A stretch of 63,210 nt of DNA, counting the filler, from Conidiobolus incongruus B7586 (Eukaryota): the NCBI GenBank assembly GCA_000697335.1. It is 16 parts of 16 records of this genome, joined end to end, with 100 filler letters (N's around TTAATTAATTAA, not from the genome) between each part and the next. Parts side by side here need not be neighbours in the genome. Positions count along the whole stretch, not along the records: positions 1 to 2,115 come from JNEM01006771.1; 15 more parts are not named here. The stretch is one strand, 5' to 3'. The notes beneath the pieces were generated by a model that was not told the origin of the DNA, ran no database searches, and saw only the letters and a list, made by a program, of their open reading frames with translations. Of this stretch, positions 1 through 63,210 are shown one piece after another (position 1 is the stretch's first letter; the number at the start of each line of letters is the position of its first letter). The position numbers and the translations under genes were made by a program.

Positions 1-234
1 TTCTTGGAGGGCAGTAAGCTCTTGGGGACTAAAGTCTTGGATTCACTCAGTAATTAAGCTGCCATCATCATTAAAATAATATGAGGGTATCTCCCTTTTT
101 GGTGGCATTATAGTATATAGTGTTAAATTTAAATGAAATAAATTATAGATAAGATTCAAAATAGCAATAATTAGGTTTGATACAGATAGTTATTAATATC
201 TAGTAGGTTTTTAATAGTTTTGTTGCTGCTACCA
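1..234 (-). mobile_element. 5' internal region of Ty3/gypsy (chromovirus) family-1 copy 1: PBS and gag start; element runs off the left edge
   Basis: On the minus strand the LTR end ...CTTACA is followed by TGGTAGCAGC (225-234), a tRNA-iMet-like PBS. ATG at 108 opens MPPKREIPSYYFNDDGSLITE*IQDFSPQELTALQE. Collinear with 8722-8955 and (reverse complement) 41781-42012. Confidence 0.85.
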
Positions 235-632
235 TGTAAGCATAGTGGTAGTTAAACTAATATAGTGCAGAGGAAGACTTAATATAAAAGTAGTGTGGCA
301 CAGAACGTGGTAATATAACGTGGCTGTAGCGTGCAAGTGTAAACAAAGTTTAATTAAGCTTCGAACTAGGATGAGTCACCGATATATTAAGATTTATATT
401 AGGTAGTGCCAATATCCTACAATGTCGACAGAATATAGTCTCAATCTTAGAAATAGTGTAAAGGTAAAAATAGTAAGAATTGAGAGGAAAAAAGAGGAAC
501 CTAGTTTATTAGATAATTTAATACTATTTATACAATTAATTTAACTATATAAGTATAAATTAATCATATAATTTATAGTTAATTGGATTATATAAAGTGT
601 ATATAAGAATTTAGAGAACTAGTCTCTTAACA
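235..632 (-). repeat. 5' LTR (398 bp) of Ty3 family-1 copy 1, the least mutated LTR copy
   Basis: TGTAAG...CTTAACA termini next to the PBS. Aligns with 3641-4039, 8956-9336, 37944-38334, 41381-41780 (rc) and ~52995-53384. Still carries several CpGs. Confidence 0.92.
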
Positions 633-875
633 ATAAAAATACTTTGTACTAAAAGATAATATATATCTTTAAATTATAATTAACCTACTATTATATTTTT
701 AAGTTAAAATAACATAATGGTCACAAAGTAATTTTTTGTTTTTTTTTTAAAATATTTAGCTTTTTTATTAAATCTTTTAAAATATATTTTTCTTTCATTA
801 AATTAAATAACTTTACTCTAATTAATTTTAGTTTAATTTTAGTGGTGAAATTTAAACTCTTACTTGACTTTATAA
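633..875 (-). mobile_element. Tc1 transposase fragment between the LTR and a mariner copy
   Basis: Collinear with 48140-48385 (KYGGG-WGC to WSDE region). Confidence 0.8.
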
Positions 876-2115
876 TATTAGTAAAAAAATTAAGTAATAA
901 CAAAATTTTAAAATTAAAATTAAATAAATAAATTAAAAAGTAATATATAAAAATTAAGAAAATAATATAAAATTTATAGCTTTTTTTATTATTTATAACT
1001 TTTTTTTATACTTTTAGTAAGTTTCTAATATTTAAAAAATAATTCTTTTTATTAAAAACTGAAATTTGTTATTTCACAAACCAATTTAATTTATTTGTAA
1101 GAATTTTTTTCTTGCAAGCTATTTTTTTAATTATTTAAAACAATTATAATTACATAAGTTATAATTAAATAAATATATTAGATATAGTAACTCCTTTTAA
1201 TTTTTTTATATAAAAATTCTTTTATAGCTTTAGCTTTATGTATTTTGTAATTATCATATAAAATAATAAATATCTTTAATTTATATTGAGAATACTATTT
1301 AAAGATTGTTTTATTTAAAAAGATAATATATAACTTATTATTAATTGATTTTCTTTAAGATATTAAATAAGAAAACTATATATTATTATAAACTATTACA
1401 ATAATTAACCTTTATTTATATTTAAAATACTTATTCATTAGAATTTATAGAGGGGATTAATTTAGCTTAACCTAACATCTTGTTTTATTTTTAAATAAAA
1501 GATTATATAAAAGAATTTAAGATTCATTAATTATAAGTATTCATTATAAAATCTTTTGTTTTTAGTTATATCTTAATAGATTTAGTTTAGCTATAACCAC
1601 TCTAATTTTTTTTAGGTTTTTGTTAAATTATAAGATATCTATTTTATATTTTTATTAATTAATTTAAGTTTAAACTTAAGTAAATATAACATGCTTATAT
1701 AATTAATATTAAATTACTTTGATAATTTTTTAACAGAAATAAAAAGGTATTTTTTAATATATTTTTTTACTCTATTAGTAAGTAAAAGAATAATAGTAAA
1801 AATTAGTCTTTTAAATTTTAGTAAATTTTAAATAATATTCCTTCTAGCTTTAAAATTATTAATCTAGTGATATATAATAGTTTTAAATAAAACACCATAT
1901 TTATAAGCTGTTTACAAGCTTTAAATGATTTTAAAGGGTTTATGATTAAGTTTTAAAGATACAAAAATAAAAGCCATTTGATAATTATAATCTAGTTTAA
2001 TCATAATTAAAATTAAATGTAAATTTTAAAATCAAAATATTTTAAAAAAAATAATAATTAAAATTATATATATATATGTATAGTTTAAAAATATTTATTT
2101 TCCTATATATTTTAT
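876..2115 (-). mobile_element. Mariner (DD34D) element, hypermutated; transposase relic from ATG 2004 to ~974
   Basis: Minus strand begins MIKLDYNYQMAFIFVSLKLNHKPF; collinear with 10985-12227 and 40163-40938, where the WVP, TIDE, HDN and YSPD motifs can be read. Right end lies in a gap. Confidence 0.85.
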
Positions 2116-2215
2116 NNNNNNNNNNNNNNNNNNNNNNNNNNNNNNNNNNNNNNNNNNNNTTAATTAATTAANNNNNNNNNNNNNNNNNNNNNNNNNNNNN
2201 NNNNNNNNNNNNNNN
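2116..2215. other. Assembly gap spacer N44-TTAATTAATTAA-N44 (first of 15; the others start at 9337, 10814, 12228, 18450, 36083, 37575, 39428, 40939, 49038, 51068, 52859, 56306, 59522, 61233)
   Basis: Identical 100-bp layout each time; the 12-mer has stop codons in all six frames. Confidence 0.98.
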
Positions 2216-2756
2216 TATATATATTATAAATCCCATTTATTTATGATATAAAAATATTTAGTAAAAATAATAAATTTTTAAAAATAGCATTAAGTTATTA
2301 AAACCCTAACTTAATAACAATAAAATAATATTTAAAAATTTGATAAGTTATTGATTTTCAGATAAAAATTTTAAATCAATATTTTAATATTAATCAAATA
2401 ATATACAAATCAAAAAATCAAATTATATCTGCCTTGTGAAAATTTAATTTAGTTATTAAATATTAAAAATTATAAATATTATAGCTTCTTAAATATTATA
2501 AAATGTAGTAGATTTGATATTGGATTTTTTATATTGTTGAAAAAAATAAAAGCATTGATTATAATAGGATAGAATAAAATAAAAAATATCAATATATATC
2601 TATATATATTAGAATATTTGAGAATAATAAACAAGTGAAAATATTGATATATATATAATATTTAGGATTTATTAAATCCAAATTTGATTGATAGATTTAA
2701 GTAATGTGAACACTTTAAAAAATTATCGTGAAAAATATACCATCAATCACATTGTA

Positions 2757-2830
2757 CGCTCTCAGGTGGGCTTGGACCACCAACTTCCCGATTAAATGTC
2801 GGATGCGCTACCCAATTGCGCTATGGAACC
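2757..2830 (-). pseudogene. tRNA-Asn-derived pseudogene with anticodon loop CATTTAA (TTT)
   Basis: GGTTCCA-TA-GCGC-AATTGGGTA-GCGC-A-TCCGA-CATTTAA-TCGGG-AAGTT-GGTGG-TCCAAGC-CCACC-TGAGAGC-G. D and T arms match eukaryotic tRNA-Asn, but there are two acceptor-stem mismatches, A at position 33 and a TCC T-loop. Confidence 0.75.
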
Positions 2831-3640
2831 TTACAAGTGAATTTATTTAATCTCTGATTAATTGATACAGTACATACTTTCTCTTATTTTATATACCATT
2901 TAATCTTTACCTTTCTTAATATTTTACAGTATATATTTTATGCAATTCATAATAAATTCATATTTCCACTTTGATCTGATAAAATTTAATCTTATATATT
3001 AATTCTTTTATACCACAATTTTCATTTGTTTTTTTGTCTAAAATATATTTTATATATATAAGTTTTGACCAATTTATATTATGTTTATTTTAAAAATTTT
3101 CAATCATAGTCAAAATATACCCATATCTTATTTATTTCATCATACTTTTATACAAAATATATTATTTAAATAATATTTACAATTTTATCCTTAATTTTAA
3201 AACTTATGAAGAAATTTGTTAAGTATAAATTGATGATTTAATTTGGTGAGCTTGTGAGGTAGGTAATATGGACTATTTAATTTGATTATTAGATTGATTG
3301 TTAAAATATTAAATGTCCAGAATGAATATTTATTTAGATACATCCATTTAATCTTATGGTTTAAAGTAATTTACTTTATTATATTTTTCTAAAAACACAG
3401 TATGATATTCAAATATATAAAATTAATATAAATAGGAGAATATTATTTTTAGATAAATTTTAAAATTACATATTAAAATTTAATACTGAATAGTATTATT
3501 TTATATACAAATTAATTATAATGTTTATTTAGACATAACAAATATATATATATATATATATATATGATATTAATAGATCCAAAACAAAATATTATATATT
3601 ATAGTATATAATTGTTTTTAGTTATAAATTTTAGGCTATT

Positions 3641-4039
3641 TGTAAGTGTAGTGGTAGTTAAACTAATATAGTGCAAAGGAAAACTTGATATAAAAGTAAT
3701 GTGGTGCAGAACATGGTAATATAATATGGTTATAATATGCAAGTATAAATAAAGTTTAATTAAGCTTCAAACTAGGATGAGTCACTGATATATTAAGATT
3801 TATATTAGGTAGTGCTAATATACTATAATATTGATAAGAAGTAGTCTCAATCTTAAAAGTAATATAAAAGTAAAAAATAGTAAGAATTAAGAGGAAAAAA
3901 AAGAACTTAGTTTATTAAATAATTCAATTCTATTTATACAATTAATTTAACTATATAAGTATCAATTAATTATATAATTTATAGTTAATTGAATTATATA
4001 AAAATATATATAAGAATTTAAAGAACTAGTTTTTTAATA
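3641..4039 (-). repeat. 3' LTR of Ty3 family-1 copy 2
   Basis: Starts TGTAAG, ends at mutated TTAATA and abuts the PPT. Confidence 0.9.
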
Positions 4040-7000
4040 CTCCCCTAATAAGTTTTTTAGAAAAAACACACTCTTTAGATTTTTACAAATAGGTATAATA
4101 AGTTAAAGTACTCTTAATATTTTCTAGGGGTTCTTATATAACTTCTTTAATAAGATAACCTATCTATTTTATATAAAAATAAAGCTTATTCCTAATAGAT
4201 TTAGATTTAATTATGTAATTAATATAGTATTCTTTTTCTCTATCTTAATTAATAATTAGATCTAGTTTTAAAGTTTGTAATTAATTAAGAAAAGTATTAA
4301 AATTTTTAAAATATAGTTTAATTTTAGATATATGAAAGGTAAAATTGATTTTTAAAGTTAGAGGTAATTCTAAGGTAATATTTTCAAAATTTAAATCAAT
4401 AAATTAAATCTTATAAGGATTATAATATAATAATAAGTATTTTGGATTTAAACTAGATTTAAGTAAGATAAGTTTAAAGATAGATTATTCTAAATATATA
4501 AACATGTTAATTTTATATTTAAAAAGATTTTTAGATAATTTTAAGTATTGTTATTCTATGATCCTTTAATTTTCTTTTAAGTTAAATTTAATAAGGGAAT
4601 TAATATACTTGATATTAGATTAAAATTCAACAATATCTAAAGATAAGTTGATTTAAAGTTTTAAAGTAATTATTAAGTTAGGATGTTTATTATAATTGAT
4701 GAAATAAAGGTTAAAACCTGTTGATTTATTGATAAAAATGTTGAATGAATATTAGAGTTGGTAGATATAAATATTTTAATTTAATTAATTAATGTTAATA
4801 TAAACTTTAATCATTTGCTTTAAGGTTTTAATAGTTTTTTCAATAAGTTTATTGGTTTAATAATAATTGATAATAAATATAGTTAGGTTAACTTTAAAAG
4901 AAAAAGATAGTAACTTTTAAAATTAAGAGTTGAATCATATATCTCTGTTAAATATAATAGTTTATAGAATTTTATAGTAGGTAAAAATAATAGAGAATAA
5001 TAATTATGTAACATCTTTAACTATAGAAGTTTTGAAACAAAAAATAAAATATACATATTTAGAAAATAAATCAATTATAATTAGTAAGTTATTATAACTA
5101 TTTGTTAATTTAAAGATTTTCATGAAATCAAGTTAAATTTATTATTAAGTTTTATTAGGGACTTGTAGAAGAATAAGTTTATTATATTTTAGTTAAGTAT
5201 TATATTTAGTTTTTTAGCATATATTACAGGTATTAATGTATTTCTAAACTAATTTAATTAAAGAAGGCTAGTAATACTTTATTTTAATTCTCTCAACAAT
5301 CTTTAACTAGTTTTAATGTCCTTTAATAGGTAAGTTATAATATTCATTAAATATTATTTGTTAGATCTTAGGAATATTAAGAATATATAAACAATTATTA
5401 TAATATAATAGGTTATTAATAATTTTAAATTTTTTAACATATTTTAATTAGTTTTCTAATAATTTAAAGAGTTTTTCTTTAATTAAAATAAAGAAATTAT
5501 TATTTAATAATATTTCTTAAAATAGTTTAATAAATTTTTTATTTCCTTCATTAATAGTTATTAAGTTAATATTTGCTGGGTTTGTACAATTAAAATAAAA
5601 AGGTAAATATATAAGATTTTTTAATAAAGTATCTATAATATAATTTTATTAACCTAAAAGATATTAAATAAAAAAAAAGTAAGCTTAGATAATTTTAATC
5701 TATTTAATTTATTTTCTTAATAAATACTTCTAAGTATTTAAGTAAATAAGTGATTTATAATTAATAAGTATTAAGAAAAAGTTACAAGACAAGAAATATA
5801 AGTGATTTTTGATTATTTCTACCAAAGTAAAAAGTTTTTGTTTATAGATTAAATATTTTAATTCAGCTGGTTTTATTTTTCTTAATTAGAATGTTATTGG
5901 TTTTAAAGTAATATTTATAAGGTTAAACTTAACCTATTCTCCCCTATTTATTATTTTATCTTATAGTTAAAGGATAAAATATAAATTAAATTTAAATTAA
6001 GCTAACTATCTACTAATTACAAAAGAATTAAAATTAGTAAAAATAATAGTAGGTAGTTTTAAATTAAAAATAAATAAAGCAAAAACATTAGTAATATAGA
6101 AAATTAAATCATTTATATAAAAAGTATATAGTAAAGTTTATTCAAAAAAAGAGTTTTTTTTTAAGAGATTAGTAAGAGAAGTAATAAATTCAATAAAAAA
6201 ATCAATGAAATTTTTAAAGTAATTTAATAATTTAAGTATAAACATAAGTTAATCTTTGTTTATAAGTATAGTAAAAGCTTTAATATTATTAAGTTTAGTT
6301 AAATTAATATTAATTCTTTAAATAGAAACAATATAACTATAGAGAAAGATAGAAAAAACACTAAAAATAAATTTTGATAGTTTTAAAAGTAATTTATATT
6401 CTTAAATAATTTATAAATCTTGATTAACATATTAAATATATCCTTCTTTAGTTTTTAAATAGATTAAGATATTATTAAAGTAAATGATAATAAAGTTATT
6501 AAAAACAAGGTTGAAAAAAGAATTGATGAATTAAATAAAAATTACAAGGGTATTATACAATCTAAAGTTTATAACTGTAAATTTATAATAGCTTAAAAAG
6601 TATTAAAAATAATTAAAGAGATAGAATTTTCTTTAACTTTAATGTTATAATATCTATTCTTAACATTTAATTTAATAAATATAGTTGATTTAAATAGTTT
6701 ATCCTTAATATCATATAAGTTTAGTAATAAAGTTTTATCCTTAATAGTTTTAAAGTTTAAAACATAGTTGTTAATATATAATCTCTAACCACTATCAACT
6801 TTTTTTATAAAGAGAATTAAAGATTTTTATAGTAAAGAAGAAGGTTTAATATACCTATTTTTAAATAGTTTTTAGATTTCTTCTTTTAAAGTTTAATATT
6901 ATTCAAGAGATAAATGGTAAATAAACTTTAAATATAGTTGTATATCAAAGAATAATTTAATTCTGTGCTTAATATTATATTTAAAAGGTAATTTATCTAT

Positions 7001-8955
7001 AAATTTAAAAACATTAGCAAATTAACTTACTATATTATATAGGAAGTAGTTATTAGATATAACTTTATTGAAGTTAATAAATAAAATGTTAATAGATAAA
7101 TAATAAATAAATACATATCTTTATAAATTATTAAGGTTTTTAATTAGATTTTTACAGTGATTTTTGCTTATAATAGTAGAATTATTTGCTACAATTGTAG
7201 AGTTAGTGTTATATATAGTATTTAATAGTTTTATAATAGGGTAATATAGATTTTTTAAGATTAATTCTATTAATTTCTTTTGGAATATAAAAAAAATAGA
7301 TTTATAACCTTTTAAAATAATATTTATGGATATAAAACTATAATATTCAAATTAATTTTAACTTAGTATAAAATTATAACTAATATTACTAACTAAAAAT
7401 TTAAAATATTAAAAGTAGTTAAGGTATAATAATAAATATTTAAATAGAGTATTAAATATTTATTCTATTAAGTTATTAGTATATTTAATTATCAAGTTAC
7501 TTTTTTAGATAGGTAAAGATAGTTTTATAATAATAATAAAAAAGATAATACAATTAAAACAACTAAAATTAATTAAAACACTAACAAGTTTATCTATAAA
7601 AGAATTAATTAAAATAAACAATAAGGTGATAGTTAAAGGTAAAGAATTATAAGGTAGATTAGTTACTAGAATATTTTTAGTTTCTAGTAGTTTAATCAGT
7701 TAGATTTCTCTAGTATATATAGTTTAATTTGTGGGATCATTAGTTTATTAGAACTTTTGTAGATTAAATTAGAATCTGATAACTAATTGTAAAAGAGGTG
7801 ATTCTAAAGTTATATAAATATTATTCAGGTTTTATTTATGGTTAATAAGTTAAGATTGTTGAAAATTAAACAGATGTTGTTTTTTTAAAGGGTATTTGTT
7901 AGCTTTATAATTAACTTAAGTTTTTTAACAATAATAACAACTTTTATTTACTCTTAAGTAAGTTTTAACTTCTTTACTAAAGGTTTTCTTATAAAGCTTT
8001 AAAGTAGAAATATTTATTATTTGAGATTTAAATAAGTTAGAGTAAGTTTTAAAAGATTAATTTTTAAGATAGGAAAATTTAATTATAAAGTAAAAAATAT
8101 TATCAATTATAATTGTTATATCACAAATATTAGAAAAAAACATATTATTAAAGTGTTTTTTACTAACTAACTAAAGCTTTAATTAAAAATTAAAGTATTA
8201 TAATAGTTTGTGGATTTATTTTTCTTCAGTGATATTTGGTATATTTAAGCATATCTCATTAAATTTCTCAATTAATTATCTTGTAGAAGTTTTTTATTTA
8301 AGCTAAAAAAGCTTTTCTTTTGTTAATTAAATTTAATCTTTTAGGTGATACCTTTTTTTAAAGATTTTTTCTAATTGTTTAAAAGTTTATATCTTTATAA
8401 TAAATTATCCTTTTAAAAATTTTTTAAGATTAAGTTTATAATAAGTTAACTACCAAGTATAAATAAATTTTTCTAAAAAAAAAGTAGCTAATTTAAGGAT
8501 ATTTTTTAAATCTTTATTAAAGATTAAATCAAGGTAATTTTTTAAATTTTTAAAATAGTTTTCAAGCTTGTAAAGTTTTTTAAAATTATCATAAATAGTT
8601 AATTTATCTTTAAAGATATTAAAGAGGTAGTTTAATATATTAATTATAGTGAAGTAGTTGGTTTGTTAGATTTAAACTCTTTAAGACATATTTTTTTTAA
8701 TTAGAAGTTGTTTAATATAGGTTTTTTAGAGGGTAATAAGCTTTTAAAGGTTAAAGTCTTAGATTCACTTAATAATTAAATTGCTATCATTATTTTAATA
8801 GTATAAAGATATCTTTTTTTTAATTGTATTATAATATATAATGTTAAATTTAAATAAAATAAATTATAGATAAAATTTAAAATAGCAATAAATAAATTTA
8901 ATATAGGTAGTTATTGATTTCTAATAAGTTTTTTGTAGTTTTATTACTGCTATCA

Positions 8956-9336
8956 TATAAATATAATAGTAGTTAAACTAATATAATATAGAAGAAAACT
9001 TAATATAAAAGTAATGTGATGTAGAATATAGTAATATAATATAGTTATAATATATAAGTATAAATAAAGTTTAATTAAGTTTTAAACTAGGGTGAGTTAT
9101 TAATATATTAAGATTTATATTAAGTAATATTAATATACTATAATATTAATAAAAATTAGTTTTAATTTTAAAAGTAATATAAAAGTAAAAATAATAAGAA
9201 TTAAAAAGAAAAAGAAAAACCTAGTTTATTAAATAATTTAGTATTATTTATATAATTAATTAAATTATATAACTATAAATTAATTATATAATTTATAGTC
9301 AATTGAATTATATAAAATATATATAAGAATTTAAAA
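8956..9336 (-). repeat. 5' LTR of Ty3 family-1 copy 2 (end lost in gap)
   Basis: TATAAA (from TGTAAG) directly after the mutated PBS; collinear with 235-615. Confidence 0.88.
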
Positions 9337-9456
9337 NNNNNNNNNNNNNNNNNNNNNNNNNNNNNNNNNNNNNNNNNNNNTTAATTAATTAANNNNNNNN
9401 NNNNNNNNNNNNNNNNNNNNNNNNNNNNNNNNNNNNTAGTTATTAATTAATATATA

Positions 9457-10813
9457 CACTAGCTTACAAAAGTAAGTTATTAAATTTTAAATTTATTTTC
9501 ATTATTATCAATAACTTTGTTAATTCTAAATCAAATTAATTTAAATTAAAATATATAATAAACTTATATTATATATTTATAATTAAATATATTTAATCTA
9601 ATAATGTTAATTTTTAGTTAATATATTATAATTTAAATTTTACCTAATGTGAGTTATAAATTTATATGTTTTGATTATAGAAAGAAAATTAAAACTTAAT
9701 ATATCTATCTTTTAATTTCTTAACTTCCTTAAATTTATAAGTTATAAAGTCAACTAACCTTTTATATTAAGAAAGATTAATTTTATTCTAAGTTTCTTAA
9801 ATATATTCCTAAAGCTCATTGAAATTTTTTACTGGTAGGAAAGCTTTAATTATTTTTTTTAACTAATCCTAAAGGTATTTAATTAGATTAAAGTTAAAAG
9901 ATTAAAGAAACTACTTTATAATTATTATTTTATTATTTTTAAACTATTTGGTAATAGAAATAGTATTATAACAAAAAACATTATCTTGTTAAAAAATAAT
10001 ATCTGATTTATTTAACCTATACTATTCAATAGTTTTATTTAATTTATTGTTTAGAATATTTTAATACATTTTAGAATTAATTCCCCCATTAACTTTACAA
10101 AGATACTTTACACTAGAAGATAATATACATCCCTAAATTATAATTAACCCATTATTATATTTTTGGGTTAAAATAACATAATGGTTATAAAGTAGTTCTT
10201 TGTCTTTTCTGAAATATCTACCTTTTCTATCAAATTTATTAAAATATATTTTTGTTTTATTAGATTAAATAACCTTATTTTAATTAGTTTCAATTCAACT
10301 TTAATGGTGATATTTAAACTTTTACCTAGTTATTCAATAAGACTTTTTATTTCAGGGTTTTTTTTATTAAAGTATAAGTAGTATATATTATAATATAAAG
10401 TATATATAATAATATTAGTATTAATTAATATTCTAATATATTCTTATAATTCTTTATATATTTCTATAACAATATTATATTTACCTATATTAACTAACCT
10501 ATAAATTTACCTTTTATTATATTTATTTATAATCCTAACACACCCAAGTTTAAGTTTAGATATATCTTTGCTATAATTTTTAACAACCTTAGTTATAATA
10601 AACTAGCTAACACTAGTAATTCTAATAATCATATAAGTTGATTTATCTTTATTATAGAGTTAATAAATATATAAATTAGTTTTTTTAGAGAGGGATTTAG
10701 GTATTTAAATATTAATATTATTTAAAATAATAATTTATAATAATAATATTAGTATATATATATATAGTTTAATAAAAAAAAGATTTAATTAATTTTTTTA
10801 TATATCTTTTTAA
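9457..10813 (-). mobile_element. Tc1 (DD34E) element, subfamily A2, hypermutated
   Basis: TA|CACTAGCTTACAAAAGTAAG terminus; transposase relic ~9690-10704 collinear with 47732-48748; subterminal sequence differs from the A1 copies. Confidence 0.85.
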
Positions 10814-10984
10814 NNNNNNNNNNNNNNNNNNNNNNNNNNNNNNNNNNNNNNNNNNNNTTAATTAATTAANNNNNNNNNNNNNNNNNNNNNNNNNNNNNNN
10901 NNNNNNNNNNNNNAAAATTAAATTCAAAATAGTTAAGATAAAGTTAAATAAATTAATATAATAATTATATTTGTTAGAAGATTT

Positions 10985-12227
10985 AAAATTAATATAGAAA
11001 TTAAATAATGGCAAAATTTTAAAAATAAAATTAAACTAATAAATTAATAAATAATATATAAAAATAAATGAATAATATAGAACTAAAACCTCTTTAATTA
11101 TTAATCACTCTTTTCTATATTTTTGATAAGCTTCTAATATTTAAAAAATAGTTTTTTTTTATTAAAGACTAAAATTTGATGTTTTATAAACCAATTTAAT
11201 TTATTTGCAAGAATTTTTTTTCCTATAAGTTGTTTCTTTAATTATCTAAAACAATTATAATCATATAGGTTTTAATCAGGTGAATATACTAGATATGATA
11301 ACTCCCTCTAATTTTTTTTATATAAAAAATCCTTTATAGCTTTAGTTTTATATATTTTATAATTATCATACAAAATAATAAGTGTTTTTAATTTATATTA
11401 AATTCACTATTTAGAAATCATTTTATTTCAAAAAGTAATATATAACTTATTATTAATTGATTTTCCTTGAGATATTAAATAAAAGAACCATATATATTAT
11501 AATCTATTATAATAATTAATATTCACTTATATTTAAAATATTTATTTATTAGAATTTATAAAGAGGATTAAGTTAACTTAACCCAACATCTTATTTTATT
11601 TTTAGGTAAAAGATTATATAAAGCAATTTAAGATTTATTATTATAAGTATTTGCTATAAAAACCTTTATTTTTGGGTATATATTAATAAGTTTAATTTAG
11701 CTATAGGACTCTTATTTTTTTTTTCAGCTTTTGTTAAATTATAAGATATCTATTTATATTTTTATTTATTAATCTAAGTTTAAACTTAAGTAAATATAAC
11801 ATGCTAATATAATTAATATTAAATTGCTTTGATAGTTCTCTAGTAGAAAAAAAAAGATATTTCTTAATAAATTTTTTTATTTTATTGATAAATTAAAAAG
11901 TAATAATAGAAATTAATTTTTTAGATTTTGGTAAATTTTGAATAATGTCCTTTTTAGCTTTAAAATCATAAATCTAGTGATATATGGTAGTTTTAGATAA
12001 AGCACCATCTTCATAAACTATTTATAAGTTTTAGATGATTTTAAAGGGTTTATGCTTAAGTTTTAAAGATATAAAATTAAAGCCTTTTGATAATCACAAT
12101 CTAGATTAAATATAATTGAATTTATATATAAATTTTAAAATCAAAATATTTTAATGAAATAAATAGTTAAAATTAAATATATATATATATATATATAGTT
12201 TGAATATATATATTTTCTTATATATTA
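10985..12227 (-). mobile_element. Mariner (DD34D) element, hypermutated
   Basis: Minus strand gives VYEDGALSKTTIYH*IYDFKAKKDIIQNLPKS (mariner HTH) and YSPD*NLYD near 11262-11287; close to 876-2115. Confidence 0.85.
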
Positions 12228-12327
12228 NNNNNNNNNNNNNNNNNNNNNNNNNNNNNNNNNNNNNNNNNNNNTTAATTAATTAANNNNNNNNNNNNNNNNN
12301 NNNNNNNNNNNNNNNNNNNNNNNNNNN

Positions 12328-13690
12328 GGTTTTTGAGATAAAAGGATATATTTAACAATATATAACTATATCTTTTTTCTCTCTTTGTTATTATTTTATA
12401 TAATATTTTACAAATATATTAAATTTTTTTTATTAATATTATTATACTTAAATCCCTCTTTAAAAAAATCCACTTATATATTAATTAACTTTATAAAAAA
12501 GATAAATCAACTTATAATATTGTTAGAATTACTAGTGTTAACTAGTTTACTATAGTTAAAGTTATTAAGAATAATAATAAAGAAACATTTAAATTTAAAC
12601 TTAAGCATATTAAAATTATAAATAAACATGATAAGAAGTATATTTGTAGGTTAGTTAATATAAATAAATGTGGTACTATTAAAGAAATATAAGAGGAATT
12701 ATAAAACTATACAAAAATATTAGTTAGTATTAATATTATTATATGTGTTTTATATTAACATAGATATTATTTATACTTTAAGAAAAAACACCCCTAATTA
12801 AAAAAATTCTATTGTAAAATTAAGTAAAAGTTTAAATGTTATTATTAATGTTAAATTAAAACTAATTAGAGTAAGATTATTTAATCTAATAAAACAAAAA
12901 TATACCTTAATAGATTTAATAAAAAAGCTAGATATTTTAAAAAAAATACAAAACTACTTTATAACTATTATATTAATTTTACCCAAAAGTATAATAATAG
13001 GTTAATTATTATTTAAAGATATATGTTGTTTTTAGGTATAGGGTATTTTTATAAAATTAATAGGGGAATTAATACTAAAATATATTAAAATATTCTAAAC
13101 AATAAATTGAAAAAAACTATTAAATAATATAAGTTAAATAAATTTAATGTTATTTTTTAGTAAGATAATACCTTTTGTTATACTATAACTTTTATTATTA
13201 AATAGCTTAAAAATAATAAGATAATAGTTATAAAATAGCTTTTTTAATTTTTTAACTTTAATCTAATTAAACACTCTTAAGATTAATTAAAAAAAGTTAT
13301 TAAAGTTTTTCCCCCAGCAAAAAATTTAAATCAACTTTAAAAATATATTCAAGAAGTATAAAATAAAATTAACTTTTTTTAGTGTAAGAAGTTAGTTGAT
13401 TTTATACCTTACAAACTTAAAGAAGTTAAAAAAGTTAAAGGTAGATACACTAAATTTTAATTTTTTTTTATCACCAAAAACTTATAAATTTATAACTCAC
13501 CTTAGGTAAAATTTAAAGGTTTATATTTTAACCAATTAATAACTAAATATCATCATTTAATGATATATATAACTAATAAATATAATAAATTTTAATTATT
13601 TAATTTAAGTTTATTTTATTAAATATTAATTAAGTTATTAATAAAAATATAGGTGTTTTTAATTTTATAACTTACTTTTACAGGTTAGTA
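12328..13690 (+). mobile_element. Tc1 (DD34E) subfamily A1 copy, 5' end in gap
   Basis: Collinear with 59834-61192; ends CTTACTTTTACAGGTTAGTA|TA. Confidence 0.9.
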
Positions 13691-15003
13691 TATTAATAAT
13701 ATATTAATTTACAAATCCAACTAAGTTTTATAATAAATACATATTTTAAATTAAATTATTAAATAAATATTATTAAAAATAAACTTAATTCAAATTAAAA
13801 AGATTAATTATATCACTAATCATTAATTATTTAAAGTAATAGTTTAAATATATTATTTAAAATAATATATTTATTTATTATAAAAATTAAAATAATTAAT
13901 AATTAATTATATTAGGAGTTATATTTAAAAATATATTATATAATATTTGACAATGGGTTTAAGTATATATTATTGAAATAAAAAATTTTTAAAATCAAAT
14001 TAAACTTTGTTATAGATAGGTTTTTTAATATATTATTTTAGAAATCATTTAGGAAGTGTTTATTAATTAAACAAATTAAATTTGTGGCTATTTAATACCA
14101 AATAATTCAACTTCAAAAAATGCCATTTTATCAATATACTGTAATATTTATACAAGTTATTAAGTTGGCCATAATAATGAATTGAGTTAATAAAATGTTA
14201 CATAACATACAAAAACTAAGAAAATTTAAATGCTAGTTATTTCTTGAAACAACTAACTATTCTATATAGAATTTAAAGAGATATTTCAATTAAATTTCTC
14301 AATTCTTGAAATTTAAAATAATGAGTAAAGTTTGAAATTAATACTATTATTGCATATAAGCCCAAATATTTATAGATTTACTTTACATTACAGTCCGCAG
14401 TGAGTTGATCCTATTTTAAAATATTATGTACCTTATAATTTTAAGTAAGGTGGGCTTCAGTACACATTTTCATTATGCTTAACTAACCAATTTAAATAAT
14501 TTAAATTCAAAACTGTACATTCTTAATGCTTTCAAGTCTTTAAAACATATCAAAGTACATAAAGATAACTCAAACCTCAACAACCAATGAAAATTTCCTA
14601 TTGTAAAAGGAGTGAATCTAAGAATTGAGGGAATTTGAACTAACCCCTAAAACCTTTGAGATTAAAATTGGACGAAAATTTGATACTGGAGAAAAGAATT
14701 TAGTACTGAATTAGGAATGGAACTGAGAATTGGATTGAGAAAATTGGGTTAATTACAATTAATTTGATATTCTTGCTGTAATTTTTATGGTATCAAATAA
14801 ATAATAAATGGATCTTATTGGTTAATTTTAGAAATTTAATGAGTTTGATTTTGGACTGCTGTTAAATCTGAGATGGGTTGAAAAATTAGTTTAAATACTG
14901 GAGAGTTGGCAACCTGTTCATTATATTTTTTCGTTGAATTTTTGATTTTTATAAATTATTTCAACTTTTTAATTTCTATCGCCGAATATAACTTTGAATT
15001 GTA

Positions 15004-15735
15004 ATGAAATTGTATAGTATCTTAGTATTAAGTTTAGTTCGATTTGCAACTAGTAGATTCTGTCCCGAAGACGTTGTCAAAGATCAAGGGGAGGCTTGTA
15101 GAAAAGCAGCTAACGAGGTTGAGGTAAAATTTCCCAAGCTAGAGGTGTGCTTAAGGGACTCTGAACTATTCTTCAGTACTTTGGAGGACGTGTGCAAGGA
15201 TGACTGCAAAGATATAGTAGTTGCCGCTTCGAAATATGTTGCCGAGAATTGTCCAATTAAGGACCATACTTGGGAGAGAAAACCTATTTTGAATAGTTGG
15301 TTACGTTTATTCAGCAACCCTATTGGGTCATTTTTAGACAGTTCTGACCGTCTTACCTTGGTCGAAAACAATAACTCTGACGAGTTAAAGAATGGCTTAC
15401 ACATTTATTACGGGTGGAAGAACGCTACTATAACCAATTTGGCTTGTAAAAGATTTGAGGGACAACATATGCGATGCTTGAAGCAGATGATGGCAGCTTC
15501 CGATTTCATGGAGAATTACCCATACTTCAAACCCCCCGAAGGTATGACTAAAGACGAGTGGATCAGATCCGAAATTTGTTCGGAATGTCCCCGCCAATTT
15601 TATCATCTCGTCCGTGTTGGCGAGGAACCTACCCTTTACTACTGGACTATCCACAAGTCCGAAGAGTTGCACAAGGAATTGGGTACTCGTTGCGGCTATA
15701 GCAAAGAGCATCCAAAGTTTACTTTCAATTTTTAA
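15004..15735 (+). CDS. Secreted cysteine-rich protein of unknown function (243 aa)
   Basis: Intact ORF in a GC/CpG-rich island; N-terminal hydrophobic signal MKLYSILVLSLVRFATS; 11 Cys; a paralog lies at 17018-18038. Confidence 0.85.
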   Translation: MKLYSILVLSLVRFATSRFCPEDVVKDQGEACRKAANEVEVKFPKLEVCLRDSELFFSTLEDVCKDDCKDIVVAASKYVAENCPIKDHTWERKPILNSWLRLFSNPIGSFLDSSDRLTLVENNNSDELKNGLHIYYGWKNATITNLACKRFEGQHMRCLKQMMAASDFMENYPYFKPPEGMTKDEWIRSEICSECPRQFYHLVRVGEEPTLYYWTIHKSEELHKELGTRCGYSKEHPKFTFNF

Positions 15736-17017
15736 TCATGACGATTCTAATTCCAAAAAAGTGAAGGCTATCAGTGATCATGAGTCAGTAAGATTTAAGG
15801 AGTTAGTCAGGAACTTAATGTTACATTTGCCAGATGATTAATATTCTACAGATTACACAAATTTAAAAAACTCTACTAATTGTTATAAATTTATTTATAG
15901 TTTTAATAAAATATATGAATTATAATATATTTGAAAATAATCTAATTAATGGAAGCATTCATATTAATATATTTTTAATAGAATATTAAATAATTTTATC
16001 AATTTTATTAAAACATTTTTTCAATATATAATAAAAAATATAACAAATTATTTTTTACAAATTGAAAACTCAATTAAAACATCTAATTAAAAATTATCAA
16101 TATTTAGCATTTTCAGCTTATATACTTAATTTGCTTAATTTTAAAAAAAATTGAATGCCACTTTTGAGATAAGTAAATTATTATATTTAATAATTCTTAG
16201 TAATTAGGTAATATTGGACTATTCATTATACTATTAAATACTCAATACTTCAATATTATATTAAGATTAATTATATATAAATTGTGATATGATATGATAT
16301 AATATTTTTTAAATTAAAATCTTTAATTATATTATTATATTCTATGTGATATATAAAAATATTTTGATAAATTGATATATTATTATTTAAAATCAAAATT
16401 ATTTAAAATTTTCATTATATGATCTAGTTATAAAATAATATATTTTTTATACTTTATCTAAAATTTCAGTATACGTTTCCATTTATTATTAGAAGTTTAA
16501 ATTGATATAATAAACAAATTTGTATATTCATTTAGCCAAATATTAATTCCTATTTGATCAATTAAGTTCAAAAAAATATTTTTATTTGTAATTTCTGTAG
16601 TTATATATTATTATAATTATTATAGCATAATAAGTCATATAGTAATTATTCAAGTAAGTTCAAGGCATATTTCCAATAATTAATCTAATTTAGGTCTTAA
16701 AACAAAATTATTCAAATTGATATATTTAAGCAAAATTAACTCTATATATTTCTTAACCATTTGAAACTAAAGAAATAACTATATTAGGTGAACTTCAACA
16801 AATTTCAACTTTAACTAAAATCCATTAAGTTTCTTGAAATCAAAGAATAGTAATGCAAATTTGGAGTATATTTCATAGACTAATTAGTATTTTTCACCTA
16901 TTTTAGTACAGTAAGATATATTGTAAAATATTATGTATAGAATATATAGTTCTAAGCTGCAATGTTGTTATTAAAACTTTTTGTAGTAAAATGTTATTAA
17001 TTATATTATAAAATAAT

Positions 17018-18038
17018 ATGAGAATTAAATTAACAGTCATATCCAGTTTAATTTAATTGTAAATTTGTAAATTTGTTTCTAATTCCATTGCCAAATATCA
17101 GGACAAGGCATGCCAGTATGTGGAAAACGACTTAGAGATGAAATTTCCGAAACTGGAGCCATGCTTCAAGTATACGGGACTGTATACGAGTAGTTTGGAG
17201 TACATTTACAAAGCCAACTGTTCGAATTCCGTTGTAGAAGCTTTGCAATACATTGCCAAGAATTGTCCGATTAAAGATGGTAGTTACTATAGACATAATC
17301 ATGGGATTCACCTTCACCACAGTTGGAAGAATTTTGACATTACAAAATTGGCATGCAAAAAATTTAAAGGTCAGCGTCACAAACACTTGAATCAAATGAG
17401 GATTTCGCAACAATTTAGAGAGAATATCGATAATAAAACTCCGCTGGAAGGGGAGGATAAAGACTAGTGGATTAAGTCCAATATTTATTCGGAGTGGACT
17501 AAGTGCTTGTATCGTAAAATTGAAGTTGGAGAGGAGCCCATTCTCTATATTATGGGACATGTGTATCCTCAATTAATGTAGGGATGAAAAAAATGATGCA
17601 AGCTTGGACCAAGACAAAGATGATGATGACGATGACAATTTGAACCATAGTAAAGGTGGCACTCCAATATCACGTAAATCTGAGGAGAATGTCGAAAGTA
17701 AGGAAGCTGGTAGTAGTATATCAGAGGCGAGTCAGGATCAACCCTAAGGAGATAAACAAGTTGATGAAAAGATCGGATCTATCGAGAAATTAGATAACAC
17801 GAAGGATCAAGCTGACATCACCACTGAAGAATCCCCAATCAAATCTGATAATTATATGAATAAAACACCTAACAATGATACCAACGAGGACAAATCCGAT
17901 AGTGAGGAAGTAAGCTCAGAAAAAGTCAATTCCAAAACAGATTCAGCAGCTTAAAGTCAAGTAGAAACTAAAGATAAACTAGTACCTGCAGCCGATACGA
18001 AACCGGATGGAACTGACGTGGATGCTACCCCAAAGTAG
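17018..18038 (+). pseudogene. Pseudogenised paralog of the 15004 protein with an acidic low-complexity tail
   Basis: ATG 17018 in frame: MRIKLTVISSLI*L*ICKF...ACQYVENDLEMKFPKLEPC...KNCPIKD...LACKKFKGQ...KD*WIKSNIYSEW...VGEEPILY, matching KFPKLEVC, NCPIKD, LACKRFEGQ, KDEWIRSEICSEC and VGEEPTLY. A D/E/S/K-rich frame with two more stops then runs to TAG 18036-18038. Confidence 0.85.
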
Positions 18039-18899
18039 CTCTATCTCTATTTGAACAAGTAGCCAAATCAGCATAAGGTTCCTAATCAAATGCAATAAAT
18101 TAATTATGATCAAATTTTTCAATATTAAATGGATATTTTATAGTATATAAATTTTATTAATTATATAGTATTATTACTGAATTGAATAAATGAAAAAAAT
18201 TTAATTTTTGGTTTTGAAAACATATTATTAATTTTAAAAAAATTAATATATATAATATTTTAATTATTAAAAAAATTAACTTTTTAAATATTTTTGTTTA
18301 TTTTAATTATATTAAAAGTAAATAATATTTATTAATAGTTTTTTATTTTATAATTAATAATATTTAACTATATATATATTTCAAAATTATATAAAATTTA
18401 TCAATATATTTTAAATATGATATTTTTTAATTAACTATTTATTGCTAAGNNNNNNNNNNNNNNNNNNNNNNNNNNNNNNNNNNNNNNNNNNNNTTAATTA
18501 ATTAANNNNNNNNNNNNNNNNNNNNNNNNNNNNNNNNNNNNNNNNNNNNTTAAAAAAAATTAAATCAATAATATAATTATTATTAATTCTTGAAATAATA
18601 TTATTATTAATTAATATTTTTAATTTTATTTAAGTAAATTTATTATTTGACATAATAATTATGAAAAATACTATTAAAGTTTGAAAAATATTTTAATTAT
18701 TTTTAATTAGAAATAATTGCTTTATTTACTATTATTAGTCGATTTAAATTATAAAAAATTTTGAGATTTAAATTAAATAGATAATTTAATATATAAATTA
18801 CAAAAATAAATATATATCATAAAATCTATATATTATTTTAATATCAATATCCCTTAATTATACTTTTAATAAGTTTTAATTATTTAAAAAATTATATTT

Positions 18900-19280
18900 T
18901 TTATTTAAAATTAAAATTTAATATTTTATTAACTAATTAAATTCTTTTATTGAAATTTTCTTACTTATATGCTAATTTTTAAATTTTAAAAACAATTATA
19001 TTTATATAAGCTATTATTTAGTAAGTATACTAGATATGGTAATTTTCTTTAATTATTTTTAATCAAAAATTTTTTATAACTTTAATTTTATATATTTTAT
19101 AATAACTATGTAAAATAACAAATATCCTTATATTATCTTGAAAATATTAACTAGAAATAAATTTATTAATAAAAACAATATAAATTTTATTTTTAGTTTA
19201 TTTTCTCTTAAATACTAAATAAAAATAATATACACTATTATAGTTTATTAAAAAAATGAATATTTAATTATAAATAAATT
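18900..19280 (-). mobile_element. Highly decayed mariner fragment (catalytic region); ends approximate
   Basis: Collinear with 40250-40620. Confidence 0.7.
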
Positions 19281-20818
19281 AACTTACTTAGCTTATAAAA
19301 TATTAAATTTTAGTCTTTAATAAAAATATTATTTTTTAGATATAAAAGACTTGATAAAATATGGCAAAAAATTAATAATAAAATAAGTATTTATTTTATA
19401 TTATGTATTAATCTTGATTAAACATATTATAATAATTATATTTAATTGTAATTTCAAAACTATGATATTATTTAATTTCTACACTAATAATAATGAAACT
19501 AGTATAAATATTATAAGAATTACAGTCAAGTTAATAATTAAATTAATTGAATGAAAACAAGGCTTAAAATGAATTTTAAATATATTTTTAATTATAATTA
19601 ATTATAGTATAAAATAGAATAACATTATATTACAACTGATTAAAAGTCTTAGAAATTTTAATATAATATATTTGTTAAACCTATATAATTTTTGTAGAAG
19701 GTAATCCAAGTAGAAATTTAAAATATTTTTGTATATATTGAATAACTGTTAAATATTCAATAAAATCAAGAATTTCTAATTTTATTCTTATATCACGCAG
19801 TAAAATACTGACAAAATTTAATTATCAAAAAAATGAACTTAAGAGTTATAGTGAAGCCAAAACTTTAAATCAATTAAATATAACTTTAATCAGCTATATT
19901 TATATCTAAAAAGGTTTAATCATTAGAAATACTGGCTTTTGGTGAATCTATCTAAACTTTTATATTGAATTTGAAATTGATTGGTCTAAGTTGAAATAGT
20001 GACAAATTTTCAAAAAGATTTAAAATATTGAATTGATGTAAAAGAATTAAGTTACAATATTGATTATCTATACTAATTATAGTAATTATTTAAACTAAGC
20101 AATCACAACAGGTTTACTTAAGTAAACAATTTAAAGAGTATAAATATAAATTATAATAGTTTCATATATATATTAATTCCATATATGATTAATTTAATCA
20201 AATTGAATCATTCATTTCTATTATTGTTATTATTAAATTTTGTTCATAATCCAATAATATTATTCAAATTACTTCAAAAACAATTCTTTTATCAATATTA
20301 TATTGAATATTTATGTTAATTTTATATTAGGAATTTTGGGATAAAATTATTGACAATTAGCGATGATGGTGGTTGATATTGTCATTTTTACAAATTGTAA
20401 CTTTGAAAATCAGTTTAAGTTCTAAGCTTAAATCTAAGTGTTGAATTGTAATGAGTATGTTTAATTAAATCACTACTACTGCTAATACTACAAAATTTGT
20501 AATATACAAAAATGGATTTCATAGTGACATCAATATGACTGAATAAGTGACAAATTAAGAATGAAAAAAATCACTCCTTAATTTAATAAAATTTACAAAA
20601 CAGTCACAATGGTTCACATTTGGACCAATCACTTTGTTAGGAATTATTCAGGAGTATTAACAACATTTCAGAGTATAAATTGAGAGAATATCAAAACTAA
20701 AATTTTAAGTCCTTTGAAATTTGAGTGATTATAAATTTATATATTAAAAAATTAATTTAGTGTATATTAAAATAAATTACAATATTGTATATTATTAAAA
20801 TTTTTGAAAGTTTCTACA

Positions 20819-23011
20819 ATGTCAGATTTAGATTCCAACAAAGATAAGCTCTATTCCTTCAGTCCCGCTCTTCCCAACGATAAGCGCGTGTCATTAGCCA
20901 AAAATCCCGACGATGGGAGTGTAATACCACGATTGGATGAAGCGGGACATATTCAGCAGCCAAAATTGACTAAGGTTAAGGATGTGAGTCCCAATTTCGG
21001 TACAGATTTACCCAATTTAGAATTGGAGGAGGATAAAAGTAAGTTGAATGTGGAGTTGGATGGAAATAGTAATATCAAAACGATAGATGAAGCTAAGGTA
21101 GGTAATTTGAACGACGCAAGCCCCAATTCGGATCATACCGGAGATTTCGTCATTGTGACTACAGAGGGGGAGAAGACTGGTGATATGGGATTCCAGCTGG
21201 GACGATCCCCTGGCAATCAGCACCAGAATGTGTTGAAAGACGATAAAGAAACTTCAGAATTGTTACAATCGTTCGATGGCGAAAGGACCAAAGTAACTGT
21301 GAAAAATTCCGAAATTTCGGCGGTAGAGATCGAGAGAACAGAGTCCAGCGAGCCGTTGGTTGGGGTGGAGCAGAGATTGACCAAGCAGCCGCAGATTTTG
21401 CCACAAAGTTTCGAGGGGAAAGCTACTCACGTGGTGATTCAGAATCCCGATTTCAAAATGAATGAAATATTGTCTGCTACAAACCGGTCTAATGAATCCA
21501 AAACTGTCGATGACAATATGAACAGTGACTGCGAAGCTTTTAAAGTGTCGGATATTGTACCAAGCATTCCAGATAGTAACCCATCGAAATTGGTAACGCT
21601 TGGGACCACAGCACACTTGAAAGAGCAATTAACCACATCATCCAATACTGTTGCCTCAACATTTAATGGCGATCCTGTCCAAGTCACAGTACAACGACCC
21701 GAAAATCGTCGCAGCTCCACTAATTCTCTAGACTCTTACGACGGCGAATCCACTAAGGTTGAAATTCACAGTCCCGGCTCACTCCTCTCTGAAACTTTGG
21801 ACTTTCAATTCAATCCGCAAGAGACTATCATTGGCGACTCAATGCATTTGACTAATGGACTCCACAATCGTAAAGATTCGTTGCATTCTTTTGATGGCGA
21901 ACCTACGAAAGTGAAGGTTTTAAATTCCAAAAACGAAGTTGGCAATTCTTTGGATTCAGAATTGAATGTAGGTCAACTAACTCAGCAGTCATCAACTTTG
22001 CCTCAATCATTTTCTGGAGTTCCTACACATTTGGAGGTTCAGAATGCTGACAAGGATTTGAATAATAATAATAATAATAATAATTCAATTGGAATTGAAG
22101 ACTTGCCAATGGTGTCACATTCCTTAGATCCTGAGGAACCCATGAAAAATCGAGATATAACCAACACAAATTCGGAAGGCGCCTCCAAATCAAATGCAGC
22201 GCAAGATGACGATAATGAAAAATTCTACGACGTTTACGAAGCTCCAGAACTCGATTCATTCGTTAATAAGGACATTTCTATCACCAATAACAAGGTATCT
22301 CCATCCTCCAAAAAAGTTCAATTTGACACTGGAGCTCAATCCGAAGATGAGGAAGAAGACGAAGATAATGACGAAGATGTCAACTACTACAAAATCTTAA
22401 CACTTCCAAGCTATCCCAAACACATTCCATCTGTCGAAGTGATAACCAACATGTACAAAAAGCACATCCTCATGGCACAATTTGACAAGTATGAATATCT
22501 CACATCCCACCATAAAGAGCCTCTTACCGAAGACTCGGAAATTGAGATGCGCCTCAAAGCAATCACAGAAAGTTACTTAGTGCTGACGGATTCTCAAGAA
22601 AAGTTGAGATATTTCCGCCACCGTATGCATACTCCCACAGAGGAGTTCGAATTCGACTATGACAGCCTAGTCCCTAAGAATTACGACCTAATATTTTGCA
22701 AAGTCTTCCACGAGGATTTAGTATTTCCACTATTCCCTCCAAGATTTTTCTTCATTCCAATCACCATTGTACTTGGCTACATCTTGGGCTTCTACTACTA
22801 CGGCTTCATAGGTCTAATCCTTGGAGGCTACTTATTCAGTTACCTTGGAGATTATTTGGACACTAGACCCAACTGTAGTACTATTACAAAATGGAATACT
22901 TTGAATGAGAATCAGAGGAAAGCATGTATTCACGGATTGATAAGGAAGTTTTTTGAGAATAGAGAAGGGTATTATATTGATATTAGGGCTAGTGATTTTA
23001 AATTTGTTTAA
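20819..23011 (+). CDS. 730-aa protein: long disordered N-terminus with six short repeats, degenerate J-domain (no HPD) and C-terminal membrane hairpin
   Basis: First ATG at 20819 (the ORF track starts at TTG 20804). NYYKIL...ITNMYKKHILMAQFDK...LKAITESYLVLTDSQEKLRY follows J-domain helices I-IV; hydrophobic FFFIPITIVLGYILGFYYYGFIGLILGGYLFSYLG follows. Confidence 0.85.
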   Translation: MSDLDSNKDKLYSFSPALPNDKRVSLAKNPDDGSVIPRLDEAGHIQQPKLTKVKDVSPNFGTDLPNLELEEDKSKLNVELDGNSNIKTIDEAKVGNLNDASPNSDHTGDFVIVTTEGEKTGDMGFQLGRSPGNQHQNVLKDDKETSELLQSFDGERTKVTVKNSEISAVEIERTESSEPLVGVEQRLTKQPQILPQSFEGKATHVVIQNPDFKMNEILSATNRSNESKTVDDNMNSDCEAFKVSDIVPSIPDSNPSKLVTLGTTAHLKEQLTTSSNTVASTFNGDPVQVTVQRPENRRSSTNSLDSYDGESTKVEIHSPGSLLSETLDFQFNPQETIIGDSMHLTNGLHNRKDSLHSFDGEPTKVKVLNSKNEVGNSLDSELNVGQLTQQSSTLPQSFSGVPTHLEVQNADKDLNNNNNNNNSIGIEDLPMVSHSLDPEEPMKNRDITNTNSEGASKSNAAQDDDNEKFYDVYEAPELDSFVNKDISITNNKVSPSSKKVQFDTGAQSEDEEEDEDNDEDVNYYKILTLPSYPKHIPSVEVITNMYKKHILMAQFDKYEYLTSHHKEPLTEDSEIEMRLKAITESYLVLTDSQEKLRYFRHRMHTPTEEFEFDYDSLVPKNYDLIFCKVFHEDLVFPLFPPRFFFIPITIVLGYILGFYYYGFIGLILGGYLFSYLGDYLDTRPNCSTITKWNTLNENQRKACIHGLIRKFFENREGYYIDIRASDFKFV

Positions 23012-23866
23012 AATTTAAATGATAATGATATAATAATGTTTTTGGATTGTTAAGTTGAACTTTTTTAATAAATTATTCTTTTTTCATAAAGAAAATATGT
23101 TTTTAATTAATTTCTAAACAAAATTTTCAAATAGTAATATATTATTCATAATCAATGATTATAATGATTAAAAAAATTTTATATTAAAATTCACTCATTA
23201 AAATTTTTATTAACAAAATATTATTCAATATCTAGAAATATAATTATATAAATAAAATTATTATGTTTTTTAAAAATAGATAATTATTTATATTGAATTA
23301 ATTATTATTTCCTTATTTTTTTATTAATGATTTATAATATATATTTCAATTTTTGCAAATAAACTCAATTGTCTCAACAATAAATTTTATATATGGTTGT
23401 CTTTTCAAAGTATTAGCGACTTTAAATAAAAATAGGGGAAAATGGTTTTTTTGAAGTATAATTAATTATAAAATTACTAATATAAAATACTTTTAGGAGT
23501 TAAACTGTATTAAACAACTTAAAAACTTTTCTAAAGGTATTTATTTTATGTTTATAACTTAATTATTACTTAAACATAATTAAAAAATAAACAGAAATAT
23601 GATGCAATATAAAAATATAACAAAATAAAGGATTTTTTATGAATTAATTAAAAACTTTTTTTTATATTAGTAAACTTTGAATAAGTGGTTCATTTTGTTT
23701 ATAAAAGAATAATAGAAAATTTTTAATCTTAAGCTTAATTTAAATATCTCATCAATTTCCTAATTTGGAGTGAAGACTGTATTCCAAGGATAGGATCAAA
23801 AAATTACATGATATTTATATTCAAAACATAATACAGCAACCAAAAGGAATTAGACACTCAGTCTGG

Positions 23867-23870
<4 letters not shown>

Positions 23871-23902
<32 letters not shown>
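23871..23902. repeat. (TA)n microsatellite
   Basis: Perfect TA run; shorter runs at ~3542-3564 and ~12177-12196. Confidence 0.9.
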
Positions 23903-23906
<4 letters not shown>

Positions 23907-24880
23907 TTTTGGTAAGTAGTTATGATATAACATATTATTTTATTTTTATTAACCTTCCAGCTTTCTATATTCAATTCACTTAATGATTTCTTATATTCTT
24001 AATAACTTTGGCTATATTGAAATATACAAAATAATTTGATAACACTAATATTTTTAATATATATTATTCTAATAAATATTCAGTATATTTAATTATCAAA
24101 TACTATGTTATTTATTGACAATGTATGATTGATATTCAATGATATTTTATTTTGATATTAATGACAAGGTTGAATTTAAGTAAATAATCTAAATCCAGTT
24201 TTAAAAAAATGCCAAGTTAACATATATATATATATTGCAAAACCATATTTTTAAGGTATTTAAACTTAGTGATTAAACTCTATTATGAAAGTTTGAAAGA
24301 CTCCTAATATCTCACTTGAGTAAAATTTGCATCATTTTGTCATTAATATCCATATTTTCTTTAATAAAGTCACCACGTTTAAGTTTATTTCAATCATTTT
24401 TAAATTCTATAAAATTTTCTAGAAATAATCCTTATTTTATATCAAATTATCAAATTTTTAATATTATAATACTTACCTTTGTTAACTGTCAAATCCAATT
24501 AGGGTTAATTACGCCAACATTTCATCACCACTCATTACCAAGCTCAAGAATTCATGCAGTTATAAATTGGATGTTAATTCCCATCCATACAAACAATAAT
24601 CAATTAAATAAACATCACAACTTTTATTCAACTCAAATTCTAAAAAAAATTAGCATCAAGTTCAATATCACAATAAATTTAACCCCCATAACTTAGTAAA
24701 TCACCACTTGATATTAATGAAATCATCTTGACTTATATGAATTCATCAATATAATGAATATTTTACTATTTAAAATTTTCAGGAGTATTTTCAAAATCCT
24801 TAAAAAATACCCAAACACCATGAAAAATTTAACTAGTTCCAGAAGAAATAAATTACTGGCAAGAGCTAAAAAAACTAATT

Positions 24881-24914
24881 ATTAATTAATTAATTAATTA
24901 ATTAATTAATTAAT
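24881..24914. repeat. (TTAA)n tandem repeat
   Basis: ATTAATTAATTAATT... run with no flanking Ns. Confidence 0.85.
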
Positions 24915-25541
24915 TTTCATAGCCTATAAAATTTCATAACATTCAAATTTTTTTATTGTCTCATTTAACTCTCAACTTTAAAATTATTTTGAATTCATTG
25001 CCATTAATTAAATTGATTCTGTGTTACAATAATTGTACTTTGATGATTAAAATTCAATGGTTGATTGAGAGTGTATAGTTAATTCATAATGGATATAAAT
25101 TGACGACTTAATAATACATTAACACTAATTAGAAACTGACTTAATGACTTATTATTAAGTCCATATGAAAATCCCATAATAATAAATCCTTGGGACTTGA
25201 CAACTCTTGTATTATTAATATGAATTCCGATTTAAAAAATAAATAATATTTAGTTTATTAATAACTGAAATATTAAAATAATAAACTTTATTATAAAAGA
25301 TTTTTAAAATTTATTAAAAAGAAATATTATTTATTATTAATTAAAATTGATATTGATTATTAAAGTTTTTTATTTTGTAAATTTATTTTATTTTAGCATT
25401 TGGAATAATAAAATCAGTTTGAGTGTTTGGAAATAGTTGAATATAACTCTAATTTGATTTATTAGGTAATTATTCTTTATTTAAACTTTTCATATTTTTT
25501 TTTAATTTTAAATTTTTAGATTAACTTTTGAAAAAAGCGTA

Positions 25542-27494
25542 ATGAAGTTATTACCTTTTTACATAATCTGTACAAGTTGTTTAATTCCAACTTATAATAC
25601 GAATAACTGGAATCAAAACCAAATTTTTATAAAACCAATATCACCAGCGACGGGGAACTACCAGCCCAAGGTGGAGGAGGGAATTCAGGATAAAGCGCTG
25701 GACTTTCTAAAATCTCCGACATATCAATTACCTACATATACAATTTATCCACCTGTGAAGTTACCTTCTTTTCAGGAGTGGAAACAACAGAGTTCGGGGA
25801 AGTTAACGGGAGATGAGAAAGCAGAAGAGGATAATACAGAGAAGTGGCAATTTCCTCCTTTGGACCCGCTACCGTCCGGATCGGAATCACCTCAACTTCC
25901 TAAGATTCCTATAGTGGAGAGTCGTCCAACTGGGACTATCTTTGTAGATAAGGAAGGACGTTACAATTATGCGGACGCCAGTTGTGGTGCTAAAGTGTTG
26001 AAGACGAATAAGAGTGCCAAATCCAAGAACAATATTCTGAAAAAGGATAAAGATACTTACCTTATGAACGAGTGTAACTACAAGGAAAAGTTTATTGAAA
26101 TCGAATTATGCGATACGATTTGGGTAACAAGTGTCATTCTCGGTAATTTGGAATACTTTAGTTCCAATTTTAAAGAGATAAAAATATCAGTGTCTAAAAA
26201 CTATCCACCGACACCAGATGAGGGATGGTTCTCGTTGGGGGTATATACGGCGAATAATTTGAAGAAGTTGCAGAGATTTAATACGTTGTTGGGGGAGGGT
26301 TCAAAACGTAGGTTCGTAAAATATTTGAGAATTGATCTCTTGTCCCACTACGGTAACGAATTTTACTGTCCCATTACACAAGTCATCGTCCACGGTGTCA
26401 CTATGTTAGAGGATCATCGTGGTAAAAGAGGTGATCTTGATGAAGATGATGACCAAAATACTCAGATTGAAGAGAGCGCAATTACTTCTGAATCTGAGAG
26501 TAGTATATCGACAACTTCTGATCAATCGAACAGTGATACGAATATACCTTCACCATCCTCTACACAAGCAGAATACCCTAATTCACAACCTGTGGAACTG
26601 TCCAAGGAGTCCCACACACTATGTACATTGTCTGAAGAAATTCTCCAACATCACTCCCATTTCACAACTGACGACTTTTCCAATTCAGTTTCATCATTAG
26701 AAGCCACTTCCAACTCATCCCAAACCAATATTAAATCCATTCCATCTCCAATATCGGAGCAGCCCACTAACAATGCCGCATCTACAGCGCCAACCCAACC
26801 AATCCAATCCACTGACCAGCCGTCCAACCTCAAGTTTCTATCACCGGTATCGCCCGCTCATCTCCGCGATCGTGACATTTGTCCTGTGCCCCTGCCGCCA
26901 TTAATGGAATCATTTATCGACATGCCACCGAGCCCCACACCGCCGGAGCCATTCACTGAGGCGCCAAAATCCATTCCGACTTTAACGCCGTTGCCATCCC
27001 CCACCGCGATAAATCCATCGCCTACTCAAAATGACGATTTCGACGATGATCACGGCGATAATGTGTTCAAATCTATCACACAACGCTTAACGAAGCTTGA
27101 GCGCGAATTCGCACTCCTTCAGGATTATTTACAAGTTCAAACTCAGGAATTCAACGCTGCTCTTGTGGAATTCCAAAATGATCAGAAGCATCAATTAATG
27201 GAGTCATACCTCTTCCTCAATGCCACCCTGAACCGAGAACTCTACGTACTTAGACTTATCCAGAGCGATGAATGGGCCCGACTTATGGAAGTAATCGATA
27301 TTGTGGGAGATCGTAGTAGAACAGAACTTCAGACTATTAGGGAAGAGTTGCATACTGTGCAAAGTATTGTCAAGTGGTTGGTTCTTGGCGAGTTTATGGT
27401 GATATTGGGACTTGTTGCTGGGTATTTGGTGTTAAAGTGGCTTAAAACGGAAAGGAAATTGACGCAAGAGAGGCCCAAGTTGAAGCAGAGTTAA
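25542..27494 (+). CDS. SLP1: Mid-SUN domain protein (Slp1/SUCO family), 650 aa, intronless
   Basis: RYNYADASCGAKVL...YLMNEC...IELCDTI...NLEYFSSNFK...HYGNEFYCPITQVIVHG SUN domain; signal-like N-terminus, S/P/T linker, coiled coil (NVFKSITQRLTKLE) and C-terminal TM helix. Confidence 0.93.
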   Translation: MKLLPFYIICTSCLIPTYNTNNWNQNQIFIKPISPATGNYQPKVEEGIQDKALDFLKSPTYQLPTYTIYPPVKLPSFQEWKQQSSGKLTGDEKAEEDNTEKWQFPPLDPLPSGSESPQLPKIPIVESRPTGTIFVDKEGRYNYADASCGAKVLKTNKSAKSKNNILKKDKDTYLMNECNYKEKFIEIELCDTIWVTSVILGNLEYFSSNFKEIKISVSKNYPPTPDEGWFSLGVYTANNLKKLQRFNTLLGEGSKRRFVKYLRIDLLSHYGNEFYCPITQVIVHGVTMLEDHRGKRGDLDEDDDQNTQIEESAITSESESSISTTSDQSNSDTNIPSPSSTQAEYPNSQPVELSKESHTLCTLSEEILQHHSHFTTDDFSNSVSSLEATSNSSQTNIKSIPSPISEQPTNNAASTAPTQPIQSTDQPSNLKFLSPVSPAHLRDRDICPVPLPPLMESFIDMPPSPTPPEPFTEAPKSIPTLTPLPSPTAINPSPTQNDDFDDDHGDNVFKSITQRLTKLEREFALLQDYLQVQTQEFNAALVEFQNDQKHQLMESYLFLNATLNRELYVLRLIQSDEWARLMEVIDIVGDRSRTELQTIREELHTVQSIVKWLVLGEFMVILGLVAGYLVLKWLKTERKLTQERPKLKQS

Positions 27495-27727
27495 TTAAAA
27501 TATGTAAATAATTTATTTGCTAACCAAATATACTTAACAGAGATTACCCATTATTTAAACCAAATAAAAAATAAAAATTACTTAAAATATTTAAAATTAT
27601 AAAATTAATTTTAATTGAATATTATATATTTTAAAATAAAGATCAATAATTAGTTATCAACCCGTTTAATTGGGAATAAAAATTCAAAAAATATATATAT
27701 ATATATATGACTAATTTATCTCGAATC

Positions 27728-30094
<2,367 letters not shown>

Positions 30095-30404
30095 TATTAT
30101 TTTTATTTAATATTAATAATTATATTATTTTTGTATTTATTAACCTAATCAATTTTTTAATTAAAAAATTTTTAGTTTTTTGTTGGATTTGAGAAATGTA
30201 AAGTTTAATTTTAAAAGTTGAATCAAATTGATTTTAAGGGATTAGATATTTATGATTTAGTTATTATATTATGGGATTAAAATTAGGAATTTATGAATTG
30301 ATTATATTTTGATCCATCATTATATTTTTTGTTAAATATTATATTGAATTAATAGTATTAAATCCACAACTTTCTGGATTGTTTGATATTTCCCATATAC
30401 TAAC

Positions 30405-30405
<1 letters not shown>

Positions 30406-30436
<31 letters not shown>
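30406..30436. repeat. (AAT)n microsatellite
   Basis: Perfect AAT run between PRP4 and PMT2. Confidence 0.9.
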
Positions 30437-30437
<1 letters not shown>

Positions 30438-30757
30438 CAAATTATAGACACATTATTTTCTAAACATTGAAATTTAAGTATTTGAAAAATTTATAATTGG
30501 AATGTTTAATGGTAATCTTTGAGAATAGGTGTAATAATGACATTTTTTTAATTTAATCACTACAGAAACAAGAAAATATATTTGGTAGTATATATTCAAC
30601 TATCAAATCATTTTAATTTCATTTGAAAATTATTCAAAATTTAAACAAAAAACTGATGTAATTAATAAATTTTATTTAACTTTAATAATAATCAAAAATT
30701 CATATAATAATATTAAAATAGTAGTAGTGTGTAATGAAATATATTAAATTGAAAATT

Positions 30758-33753
30758 TTAAGGTTTGTTGGCGAAATTCCAGCTGGAGATCCATTTCTTG
30801 TGCCAGATATTCTTGGAGGGGAAATCCATACCGAAGGTGAGTTCTGAGAAGTACCAGAACATACCAAGGTATGCGAGTGTGAGCGTGGCACACAGCACTA
30901 ATTTGGTGTTGGGGTGAAGTTTAAGGGTGAAGGCGTCGAAGATGACAGGAATACCAAAGATAGCGAAGTAAAGGGCGGGGAAGTAGTGGTGCACGTACAT
31001 GACACGTCCCATGATGTAGAAGGGAATGTAGTGGAAGAACCAGCCGACGAGAACTTGTTTACCTACGAAGGTGTATTGCTCCCAGTTGGCTTCGTTCCAG
31101 TCGTTGATCTTGCGGTATCTTCTGACGACGTAGATGAGGAATGATAAAGCCAAAAAGATCAAGGAGAGGGTGGAAGTCCACCAGATCAAAGGATTGCCGA
31201 ACATGTTATATTTGACAAAATTATCGTCCCAGCTGCACATTCTAATTCCCTTAAGCATAAAAGGCCAGTGGTAAGGTTGAGAAGCGAGTTGGTCGTCGTG
31301 ATCAGAGTCAGGAATCAAGGCATTGTTAGATCTCCACATAGCAACGTTCAAATGGATGAAATCCTTGAAGAATGGAGACTTTAATTTTTCGGCGGGGGCA
31401 GGATCTAAGAGACCATTCCAGTGATCTTCAATATTCCAAACAAGTCCCTTACTTTTATCATCCTTCTTCTTACAGATGACTTCAGTTTGGCCAAAGCCCC
31501 AATCGGGTAATCTGACATTAAAGGCACCCAAATAGCAGCCAGTATTAAAATGCTTAAGACGGAATTGAGTGGAAAGAATTTGAATGTTTTTAGAAGGATT
31601 ATCAATCAAATCATCCCAAATTTCAACAATCCAGTAATCGTTATTATCACCAAGGTCACGATCTAAGTAACCACTGACTTCATTTTCTTTATCCGTAATG
31701 GGAGCTTTAACATTATGACTGTGAAGATTGCGATTGGTAGAGGCGTGGACTAAACGAATAATGTCACCATGTTTGATATATTGACGGGGTTCTTGGGGAT
31801 CTTCATCCTTATCAATATATGATTCCTTCTTCTTTTCCTCTTTAACTTCTTCACTGTTATCACCGTTCGATTCAAGGTCTTTTTCTTCTTGATCTTTAGA
31901 TTCAGCTACAGCTTCACTTTCAAGCTTATCTTTAGGTTCATCTTGCGCAACAGAATCAGGTTTAGATTCACCAGGAATTTGATCAGGCTTTTGTTTACTA
32001 TCTTCATTAGTAGCCTGTTCACGCTTTTGCTTTCGTTCTTCATTAAGCTTGGCCAAAACATCGTGAGGACGAGCAATAATCCAATCGTTGTTATCATCTT
32101 TATGACCATAAGTAGTAACTTGTTGTTGTTTAGAGCCTTCAGGATAGCTGTGACCGTGGGAGTGAAGTAAAGAACCACCAAATCCAGCATTCTTAATAGT
32201 AACTTTAGATCCAAAAGCAACAGCTGCAAAATCAAAAATTAATGAAACGGAATTAAGGTCTGATATATGAAATAGACTTACTTCTAGGGCCCTTTCCAAT
32301 GGTACTTCCATCTAAACTAGCCTGGAAGAGAGAAGGCATATTGGAGTCACCATCACCAGAATGACTAAGATATTTGAAATGGAGATAAAAGCTGAACATA
32401 TAAACCATGAAGGGGATAATAATGAGGGCAATAATTCTGGAAATCCAATGGAAGGCATAAACAACCTTGGGCATTTTATAATCTCCCCATTTTTCGTAAA
32501 GATCTTCAATAGTATACTATAGGAATTAATTGTACTATTACTATACGAATGTAATAAAAATATAATGATTTGTAGTTACCAAACCAACAGTAGCAACCAT
32601 AAAGAAACCGACCCATTTGACACTATAAAATTATTAAATAAACAAATTGAATAATACATTAAATATAAAACCTTACCTAGAGACTAATCCCAAACTGAAA
32701 CCAGTGCCAATGAGATACAACCACCATTCAGCAGAAAAAGATCTAGAATAATAAGAATCAATTCAAATTTGAATAAATTTAATAATTACCTATCGCGATT
32801 CTTATGGAAACCACTAAAGAAGAAAAATGCTAAAGCTGTAAAACCCAATAAAATAGAATCCAATAAAATAAATCTACTGATAACACAGAATGCATTATCT
32901 AATCAATATTCATTAGTATGATTCAATTAAATAAATTGCAAATTGATGAGTTTACCTAATAAAACTAAAACACCAGCCAACCAAGAAGCCTTCTTAGACA
33001 ATCTAAAATTACGAGCTGTACCGTAAGCTAAAGGAATCATAATGATACCGAACCAAGCGTTCCACTGTCTTTGGAAACTATAGTTCATATCTTCAGGGAA
33101 TGCAGAGCCTGAACCATATTTGAAGGTACCATTTGAACCACTTAAATATCCTCCCAAACCAACTAACATCTTACCAAGTGGTGGATGTACATCATGATAG
33201 AAAAATGGTTTAATATAATAAGATCCAAACTATTTATTATATTAATAAATATTAATTTTTATAAATAATAATTTTTTGAGAGTTACCTTGCCAAAATGAG
33301 CCTATATTTTATTAATAATAATAAATAAATTAAAATTAGCAAAAATATTCAAAATTACATAAAATGGGAATTTACCTCATCCCAAACGACGTGATTATTC
33401 CAACCAATTTTATATAATCTAGTAAAACAAGCTGCTACGAAAAGGATAAGGGGTAAGATAATATCACCATGAGTTTTGATGGTTTGTAAATACTAATGCA
33501 TTATAAGATTAGTATTGGTAATTGAAAATGATGGTTAACTTACGGGAACTTCATTCCACCAGCCTTGTTCGCTATCTTCAACATCATCGAATGTAGCTAG
33601 AGATTGGGATTTGTCACCCAATTTATTGTACTTATCCAAATCGTCATGGTGGGTAAAACCGTTAGAGTCATTAACTATGCTGCCATTAGCTTTCTGCTTA
33701 GTTCCACCCCTTCGTCGCAACTGATCACTATCTTTATTCAATTCAACACTCAT
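30758..33753 (-). CDS. PMT2: Dolichyl-phosphate-mannose protein O-mannosyltransferase, PMT2 subfamily, 9 exons: 33753-33544, 33492-33376, 33301-33287, 33229-32956, 32898-32790, 32742-32677, 32622-32580, 32516-32282, 32223-30758
   Basis: The spliced frame gives [44 protein letters not shown] domains ([18 protein letters not shown]) and [20 protein letters not shown] is the PMT2-type signature. Confidence 0.93.
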
Positions 33754-36182
33754 TCCAGTTATTGAATCAAATCAATTTCAATTATTTTGAATTTTTTTAA
33801 AAAATAAAAATGATCAAGTCATCCAAATTCCACACTAAATCAATTTAAATAAATTTGGATTTGTTAAATTTATGGAATGAATTGTTTGATAAAAATAGAT
33901 CAATTTAATTTGGTTATGCTATTTTTAGTTTGGGATTGATTCAGAATTCATCAGCAATATTTATGATTTCTCATAGTTCAACTTGAAATGATTTATATAT
34001 TTTCAAATATAATAGTACTGTATAATATATTCAGCTTCATTATAGTCATTTTTATTTCATATCTTAATACGTTTTAAATCAATAAAATTATTTAATATCA
34101 TATTGAGATTCAATTGAATAAAATTTCAATACTGAATGATAATGCTAAAATAATTAATAAATGCATACAAAATAAATATTTATGCCAAATTATAATGTGA
34201 ATAAATTACTAAGATAAAATAAATATCTATAGCCAATCATAAGACTAATATATATGATGCGTATAATACTTTCTTTTCGATGATATCCCTATCCTTTGAG
34301 ATTATTAAACTTAGCATTATATTAATATGATAAATTCTTATTGATATTAATTAGTATGACTTGAAAATTTATGTAATATTTCAGTATTACTATTGTGATG
34401 TATGAATGCCAATAAGTTCATTTATAAAATTTTCAAAAAAATTGTATCGATTGTTGAATAAAGTATCTAATTAAGTGTTTTATTTTATTATGAATTCAAA
34501 CCTCTTCACACTTATATTTTACTCATCAATTATCATAACTTTTTTCCCTAATTCATCCAATTGATAATATGAAATTTTTTTGAATTTAATATCATTTGAA
34601 TCAAGCCAATTGTTTTTTGAAGAAAATTTTAATATATCTTTTTACACAACTATCTATTTTAATGATTAACAAAATTTAGTATATTTAAAATATCATCATC
34701 CTAATTGGTGAAAATATAATGATTATAGAATAAATTCTACATAATAAATGAATTTTTACTATAAATTAAAATATATTGATAAAGTTTAAATATATTACCA
34801 ACTGTAATCATTAGGACAAATTAAAAATATATAATTGTGTAATAATGATTATCAAATATATTAAATAAAATGAAACTGAGTAGGTTCCTAAAATAGCACG
34901 ATATCTTATAAATAAGGTAGTTACAAAATGGTAATTAGAGAATAATCAGATTATATTTTATTTAGATATTTTAATACTGGATTTATTCCAAATTAGACCA
35001 ATTACTTGGCTAAAAAAGAATCAAAGGTAATAGTGTTGAAATTACTTAAATATAATATCAAGCTCTTCAATTTAATATGCTTTTGAATTGATAAAGCTAT
35101 CGCTGTGTTCATATCACTAGATATTCAATGCCTTGTTAGGGTTACATTAGTTATATTGGGTAAATGTTGATTGATATTTAATAATAAAATTATCAAAAAA
35201 TTTTTAAATATTAATGTAATTCCTATCAAGAATTAAATTTATCTATATTCAAAATAATATCAGCACAATTCTCAGAAATAGGAAAAAGAGTAAAGAATTT
35301 TAACTATGGATAACTCTTACAAAATAGTTCTATATAAATTGATGAAATAATATATTCGCATTCCTATTCTTTACATTGATATGACTACACATTATTTCAA
35401 TAAATATCTATGGATGTCCAATTTCTCTGAATTAAGTTGATTTCAACTTGGTTAAAATGGATGAAAATTATATTACCGTGACTTCAAAGCTTTTTCTGAT
35501 GATCTAAGGTACCATTACTTCAGTTAAACCAAGCTTTTCCAATTTTTCCAAAGGCTTTATAATTGTCAATATATGATATTAACTTAACTGCAGATTATAA
35601 ATAGCCAATTTTGTGTTATGATAAGAAGATTCAAAATTTTCTAATTACCTAAGAAGATATATAAACACAAAGTCTGAATCCTTTTAGCAAATAAAGGTAG
35701 TTGGAATATGATCAATATATGCCTTTATTTAACAGTCCCATTTCTTTTGATTTTGGATCTTGGAACTATAATAATTATTTTCAAGATATCTAGAATACTA
35801 TACCTTTATACTTTAATAAGTCACTGGATTAATTAAATTGTTTTATTTTTTGTAGGTAATATTTAAATTGATTAAGTCTTGAATTTTGTGTATTTAAGTA
35901 GAGTTGGTAAATACAAAAGTTGTATTTAAATATTTGAATAGCTTTATTAGTATAGCATATATATTTTATTAAATATTTTTAAAAAATATATATTTTATTT
36001 ATTAAATTTGAATTTTAAAAGTTTAATTTTAATATTTGATATATACTAACTTATAAAAATAAGTCCTGAAATCAAATATATANNNNNNNNNNNNNNNNNN
36101 NNNNNNNNNNNNNNNNNNNNNNNNNNTTAATTAATTAANNNNNNNNNNNNNNNNNNNNNNNNNNNNNNNNNNNNNNNNNNNN

Positions 36183-37555
36183 ATAAGTTATAAATTTATT
36201 AAAATTAAAGATAAGGGAATATATTTAATAGTATTTAATAATATATAACTCTATTTTTTTTGCTATTATTTTATAAATTATTTTATAAATATATTAAATT
36301 TTTTTATTAGTGTTATTATACTTAAATCCCACTTTTAAAAAATTCACTTGTATATTAATTAATTTTATAAAAAAGCCAAATCTTTTTATAATATTGTTAG
36401 AATTACTAATGTTAGTTAATCTACTATAGTTAAAGCTATTAAGAATAGCAATAAAAACATACTTAAATTTAAACTTAAATATGCTAAAATTATAAATAAA
36501 TATGATAAGAAATATATCTATAAGTTAGCTAATATAAATAAATATAGTATTATTATAAAAATATAACAAAAATTATAAAATTATATAAGGATATTAATAA
36601 ACACTAATACTATTATATATACTTTATATAAATATTACTAATATTTCAAAAAAAAACACTCAACTAAATAAATCCTATTATAAAGTTAAATAGGAGTTTG
36701 AATATTATTATTAATTTTAAACTAAAATTAATTAAAATAAAGTTATTTAGTTTAATAAAAAAATATCATATTTTAATAAATTTGATAAAAAAGCTAAATA
36801 CTTTAGAAAAGATACAAAACTACTTTATGACTATTATGTTAATATTATCTAAAAATATAATGGTAGGTTAATTATTATTTAGGGATATATGTTGTCTTTA
36901 AGTATAAGATATTTTTGTAATATTAAAAATGAAATTAATATTAAAATATATTAAAATATTCTAAATAATAAATTGAAAAAAACATTGAATAATATATGTT
37001 AAATAAATTTAATGATATTTTCTAATAAAAAAATATTTCTTGTTATATTATAACTTCTATTACTAAATAGCTTAAAAATAACAAAATAATAATTATAAAA
37101 TAGCTTCTTTAATTTTTTAATCTTAGCTTAATTAAATACCTTTGTGATTAGTTAAAAAAAGTTATTAAAACTTTCCCCCTAGCAAAAAAATTTAAATTAG
37201 CTTTGGGAATATATTTAAAAAATATATAACAAGATTAACTTTTTTTAATTTAAAAAATTAGTTAATTTTATATCCTACAAACTTAAAGAAATTAGAAAAG
37301 CTAAAGATAAATATACTAGGTTTGAATTTTTTTTATCACCAAAAACCTACAAATTTATAACTTATTTTAAATAAAATTTAAGAGTTTATATTTTAGCTAA
37401 TTAATAACTAAATATGATCATTTAATAGTATATATTATTAATAACTATAATAGATCTTAATTATTTAATTTAGGTTTATTTTATTTAATATTAATCAATT
37501 TATTAATAAATATATAAATGTTTTTAATTTTATAACTTATTTTTGTTGGTTATTC
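36183..37555 (+). mobile_element. Tc1 A1 copy, heavily mutated
   Basis: Collinear with 59812-61192. Confidence 0.88.
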
Positions 37556-37943
37556 TATTAAGATATAATATTTANNNNNNNNNNNNNNNNNNNNNNNNNN
37601 NNNNNNNNNNNNNNNNNNTTAATTAATTAANNNNNNNNNNNNNNNNNNNNNNNNNNNNNNNNNNNNNNNNNNNNATTAAAACTTTAAAATAAATAATTAA
37701 AACTTATATTAATATTAATGAATCAAATTAAAATACTTATATCTATTAATTTTAACATTTATTAGATATTATTATTAATAAATTGATGAATTTTAATTTT
37801 AATTTTATTAATTATAATAATTACCTAAATTAATTATTGTTTTAAAGTTTTAAATTGATATACCTTTAATTATTATTAAAATTTATTTTAATATTAAGAA
37901 TATTTACTCCTTTACTAAATTTAACTTAGAAAAAAATTAAAGG

Positions 37944-39095
37944 TATAAGCATAGTGGTAGTTAAACTAATATAATGTAGAGGAAAACTTAATATAAAAGT
38001 AGTGTGTATAGAACATGGTAATATAATATGGTTGTAGTGTGCAAGTGTAAACAAAGTTTAATTAAACCTCAAACTAAGATGAGTCACTGATATATTAAGA
38101 TTTATATTAGGTACTGTTAATATTTTATAATATTAATAAAATATAGTTTTAATTTTAGAAATAGTGTAAAAGTAAAAAATAGTAAGAATTGAAAAAAAAA
38201 CCTAGTTTATTAAATAATTTAATGTTATTTATATAATTAATATAACTATAAAAGTATAAATTAATTATATAATTTATAGTTAATTAGATTATATAAAAGT
38301 TTATATAAGAATTTAAAAAATTAGTTTCTTAATATTCCCCTAGTAAGTTTTTTAAAAGAGACATACTCTTTAAATTTTTACAAATAGGTATAATAAGCTA
38401 AAGTATTCTTAATATTTTCTAAGAGTTCTTATGTAGCTTCTTTAATAAAATAACCTATCTATTTTATATAAAAATAAAGCTTATTTCTAATAGATTTAGA
38501 CTTAATTATATAATTAATATAGTATTCTTCTTCTCTATTTTAATTAATAATTAGATTTAGTTTTAGGGTTTTTAATTAATTAGGAAAAATATTAAAATTT
38601 TTAAAGTATAGTTTAATTTTAGATATGTGAAAGGTAAAGTTGATCCTCAAAGTTAAAGGTAATTCTAAGATAATATTTTCAAAATTTAAATTAATAGATT
38701 AAATTTTATAGGGATTATAATATAATAGTAAATATTTGGGATTTAAGCTAGATTTAAATAAAATAGATTTAAGGGTAAATTTTTCTAAGTGTACAAAAAT
38801 GTTAATTTCATATTTAAGAGGATTTCTAGAAAACTTTAAATATTATTATTTTATAATCCTTTAATTTTCTTCTAAGTTAAATTTAATAAAAGAATTAATA
38901 TATTTGATATTAGATTAAAATTCAACAATATTTAAAAGTAAGTTGATTTAAAGTTTTAAAATAATTATTAAGTTAAGATATTTATTATAATTGATAAAAT
39001 AAGAGTTAAAACCTATTAATTTGTTAATAAAGGTGTTGAATAAATATTAAAGTTAATAGATATAAGTATCTTAATTTAATTGATTAGTGTTAATA
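37944..39095 (-). mobile_element. Ty3 family-1 copy 3: 3' LTR (37944-38334), PPT, chromodomain and integrase C-terminus, cut by a Tc1 insertion
   Basis: Collinear with 3641-4800; ends at TA|CACTAACC. Confidence 0.9.
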
Positions 39096-39427
39096 CACTA
39101 ACCTGCAAAAGTAAGTCATAAAATCAAAAACACCTATATTTTTACTAATAACTTGATTAATATTTAATGAAATAAACTTAAATTAAATAATTAAAATCTA
39201 TTATATTTATTAGTTATATATATCATTAAATGATGATATTTAGCTATTAATTGGCTAAAATATAAACCCTTAAATTTTACCTAAGGTGAGTTATAAATTT
39301 GTGGGTTTTTGGTGATAAAAAAAAATTAAAACCTAGTGTATCTACCTTTAGCTTTTCTAACTTCTTTAAGTTTGTGGGGTATAGAATCAACTAACTTCTT
39401 ACACTAAGAAGGGTTAATCTTGTTCTA
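39096..39427 (-). mobile_element. Tc1 A1 3' end, lightly mutated; the rest lies in a gap
   Basis: CACTAACCTGCAAAAGTAAGTCATAAAATC terminus after TA; differs from 47502-47833 only by a few transitions. Confidence 0.92.
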
Positions 39428-39527
39428 NNNNNNNNNNNNNNNNNNNNNNNNNNNNNNNNNNNNNNNNNNNNTTAATTAATTAANNNNNNNNNNNNNNNNN
39501 NNNNNNNNNNNNNNNNNNNNNNNNNNN

Positions 39528-40070
39528 TAATAACTTTGTTAATTCTTAATCAAATTAATTTAAATTAAAATATATAATTAACTTAAATTATTTATTTATA
39601 ATTAAGTATATTTGATTTAATTATATTAATTTTTAGTTGATATATTAAAATTTAAATTTTACTTAAGATGAGTTATAGATTTGTGTATTTTAGTTATAAA
39701 AAGAAAATTAAAACTTAGTATATCTATCTTTTACTTTCTTAATATTTTAAGTTTATATAGTATAGAGTAAATTAACTTCTTATATTAAAAAAGATTAATT
39801 TTCTTTTAAGCTTCTTAAATATATTCTTAAAGCTTATTTAAATTTTTTATTGATGGGAAAGCTTTAATTGCTTTTTTTAACTAATTCTAAAGGTGTTTAA
39901 TTAGATTAAAGTTAAAGGATTGAGGAAACCACTTTATAATTATTATTTTATTATTTTTAAATCATTTGGTAATAGAAATAATAATATAACAAGAGGTATT
40001 ATCTTGTTAGAAAATATTATTTAATTTATCTAATCTATATTATTCAATAGTTTTTTTTTAATTTATTATT
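39528..40070 (-). mobile_element. Tc1 A2 3' fragment, abutting a mariner copy
   Basis: Collinear with 9510-10050. Confidence 0.82.
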
Positions 40071-40938
40071 ACTTTATATTTTTAATAATAGGAATTTTTT
40101 GTGATTAAAAATAAATAAACACTTGAATATATAATATATAAAAATAAATATATAATATAAATTTAATAGTTTCTTTTATTATTAATCACTTTTTGCTATA
40201 CTTTTAGCAAACTTCTAACACTTAAAAAACAGTTCTTTTTATTAAAGACTGAAATTTGATGTTTTACAAACCAATTAAATTTTCTTGCAAAAATTTTCTT
40301 TCCTGTAAGCTGGTTTTTTAATTGCCTAAAGCAATTATAATTATATAAGTTATAATCAAAAGAATATACTGGATGTGGTAGTTCTTTCCAGTTATTTTTA
40401 ATTAGAAAGTTTTTTACAGCTTTAGATTTATATATTTTACAATTATCATGTAAAATAATAGGTCTTCTTAAATTATATTGAGAACACTAATTAGAAATAC
40501 TTTTATTTAAAAAAGCAATATATAATTTACTATTAATTGATTTTCCTTTAAGAACTAAATAAGAATAGCATATACTATTATAATCCATTGTAATAATTAA
40601 CATTTGATTATTAACAAAATGTTTATTTAAAAGGATTTGTGGAGGGGGTTAATTTAACTTAATCCAGCATCTTGATTTGTGTTTTAGTAAAAGATTATAC
40701 ATAAGGATCTAAGATTCATCAATTGTAATTATTTGCTGTAAAAGTTTAAGCTTCTAGTAATATTTTAATAGGTTTTGTTTAACAATAGCTACTCTAGCTT
40801 TTTTTTAAGCTTTAGTTAAATTATAAGGTACCCATTTTATATTTTTATTTATTAATTTTAGTTTAAACTTTAAAATATATAAAATACTTGTAAAACTAAT
40901 ATTAAAGTGCTTAGATAATTCTCTAGCTGAAATAAAAA
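40071..40938 (-). mobile_element. Mariner (DD34D) element, best-preserved transposase relic (40163-40938)
   Basis: Frameshift-free minus frame: ISARELSKHF...KWVPYNLTKA*KKARV...IITIDES*ILMYN...IILHDNCKIYKSKAVKNFLIKNNWKELPHPVYSFDYNLYNYNCF...V*QKVINNKRNY*. Confidence 0.92.
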
Positions 40939-41038
40939 NNNNNNNNNNNNNNNNNNNNNNNNNNNNNNNNNNNNNNNNNNNNTTAATTAATTAANNNNNN
41001 NNNNNNNNNNNNNNNNNNNNNNNNNNNNNNNNNNNNNN

Positions 41039-41108
41039 AAATATTAATCAAGTTATTAGTAAAAATATAAGTGTTTTTGATTTTATAACTTATTTTTGCA
41101 GGTTAGTG
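41039..41108 (+). mobile_element. Tc1 A1 3' terminus emerging from a gap
   Basis: ...TTTTTGCAGGTTAGTG|TA. Confidence 0.85.
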
Positions 41109-41380
41109 TATAAATAATTTTAATTTTATAATTAATTTTTATAGGTTAAAATATTCTATATAGAAAAAATTAATAAAGTTAATATAATTTTATTAGGGTA
41201 TCTTTATACAAAAAATTATTCTTATTATAATTTTATTACTTTATATTATATAAGAAAGAAGTTGTTTATAATTAAAATTTATTAAAGATTTTAATATAAT
41301 ATATAAAAATTTTATTATTATAGAATTAAAACAATTGGAAAAAATTTTAATTTCTGATTTATCAAATATATTATTCATTT

Positions 41381-44300
41381 TATTAATAGCTATTTCTATA
41401 AATTCTTATTGATATACTTTTATATAATTCAATTAAATATAAATTATATGGTTAATTTATATTTTTACACCTAAATTAATTTTATAAATAGAATTGAACT
41501 ATTTAATAAACTAAGTTCTTTTTTTTTCTTCTTAATTCTTACTATACCCTATCTTTTACATTATTTTTAAGATTGAGACTATATTCTATCAATATTATAG
41601 CTTATTGGTGCTACCTAATATAAACTTAATATATCAATAACTCATCTTAATTTGAAGCTCAATTAAACTTTATCTATACTTACACATTATAACCATATTA
41701 TATTACTATGTTTTATACCATATTATATTTATATTAAGTCTTTCTCTATATTATATTAGTATTTTACTTTTATACTTATAAAGTAACAATAATAATATTA
41801 CTAAAAACCTATTTGAAATATAATAATTATTTGTATCAAATATATTTTTTACTAGTTTAAATCTTATCTATAACTTATTTTATTTAGATTTAACATTATA
41901 TACTATAATACTACTAAAATAAAATACCATTATATTATTTTAATGATGATAGCAATTTAATTACTAAGTAAATCTAAGACTTTAGTCTTTAAAAGCTTAA
42001 TACCCTGTAAAAAACTTATATTATATAACTTTTGATTGCAAAAACATGAATTAAAGTGTTTAAATAAAATAAACTAGTTATTTTATTATAGTTAATATAT
42101 TAAACCACCTCCTTAGTATCTTTAAATATAAATTAACTATTTATAATACTTTTAAAAACCTTCACAAGCTTAAAAAAACCTAATAATATAAAGAATTATC
42201 TTGATTTAATCTCTAATAAAGATTTAAAGAATATCTTTAAATTACTCATTTTTTTCTTTGAAAAATCTACTTATACTTGGTAGTTAACTTATTACAAATT
42301 TAATCCTAAAGAATCTTTAAAAGGATAATTTATTATAAACATATAAACTTTTAAATAATTGGAAAAAACATAAAAAAATGTTTTACTTACAAAATCAAGT
42401 TTGATTAATAATTGAAAAACTTTCTTAACTTAAATAAAAAAACTTTTACAAGATAATTCAATAACAAATTTAATAAGATATTCTTAAATATATTAAATAT
42501 CACTAAAGAAAAATAAATCTACAAACTATTATAATGACTTAATCTTTTAGTGAAGTTTTAGTTAGTTAATAAAAAACACTTTGATAATATGTTTTTTTCT
42601 GACATTTGTGATACTATAATCATAATTAATTATATCTTTTAGTTTATAACTAGATCTATTTATCTTAAGAATTAATCCTTTAAAACTTATTTTAACTTAC
42701 TTAAATCTCAAATGATAATTTTTTTTGCTTTAAAGCTTTATAAGAAAACCTATAGTAAAGAAGTTAAAGCTTATTTGAAAGTAAATAAAAATTGTTATTA
42801 TGGTTGAAAAACTTAAGTTAACTATAATACTGATAAATATCCCTTAAAAAAATATTTGTTTAATTCTCAAAAATTTTAATTTAAAAAATATTAATTAAAC
42901 TTGAATAATATTAATATAGCTTTAAAATCACCCTTTTCATAATTAGTTAACAAATTCTAATAGAATAATAATTCCACAAAATAAACTATATATACTAGGA
43001 TATTTAATTAATTCAACCATTAGAAACTAGAAGTACTTAAGTAATTAATTTATCTTGTGATTTTTTACCTTTAACTATCACCTTATTATTTATATTAATT
43101 AGTTTTTTTATAGATATATCTATTAGTCTTTTAATTAACTTTAATTTTTTTAACAATATTATCTCCTCTTTTATTAATTTAAAACTATCTTTACCTATTT
43201 AAAAAAGCAACTTAATAATTAAATATGCTAATAATTTAATAGAATAAGCATCTAATACTATATTTAAATATTTATTACTGCCTTTTAAATATTCCCAATA
43301 TATTAAATTTTTAGTTGGTAACATTAGTTATAATTTTTTATCAAATTAAAATTAGTTTAAATATTATATTTTTATATTTATAAATATTATCTTAAAAAGT
43401 TCTAAATTTACTTCTTTTATATTCTAAAAATAATTAGTGGAAATAATCTTAAAAAATTTATATTACCCTACTATAGAACTATTAAATACTTTATTTAATA
43501 TTAACTCTACATTTGTAGCAAATAATTTTATTATTATAAGCAAAAATTAATATAAAAAATTAATTAAAAACCTTAATAATTTATAAAGATATATATCTGT
43601 TTATTATTTATCTATTAGTACTTCATTTGTTAATTTCGATTAAATTATTTTTAATGACCATTTTTTATATAGTATAGTGAGTTAATTTACTAATGTTTTT
43701 AAACTTATGGATAAATTACACTATAAATATAATATTTAATATAAAATTTAACTACTACTTAGTATATAGTTATTTTTAAAGTTTATTTACTCTTTATCTT
43801 TTAAACAATATTTTACTTTAAAAGATAAAATCTAAAAACTACTTAAAAATAAATATATTAAACCTTTTTCTTCATTATATAAATTTTTAATTGTTTTTAT
43901 ATAAAAGGTTAATGGTAGTTAAAAACTATATATTAATAACTGTGTTTTAAATCTTAAATTTATTAATAATAAAACTTTATTATTAAACTTATATTATATT
44001 AGGAATAAAATACTTAAATCAATTATATTAACCAAATTAAATATTAAGAATAAATATTATAACATTAAAGTTGATGAAAATTCTATCCTTTTAACTATTT
44101 TCAATACTTTTTTAAGTTACTATAAATTTATTATTATGAACTTTAAATTGTAAAATATCTCTATAACTTTCATTATATTTATCAATTCCCTTTTTAATCT
44201 TATTTTTAATAACTTTATTATCACTTACTTTAATAATATCTTAATCTATTTAAAAACAAAAGAATAATATAACTAATATGTTAATTAAGTTTTAAAAATT

Positions 44301-47300
44301 ATTCAAGAATATAAATTACCTTTGAAACTATCAATATATTTTTTCAATGCCTTTTTTATCTCTTTTTATAGTTATATTATTTCTTCTTAATAAATTAACA
44401 TTAATTTAACTAAACTAAATAATGTTAAAGCTTTTACTATACTAATAAACAAAGATTAAAATATATTTGATTTTAAAATATAAAATTACTTTAAAGATTT
44501 CATTGATTTGTTTGTTAAACTTACAAATTCTCCTATTAATCTCTTAAGAAAAAACTCTCATTTTAAATAAACCATATTATATACTTTTTATATGAATTCT
44601 TTAATTTTTTATATTACCAATGTTTTTGCATTATTTAATTTAGATTTAAAACTACTAACCATTATTTTTACTAACTTTAATTTTTTTGTATTAGTAAATA
44701 GTTAGCTTAGCTTGATTTTAATTTATATTCTATCTTTTAACTATAAGATAAAATAATAAATAAGGGAGAATAGGTTAAATTTAACTTTGTAAATATTACC
44801 TTAAACTAATAACATTCTAGTTAAAAAAAATAAAACTAGCTGAATTAAAATACCTAGTTTATAAATAAAAACACTTTAATTTAGTAGAAATAATTAAATA
44901 ACACTCATATTTCTTATCTTATAACTTCTTCTTAATATTTATAAATCATAAATCACTTATTTATTTTAATAATTAGAAGTATTTATTAAGAAAACAAGTT
45001 AAATAAATTAACATTATTTAAGCTTATACTTTTTTTATTTAATATCTCTTAGGTTGATAAAATTATGTTATAGATACTTTGTTAAAAGATCTTATATATG
45101 TATTTTTTTATTCAAATTACAAAAACTTAGTAAATATTAACTTAATGATTATTAATGAAGAAAATAAAGAATTTATTAAATTATTCTAAGAAACACTATT
45201 AAATAATAATTTCTTTATCTTAATTAAAGAAGAACTCTTTAAAATATTAAAAATTAATTAAAATACATCAAAAAATTTAAAATTATTAATAACCTACTAT
45301 ATTATAATGATTATTTATATGTCCTTAATATTCTTAAGACTTAATAAATAATTTTTAATAAATGCTATAACTAACATATTAAAAAATATTAAAACTAGTT
45401 AAAGATTGTTAAGAGAATTAAAATCAGGTATTATTAACCTTTCTTAATTAAATTAATTTAGAAATATACTAATACTTGTGATATATATTAAAGAATTAAA
45501 TACACTAACTTATAATAATAAGTTATATAATCAAAACATTATATTTTTATTAATAACTTAATTAATATTTAATAAAATAAACTAAAATTAAAAAATTAAA
45601 ATCTATTATTTTATTAATAATATATATCATTAAATAATTATAATTAACTTTTAATTTGTTAAAATATAAACTTTTAAATTTTATCTAAAGTAAATTATAA
45701 ACTTATAGATTTTTAGTGATAAAAAAATTAAAACTTAGTGTATCTACCTTTAGCTTTTTAACTTCTTTAAGTTTATCAAATATTAAATCAATTAACTTCT
45801 TATATTAAAAAAGTTTAATCTTGTTTTATATTTTTTAAATATATTCTTAAAGTTAATTTTAATCTTTTGTTGAAGGAAAAGCTTTAATAACTTTTTCTAA
45901 TTAATCTTAAAAGTGTTCAAATAAGTTAAAGTTAAGTAATTGAAGAAGCTACTTTATAATTATTATCTTATTATTTTTAAGCTTTTTAATAGTAAAAGTT
46001 ATAGTATAATAAAAAGTATTATTTTACTAGAAAATAATATTAGATTTATTTAACCTATATTATTCAATAGTTTTTTTGATTTATTATATAAATATTTTAG
46101 TATATTTTAAAATTATTTCTATTATTCACTTTATAAATATATTTTATATTAAGAGATATCATATATCTTTAAATAATAATTAACCTATTATTATACTTTT
46201 AGGTAAAATTAACATAATAGTTATAAATTGGTTATATATTTTTTTAAAGTATTTAGCTTTTTTATTAAATTTTCTAAGATATATTTTTGTTTCATTAGAT
46301 TCAATAACCTTACTCAAATTAATTTTAATTTAATATTAGTAGTGACATTTAAACTCCCACTTAATTTTACAATAAAAATTTTTTAGTTAAGGGTGTTTTT
46401 TCTTAAAATATAAGTGGTATCTATGTTAACATAAAATATATATAATAGTATTAGTATTAACTATTATTCTTGTATAGTTTTATAATTCTTGTTATACCTC
46501 TATAGCAATATTACACTTATCTGTATTAACTAATCTATAAATATACTTTTTATCATACTTATCTATTATTTTAACATGCTTAAGTTTTAGTTTAAGTGTT
46601 TTTTTAACTTTGTTCTTAATAACTCTAACTATAGTAGATTAGCTAACACTAGTAATTCTAGCAATCTCACAAGTTGATTTATTTTTATTATGAAATTAAT
46701 TAATACATAAATAAACTTTTTTAGACAGAGATTTAAGCATTATAATATTAATTTTAAAATATTAGCTTAATAATTTTATAATATATATAATATAACAAAA
46801 GAAAAAGAGGATATATTTAAGTTTTGATATTTATATCACTTTAACTTATAAACCCACAAATTTATAACTCATCTTGGTTAAATTTAAGGTTTTGATATAT
46901 TAACCAATATCTAATGTAATATAATCAAATATATTTAGTTATAATCAATTAATATTTGTAAATTATATATTTTAATTTAAATTTATTTAATTTGTAATAA
47001 TTTAAGATATAAGTATATATTTAAGTAATTTTGATTTTATAAATTATTTTTGCAAGCTAGTGTGTTATATCCAATTAAAATATAATAAACTTATCCCCTT
47101 ATAATCACTTAATAAAACTTAATAATAAATTCAACTTGATTTCATAAAAATTTCTAAATCAACAAATAGTTATGATAACTAACTAATTTTAACTAATTCA
47201 TTTTTTAAAAATATTTATTTTATTCCTTCTTTCAGAACTTTTATAGTTAAAAATATTACACAATTGTTATTTTCTAATATCTTTACCCTTTATAGAATTC

Positions 47301-47501
47301 TACAAACTATTTTATCTGATAAAAAAACACAATTCAGCTTTTAATTCTAGAAGTTTTTATTCTTTTCCCTTAAGATTAATTTAGCTATGTTTATTAATAA
47401 TCATAACCAAACTAATAAATTTGCTGAAGAAAATATCAAAAACTTAAAGCAAATGATTAAAGATTATATTAATATTAATTAGTTAAATTAAGATACTTAT
47501 A
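41381..47501 (+). mobile_element. Ty3 family-1 copy 4: 5' LTR (~41381-41780), gag-pol into integrase; interrupted by Tc1 at 45503-47062 and cut by Tc1 at 47502
   Basis: Reverse-complement collinear with 4766-9336; YFNN (YLDD) at 44226-44237; the sequence resumes exactly after the 45503 insertion. Confidence 0.9.
45503..47062 (-). mobile_element. Full-length Tc1 with an A1-type 3' end and an A2-type 5' end
   Basis: TA|CACTAACTT...GCAAGCTAGTG; keeps the transposase ATG (cat at 46738-46740). Confidence 0.88.
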
Positions 47502-49037
47502 CACTAACCTGCAAAAGTAAGTCATAAAATCAAAAACACCTATATTTTTACTAATAACTTGATTAATATTTAATAAAATAAACCTAAATTAAATAATTAA
47601 AATCCATTATATTTATTAGTTATATATATCATTAAATAATGATATTTAGCTATTAATTGGCTAAAATATAAACCCTTAAATTTTACCTAAGGTGAGTTAT
47701 AAATTTGTAGGTTTTTGGTGATAAAAAAAAATTAAAACCTAGTGTATCTACCTTTAACTTTTCTAACTTCTTTAAGTTTGTAGGGTATAGAATCAACTAA
47801 CTTCTTACACTAGGAAAGGTTAATCTTGTTCTATGTTTCTTAAACATATTTCTAAAGTTGATCTAAATTTTTTGCTGGGGGGAAAGTATTAATAGCTTTT
47901 TTTAACTGATCCCAAAGGTATTTAATTAGATTAAAGTTAGGAGATTAAAGAAGCCACTTCATAACTGTTATCTTGTTATTTTTAAGCTATTTGGTAGTAG
48001 AAGCTGTAGTATAGCAAGAGGTATTATCTTACTGGAAAATAACATTAGATTTGTTTAACCTATACTATTCAATGGTTTTTTTCAATTCATTGTTTAGAAT
48101 ACTTTGGTACATCTCAGTATTAATTTCCCTATTAACTTTACAAAGATACCTTACACCTAAAGACAACATATATCCCTAAACAATAATTAACCCACCACTA
48201 TACTTTTGGGTAGAATTAACATAATGGTTATAAAGTAGTTTTATATCTTTTCTGAAGTATCTAGCTTTTCTATTAGATCTACTAAGGTATATTTTTGTTT
48301 CATTAGACTAAATAACTTTACTCTAATTAATTTCAGTTTAATATTAGTGGTGACATTTAAACTGCCACCTAGCTTTATAGTGGGATTTCTTTAGTTGGAG
48401 GTGTTTTTTCTTAAGGTGTAAGTGGTATCCATGCTAATATAAAGTATGTATAATAGTATCAATGCTAACTAATATTCTTGTATAGTCTTATAGTTCCTGC
48501 TGTATTTCTACAGCAGTACTACACTTGCCTGTACTAACTAACCTACAGATATACTTCTTATCATGTTCATCTATGATCTTAACATGCTTAAGTTTAGGTT
48601 TAAATGTTTCTTTATTGCTATTCTTAACAGCTTTAGCTATAGTAAATTAACTAACACTAGTAATTCTAGCAATATCATGAGTTGATTTACCTTCTTTATA
48701 AAGTTGATTCATGCACAAGTAGATTTTTTTAGAGAGGGATTTAGGTATAATAATACTAATAAAAAGAATTTAGTATATTTGTAAATTATTATATAAAATA
48801 ATAGCAAAGAGAGAAAAAAGATATGGTTATATATTGTTAAATATATCCCCTTATCTCAAAAACCTGCAAATTTATGACTCACCTTGGTTAAATATTAAGG
48901 GTTAATATTTTTGCTAATAGTTTACTAAATATATCTAAATATATTTATCTATTATTAAATAATATACCTTAATTATATATTATACTTTCAAGTAATTGAA
49001 TATATACAATTGTTTTAGTTATTAATTAAAATATATA
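47502..49037 (-). mobile_element. Tc1 A1 element, best-preserved near-complete copy
   Basis: TA|CACTAACCTGCAAAAG terminus; inner repeats at ~47689-47717 and ~48857-48885; last ~35 bp lie in a gap. Confidence 0.95.
47732..48748 (-). pseudogene. Tc1 DD34E transposase pseudogene (339 codons, no frameshift, ~16 in-frame stops)
   Basis: KVI*SNETK (WSDETK), KYSGGLIIV*GY (KYGGGSIIVWGC), IFQ*DNTSCYT (FQQDN), KWLL*SPNFNLIKYLW (WPPQSPDLNPIEHLW), KGRYTRF*; 34 residues separate the second D from the E. Confidence 0.93.
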
Positions 49038-49137
49038 NNNNNNNNNNNNNNNNNNNNNNNNNNNNNNNNNNNNNNNNNNNNTTAATTAATTAANNNNNNN
49101 NNNNNNNNNNNNNNNNNNNNNNNNNNNNNNNNNNNNN

Positions 49138-51067
49138 ATAGAAATTTTCTTTTTTATAAACTAGTTTTTTATTATATCATACAATTATAACTATATGAGT
49201 GATAATTTAAATAATAAATTAGATATAGTTGGTTTTTTAGTTATTTTTAATTAGAAAGTTTTTTTTAACTTTAATTTATATATTAATCTATAAAAATAAG
49301 TCATAAAATCAAAAATATATATTTTTTAATTAATAACCAAAACAATTATATATATTAGATTACTTAAAACTATAATATATAAATAAGATATATTATTTAA
49401 TAATAAATAAATATATATAGATAATTTAGTAAACTATTAGCAAAAATATTAACCCTTAATATTTAACTAAGGTGAGTTATAAATTTACATGTTTTTAAGA
49501 TAAGGGGATATATTTAACAATTTATAACTATATCCTTTTTCTCTCTTTGCTATTATTTTATATAATATTTTAGAGATATATTAAATTTTATTATTAGTAT
49601 TACTATACCTAAATCCCTCTCTAAAAAAATCTATTTGTATATTAATCAACTTTATAAAGAAGGTAAATCAACTTATAATATTACTAGAATTACTAGTGTT
49701 AGCTAGTCTACTATAGTTAATGTTATTAAGAATAACAATAAAAAAACATTTAAACTTAACCTTAAATATATTAAAATCATAAATAAATATGATAAGAAGT
49801 ATATTTATAGGTTAGTTAATATAGGTAAGTGTGGTATTATTGTAGAAGTATAACAGGAACTATAAGACTATATAAGAATATTAGTTAGCATTAATACTAT
49901 TATATGTGCTTTACATTAGCATAGATACCACTTACACCTTAAGAAAAAACACCCCCAACTAAAAAAATCCCATTATAAAGCTAAGTGGGAGTTTAAATAT
50001 CATCACTAATATTAAACCAAAATTAATTAAAATAAGGTTATTTAATTTAATAAAACAAAAATATATTTTAGTAGATTTGATAAAAAAGCTAGATATTTTA
50101 GAAAAGATACAAAATTATTTTATGACCATTATGTTAATTTTACCCAAAAGTACAATAATAGGTTAATTTTTATTTAGGGTTGTATATTGTTATTAGATAT
50201 AAGATATCTTTATAAAGTTAATGGGGGAATTAATACTAAAATATACTTAAGTATTCTAAACAATAAATTGAAAAAAACCATTAAATAGTATAGGTTAAAC
50301 AAATCTGATATTATTTTCTAGTAAGATAATACCTTTTGCTATATTATAGCTTCTATTATTAAATAGCTTAAAAATAACAAAATAATAGTTTTGAAGTAGT
50401 TTTCTCAATCTCCTAACCTTAATCTAATTAAATACCTTTAGGATTAGTTAAAAAAGCTATTAAAGTTTTCCTCCTAGCAAAAGATTTAAATCAACTTTAG
50501 GAATATATTCAAGAAGTATAAAACAAGATTAACCCTTTTTAGTGTAAGAAGTTAGTTGATTCTATACCCCACAAACTTAAAGAAGTTAGAAAAGCTAAAG
50601 ATAGATATACTAGGTTTTAATTTTTTTTATCACCAAAAACCTACAAATTTATAACTCACCTTAGGTATAATTTAAAGGTTTGTATTTTAACCAATTAATA
50701 GCTAAATATCATCATTTAATAATATATATAATTAATATATAAAATAGATTTTAATTATTTAATTTAGGTTTATTTCATTAAATATTAATCAAGTTATTAA
50801 TAAAAATATAAGTGTTTTTGATTTTATAACTCACTTTTGCAAGTTAGTGTATATTTTATAATTATTATATAAAATAAATAGGTTTTTTTAATTAATATTA
50901 ATAATACCAATTAAAAATAAATTTATTTTAAAAAAAAATATAAAGTTTACTATTAATTAATCATTTTTTAAATATTAAATAAAAAAAAACAAATTTTATT
51001 ATAATCTATTATAATAATTAATATTAATTTATTAATATAATATTTTTTGAAAAAAAATTAATAAAAA
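49138..51067 (-). mobile_element. Decayed mariner fragment split by the Tc1 at 49281-50849
   Basis: The flanks join as ...ACTTTAATTTA-TA-TATTTTATAATTATTAT..., matching mariner 40418-40450. Confidence 0.78.
49281..50849 (+). mobile_element. Full-length Tc1 A1 (1569 bp) with TA target duplication
   Basis: TA|TATTAATCTATAAAAATAAGTCATAAAATC...CTCACTTTTGCAAGTTAGTG|TA. Confidence 0.93.
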
Positions 51068-51215
51068 NNNNNNNNNNNNNNNNNNNNNNNNNNNNNNNNN
51101 NNNNNNNNNNNTTAATTAATTAANNNNNNNNNNNNNNNNNNNNNNNNNNNNNNNNNNNNNNNNNNNNTAATAATAAAAAGATTAATTAAATTATTTATTT
51201 ATATTATAAATTATA

Positions 51216-52787
51216 TATTAACCCACAAAAATAAGTTATAAAATCAAAAACTCTTATATTTTTACTAATAACTTAATTAATATTTAATAAAATAAACCTA
51301 AATTAAATAATTAAAATCTATTATATTTATTATTTATATATATCATTAAACAATGATATTTAACTATTAATTGGTTAAAATATAAATTTTTAATTTTTAC
51401 CTAAGGTAAGTTATAAATTTATAGGTTTTTAGTGATAAAAAAAATTAAAACCTAATGTATCTACCTTTAGCTTTTCTAACTTCTTTAAGTTTGTAAAATA
51501 TAGAATCAATTAACTTTTTACATTAAAAAAGGTTAATTTTGTTTTATATTTCTTGAACATATTCCTAAAGTTGATTTAAATCTTTTGCTAAAGGGAAAAC
51601 TTTAATAGTTTTTTTAACTAATTTTAATAGTATTCAATTAAATTAAAATTAAAAGATTAAAAAAAACTATTTTATAACTATTATTTTGTTATTTTTAAGC
51701 TATTTGGTAATAAAAGTTATAGTATAACAAAAAGCATTATCTTACTAGAAAATAATATCAAGTTTATTTAACTTATATTATTTAATAGTTTTTTTTAATT
51801 TATTATTTAAAATACTTTGGTATATTTTAATATTAATTCCCCTATTAACTTTATAAAGATATTTTACACTTAAAGACAATATATATTCTTAAATAAAAAT
51901 TAATTTATTATTTTACTTTTGGGTAAAATTAACATGATAGTTATAAAGTAATTTTATATTTTTTCTAAAGTATTTAACTTTTTTATTAAATTTACTAAAA
52001 TATATTTTTATTTTATTAAATTAAATAACCTTACTCTAATTTGTTTTAGTTTAATATTAATAATAATATTTAAACTTTTGCCTAGTTTTATAATAAGATT
52101 TCTTTAGTTAAAGGTGTTTTTTCTTAAAATGTAAGTGGTATCTATGCTAATATAAAATATATATAATAGTATCAATACTAATTAATATTCTTGTATAGTT
52201 TTATAGTTCCTACTATATTTTTACAATAGTATTACACTTACTTGTATTAACTAACCTATAAATATACTTCTTATCATGTTTATCTATAATTTTAGTATAT
52301 TTAAGTTTAAGTTTAAATGTTTTTTTATTGTTATTCTTAATAGCTTTAACTATATTAAACTAACTAACACTAATAATTCTAGTAATATTATAAGTTGATT
52401 TATCTTTTTTATAAAGTTGATTAATGTACAAATAGATTTTTTTAAAGAGGGATTTAAATATAATGATACTAATAAATAGAATTTAGTATATTTATAAAAT
52501 ATTATAAAAAATAATAGCAAAGAGAGAAAAAAGATATAGTTATATATTGTTAAATATATCCCTTTATCTTGAAAACCCACAAATTTATAAATTACCTTGG
52601 TTAAATATTAAGGGTTAATATTTTTGCTAATAGTTTACTAAATATATCTAAATATGTTTATTTATTATTAAATAATATATCTTAATTATATATTATAGTT
52701 TTAAATAATCTAGTATATATAATTGTTTTAGTTATTAATTAAAAAGTATATATTTTTGATTTTATAACTTATTTTTATAAGTTAGTA
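51216..52787 (-). mobile_element. Full-length Tc1 A1 copy
   Basis: TA|TATTAACCCACAAAAATAAG...TATAAGTTAGTA|TA; collinear with 47502-49037. Confidence 0.92.
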
Positions 52788-52994
52788 TATTATAAATAAA
52801 AAATATATATTAATTATATAGTTTAATATAAGTTTATTTATATTAAAACTAATTTATANNNNNNNNNNNNNNNNNNNNNNNNNNNNNNNNNNNNNNNNNN
52901 NNTTAATTAATTAANNNNNNNNNNNNNNNNNNNNNNNNNNNNNNNNNNNNNNNNNNNNATTTTCTTTTTATAGCTAAAATAGTAATAATAATAG

Positions 52995-53384
52995 TAATAG
53001 TAATAATAATAATAATATTACCAATATAATGTAAAAAAAAACTTAATATAAAAATAATATAATATAAAATATAATAATATAATATTGAAATTTAAATAAA
53101 GGTTAATTAAATTTTAAATATAAAAAGTCAATAATATATTAGGATTTATATTAGTTAATGATAATATATTATGATATTAATAAAATATACTTTTAAGCTA
53201 AGAAATAATGGAAAAAAAATAATAATAAAAATTAAATAGAAAAAAAAAGACCAAGTTTATTAGATAATTCAATATTATTTATATAATTAATTTAATTATA
53301 AAAATATAAATTAATTATATAATTTATAATTAGTTGAATTATATAGAAATATATATAAGAATTTAAAGAATTAATATCTTAATA
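52995..53384 (-). repeat. Highly decayed family-1 LTR, probably solo; left end approximate
   Basis: Collinear with 250-632 (e.g. ATATATTAGGATTTATATTAG, AGTTTATTAGATAATT, TCTTAATA end); no internal region on its right. Confidence 0.75.
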
Positions 53385-53756
53385 CCCTCAAAATTAATTA
53401 TAAATAAGATATATTATTATATTATTTTATTAAGATTATTATTTATTTATTAATAAAATACTTATATAAATTAATTTTTAAAAGAAGATTGATAGAATTT
53501 AATTAAATGCCTTGAATTATAATTTAAAAATACTTTAATATTTATTTTGAATAAATATTAATATATTGGTCGAATATATATTATAAATTTATGCTTATAT
53601 ATATATATATATTATTTAATATTTTATAATTTAAAATGGTAAATTGAATTCATGCAAAATAAACTAAATGGGATTTGAAAATTAGATAAATGAATAAAAA
53701 ATGATTTTGAAATATTAAATTATGAACATATAATGAAAAAAAGAGATCTTTATTTA

Positions 53757-53828
53757 AGGGCGCAGTCGGATTTGAACCAACGACCTATCGATCTGCAGTC
53801 GATTGCTCTACCACTGAGCTATACGCCC
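53757..53828 (-). tRNA. tRNA-Cys(GCA)
   Basis: GGGCGTA-TA-GCTC-AGTGGTA-GAGC-A-ATCGA-CTGCAGA-TCGAT-AGGTC-GTTGG-TTCAAAT-CCGAC-TGCGCCC-T; complete cloverleaf, U73 discriminator and downstream oligo-T. Confidence 0.97.
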
Positions 53829-54642
53829 TTTAAGCGTTTGAGATAATTGCTTAGAAGTTATTGATGAACTTTTATCATCAATTCAATTAAGCATAGTCAT
53901 TGGTCATTGTATTTACTATTTAAACCCTTTACAATTGTTTAAATCATATCTTTTAACACTGGTTAATTGCATTACATATAAATTTTGAATTTTTTTTAAT
54001 TATCTATAATATTACAATATTTCCAGAACATCATTATTCTTGACTTGAGATAATACAAAAAATCTTCACCATTATAATTAATATTAATCAATTTTCATTA
54101 ATTGAAAAGTATATTTTAAGCATATTAATGGATTTTAAATCATATTCACAATAGTCTATATTTTCTTCATATTTTTAATATTAAACAATTTAAACTATCA
54201 CTAGTTACATTCAGTTATTTCTATGCTTATCTAATTACACGAAAAAATTCAAAATTATATTAATTATTATAAAATTGATTTAATTATTTTACATTTGATA
54301 TTATGTAATTGTTGTTATTTATTTTAAAACTAGAATATTTTGATAATTTGTTTTAAAAATATAAATTGAAATATCTATCAAAATATGGTTGTTTATCCAC
54401 GATTATATTTAATATTCAGACCATAATCTATCTATTAATTATCAATAAATAATTTCAGGTAAGTAAATATCAAAATAACTGTTTTTGAATTGAATGAATT
54501 GAGCCATAATTCAATTTTCCTGGTTTAATGATTAATGAGACAATATTTAAATTTCTCAATTTACAAATCAATAATTTCAAAAAAAATTCTGGTGAAACAT
54601 TTGAGCATTACTAGTAAATCAGTCCCTTTTCATATTAATAAC

Positions 54643-54705
54643 GAACCAATCACATAGTACCAAATCAACCAATAATCTCTAAACCCATAATATCAAGTCA
54701 CGTCA
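54643..54705. promoter_or_regulatory. Candidate SWP1 promoter elements: two CCAAT boxes and a UPRE/CRE-like TGACGTGA (minus strand, 54698-54705)
   Basis: Motif matches 70-135 bp upstream of ATG 54778; motif match only. Confidence 0.4.
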
Positions 54706-54777
54706 ACAATAATTCAAACTTATATTGGATTCAAGTCTTAAAAATTAATAGTAATACATTAAAAAAAGTTATTGAAA

Positions 54778-55748
54778 ATGAAACTAAAAAATTTAATATT
54801 ATTAAGTACTCAAATAATTTCTACTTTTTGTCAAATCCAATTCGATAATTTTAAATTTTCAGTAACCGACTCTACTGGTGAATCTAAAATTTCTGAAAAG
54901 TAAATATAATATGAAATAAAGGATTCATATTAATTTATTCTAGGTTAAAATATCCTAAAGCTTTGGATCGTGTGTTGGATTTGAAGAGTCAGGAAGTGAT
55001 TAGAATCAGTTATAATTTGAAGAGGGGTGAAGACCAATTACCAGCCGATGTACCTTACTCTACCTTAGTATTGGAGAGTCCCGACTTCAAATTCTATTCC
55101 TATCACAGCGTTCAAAGTGGCAAAACTGGACAATATAAATTAAATTTGGTAATATTTCAAAATTTATTGGTACTGGAAAAGTTAATTCTTATTGGTATTT
55201 AGGCTGTTAAAAGTATTTCCAAATCTGTTAGAAATAGTGGCGAACTAGCGAATATTTATTTACTTATCGGTGCTTCTTCGGATTCTCAACCTATTAAGTA
55301 TAAATTGGGTGCTTTGAACCTTCCCAAATCTAAGAAGGCTGAGGATTTTGAGCACAATACTTTTGGTCCCCAGCCCTTGATCCATCATACTTTTAGACCC
55401 GATGAAAAGGTGCCTTCAGTTGCTCTCTCCTACATATTTTCCGGACTCGTACTCGCTCCTTGGGCTCTCTTAGTTATTGGCGTAAGTCCAAATCTATTCA
55501 TTTCAATATTCAATAACTAACTCCAATTTTAGTGGAGTCATTTAGGACTCAATTTCAAGCGATTCCCCACCACTGATCCCTTCAAAGCTCTTTTAAACCT
55601 TGGCTTTTTAGGTACTTTAGTCGCTTATGCAGTGCTCAACTACCAATATTGGACAGTACTCAATGTCTTCCAAACCCTTTACTATTTTGCGCTCATTACT
55701 TGTGTTTCTCTACCCCTTGGTTATCTTACTCTAAAAAATCATCATTAA
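54778..55748 (+). CDS. SWP1: Oligosaccharyltransferase subunit Swp1/ribophorin II (273 aa), 4 exons: 54778-54899, 54944-55148, 55203-55481, 55533-55748
   Basis: Three GT-AG introns give a continuous frame; signal peptide, FGPQPLIHHTFRPDEK motif and three C-terminal TM segments with YW..LNVFQTL. Confidence 0.9.
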
Positions 55749-55989
55749 TTTTTTTAGATTATTATTCATTTTATTAACATGATTTATCAAATAATCAATA
55801 ATTATTAAAACCATTTTTAATTTCAATTATTTATTAATTTTTTATAATTTATTTATATATATTTAAAATTATTAAACATAACCTTAAAAGAAAAAATAAG
55901 TATTACTCTATATTCAAAATAATAAGAATTTTTCATAATTTAAAAAATAAACCTTTATATAATATATAGAAATAAATATATAATAAAAA

Positions 55990-56305
55990 ATATAAATTTT
56001 ATATTATTATTAATAACTTTTTACCATATGTCTAGTAAACTTTTAACTTTTAAAAATCAGTTCTTTTTATTAAAGATTGAAATTTAATGTTTTATAAACT
56101 AATTAAATTTTCCTACAAAAATTTTCTTTCTTATAAGCTAGTTTTTTAATTGCTTAAAATAATTATAATGATATAAGTTATAATTTAAGGAATATACTAA
56201 ATATAGTAGTTTTTTCCAGTTATTTTTAATTAGATAATTTTTTATAACTTTAGATTTATATATTTTATAATTATTATGCAAAATAATAAGGTTTTTTAAT
56301 TATAT
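55990..56305 (-). mobile_element. Mariner 3' fragment running into a gap; left end approximate
   Basis: Collinear with 40160-40478. Confidence 0.82.
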
Positions 56306-56405
56306 NNNNNNNNNNNNNNNNNNNNNNNNNNNNNNNNNNNNNNNNNNNNTTAATTAATTAANNNNNNNNNNNNNNNNNNNNNNNNNNNNNNNNNNNNNNN
56401 NNNNN

Positions 56406-56905
56406 TAAGTAATATTTAATGGATATTATTACTTATTTGCTAGAAAACATTAAAACTAGTTAAAATTTACTAAAAGAAAAAAATAAAATATTATTAGCTT
56501 TTTTTAATTAAATTAGTACAGAGATACATTAATATACTAATACTTATAATATATATTAAAAAATTAAATATAATAGCTAATTAAAATATAGTAAACTTAT
56601 TATCTTATATGTCTTTAATAGAATTTTATAATAAATCTAACTTAATTTTATAAAAACTTTTAAATCAATAAATAATTATAATAAATTTTTAATTTTAATT
56701 AATTTATTATCAAAATATACTTATTTTATTCCTTATTTCAAAGCTTTTAAAGTTAAAGATATTTTATAAATATTAAATTCTAATATCTTCACTTATTATA
56801 GAATTTCATAAACTATTATATTTACCAAAAATATATAATTTAACATTTAATTCAAAATGTTATAATTTTTTTCCTTTACAATTAACATAGTTATATTTTT
56901 AATTA
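56406..56905 (+). mobile_element. Ty3 family-1 integrase fragment, decayed
   Basis: Collinear with 45345-45502 joined to 47063-47400, i.e. the empty-site version. Confidence 0.78.
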
Positions 56906-57029
56906 ATTAACACTAAATTTATAATTTAGTTAAAAGAATTATTACTTTGTAATTGAAATAATATGAATTTTTTATAATTGAAAAAAACATATATTTTAAT
57001 AAATGATATTAAAAAATAAATATATATTA

Positions 57030-59480
57030 TAAAATTAGTAATTTCTTTTATTTCTAATAACTTTTTGATATTTTTGTAATAAAGATCTAATATCTAAAAA
57101 ACATTTATTTTTATTAAAGACTGAAATTTGATATTTTACAAACTAATTAAATTTTTTTATAGAAATTTTCTTTCTTGTAAGCTAGTTTTTTAATTACTTA
57201 AAACAATTATAATCACATAGGTTATAATCTAAAAAATATACCAGGTATAGTAATTCTTTCTAGTTATTTTTAACTAGAAAGTTTTTTATAACTTTAAATT
57301 TATATATTTTGCAATTATTATTCAAAATAATAGATTTTGTTGAATTATATTTATAATACCAATTTGAAATAGAGTTATTTAAAAAAATACAAAGTTTATT
57401 TTTAATTAATCTTTTTAAAAATTAAATAAAAATAATATATATATTATATTTACTATAATAATTAATATTTATTTATCAATAAAGTGTTTATTTAAAGGAA
57501 TTTATAAAAGGGGTTAATTTAGTTTAATTTAATATCTTGATTTATCTTTTAGTAAAAGATTATATAAAAGAACCTAGAATTTATCAATTATAATAATCTG
57601 TTACTAAAGCCTTAGTTTCTAGTTATATGTTAGTAAGTTTTACTTAATAATATTTAGTTTAACTTTTTTTTGAGCTTTAGTTAAATGATAAGGTACCTAT
57701 TTTATATATTTATTAATTCATTTCAATTACAATTTTATTATATATAAAATAATTATAAACTAACCTGTAACAATAAGTCATAAAATCAAAAATATATATA
57801 TTTTAATTAATAACTAAAACAATTGTATATATTAGATTACTTGAAACTATAATATATAATTAAGGTATATTATTTAATAATAAATAAATATATTTAGATA
57901 TATTTAATAAATTATTAGCAAAAATATTAACCTTTAATATTTAACCAAAATAAGTTATAAATTTGCAAATTTTTGAGATAAAAGGATATATTTAATTATA
58001 TATAACTCTATCTTTTATTTTTTTTACTATTATTTTATATAATATTTTACAAATATACTAAATTTTTTATTAGTTTTATTATACCTAAATCCCTTTTTAA
58101 AAAAATCTTTTTATATATCAATTAACTTTATAAAAAAAATAAATCAACTTATCATATAGCTACAATTACTAATGTTAGTTAGTTTACTATAATTAAAGCT
58201 ATTAAAAATAAAAATAAAGAAATATTTAAACTTAAACTTATGTGTATTAAAATTATAAATGAATATAATAAGAAGTATATCTATAGGTTAGTTAATATAG
58301 ATAAGTATGGTATTATTATAGAAATACAAAAGGAATTATAAAACTATATAAGAATATTAGTTAACAATAATAATATTATATACATTTTATATTAACATAG
58401 ATACTACTTATATCTAAAAAAATCCCATTATAAAATTAAGTAGGAGTTTAAATATCACTATTAATATTAAACTAAAATTAATTAGAATAAGGTTATTTAG
58501 GCTAATAAAACAATAATATATTTTAATAGATTTAATAAAAAAGCTAGATATTTTAAAAAACATGCAAAACTACTTTATATCAATTATATTAATTCTACCT
58601 AAAAGTATAATAGTAGGTTAATTATTATTTAAGGATATATATTATCTTTAGATATAATGTATCTTTATAAAATTAATGGGGGAATTAATACTAAAAAATA
58701 TTAAAGTATTTTAAACAATATATTGAAAAAAACCATTGAACAATATAGGTTAAACAAATCTAATATTATTTTCTAATAAGATAATTTTTTTTACTATAAT
58801 ATAGCTTTAATTATTAAATAACTTAAAAATAACAAGATAATAGTTATAAAGTAGCTTTTTCAATCTTTTAACTTTAATTTAATTAAATATCTTTAGAATT
58901 AGTTAAAAAAAGCTATTAAAGTTTTCCCCCTAATAAAAAATTTAAATCAACTTTAAAAATATATTCAAGAAATATAATACAAGATTAACCTTTTTTAATA
59001 GAAAAAGTTAGTTGATTCTATACCCTACAAACTTAAAAAAATTAGAACAGCTAAAGGTAGATACAATAGGTTTTAATTTTTTTTATTACCAAAAACCTAC
59101 AAATTTATAACTTACCCTAGGTAAAATTTAAAGATTTATATTTTAGCCATTTAATAACTAAATATCATCATTTAATAATATATATAATTAATAAATATAA
59201 TAAATTTTAATTATTTAATTTTAGTTTATTTTATTAAATATTAATTAAGTTATTAATAAAAATATAAGTATTTTTGATTTTATAACTTACTTTTGCAAGT
59301 TAATATATAACTAATATTTAAATGTTTTGATAATTCTTTAACTAAAATAAAAAGATGCTTTTTAATATAATTTTTCATTTTTTTAATAATTAAAAGAGTA
59401 ATAATTGAAATTAATCTTTTAGATTTTAATAAGTTTTGGGTAGTTTTTTTAGCCTTAAAGTAATTTAACTAATAATAAAT
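57030..59480 (-). mobile_element. Mariner copy split by the Tc1 at 57758-59305; ends approximate
   Basis: 57030-57757 is collinear with 40160-40892; after the Tc1 the sequence resumes matching 40893-40938. Keeps DYNLCD. Confidence 0.85.
57758..59305 (+). mobile_element. Full-length Tc1 A1 with TA duplication and a ~20-bp internal deletion near 58415
   Basis: TA|AACTAACCTGTAA...TTTTGCAAGTTAATA|TA. Confidence 0.92.
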
Positions 59481-59621
59481 TATTGATTTAAATAATATTA
59501 TATTATTAAATGTTACTTATANNNNNNNNNNNNNNNNNNNNNNNNNNNNNNNNNNNNNNNNNNNNTTAATTAATTAANNNNNNNNNNNNNNNNNNNNNNN
59601 NNNNNNNNNNNNNNNNNNNNN

Positions 59622-61192
59622 ACTAACCCACAAAAGTGAGTCATAAAATCAAAAATATATATATATTAATTAATAACTAAAACAATTGTATATATTAGAT
59701 TACTTGAAATTATAATATATAATTAAGGTATATTATTTAATAATAAATAAATATATTTAGATATATATAGTAAACTATTAGCAAAAATATTAACCTTTAA
59801 TATTTAACTAAAGTAAGTTATAAATTTGAGGGTTTTTGAGATAAGGGGATATATTTAACAATATATAACCATATTCTTTTTCTCTCTTTGTTATTATTTT
59901 ATATTATATTTTATAGATATACTAAATATTTTTTATTAGTATTATTATATTTAAATCCCTCTCTAAAAAAATCTACTTATCTATTAATCAACTTTATAAA
60001 AAAGGTAAATTAACTTATGATATTACTAGAATTACTAGTGTTAGCTAGTTTAATAAAGCTAGAGTTGTTAAGAATAACAATAAAGAAACATTTAAACTTA
60101 AACTTAAGTGTGTTAAAATTATAAATAAACATGATAAGAAGTATATCTGTAGGTTAGTTAATACAGGTAAATATAATATTATTGTAGAAATACAGCAAGA
60201 ACTATAAGATTATACAAGAATATTAGTTAGTATTGATACTATTATATATACTTTACATTAGCATAGATACTACTTACATTTTAAGAAAAAACACCCCCAA
60301 CTAAAGAAATCCCATTATAAAATTAGGCAGGAGTTTAAATGTTGCTACTAATATTAAATTGAAACTAATTAGAGTAAGGTTATTTAGTCTAATAAAACAA
60401 AAATATACCTTAGTAGATTTAATAAAAAAGCTAGATACTTCAAAAAAGATGTGGAATTACTTTATAACTATTATGTTAATTTTACCCAAAAGTATAATAG
60501 TAGGTTAATTATTATTTAGGGATGTATATTGTTTTTAGGTGTAAGGTATCTTTATAAAGTTAATAGGGGAATTAATACTAAGATGTATTAAAGTATTTTA
60601 AACAATGAATTGAAAAAAACCATTGAATAATATAGGTTAAATAAATCTAATATTATTTTCTAATAAGATAATGCCTTTTGCTATACTATAGCTTCTATTA
60701 CTAAATAGCTTAAAAATAACAAGATAATAGTTATAAAGTAGCTTCTTTAATCTTTTAACTTTAATCTAATTAAACACCTTTGGGATTAATTAAAAAAAGC
60801 TATTAAAGCTTTCCCCCTAGTTAAAGATTTAAATCAACTTTAGGAATATATTCAAGAAGTATAGAACAAGATTAACCCTTCTTAATGTAAGAAGTTAGTT
60901 GATTCTATACCCCACAAACTTAAAGAAATTAGAAAAGTTAAAGGTAAATACATTAGATTTTAATTTTTTTTATTACCAAAAACCCACAAATTTATAACTT
61001 ACCTTAGGTAAAATTTAAAGGTTTATATTTTAGTCAATTAATAACTAAATATCATCATTTAATGATATATTTAATTAATAAATATAATAAATTTTAATTA
61101 TTTAATTTAGATTAATTTCATTAAATATTAATCAAGTTATTAGTAAAAATATAAGTGTTTTTGATTTTATAACTCACTTTTATAGGTTAGTG
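59622..61192 (+). mobile_element. Full-length Tc1 A1 copy
   Basis: ACTAACCCACAAAAGTGAGTCATAAAATC...CTCACTTTTATAGGTTAGTG|TA. Confidence 0.93.
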
Positions 61193-61332
61193 TATTATTA
61201 TAATTATGATTATTATTATTTTAACTATTATTNNNNNNNNNNNNNNNNNNNNNNNNNNNNNNNNNNNNNNNNNNNNTTAATTAATTAANNNNNNNNNNNN
61301 NNNNNNNNNNNNNNNNNNNNNNNNNNNNNNNN

Positions 61333-62397
61333 GTAAAATGTCACCAGCAGATCTGAATTACCCAGTTCATGAACAAGAACTACTTGCTGTAGTAGAATGT
61401 CTTAAACACTTCCGTCATTATGTATCTGGACAACCTGTTTATGCCTTTACAGATCATAAATCTTTAATATGGTTAAATGACCAACCTCATCTCTCCAAAC
61501 GCCAAACTTCATGGGTTTAATTCCTTCAAGAATTCGATTTACGTATCAGTTATATCAAAGGTCAATACAACACTCTGGCTGATCTTTTATCAAGACGTAT
61601 TGATTACACCCCTATCTGTGTCAAATGTCGCAAAAATCATGTAGATTTAAATTCGGTTTCTTTACAAATGTCCACATCCCAGATCAAACAACTAATCAAA
61701 TCCAAATTACCTTCCGATGATTTTGCTCTTCAAGTGCATGAAGACTTGAAAAAACCAGAGAACAAAAAACCCCTGTATGTCAAGAGATTCAACCTGTCAG
61801 ATGACCTCCTGTACCACACTGGCAGAATATACGTCCCTGACATAGAATCCATTAAATTACAACTTCTTAAATTATACCATGATTCAACAGTCTCAGGTCA
61901 CCAAGGATGGCTACATACCTTCCAAAAAATCTCTAGACACTTCTATTGGCCAAAAATGCAAAAAGATATTGAAAAATATGTTATTTCCTGTGAACAATGC
62001 CTACTCTAACTTTAAATCCAAAAGATCCTCTTGAAAAGAGACTTTGCCACGTTATAGCAAAGTCTGAGGGGAGTGTCACATATCTACCCAATTAGTCCAT
62101 ATATATTTACCTTTAATATCAGTTTACCCATAATTTATCTCTTATTCTACTTTCCCTTAAATTGATCCATTCTTATCCCAATATCAAAAGGGGAAATACA
62201 ACAGGGATCTATCTATCTATTCATTTATCCATCTATCCAATTATCTATCTATCTATCTATCTGAAGGAAACTAACTCCAAGTCTTTGTCAAGAACTTCCA
62301 ATAAAACTCCATATAACTACATCCTAATCCTATAACTTATCCACACTCCAACTTAATTCAATACAATTATCCTAGTTTCTAGCACTAGGATAATACA
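61333..62397 (+). mobile_element. Ty3/gypsy family-2 3' portion: RNase H, integrase Zn finger, integrase core deleted, PPT, 3' LTR
   Basis: NYPVHEQELLAVVECLKHFRHY...TDHKSL...WV*FLQEFD...YIKGQYNTLADLLSR, then YHDSTVSGHQG...FYWPKMQKDIEKYVISCEQC; PPT GAGGGGAG at 62066-62073. Confidence 0.92.
62074..62397 (+). repeat. 3' LTR of family-2 Ty3 element (324 bp)
   Basis: TGTCAC...AATACA, bounded by the PPT on the left and Tc1 sequence on the right; unrelated to family-1 LTRs. Confidence 0.82.
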
Positions 62398-63210
62398 TTC
62401 CCCCATTATCTTTACAAAGATACCCTACACTTAAAGACAACATACATCCCCAAACAATAATTGACCCACCACTATACTTTTGGGTAAAATTAACATAATA
62501 GTCACAAAGTAGTTTTGCATCTTTTTTAAAGCATCTAGCTTTTCTATTAGATCCACTAAGGTATATTGTTTCATTAGACTAAATAACCTTACTCTAATTA
62601 GTTTTAATTTAACATCAATAACAACATTTAAACTCCCACCTAACTTTATAGTAGGATTTTTTTAATTGGGGGTGTTTTTTCTTAAAGTGTAAATAGTATC
62701 TATGTTAACATAAAGTATGTATAATAGTATTAGTGCTAACTAATATTCTTGTATAGTTTTACAGTTCTTGTTGTATTTCTATAATAATACCACATTTGCT
62801 TGTATTAACTAACTTACAGATATACTTCTTATTATATTTATCTATAATCTTAACACACTTAAGTTTAAGTTTAAATGTTTTTTTATTGCTATTTTTAACA
62901 ACTTTAACTATAGTAAACTAGCTAACACTAGTAATTCTAACAATATCACAAGTTAATTTACCTTCTTTATAAAGTTAATTAATACACAAATAGATTTTTT
63001 TAGAGAGGGATTTAGGTATAATAATACTAATAAAAAAAATTTAGTATATTTGTAAAATATTATATAAAATAATAACAAAGAGAGAAAAAAGATATAGTTA
63101 TATATTGTTAAATATATCCTTTTATCTTAAAAACCTGCAAATTTATAACTCACCTTAGTTAAATATTAAAGGTTAATATTTTTGCTAATAGTTTACTAAA
63201 TATATTTAAA
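62398..63210 (-). mobile_element. 5' half of a Tc1 A1 copy, interrupted by the family-2 retrotransposon
   Basis: Collinear with 48124-48940; keeps YSGGSIIVWGCM intact. Confidence 0.9.

What the first reader, a model, noticed from the sequence alone, without database searches (positions are those of the whole stretch)
235..632. Mutation context is broader than classical RIP, and LTR copies form a graded series
Seen: LTR 235 AACGTGGTAATATAACGTGGCTGTAGCGTGCAAGTGTAAACAAAG becomes AACATGGTAATATAATATGGTTATAATATGCAAGTATAAATAAAG (3641 copy) and AATATAGTAATATAATATAGTTATAATATATAAGTATAAATAAAG (8956 copy). CpG disappears completely, CpA and CpT are also hit, and C-runs often survive (ACACCCCCAAC, TTCCCCC, PPTs). 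Neurospora RIP prefers CpA; passive 5mC decay would be mostly CpG. Inference: order CpG>=CpA>CpT>CpC, acting over repeated rounds.
Basis: partly seen in the sequence, partly recalled or inferred. Interest (0 to 1): 0.75.

Follow-up and report, generated by a model that had tools for sequence, protein, structure and literature searches.

The report
Repeat-killing C-to-T mutation outside Dikarya
Transposon copies in this stretch of a likely Conidiobolus-related early-diverging fungus have lost many of their cytosines to C-to-T change in the order CpG > CpA > CpT > CpC while neighbouring genes are spared, likely through a methylation-linked genome defence in a branch of fungi where a recent kingdom-wide survey found none.

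Summary
Against the near-intact LTR at 236-632, the five other LTRs lost C at CpG 45/58, CpA 82/132, CpT 112/239 and CpC 6/27; 0 of 29 CpG survive. Nine Tc1 copies give CpA:CpT:CpC = 1:0.65:0.16, with flat rates rejected. Young copies differ by 14% transitions and 0.4% transversions. CpG decay plus AT bias fails in simulation, and adjacent unique DNA lacks the signature. The two LTRs of one element differ 6 versus 40 in private losses. The strand-clustered runs typical of RIP are absent in the pooled data and appear in 1 of 9 Tc1 copies. Such breadth of context is already known from ascomycetes. What is unusual is the host: its genes place it beside Conidiobolus in the Entomophthorales, and a 2025 survey scored 8 of 8 Zoopagomycota as having no RIP. 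Best reading: a chronic, repeat-targeted, methylation-linked mutator (0.5). Many weak RIP-like rounds are the main rival (0.3). No enzyme was identified.

The parts
1..632 (-). Least-mutated LTR retrotransposon end: internal 1-235 plus LTR 236-632 (5' LTR, by a primer-site-like TGG next to it on the minus strand; inferred). Inserted into a Tc1 fragment. Used as near-ancestral reference; keeps 6 CpG.
   Evidence: (dose 0.06, 0 private transversions)
3641..9336 (-). Dead LTR element in one gap-free contig. LTR 3641-4039 (3' LTR, purine tract on the minus strand) is moderately mutated; LTR 8956-9336 (5' LTR, cut by a gap) is heavily mutated.
   Evidence: 6 vs 40 private losses, p=3e-7; the two LTRs share 3 variants found in no other copy
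37944..39095 (-). LTR 37944-38334 plus 760 bp of internal sequence, ending at a Tc1 insertion
41383..45498 (+). Second element: LTR 41383-41780 plus internal region; continues at 47073-47493 beyond a Tc1 insertion
53000..53385 (-). Most mutated LTR (GC 0.091)
47501..49037 (-). Least-mutated near-full Tc1 copy. Transposase frame 47734-48712 is collinear with 16 stops (DDE_3 and HTH_Tnp_Tc3_2 hits).
12328..13695 (+). Tc1 copy with 0.12% private transversions but about half of non-CpG C lost
36183..37558 (+). Tc1 copy, older or from a sister subfamily (2.7% private transversions)
45502..47063 (-). More diverged Tc1 copy; in the pairwise count, left out of the rate fits
49280..61193 (.). Cluster holding Tc1 copies 49280-50850, 51217-52790, 57757-59306 and 59622-61193 and mariner fragments 55894-56305 and 56925-57757, all mutated (also spans a tRNA-Cys and a ribophorin II-like gene, which lack the signature)
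62397..63210 (-). Tc1 fragment; the only Tc1 copy of 9 with same-strand clustering (z=3.7, p=0.005)
873..2111 (.). Mariner-like family copy (others at 10981-12226, 18721-19281, 40060-40938); older, with the same CpA>CpT loss
   Evidence: weak DDE_3 hit, E=0.0035
61333..62396 (+). Internal control: young Ty3/gypsy of another family (RNase H, integrase zinc finger, LTR 62072-62396) inserted into the Tc1 at 62397; pol part unmutated (GC 0.36, CpA o/e 1.26)
14998..33229 (.). Control and host marker: host gene block (SUN-domain 25512-27494, protein kinase 27728-30106, PMT2 30758-33229) with CpG o/e 0.82 and CpA 1.04 in coding DNA. It shares a gap-free contig with the mutated mariner copy at 18721-19281.

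Best explanation
Transposons of three families in this likely Conidiobolus-related fungus are degraded by C-to-T change on both strands, fastest at CpG, then CpA, CpT and CpC, likely because a cytosine methyltransferase marks repeats in all contexts and the marked cytosines are converted to T steadily over many cell generations. Shown here: the spectrum, the order of contexts, confinement to repeats, strand balance, unequal dose between the two LTRs of one element, and stops shared by all Tc1 copies. Inferred: (1) repeats are recognised and methylated by a DIM-2/DNMT1-type enzyme; (2) conversion to T runs far above ordinary deamination, as with the Dim2-dependent mitotic mutator of Zymoseptoria tritici; (3) hits fall one at a time on either strand rather than in long single-strand tracts; (4) dose depends on age and on local chromatin; (5) dead copies are re-mobilised in trans and hit again. 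C-runs survive because only their 3'-most C is in a fast context, so they erode from that end.
For: Spectrum: Tc1 12328 vs 47501 differ by 14% transitions and 0.4% transversions; CpA hits per site are about 20-800 times the private transversion rate per copy. Order: Tc1 CpA:CpT:CpC = 1:0.65 (0.57-0.74):0.16 (0.11-0.24), LTR 1:0.50:0.25. The same order appears with no ancestor call and with the least-mutated copy as reference. Simulation through the same pipeline recovers 0.50/0.37/0.09 for these rates against 0.48/0.35/0.09 observed; CpG plus flat gives 0.34/0.34/0.32. Confinement: unique DNA 3240-3640 beside LTR 3641 has CpA 28, CpT 24; 55750-55890 has 8 and 3. Strand balance: 2 of 14 copies at p<0.05, summed chi2 19.6 on 14 df, p=0.14. 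Pooled same-minus-opposite-strand covariance is z=-0.3, and tract models hitting 8% or more of CpA per tract were rejected in 0 of 100 runs each. Age: the two latest nested insertions (1-632, 61333-62396) are the least mutated. Run erosion: CpC with the 3' C kept 26/256, with it lost 79/213. Genome-wide contigs of the runs that hold the window: 62 of 69 variable places on 1-632 are C>T/G>A (X3); 229 of 238 on the Tc1 are transitions (X1). Precedent: Z. tritici Dim2 gave >95% C>T in mitotic lines (PMC8016269); DNA_methylase-domain genes are reported in all entomophthoralean genomes of PMC11105155.
Against: No methylation data and no methyltransferase gene of this host were seen; no genome is held. 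The Z. tritici mutator is >98% CpA and spares CpG, unlike this pattern. In Neurospora, methylated H3K9me3 domains show Ts/Tv 0.93 and no C>T excess in mitotic lines (10.1101/2022.03.13.484164), so non-CG methylation alone need not do this. A steady clock is rejected: dose is not proportional to private transversions (p=0.0017 Tc1, p=0.02 LTR; Spearman 0.58, p=0.10). One Tc1 copy (62397) does show same-strand clustering (z=3.7, p=0.005; 1 of 9), and the LTRs show weak short-range same-strand covariance (z=1.9, p=0.03 at two of five distance bins). Tract models at 2% per tract (and 4% with 100-bp tracts) are not rejected. Losses are correlated between copies (phi 0.08-0.38), so the intervals are too narrow. 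The contig evidence probably comes from the window's own sample and is not independent.
Confidence: 0.5

Rival explanations
1. A RIP-like process tied to the sexual (zygospore) stage recognises repeats by homology and mutates one strand at a time, but weakly. Hundreds of light rounds have averaged out the strand signal.
For: Repeat confinement with sharp edges. Extreme Ts/Tv. Dose not clock-like and unequal between same-age LTRs. One copy with strand clustering. Weak tracts are not excluded. A RIP index of 24.2% is reported for Zoophthora radicans (PMC11105155). C. coronatus has 0 repeats of 1 kb at 95-100% identity vs 555 at 80-95% (PMC12543289 supplement).
Against: Neurospora RIP clusters are 91.9% single-type (PMC7296669), whereas here 8 of 9 Tc1 copies show no clustering, including the lightly hit 47501 and 39096. 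CpG is the fastest context. [quoted passage not shown] 8 of 8 Zoopagomycota were scored no_rip.
Confidence: 0.3
2. Purely spontaneous deamination of dense, all-context 5-methylcytosine with poor T:G repair. The order of contexts simply mirrors methylation levels, and no mutator activity is involved.
For: Strand balance and independent hits. CpG fastest. Youngest insertions least hit. A weak extra loss at symmetric CAG/CTG (o/e 0.56 vs 0.67-0.94 expected from simulations started on coding or young-TE DNA; p=0.0016 in Tc1, not significant in LTR or mariner).
Against: Non-CpG loss of about 50% against 0.1-0.5% transversions in some copies is a very large ratio for chemistry alone (inference). Methylated Neurospora heterochromatin shows no such skew in mitosis.
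Confidence: 0.15
3. CpG deamination plus a genome-wide AT bias, or an assembly or sequencing artefact.
For: Unique intergenic DNA is itself 20% GC with CpG o/e 0.36. The scaffold has many gaps.
Against: CpG decay should raise CpA/TpG, but it is depleted (0.55-0.87) in repeats and 1.16 in unique DNA. CpG plus flat simulations give CpA o/e 0.89-1.14 and CpC 1.18-1.49, against 0.66 and 1.80 observed. The same spectrum appears in run contigs.
Confidence: 0.03
4. An APOBEC/AID-like deaminase edits single-stranded transposition intermediates.
For: Directional C-to-T change with context preference.
Against: It should be one-stranded and limited to retroelements (established knowledge). Here both strands are hit equally, cut-and-paste Tc1 and mariner copies are hit, and the two LTRs of one element differ. 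The main determinant is the 3' base; 5' effects are small.
Confidence: 0.02

Closest known systems
Dim2-dependent mitotic C>T mutator of Zymoseptoria tritici (PMC8016269; abstract and passages read)
   Same: Nearly all changes in transposons are C>T, non-CG contexts are hit, and the effect is confined to methylated repeats.
   Different: There >98% at CpA with CpG spared; here CpG is fastest and CpT runs at 0.5-0.65 of CpA. There an ascomycete with the enzyme shown; here a likely Zoopagomycota fungus with no enzyme shown.
Repeat-induced point mutation (RIP) of Neurospora crassa and other Pezizomycotina, RID- and DIM-2-dependent (PMC7296669, 10.1101/115501; passages)
   Same: Directional C:G>T:A in repeats, CpA depletion, TpA gain, dead transposons with Trp/Gln stops, and genes spared.
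   Different: No same-strand clusters in the pooled data, CpG fastest, and a host outside the phylum where RID and RIP are accepted. Timing and RID were not testable.
Mixed dinucleotide signatures in ascomycete transposons: CpG+CpA in Tuber melanosporum and Aspergillus, CpA+CpT in Botrytis, Sclerotinia and Magnaporthe; CpG-only in rusts and Microbotryum (PMC4352252; abstract and passages)
   Same: More than one context is hit; a CpG methylation layer plus a CpA/CpT layer is a possible reading here too.
   Different: That paper ties CpA/CpT signatures to RID in Ascomycota only; here all four contexts form a graded series in a non-Dikarya host.
RIP-index signal in Entomophthorales, Zoophthora radicans 24.2% (PMC11105155; passages and a supplement search)
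   Same: Same order of fungi and same suggestion of RIP outside Dikarya.
   Different: That is a composition index over 1-kb windows with stated caveats. In the passages read there is no copy alignment, context rate or strand test, and no value for a Conidiobolus.

Membership tests
RIP (Neurospora type) | Large excess of C:G>T:A transitions in repeats | tested here: met
   14% Ts vs 0.4% Tv between two Tc1 copies; 62 of 69 and 229 of 238 variable places in run contigs
RIP (Neurospora type) | Confined to repeated DNA; unique genes spared | tested here: met
   Coding CpG 0.82 and CpA 1.04; unique flanks CpA>=CpT in most bins, intermediate at 13720-14050, 19290-19700 and 35800-36082
RIP (Neurospora type) | CpA is the dominant target | tested here: not met
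   CpG 45/58 > CpA 82/132 > CpT 112/239 > CpC 6/27; CpT at 0.5-0.65 of CpA
RIP (Neurospora type) | Mutations in same-strand clusters (91.9% single-type, PMC7296669) | tested here: not met
   Pooled z=-0.3; tracts hitting 8% or more rejected; 1 of 9 Tc1 copies positive; tracts at about 2% not excluded
RIP (Neurospora type) | Acts before meiosis in the sexual cycle | not testable with these tools
   Needs crosses or zygospore progeny
RIP (Neurospora type) | Requires RID/Masc1 | not testable with these tools
   No genome held; literature reports no RID outside Dikarya in the proteomes surveyed
RIP (Neurospora type) | Triggered by homology above a length and identity threshold | tested here: inconclusive
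   Edges are sharp and mutated copies level off at GC about 0.09-0.15, but the young gypsy is unhit and its copy number is unknown
Dim2-dependent mitotic mutator (Z. tritici type) | >95% C>T within repeats | tested here: met
   About 97% transitions in the youngest pairs; 96% in contigs; older copies lower
Dim2-dependent mitotic mutator (Z. tritici type) | CpA-specific, CpG spared | tested here: not met
   0 of 29 LTR CpG intact; CpT heavily hit
Dim2-dependent mitotic mutator (Z. tritici type) | Occurs in mitosis and needs Dim2 and non-CG 5mC | not testable with these tools
   No genome, methylome or lines available
CpG-only methylation decay (basidiomycete type) | CpG lost while other contexts are flat and slow | tested here: not met
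   Flat model rejected; simulations fail
Host placement: Entomophthoromycotina (Zoopagomycota) | Window genes group with entomophthoralean proteins, away from Dikarya | tested here: met
   SUN protein: best named hit Conidiobolus coronatus 55% over 68%, E=2.5e-195, next named 2.6e-41. PMT2: best named hits Entomophthora muscae 46% and Massospora 44%. Clade with those two at SH-aLRT 100 in a quick tree of 37 rows (36 of the 120 listed hits).

The most novel reading that the evidence does not exclude
Conidiobolus-related fungi run a dedicated repeat-destroying C-to-T mutator that is independent of RID, works in all four dinucleotide contexts without strand tracts, and either predates the split of Zoopagomycota from Dikarya or arose separately. 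Kingdom-wide k-mer screens miss it because the unique non-coding DNA is equally AT-rich.
Probability: 0.35. Interest if true: 0.8.

Novelty: new variant of a known kind. Interest (0 to 1): 0.58.

Why it matters
The most recent kingdom-wide survey concludes that RIP-like signatures are unique to ascomycetes and scores all 8 Zoopagomycota, C. coronatus included, as no_rip (PMC12543289). An eLife 2024 paper raised the opposite possibility from an index alone. This window gives copy-by-copy, context-resolved evidence that repeats in a likely entomophthoralean fungus are mutated to death, with a signature that fits neither Neurospora RIP nor the Zymoseptoria Dim2 mutator exactly. If confirmed, it moves the origin of mutational genome defence deeper or shows convergence. 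It would also explain why small Conidiobolus genomes lack young long repeats while sister Entomophthorales genomes ballooned. The question becomes directly testable in a culturable organism.

Tried and rejected
Genome-wide analysis on an assembly: none is held. Validating polarity by an open transposase frame failed: the GC-polarised column calls still leave 11 stops and a longest open stretch of 92 codons, read as a pre-mutated founder, though very hot sites could contribute. Strand clustering was tested three ways (covariance by distance, runs test, power-calibrated statistic) and found in 1 of 9 Tc1 copies only. A gradient along the 3641-9336 element was not found: internal windows are even relative to the second element (p=0.85). 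A CHG/CWG preference is weak and inconsistent and is not claimed. A 5'-base rule is weak. A proportional clock was rejected. A target-site check for the 3641-9336 element is impossible because a gap cuts the second LTR. Runs X5-X7 under the same species label gave no laid contigs, which is no proof of absence; no RNA holder was listed. Rows dropped: Tc1 copies 9456 and 39528 (separate subfamily, counted apart), 45502 (left out of the rate fits), and LTR 53000 (left out; kept in 24, 41). The Bewick 2019 methylome survey was not held under the id tried; it may bear on methylation in Zoopagomycota. Paper searches returned no alignment-based report of such mutation in Conidiobolus; subscription journals are mostly not searched. 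Two look-ups of earlier notes for this genome or taxon found nothing.

Full report
Observation. Self-comparison shows that most of 1-13700 and 36183-63210 consists of three repeat families. They are an LTR retrotransposon, a Tc1 transposon (DDE_3 and HTH_Tnp_Tc3_2; collinear frame with 16 stops in the best copy) and a mariner-like family (weak DDE_3 hit; the name rests on recalled motifs). A gene block lies at 14998-33229.

Host. The PMT2 exon has Entomophthora muscae (46%) and Massospora cicadina (44%) as best named hits among the 120 listed of 1337. It groups with them at SH-aLRT 100 in a quick, unfinished-search tree of 37 rows, apart from the Ascomycota and Basidiomycota rows. The SUN protein's best named hit is Conidiobolus coronatus (55% over 68%, E=2.5e-195; next named hit 2.6e-41). 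Both genes share a gap-free contig with a mutated mariner copy. The host is therefore likely a Conidiobolus relative (Entomophthorales, Zoopagomycota) and not C. coronatus itself.

Composition. Repeats have CpG o/e about 0, CpA 0.57-0.87, CpT 1.27-1.51 and CpC 1.2-2.4. Unique intergenic DNA (GC 0.20) has CpG 0.36, CpA 1.16 and CpT 0.90; coding DNA has CpG 0.82. The shift ends within a few hundred bases of most repeat edges.

Context rates, four ways. (a) Pairwise, with no ancestor call: Tc1 discordant C at CpA 1693/2681, CpT 2302/4693, CpC 203/952; LTR CpG 11/11, CpA 200/279, CpT 292/534, CpC 14/41 (pairs are not independent). (b) Leave-one-out likelihood fit: CpA:CpT:CpC = 1:0.65:0.16 for 9 Tc1 copies and 1:0.50:0.25 for 5 LTRs. 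(c) With the least-mutated copy as reference: LTR 45/58, 82/132, 112/239, 6/27 for CpG, CpA, CpT, CpC; internal region 32/46, 27/55, 2/8 for CpA, CpT, CpC; Tc1 378/691, 455/1140, 26/256; mariner 145/201, 130/255, 16/32, where CpC is the exception. (d) Contigs of runs that hold the window, probably the same sample: 62 of 69 variable places on 1-632 are C>T/G>A in X3 and 58 of 64 in X1. Of the 35 such rows among the 40 of 71 shown, 10 of 12 available CpG, 20 of 55 CpA, 4 of 83 CpT and 1 of 32 CpC are listed (a biased display). On the Tc1, 229 of 238 (X1) and 240 of 251 (X3) places are transitions. Simulation shows that the pipeline returns the input order and that CpG decay with flat non-CpG rates cannot give it.

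Magnitude and dose. Tc1 copies 12328 and 47501 differ by 14% transitions and 0.4% transversions. Per copy, CpA hits per site are about 20-800 times the private transversion rate. Dose tracks age loosely: the two latest nested insertions are the least hit. It is not proportional to transversions (p=0.0017). The LTRs at 3641 and 8956 flank one contiguous element and share 3 variants seen in no other copy (3641 also shares 2 with 41780r), yet they carry 6 vs 40 private losses (p=3e-7). Local setting therefore matters (inference). Eleven stops are common to all 8 Tc1 copies examined, and losses are correlated between copies. This suggests that dead masters were re-amplified and that some sites are hotter than others; it also makes the quoted intervals too narrow.

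Strand test. Neurospora RIP clusters are 91.9% single-type (PMC7296669, passages). Here C>T and G>A loads are balanced in 12 of 14 copies (summed p=0.14). Pooled same-strand covariance is null for Tc1 and weak for the LTRs (z=1.9 at two bins). Whole-copy rounds hitting 5% or more, and tracts of 100-1000 bp hitting 8% or more of CpA, are rejected; about 2% is not. One Tc1 copy, 62397, is clustered (z=3.7, p=0.005, 1 of 9).

Mechanism. The data fit many independent hits on both strands of repeats, with CpG fastest. I favour a methylation-linked chronic mutator (0.5), by analogy with Z. tritici Dim2 (PMC8016269), although that one spares CpG. Many weak RIP-like rounds in zygospores remain possible (0.3). 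Pure spontaneous deamination (0.15) is weakened by Neurospora mitotic lines, whose methylated domains show no C>T excess. No enzyme, methylation or timing was shown; these steps are inferred.

What is known. Multi-context signatures are described in ascomycetes (PMC4352252), so breadth alone is ordinary. Outside Dikarya, PMC11105155 gives only a RIP index. PMC12543289 (abstract, sections 8 and 9, supplement rows) finds RIP-like signatures only in Ascomycota and lists 8 of 8 Zoopagomycota as no_rip. Its own table shows C. coronatus with 0 repeats of 1 kb at 95-100% identity and 555 at 80-95%, as a mutator would leave (inference). PMC5751038, PMC7862722, PMC13297926 and 10.1101/115501 were read as passages. 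Eight searches found no alignment-based report for Conidiobolus. Earlier AI notes of this scan describe similar patterns in Dimargaritales and Endogonales (8 of 16 shown); they are unchecked and are not counted as support.

Verdict. It works like RIP in outcome but fails two tested RIP features, so it is not filed as RIP. It is a new variant of repeat-targeted C-to-T genome defence, notable for its lineage. The evidence is limited to one 63-kb window and contigs of probably the same sample.

Noticed in passing
window 61333-62396: Young Ty3/gypsy of a different family, inserted into a Tc1. Pol stops after the integrase zinc finger (apparent internal deletion). Its LTR has CpG 0 and CpA 0.84 while the pol part has CpG 0.41 and CpA 1.26, as if the LTR were hit first.
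   Followed up: partly
window 39093-39427 and 47499-47833: Two Tc1 ends 97% identical sit about 34 bp apart in the same LTR-element region, in opposite orientation relative to the element. The pieces 37944-39095, 47073-47493 and 41383-45498 add up to one element, so this may be a Tc1-mediated inversion or a scaffold misorientation.
   Followed up: no
window 47734-48712 and sister copies: Eleven in-frame stops are shared by all 8 Tc1 copies examined, yet more than 20,000 contig pieces per run lay on this element, suggesting large-scale mobilisation of a dead master in trans.
   Followed up: partly
window 14998-15735 and 17063-17572: Two paralogous cysteine-rich ORFs, the first with a signal-peptide-like start; no Pfam hit; the second has an internal stop.
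   Followed up: no
window 9456-10813 and 39528-40070: A second Tc1 subfamily, 87% alike to each other and about 75% to the main one, with the same CpA>CpT loss in a small sample.
   Followed up: partly
window repeats, pooled: CAG/CTG o/e 0.56 and CAC o/e 1.88 in repeats; neither is fully reproduced by the dinucleotide-only simulation, so longer contexts may matter.
   Followed up: partly
window 2116-2215 and 15 other gaps: Every scaffold gap is 44 N, a 12-base TTAA-type spacer and 44 N: an assembly filler, not biology.
   Followed up: no
window 2757-2830 and 53756-53829: tRNA-Lys and tRNA-Cys genes each lie within about 800 bp of an LTR and keep their CpG.
   Followed up: no

Follow-up and report, generated by a model that had tools for sequence, protein, structure and literature searches.

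Repeat-confined C-to-T hypermutation of transposons at CpG and non-CpG sites in a Conidiobolus genome window

Transposons in the Conidiobolus DNA analysed here have undergone C-to-T (and, on the opposite strand, G-to-A) hypermutation that acts like repeat-induced point mutation (RIP), does not strike CpA first and cannot be filed as RIP; it also exceeds CpG-only decay. The window that we analysed is a stretch of 63,210 nucleotides from the genome assembly of C. incongruus B7586, with an overall GC content of 21% and 15 gaps. In it we establish the direction of the mutation, its sequence contexts, its confinement to repeats, its action on both strands, the wide spread of load among copies, and the position of the host. 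The strongest signal, which the first-pass annotation of this DNA did not mention, is a near-total loss of CpG from the repeats.

Results

A Tc1 transposase frame filled with stops

The first-pass annotation centred on one transposase frame, which lies within a Tc1 element:

48748..47732, minus strand: dead Tc1-type transposase frame, 339 codons, 16 internal stops, start ATA, 0 CpG
47499..49037, minus strand: Tc1 element copy c47, with TA and then a terminal inverted repeat at 47499; the other end is at a gap

The frame had been described as unbroken, and read on the minus strand it can be aligned gap-free with P0243, an intact relative (49% identity over 323 residues); it closes with a terminal TAA in addition to the 16 internal stops. 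With X substituted at the stops, Pfam matches were found to DDE_3 (E 3.6e-7) and HTH_Tnp_Tc3_2 (E 4.1e-7). The features of a Tc1/mariner element are present, namely an HTH and DDE transposase, terminal inverted repeats and TA flanks. The two ends of the element (47499-47726 and 48857-49035) form imperfect long inverted repeats of ~220 bases with 71-72% identity.

The residues of P0243 opposite the 16 stops are W in eight cases, Q in four, R in two, N in one and E in one. The statement that stops fall where Trp or Gln is expected is therefore correct for 12 of the 16, at residues that make up 7.7% of positions (binomial p = 6e-11), but not for the two Arg, one N and one E sites. The two stops at Arg sites are best explained as former CGA or CGG codons in which the CpG would have changed. 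Both examples of motif decay, WSDE to stop-SNE and SPDLNPIE to SPNFNLIK, were recovered in the P0243 alignment, and so was the loss of the start: the frame opens with ATA, and taking the highest-GC state across the 12 Tc1 copies gives ATG.

Differences among Tc1 copies

Together with c47, the following elements make up a set of 12 Tc1 copies or pieces within the 63-kb window:

59622..61197, plus strand: copy c59, close group
49284..50853, plus strand: copy c49, close group
51218..52800, minus strand: copy c51, close group
12328..13697, plus strand: copy c12, close group; 221 C>T/G>A changes against 2 transversions
62397..63210, minus strand: piece c62, close group; ends at the window edge
57757..59308, plus strand: copy c57, transversions more numerous
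45499..47060, minus strand: copy c45, older
36186..37560, plus strand: copy c36, older
9450..10813, minus strand: copy c09, older subfamily
39093..39427, minus strand: end piece c39a, lowest mutation load (7 of 83 C/G sites)
39528..40070, minus strand: piece c39b, older subfamily

Many copies adjoin gaps, so that single copies may be mosaics. Each of the 15 gaps (2116-61332) consists of 44 N, a 12-base six-frame stop linker and a further 44 N, and most are at transposon ends. Nested insertions are common in the window, and an internal Tc1 fragment of 245 bases (633-877) sits between the least mutated LTR (237..632) and a mariner copy.

Pairs sharing over 200 aligned ORF columns number 55. The ratio of transitions to transversions (Ts/Tv) was 10.3-33.4 in the 15 pairs formed by the six closest copies, and 2.4-6.6 in the remaining 40. 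Changes affect both strands, as had been claimed: in each of the 12 copies, C>T and G>A rates are statistically indistinguishable (Fisher p 0.06-0.79). In Neurospora-type RIP, mutations within one copy occur in strand-coordinated tracts; here same-strand neighbours were over-represented in none of the 12 copies (lowest p 0.23), although many rounds of mutation would erase such runs.

Contigs of the same organism matching the Tc1 ORF numbered 16,935 and 19,913 in two runs, and the variable places of the ORF were transitions in 235 of 241 and 242 of 249 cases, respectively; both runs derive from a single sample, from which the assembly itself may have been made, and depth in them does not equate to copy number. 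Three runs from other samples under the same species label (X5, X6 and X7) gave no match to the Tc1 ORF or to the young Ty3 piece described below, which is not proof of absence, and they were left out of the analysis. Contigs of these three runs total 25-33 million letters, as against 81-115, and share next to no gene words with the others, perhaps reflecting divergence of label or strain.

Ty3, LTR and mariner elements

The window also holds LTR retroelements and mariner-type elements:

3641..9336, minus strand: decayed Ty3 with both LTRs (3643-4022 and 8958-9335); RT motif YFNN; 0 CpG
41372..45713, plus strand: second decayed Ty3 copy; YFNN near 44316; 1 CpG
237..632, minus strand: least mutated LTR; 6 CpG at 306-426; a real reference for context rates
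873..2111, minus strand: decayed mariner-type element; 0 CpG; DDE_3 weak (E 0.0034)
10984-12226, 40065-40938 and 56938-57763: mariner relatives of the element at 873..2111
61333..62070, plus strand: young Ty3 piece of another family; integrase zinc finger; 10 CpG; CpA not depleted

The LTRs of the first Ty3, identical at insertion, now differ by 44 transitions and 5 transversions, and the unit at 4050-4800 differs from that at 38345-39095 by 83 transitions and 5 transversions. The claim that copies differ almost only by transitions thus holds for this LTR pair, this unit and the six close Tc1 copies, but not for older pairs: Ts/Tv is 2.1 in the old internal Ty3 pair and 1.8-3.1 in three mariner pairs, with only 0-1 CpG left. 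These low ratios probably arise because cytosine loss is close to saturation while transversions have gone on accumulating. Mariner and Ty3 had been said to behave like Tc1. The decayed motif YFNN in both Ty3 copies (near 6390, minus strand, in the first) and the 0-1 CpG bear this out; the Ts/Tv values of 1.8-3.1 do not.

The region 61333-62390, with one stop at 61518-61520, contains the young Ty3 piece; its integrase ends after the zinc finger, beyond which lie a purine tract and a stretch resembling the start of an LTR. At 61998-62006 the organism's contigs diverge from it, which makes an internal deletion in the window copy likely.

Direction and sequence context of the mutations

A highest-GC ancestor was tried and dropped as the main reference; it undercounts sites that have changed in all copies, and 10-16 stops remained in it. 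We used instead two references free of this bias: the codons at which two intact relatives agree, and the lightly mutated LTR at 237-632. C>T/G>A change alone explains 172 of 198 agreed codons (at least 80% of nine copies), compared with 155 of 990 in a shifted control.

At residues fixed by the relatives, the six close Tc1 copies have lost 110 of 155 CpA cytosines (71%) and 47 of 172 CpC cytosines (27%). The same copies carry 5 transitions and 5 transversions at 1,016 A/T sites, a reverse transition rate of 0.5%. The corresponding hazard ratios over reverse transitions are 251x for CpA and 65x for CpC, and over transversions per site 353x and 91x; C>T in the repeats thus runs 65 to 350 times other substitutions in the same copies. 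The CpA within the CCA of Trp codons has changed in 77 of 83 cases. CpG fared worse still: five conserved CGN Arg codons keep it in 0 of 45 cases, and 29 now read TA.

The LTR reference gave a similar picture. Five other LTR copies have lost 41 of 54 CpG, 75 of 125 CpA, 95 of 224 CpT and 14 of 59 CpC cytosines. None of 27 dinucleotides is kept at the six LTR CpGs, and 14 read TA. Per site, C>T/G>A amounts to 0.47 at C/G sites, as against 0.021 for reverse changes and 0.024 for transversions. The order of contexts in the repeats of the window is CpG > CpA > CpT > CpC, and the non-CpG part of that order, CpA > CpT > CpC, is found in both the Tc1 and the LTR sets; CpT and CpC rates are inflated by neighbouring bases that mutated earlier. 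The base on the 5' side has a mild effect in Tc1, favouring pyrimidines (CC.39, TC.40, GC.36, AC.30), and none in the LTR set; the 3' base sets the rate.

Confinement to repeats

We defined repeats by self-BLAST of the window (34,354 bases) and compared them with genes, tRNA genes and unique DNA, including these controls:

30755..33229, minus strand: host PMT2, intact, CpG kept; control and phylogenetic marker
27728..30106, minus strand: host protein kinase gene, Pkinase match, PRP4-like according to the first-pass annotation; CpG kept
54915..55748, plus strand: host ribophorin II (SWP1) exons amid repeat blocks; CpG kept
2757..2830, minus strand: tRNA-Lys(TTT), a CpG cluster amid repeat blocks
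53756..53829, minus strand: tRNA-Cys(GCA), a CpG cluster amid repeat blocks

Against an expectation of 223, the repeats contain 7 CpG, six of them in the LTR at 237-632. By contrast, the gene block at 19522-36182 holds 320 where 380 are expected. The neighbouring single-copy genes are intact, as had been stated, with open exon frames and Pfam matches, and these counts bear out the central claim of repeat-restricted C>T/G>A hypermutation. The composite RIP index is +0.51 to +0.74 in three repeat stretches; for the gene block and for two unique stretches rich in AT it is -0.45 to -0.93, so AT richness alone does not produce a positive value. Over the window as a whole the index is positive in 76 of 125 one-kb windows. 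In none of the 8 flanks of 500 bp did the CpA signal extend beyond the repeat (substrate index 0.92-2.0).

AT-rich unique DNA has low CpG (5 against 20.7 expected in one stretch) with CpA in excess. Summed over 15900-17000, 19600-20700, 23100-25500, 30150-30700 and 33900-35000, AT-rich unique DNA contains 13 CpG against 53 expected. Low CpG together with an excess of CpA is the classic signature of CpG decay, here without CpA loss.

A paralogous pair (14998-15735 and 17063-17467), 62% identical in DNA, keeps its CpG and has a Ts/Tv of 1.0. The sparing of these paralogues and of the two tRNA genes fits homology below a threshold, but it also fits selection. One refuting outcome named in the first-pass annotation, a Ts/Tv in repeats no higher than in single-copy pseudogenes or introns, does not apply. 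The products of the pair are cysteine-rich, probably secreted, encoded in tandem and without a Pfam match. Two further frames are a 746-codon ORF (20771-23011) with internal repeats, a hydrophobic C-terminal stretch and no Pfam match, and an intact SUN-domain (Sad1_UNC) protein of 660 codons (25512-27494).

Mutation load and timing

Of 20 columns with transversions in the six close Tc1 copies, 18 are private to one copy, which makes these copies look like independent insertions. Load ranges from 8 to 52% over seven Tc1 copies, c39a included, and differs strongly among copies (chi-square p 1e-37). We found no correlation of load with transversions, in a weak test (Spearman p 0.29, n = 7).

Contigs near-identical to the young Ty3 piece have depths of 587-650, and those ~85% alike have depths of 13-58, suggesting that a near-identical, unmutated young Ty3 group coexists with single, heavily mutated copies. 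The listed losses of the young Ty3 piece itself fall at CpG in 6 of 8 cases, compared with ~10% expected (p = 2e-5; 40 of 83 rows). Among its relatives, loss at CpA (10/107) does not differ significantly from that at CpT and CpC together (5/134, p = 0.11). The own losses of the least mutated LTR are even across contexts (CG 4/20, CA 8/59, CT 13/94, CC 6/40). CpG is thus likely to have been mutated first, although the least mutated LTR does not repeat that pattern.

Placement of the host

In a quick maximum-likelihood tree of PMT2 (47 rows, of which 46 were named or nearest matches picked from 240 listed), the window sequence joins Entomophthora and Massospora with SH-aLRT 100, apart from Pezizomycotina and Basidiomycota. 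The top PMT2 match among those listed is a protein at 79%, followed by Entomophthora muscae and Massospora cicadina, and the cluster of the nearest protein includes Conidiobolus coronatus KXN66794. Overall identity to C. coronatus reaches 71%, as against 47-48% for Entomophthoraceae and 43-47% for two Pezizomycotina. Two metagenome PMT2 loci, found as candidate outgroups, were useless at 35-36% identity. Judged by the sequence of one gene, PMT2, the host is Conidiobolus or a close ally other than C. coronatus, to which it is sister, within Entomophthorales. The tree and the identities place it outside Dikarya, the case for which the first-pass annotation had foreseen a poorly described system; a Pezizomycotina host, the annotation's own route to ordinary RIP, does not apply.

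Discussion

The reading we favour, and regard as somewhat probable, is a repeat-targeted C>T mutation that is coupled to a methyltransferase, operates without RID, and is accompanied by CpG decay; the enzyme would be a putative member of the DNMT1 superfamily. Such a cytosine methyltransferase would be recruited to repeats and would convert target cytosines to thymines with no RID step; candidate triggers are homologous pairing between copies and heterochromatin/RNAi, and candidate stages are mitosis and the zygospore. Total loss of CpG points to cytosine methylation. Methylated CpG in mammals has a mutation excess of roughly tenfold, and the loss of non-CpG cytosines here, at 65-350x background, appears too high for passive deamination of the mammalian type, which argues for an enzyme-coupled step. 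Two layers must be assumed because the mutator of Zymoseptoria tritici spares CpG. The first layer, CpG methylation with deamination, would act first, and mildly also in AT-rich unique DNA; the second would be a non-CpG mutator active in repeats only and preferring CpA, like Zymoseptoria Dim2. Copies were probably mutated individually after insertion, through many rounds.

Background on methyltransferases bears on this reading in both directions. All Entomophthorales examined in one survey have DNA_methylase genes (PMC11105155), the available part of its supplement showing no methyltransferase rows, and early-diverging fungi are described as having DIM-2-like proteins. Against our reading, the available text names DIM-2-like homologues for Endogonales and Glomeromycota and not for Entomophthorales, and Zoopagomycota are described as 5mC-poor (available text of PMC11258239). 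We raise only tentatively, as a doubtful extension of the favoured reading, that Zoopagomycota possess a homology-recognising, episodic defence of RIP strength that is independent of RID and uses a putative DNMT1/DIM-2-like enzyme. If so, repeat-induced mutation predates Dikarya or arose twice and needs no RID, and RID-free repeat mutation would be open to study in a culturable early-diverging fungus.

True RIP would sense homology, act episodically on any duplicate at the zygospore stage through a RID-like or DIM-2-like enzyme, and be either older than Dikarya or re-evolved. The Ts/Tv of 10-33 in close Tc1 copies is what such a process would give, and the same can be said of CpA as top non-CpG target (Trp CCA included), the strong differences in load with c12 as an extreme, the two-humped depth of the young Ty3 family, and a CpA signal that does not leak into flanks. 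We nevertheless consider true RIP unlikely. CpG ranks above CpA; near-identical, CpG-bearing Ty3 persists at high depth; the same-strand neighbour excess is absent from all 12 copies, with the caveat on repeated rounds given above; and RID has been reported from Pezizomycotina alone, or from these plus seven other Dikarya, in the available texts. The first-pass annotation had called the pattern a hallmark of RID-type RIP, and we do not retain that label, given that CpG is the hottest target (0/45 and 0/27 kept), strand runs are lacking and the CpG-bearing young Ty3 remains.

Passive decay would require methylation of repeats in all contexts, slow spontaneous deamination of 5mC (for example in resting spores), poor repair of T:G mismatches and infrequent replication errors. 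CpG as the hottest and first target, the lack of strand runs, the mild CpG loss and CpA excess in unique AT-rich DNA, and a Ts/Tv that declines with age are consistent with it. We judge it improbable all the same, since the loss of non-CpG cytosines is far above the mammalian CpG excess and load is not tied to the transversion clock, itself a weak test. Fungal non-CG methylation, moreover, is usually 0-5% under DNMT1-type enzymes (available text of PMC7862722).

Direct editing of transposon DNA by an AID/APOBEC-like or other DNA cytidine deaminase could account for the involvement of all four contexts and for the mild 5' pyrimidine preference in Tc1. It is very improbable, given that a DNA transposon is as affected as retroelements, both strands are hit equally, the 3' and not the 5' base sets the rate, and complete CpG loss indicates methylation. 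That library chemistry, assembly or an overall bias of mutation towards AT produced the pattern, as the single and possibly shared sample, the 21% GC and the 15 gaps might suggest, has negligible probability: CpG and CpA are retained in genes, tRNAs and young Ty3 of the same window, the RIP index is negative in unique DNA rich in AT, and A/T sites in the copies are nearly unchanged.

The window provides copy-level evidence for CpA-biased hypermutation, of RIP-like strength, in Entomophthorales, where RID is unreported. The questions it raises concern the methyltransferase able to mutate repeats when RID is lacking, the need for sex and the age of the pathway, and a simple system in which to address them is at hand. 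C>T hypermutation also accounts for the repeat blocks of 12-17% GC in this genome. No copy-level account for Conidiobolus was found in the literature outside subscription journals. A 2017 study by Clutterbuck reportedly described CG hypermutation in basidiomycetes and some lower fungi, and may already include related cases.

The description of such a system as poorly known is fair, with the reservation that an index-only RIP signal has already been published for Zoophthora radicans (PMC11105155). In that report, the available text of which gives the signal as 24.2% in Z. radicans and 2-6% in three other Entomophthorales, the authors call it uncertain, and the word CpG does not occur in the main text (PMC11105155). 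Z. radicans belongs to the order of the Conidiobolus host, Entomophthorales, and the same composite index is positive in both; the evidence there is whole-genome dinucleotide indices, whereas aligned copies here give direction, contexts and rates. A 2025 screen of 1,239 genomes found RIP-like signatures confined to ascomycetes, with its sole Entomophthoromycete, the repeat-poor C. coronatus, scored 'no_rip' (available text of PMC12543289). RID is reported in Pezizomycotina or nearly only there (10.1101/2022.12.01.518749, PMC5751038; available texts), and one supplementary file of the latter has no 'coronatus' row.

Among known systems, Neurospora and other Pezizomycotina RIP, mediated in Neurospora by DIM-2 (10.1101/115501), resembles the present case in its high Ts/Tv, two-stranded C:G>T:A change and stop-filled but conserved frames (PMC4352252, PMC12543289), as well as in a positive composite index and AT-rich repeat blocks adjoining intact genes. 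Neurospora RIP requires the RID/Masc1 methyltransferase, is premeiotic, and responds to homology between duplicated sequences of any kind once a threshold of length and identity is passed. Unlike Neurospora RIP, mutation here favours CpG over CpA, RID is unreported in the lineage in the available sources, and some near-identical repeats persist; the Neurospora-type CpA preference appears only among non-CpG sites. Transposons of those Basidiomycota that have DNMT1/Masc2-class enzymes (Microbotryum, rusts) show C>T decay at CpG only (available text of PMC4352252). The window shares with them CpG as first and strongest target and repeats stripped of CpG, but its losses extend to CpA (71% of cytosines) and CpC (27%). 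The nearest spectrum in the table of PMC4352252 is that of Tuber melanosporum, with CpG as main and CpA as second target and with both RID and Dim-2.

In Z. tritici, Dim2 raises mitotic CA>TA mutation in transposons >10-fold, with >98% of new C>T at CA and CG spared (available text of PMC8016269). The likeness lies in C>T change confined to repeats, in CpA as the best non-CpG target and in the fact that no RID step has been shown as needed; the differences are that CpG is fully lost and CpT/CpC changed by 24-42% here, and that the host belongs to Zoopagomycota rather than Dothideomycetes. Enzyme and mitotic timing have been shown in Z. tritici and are candidates for the Conidiobolus process.
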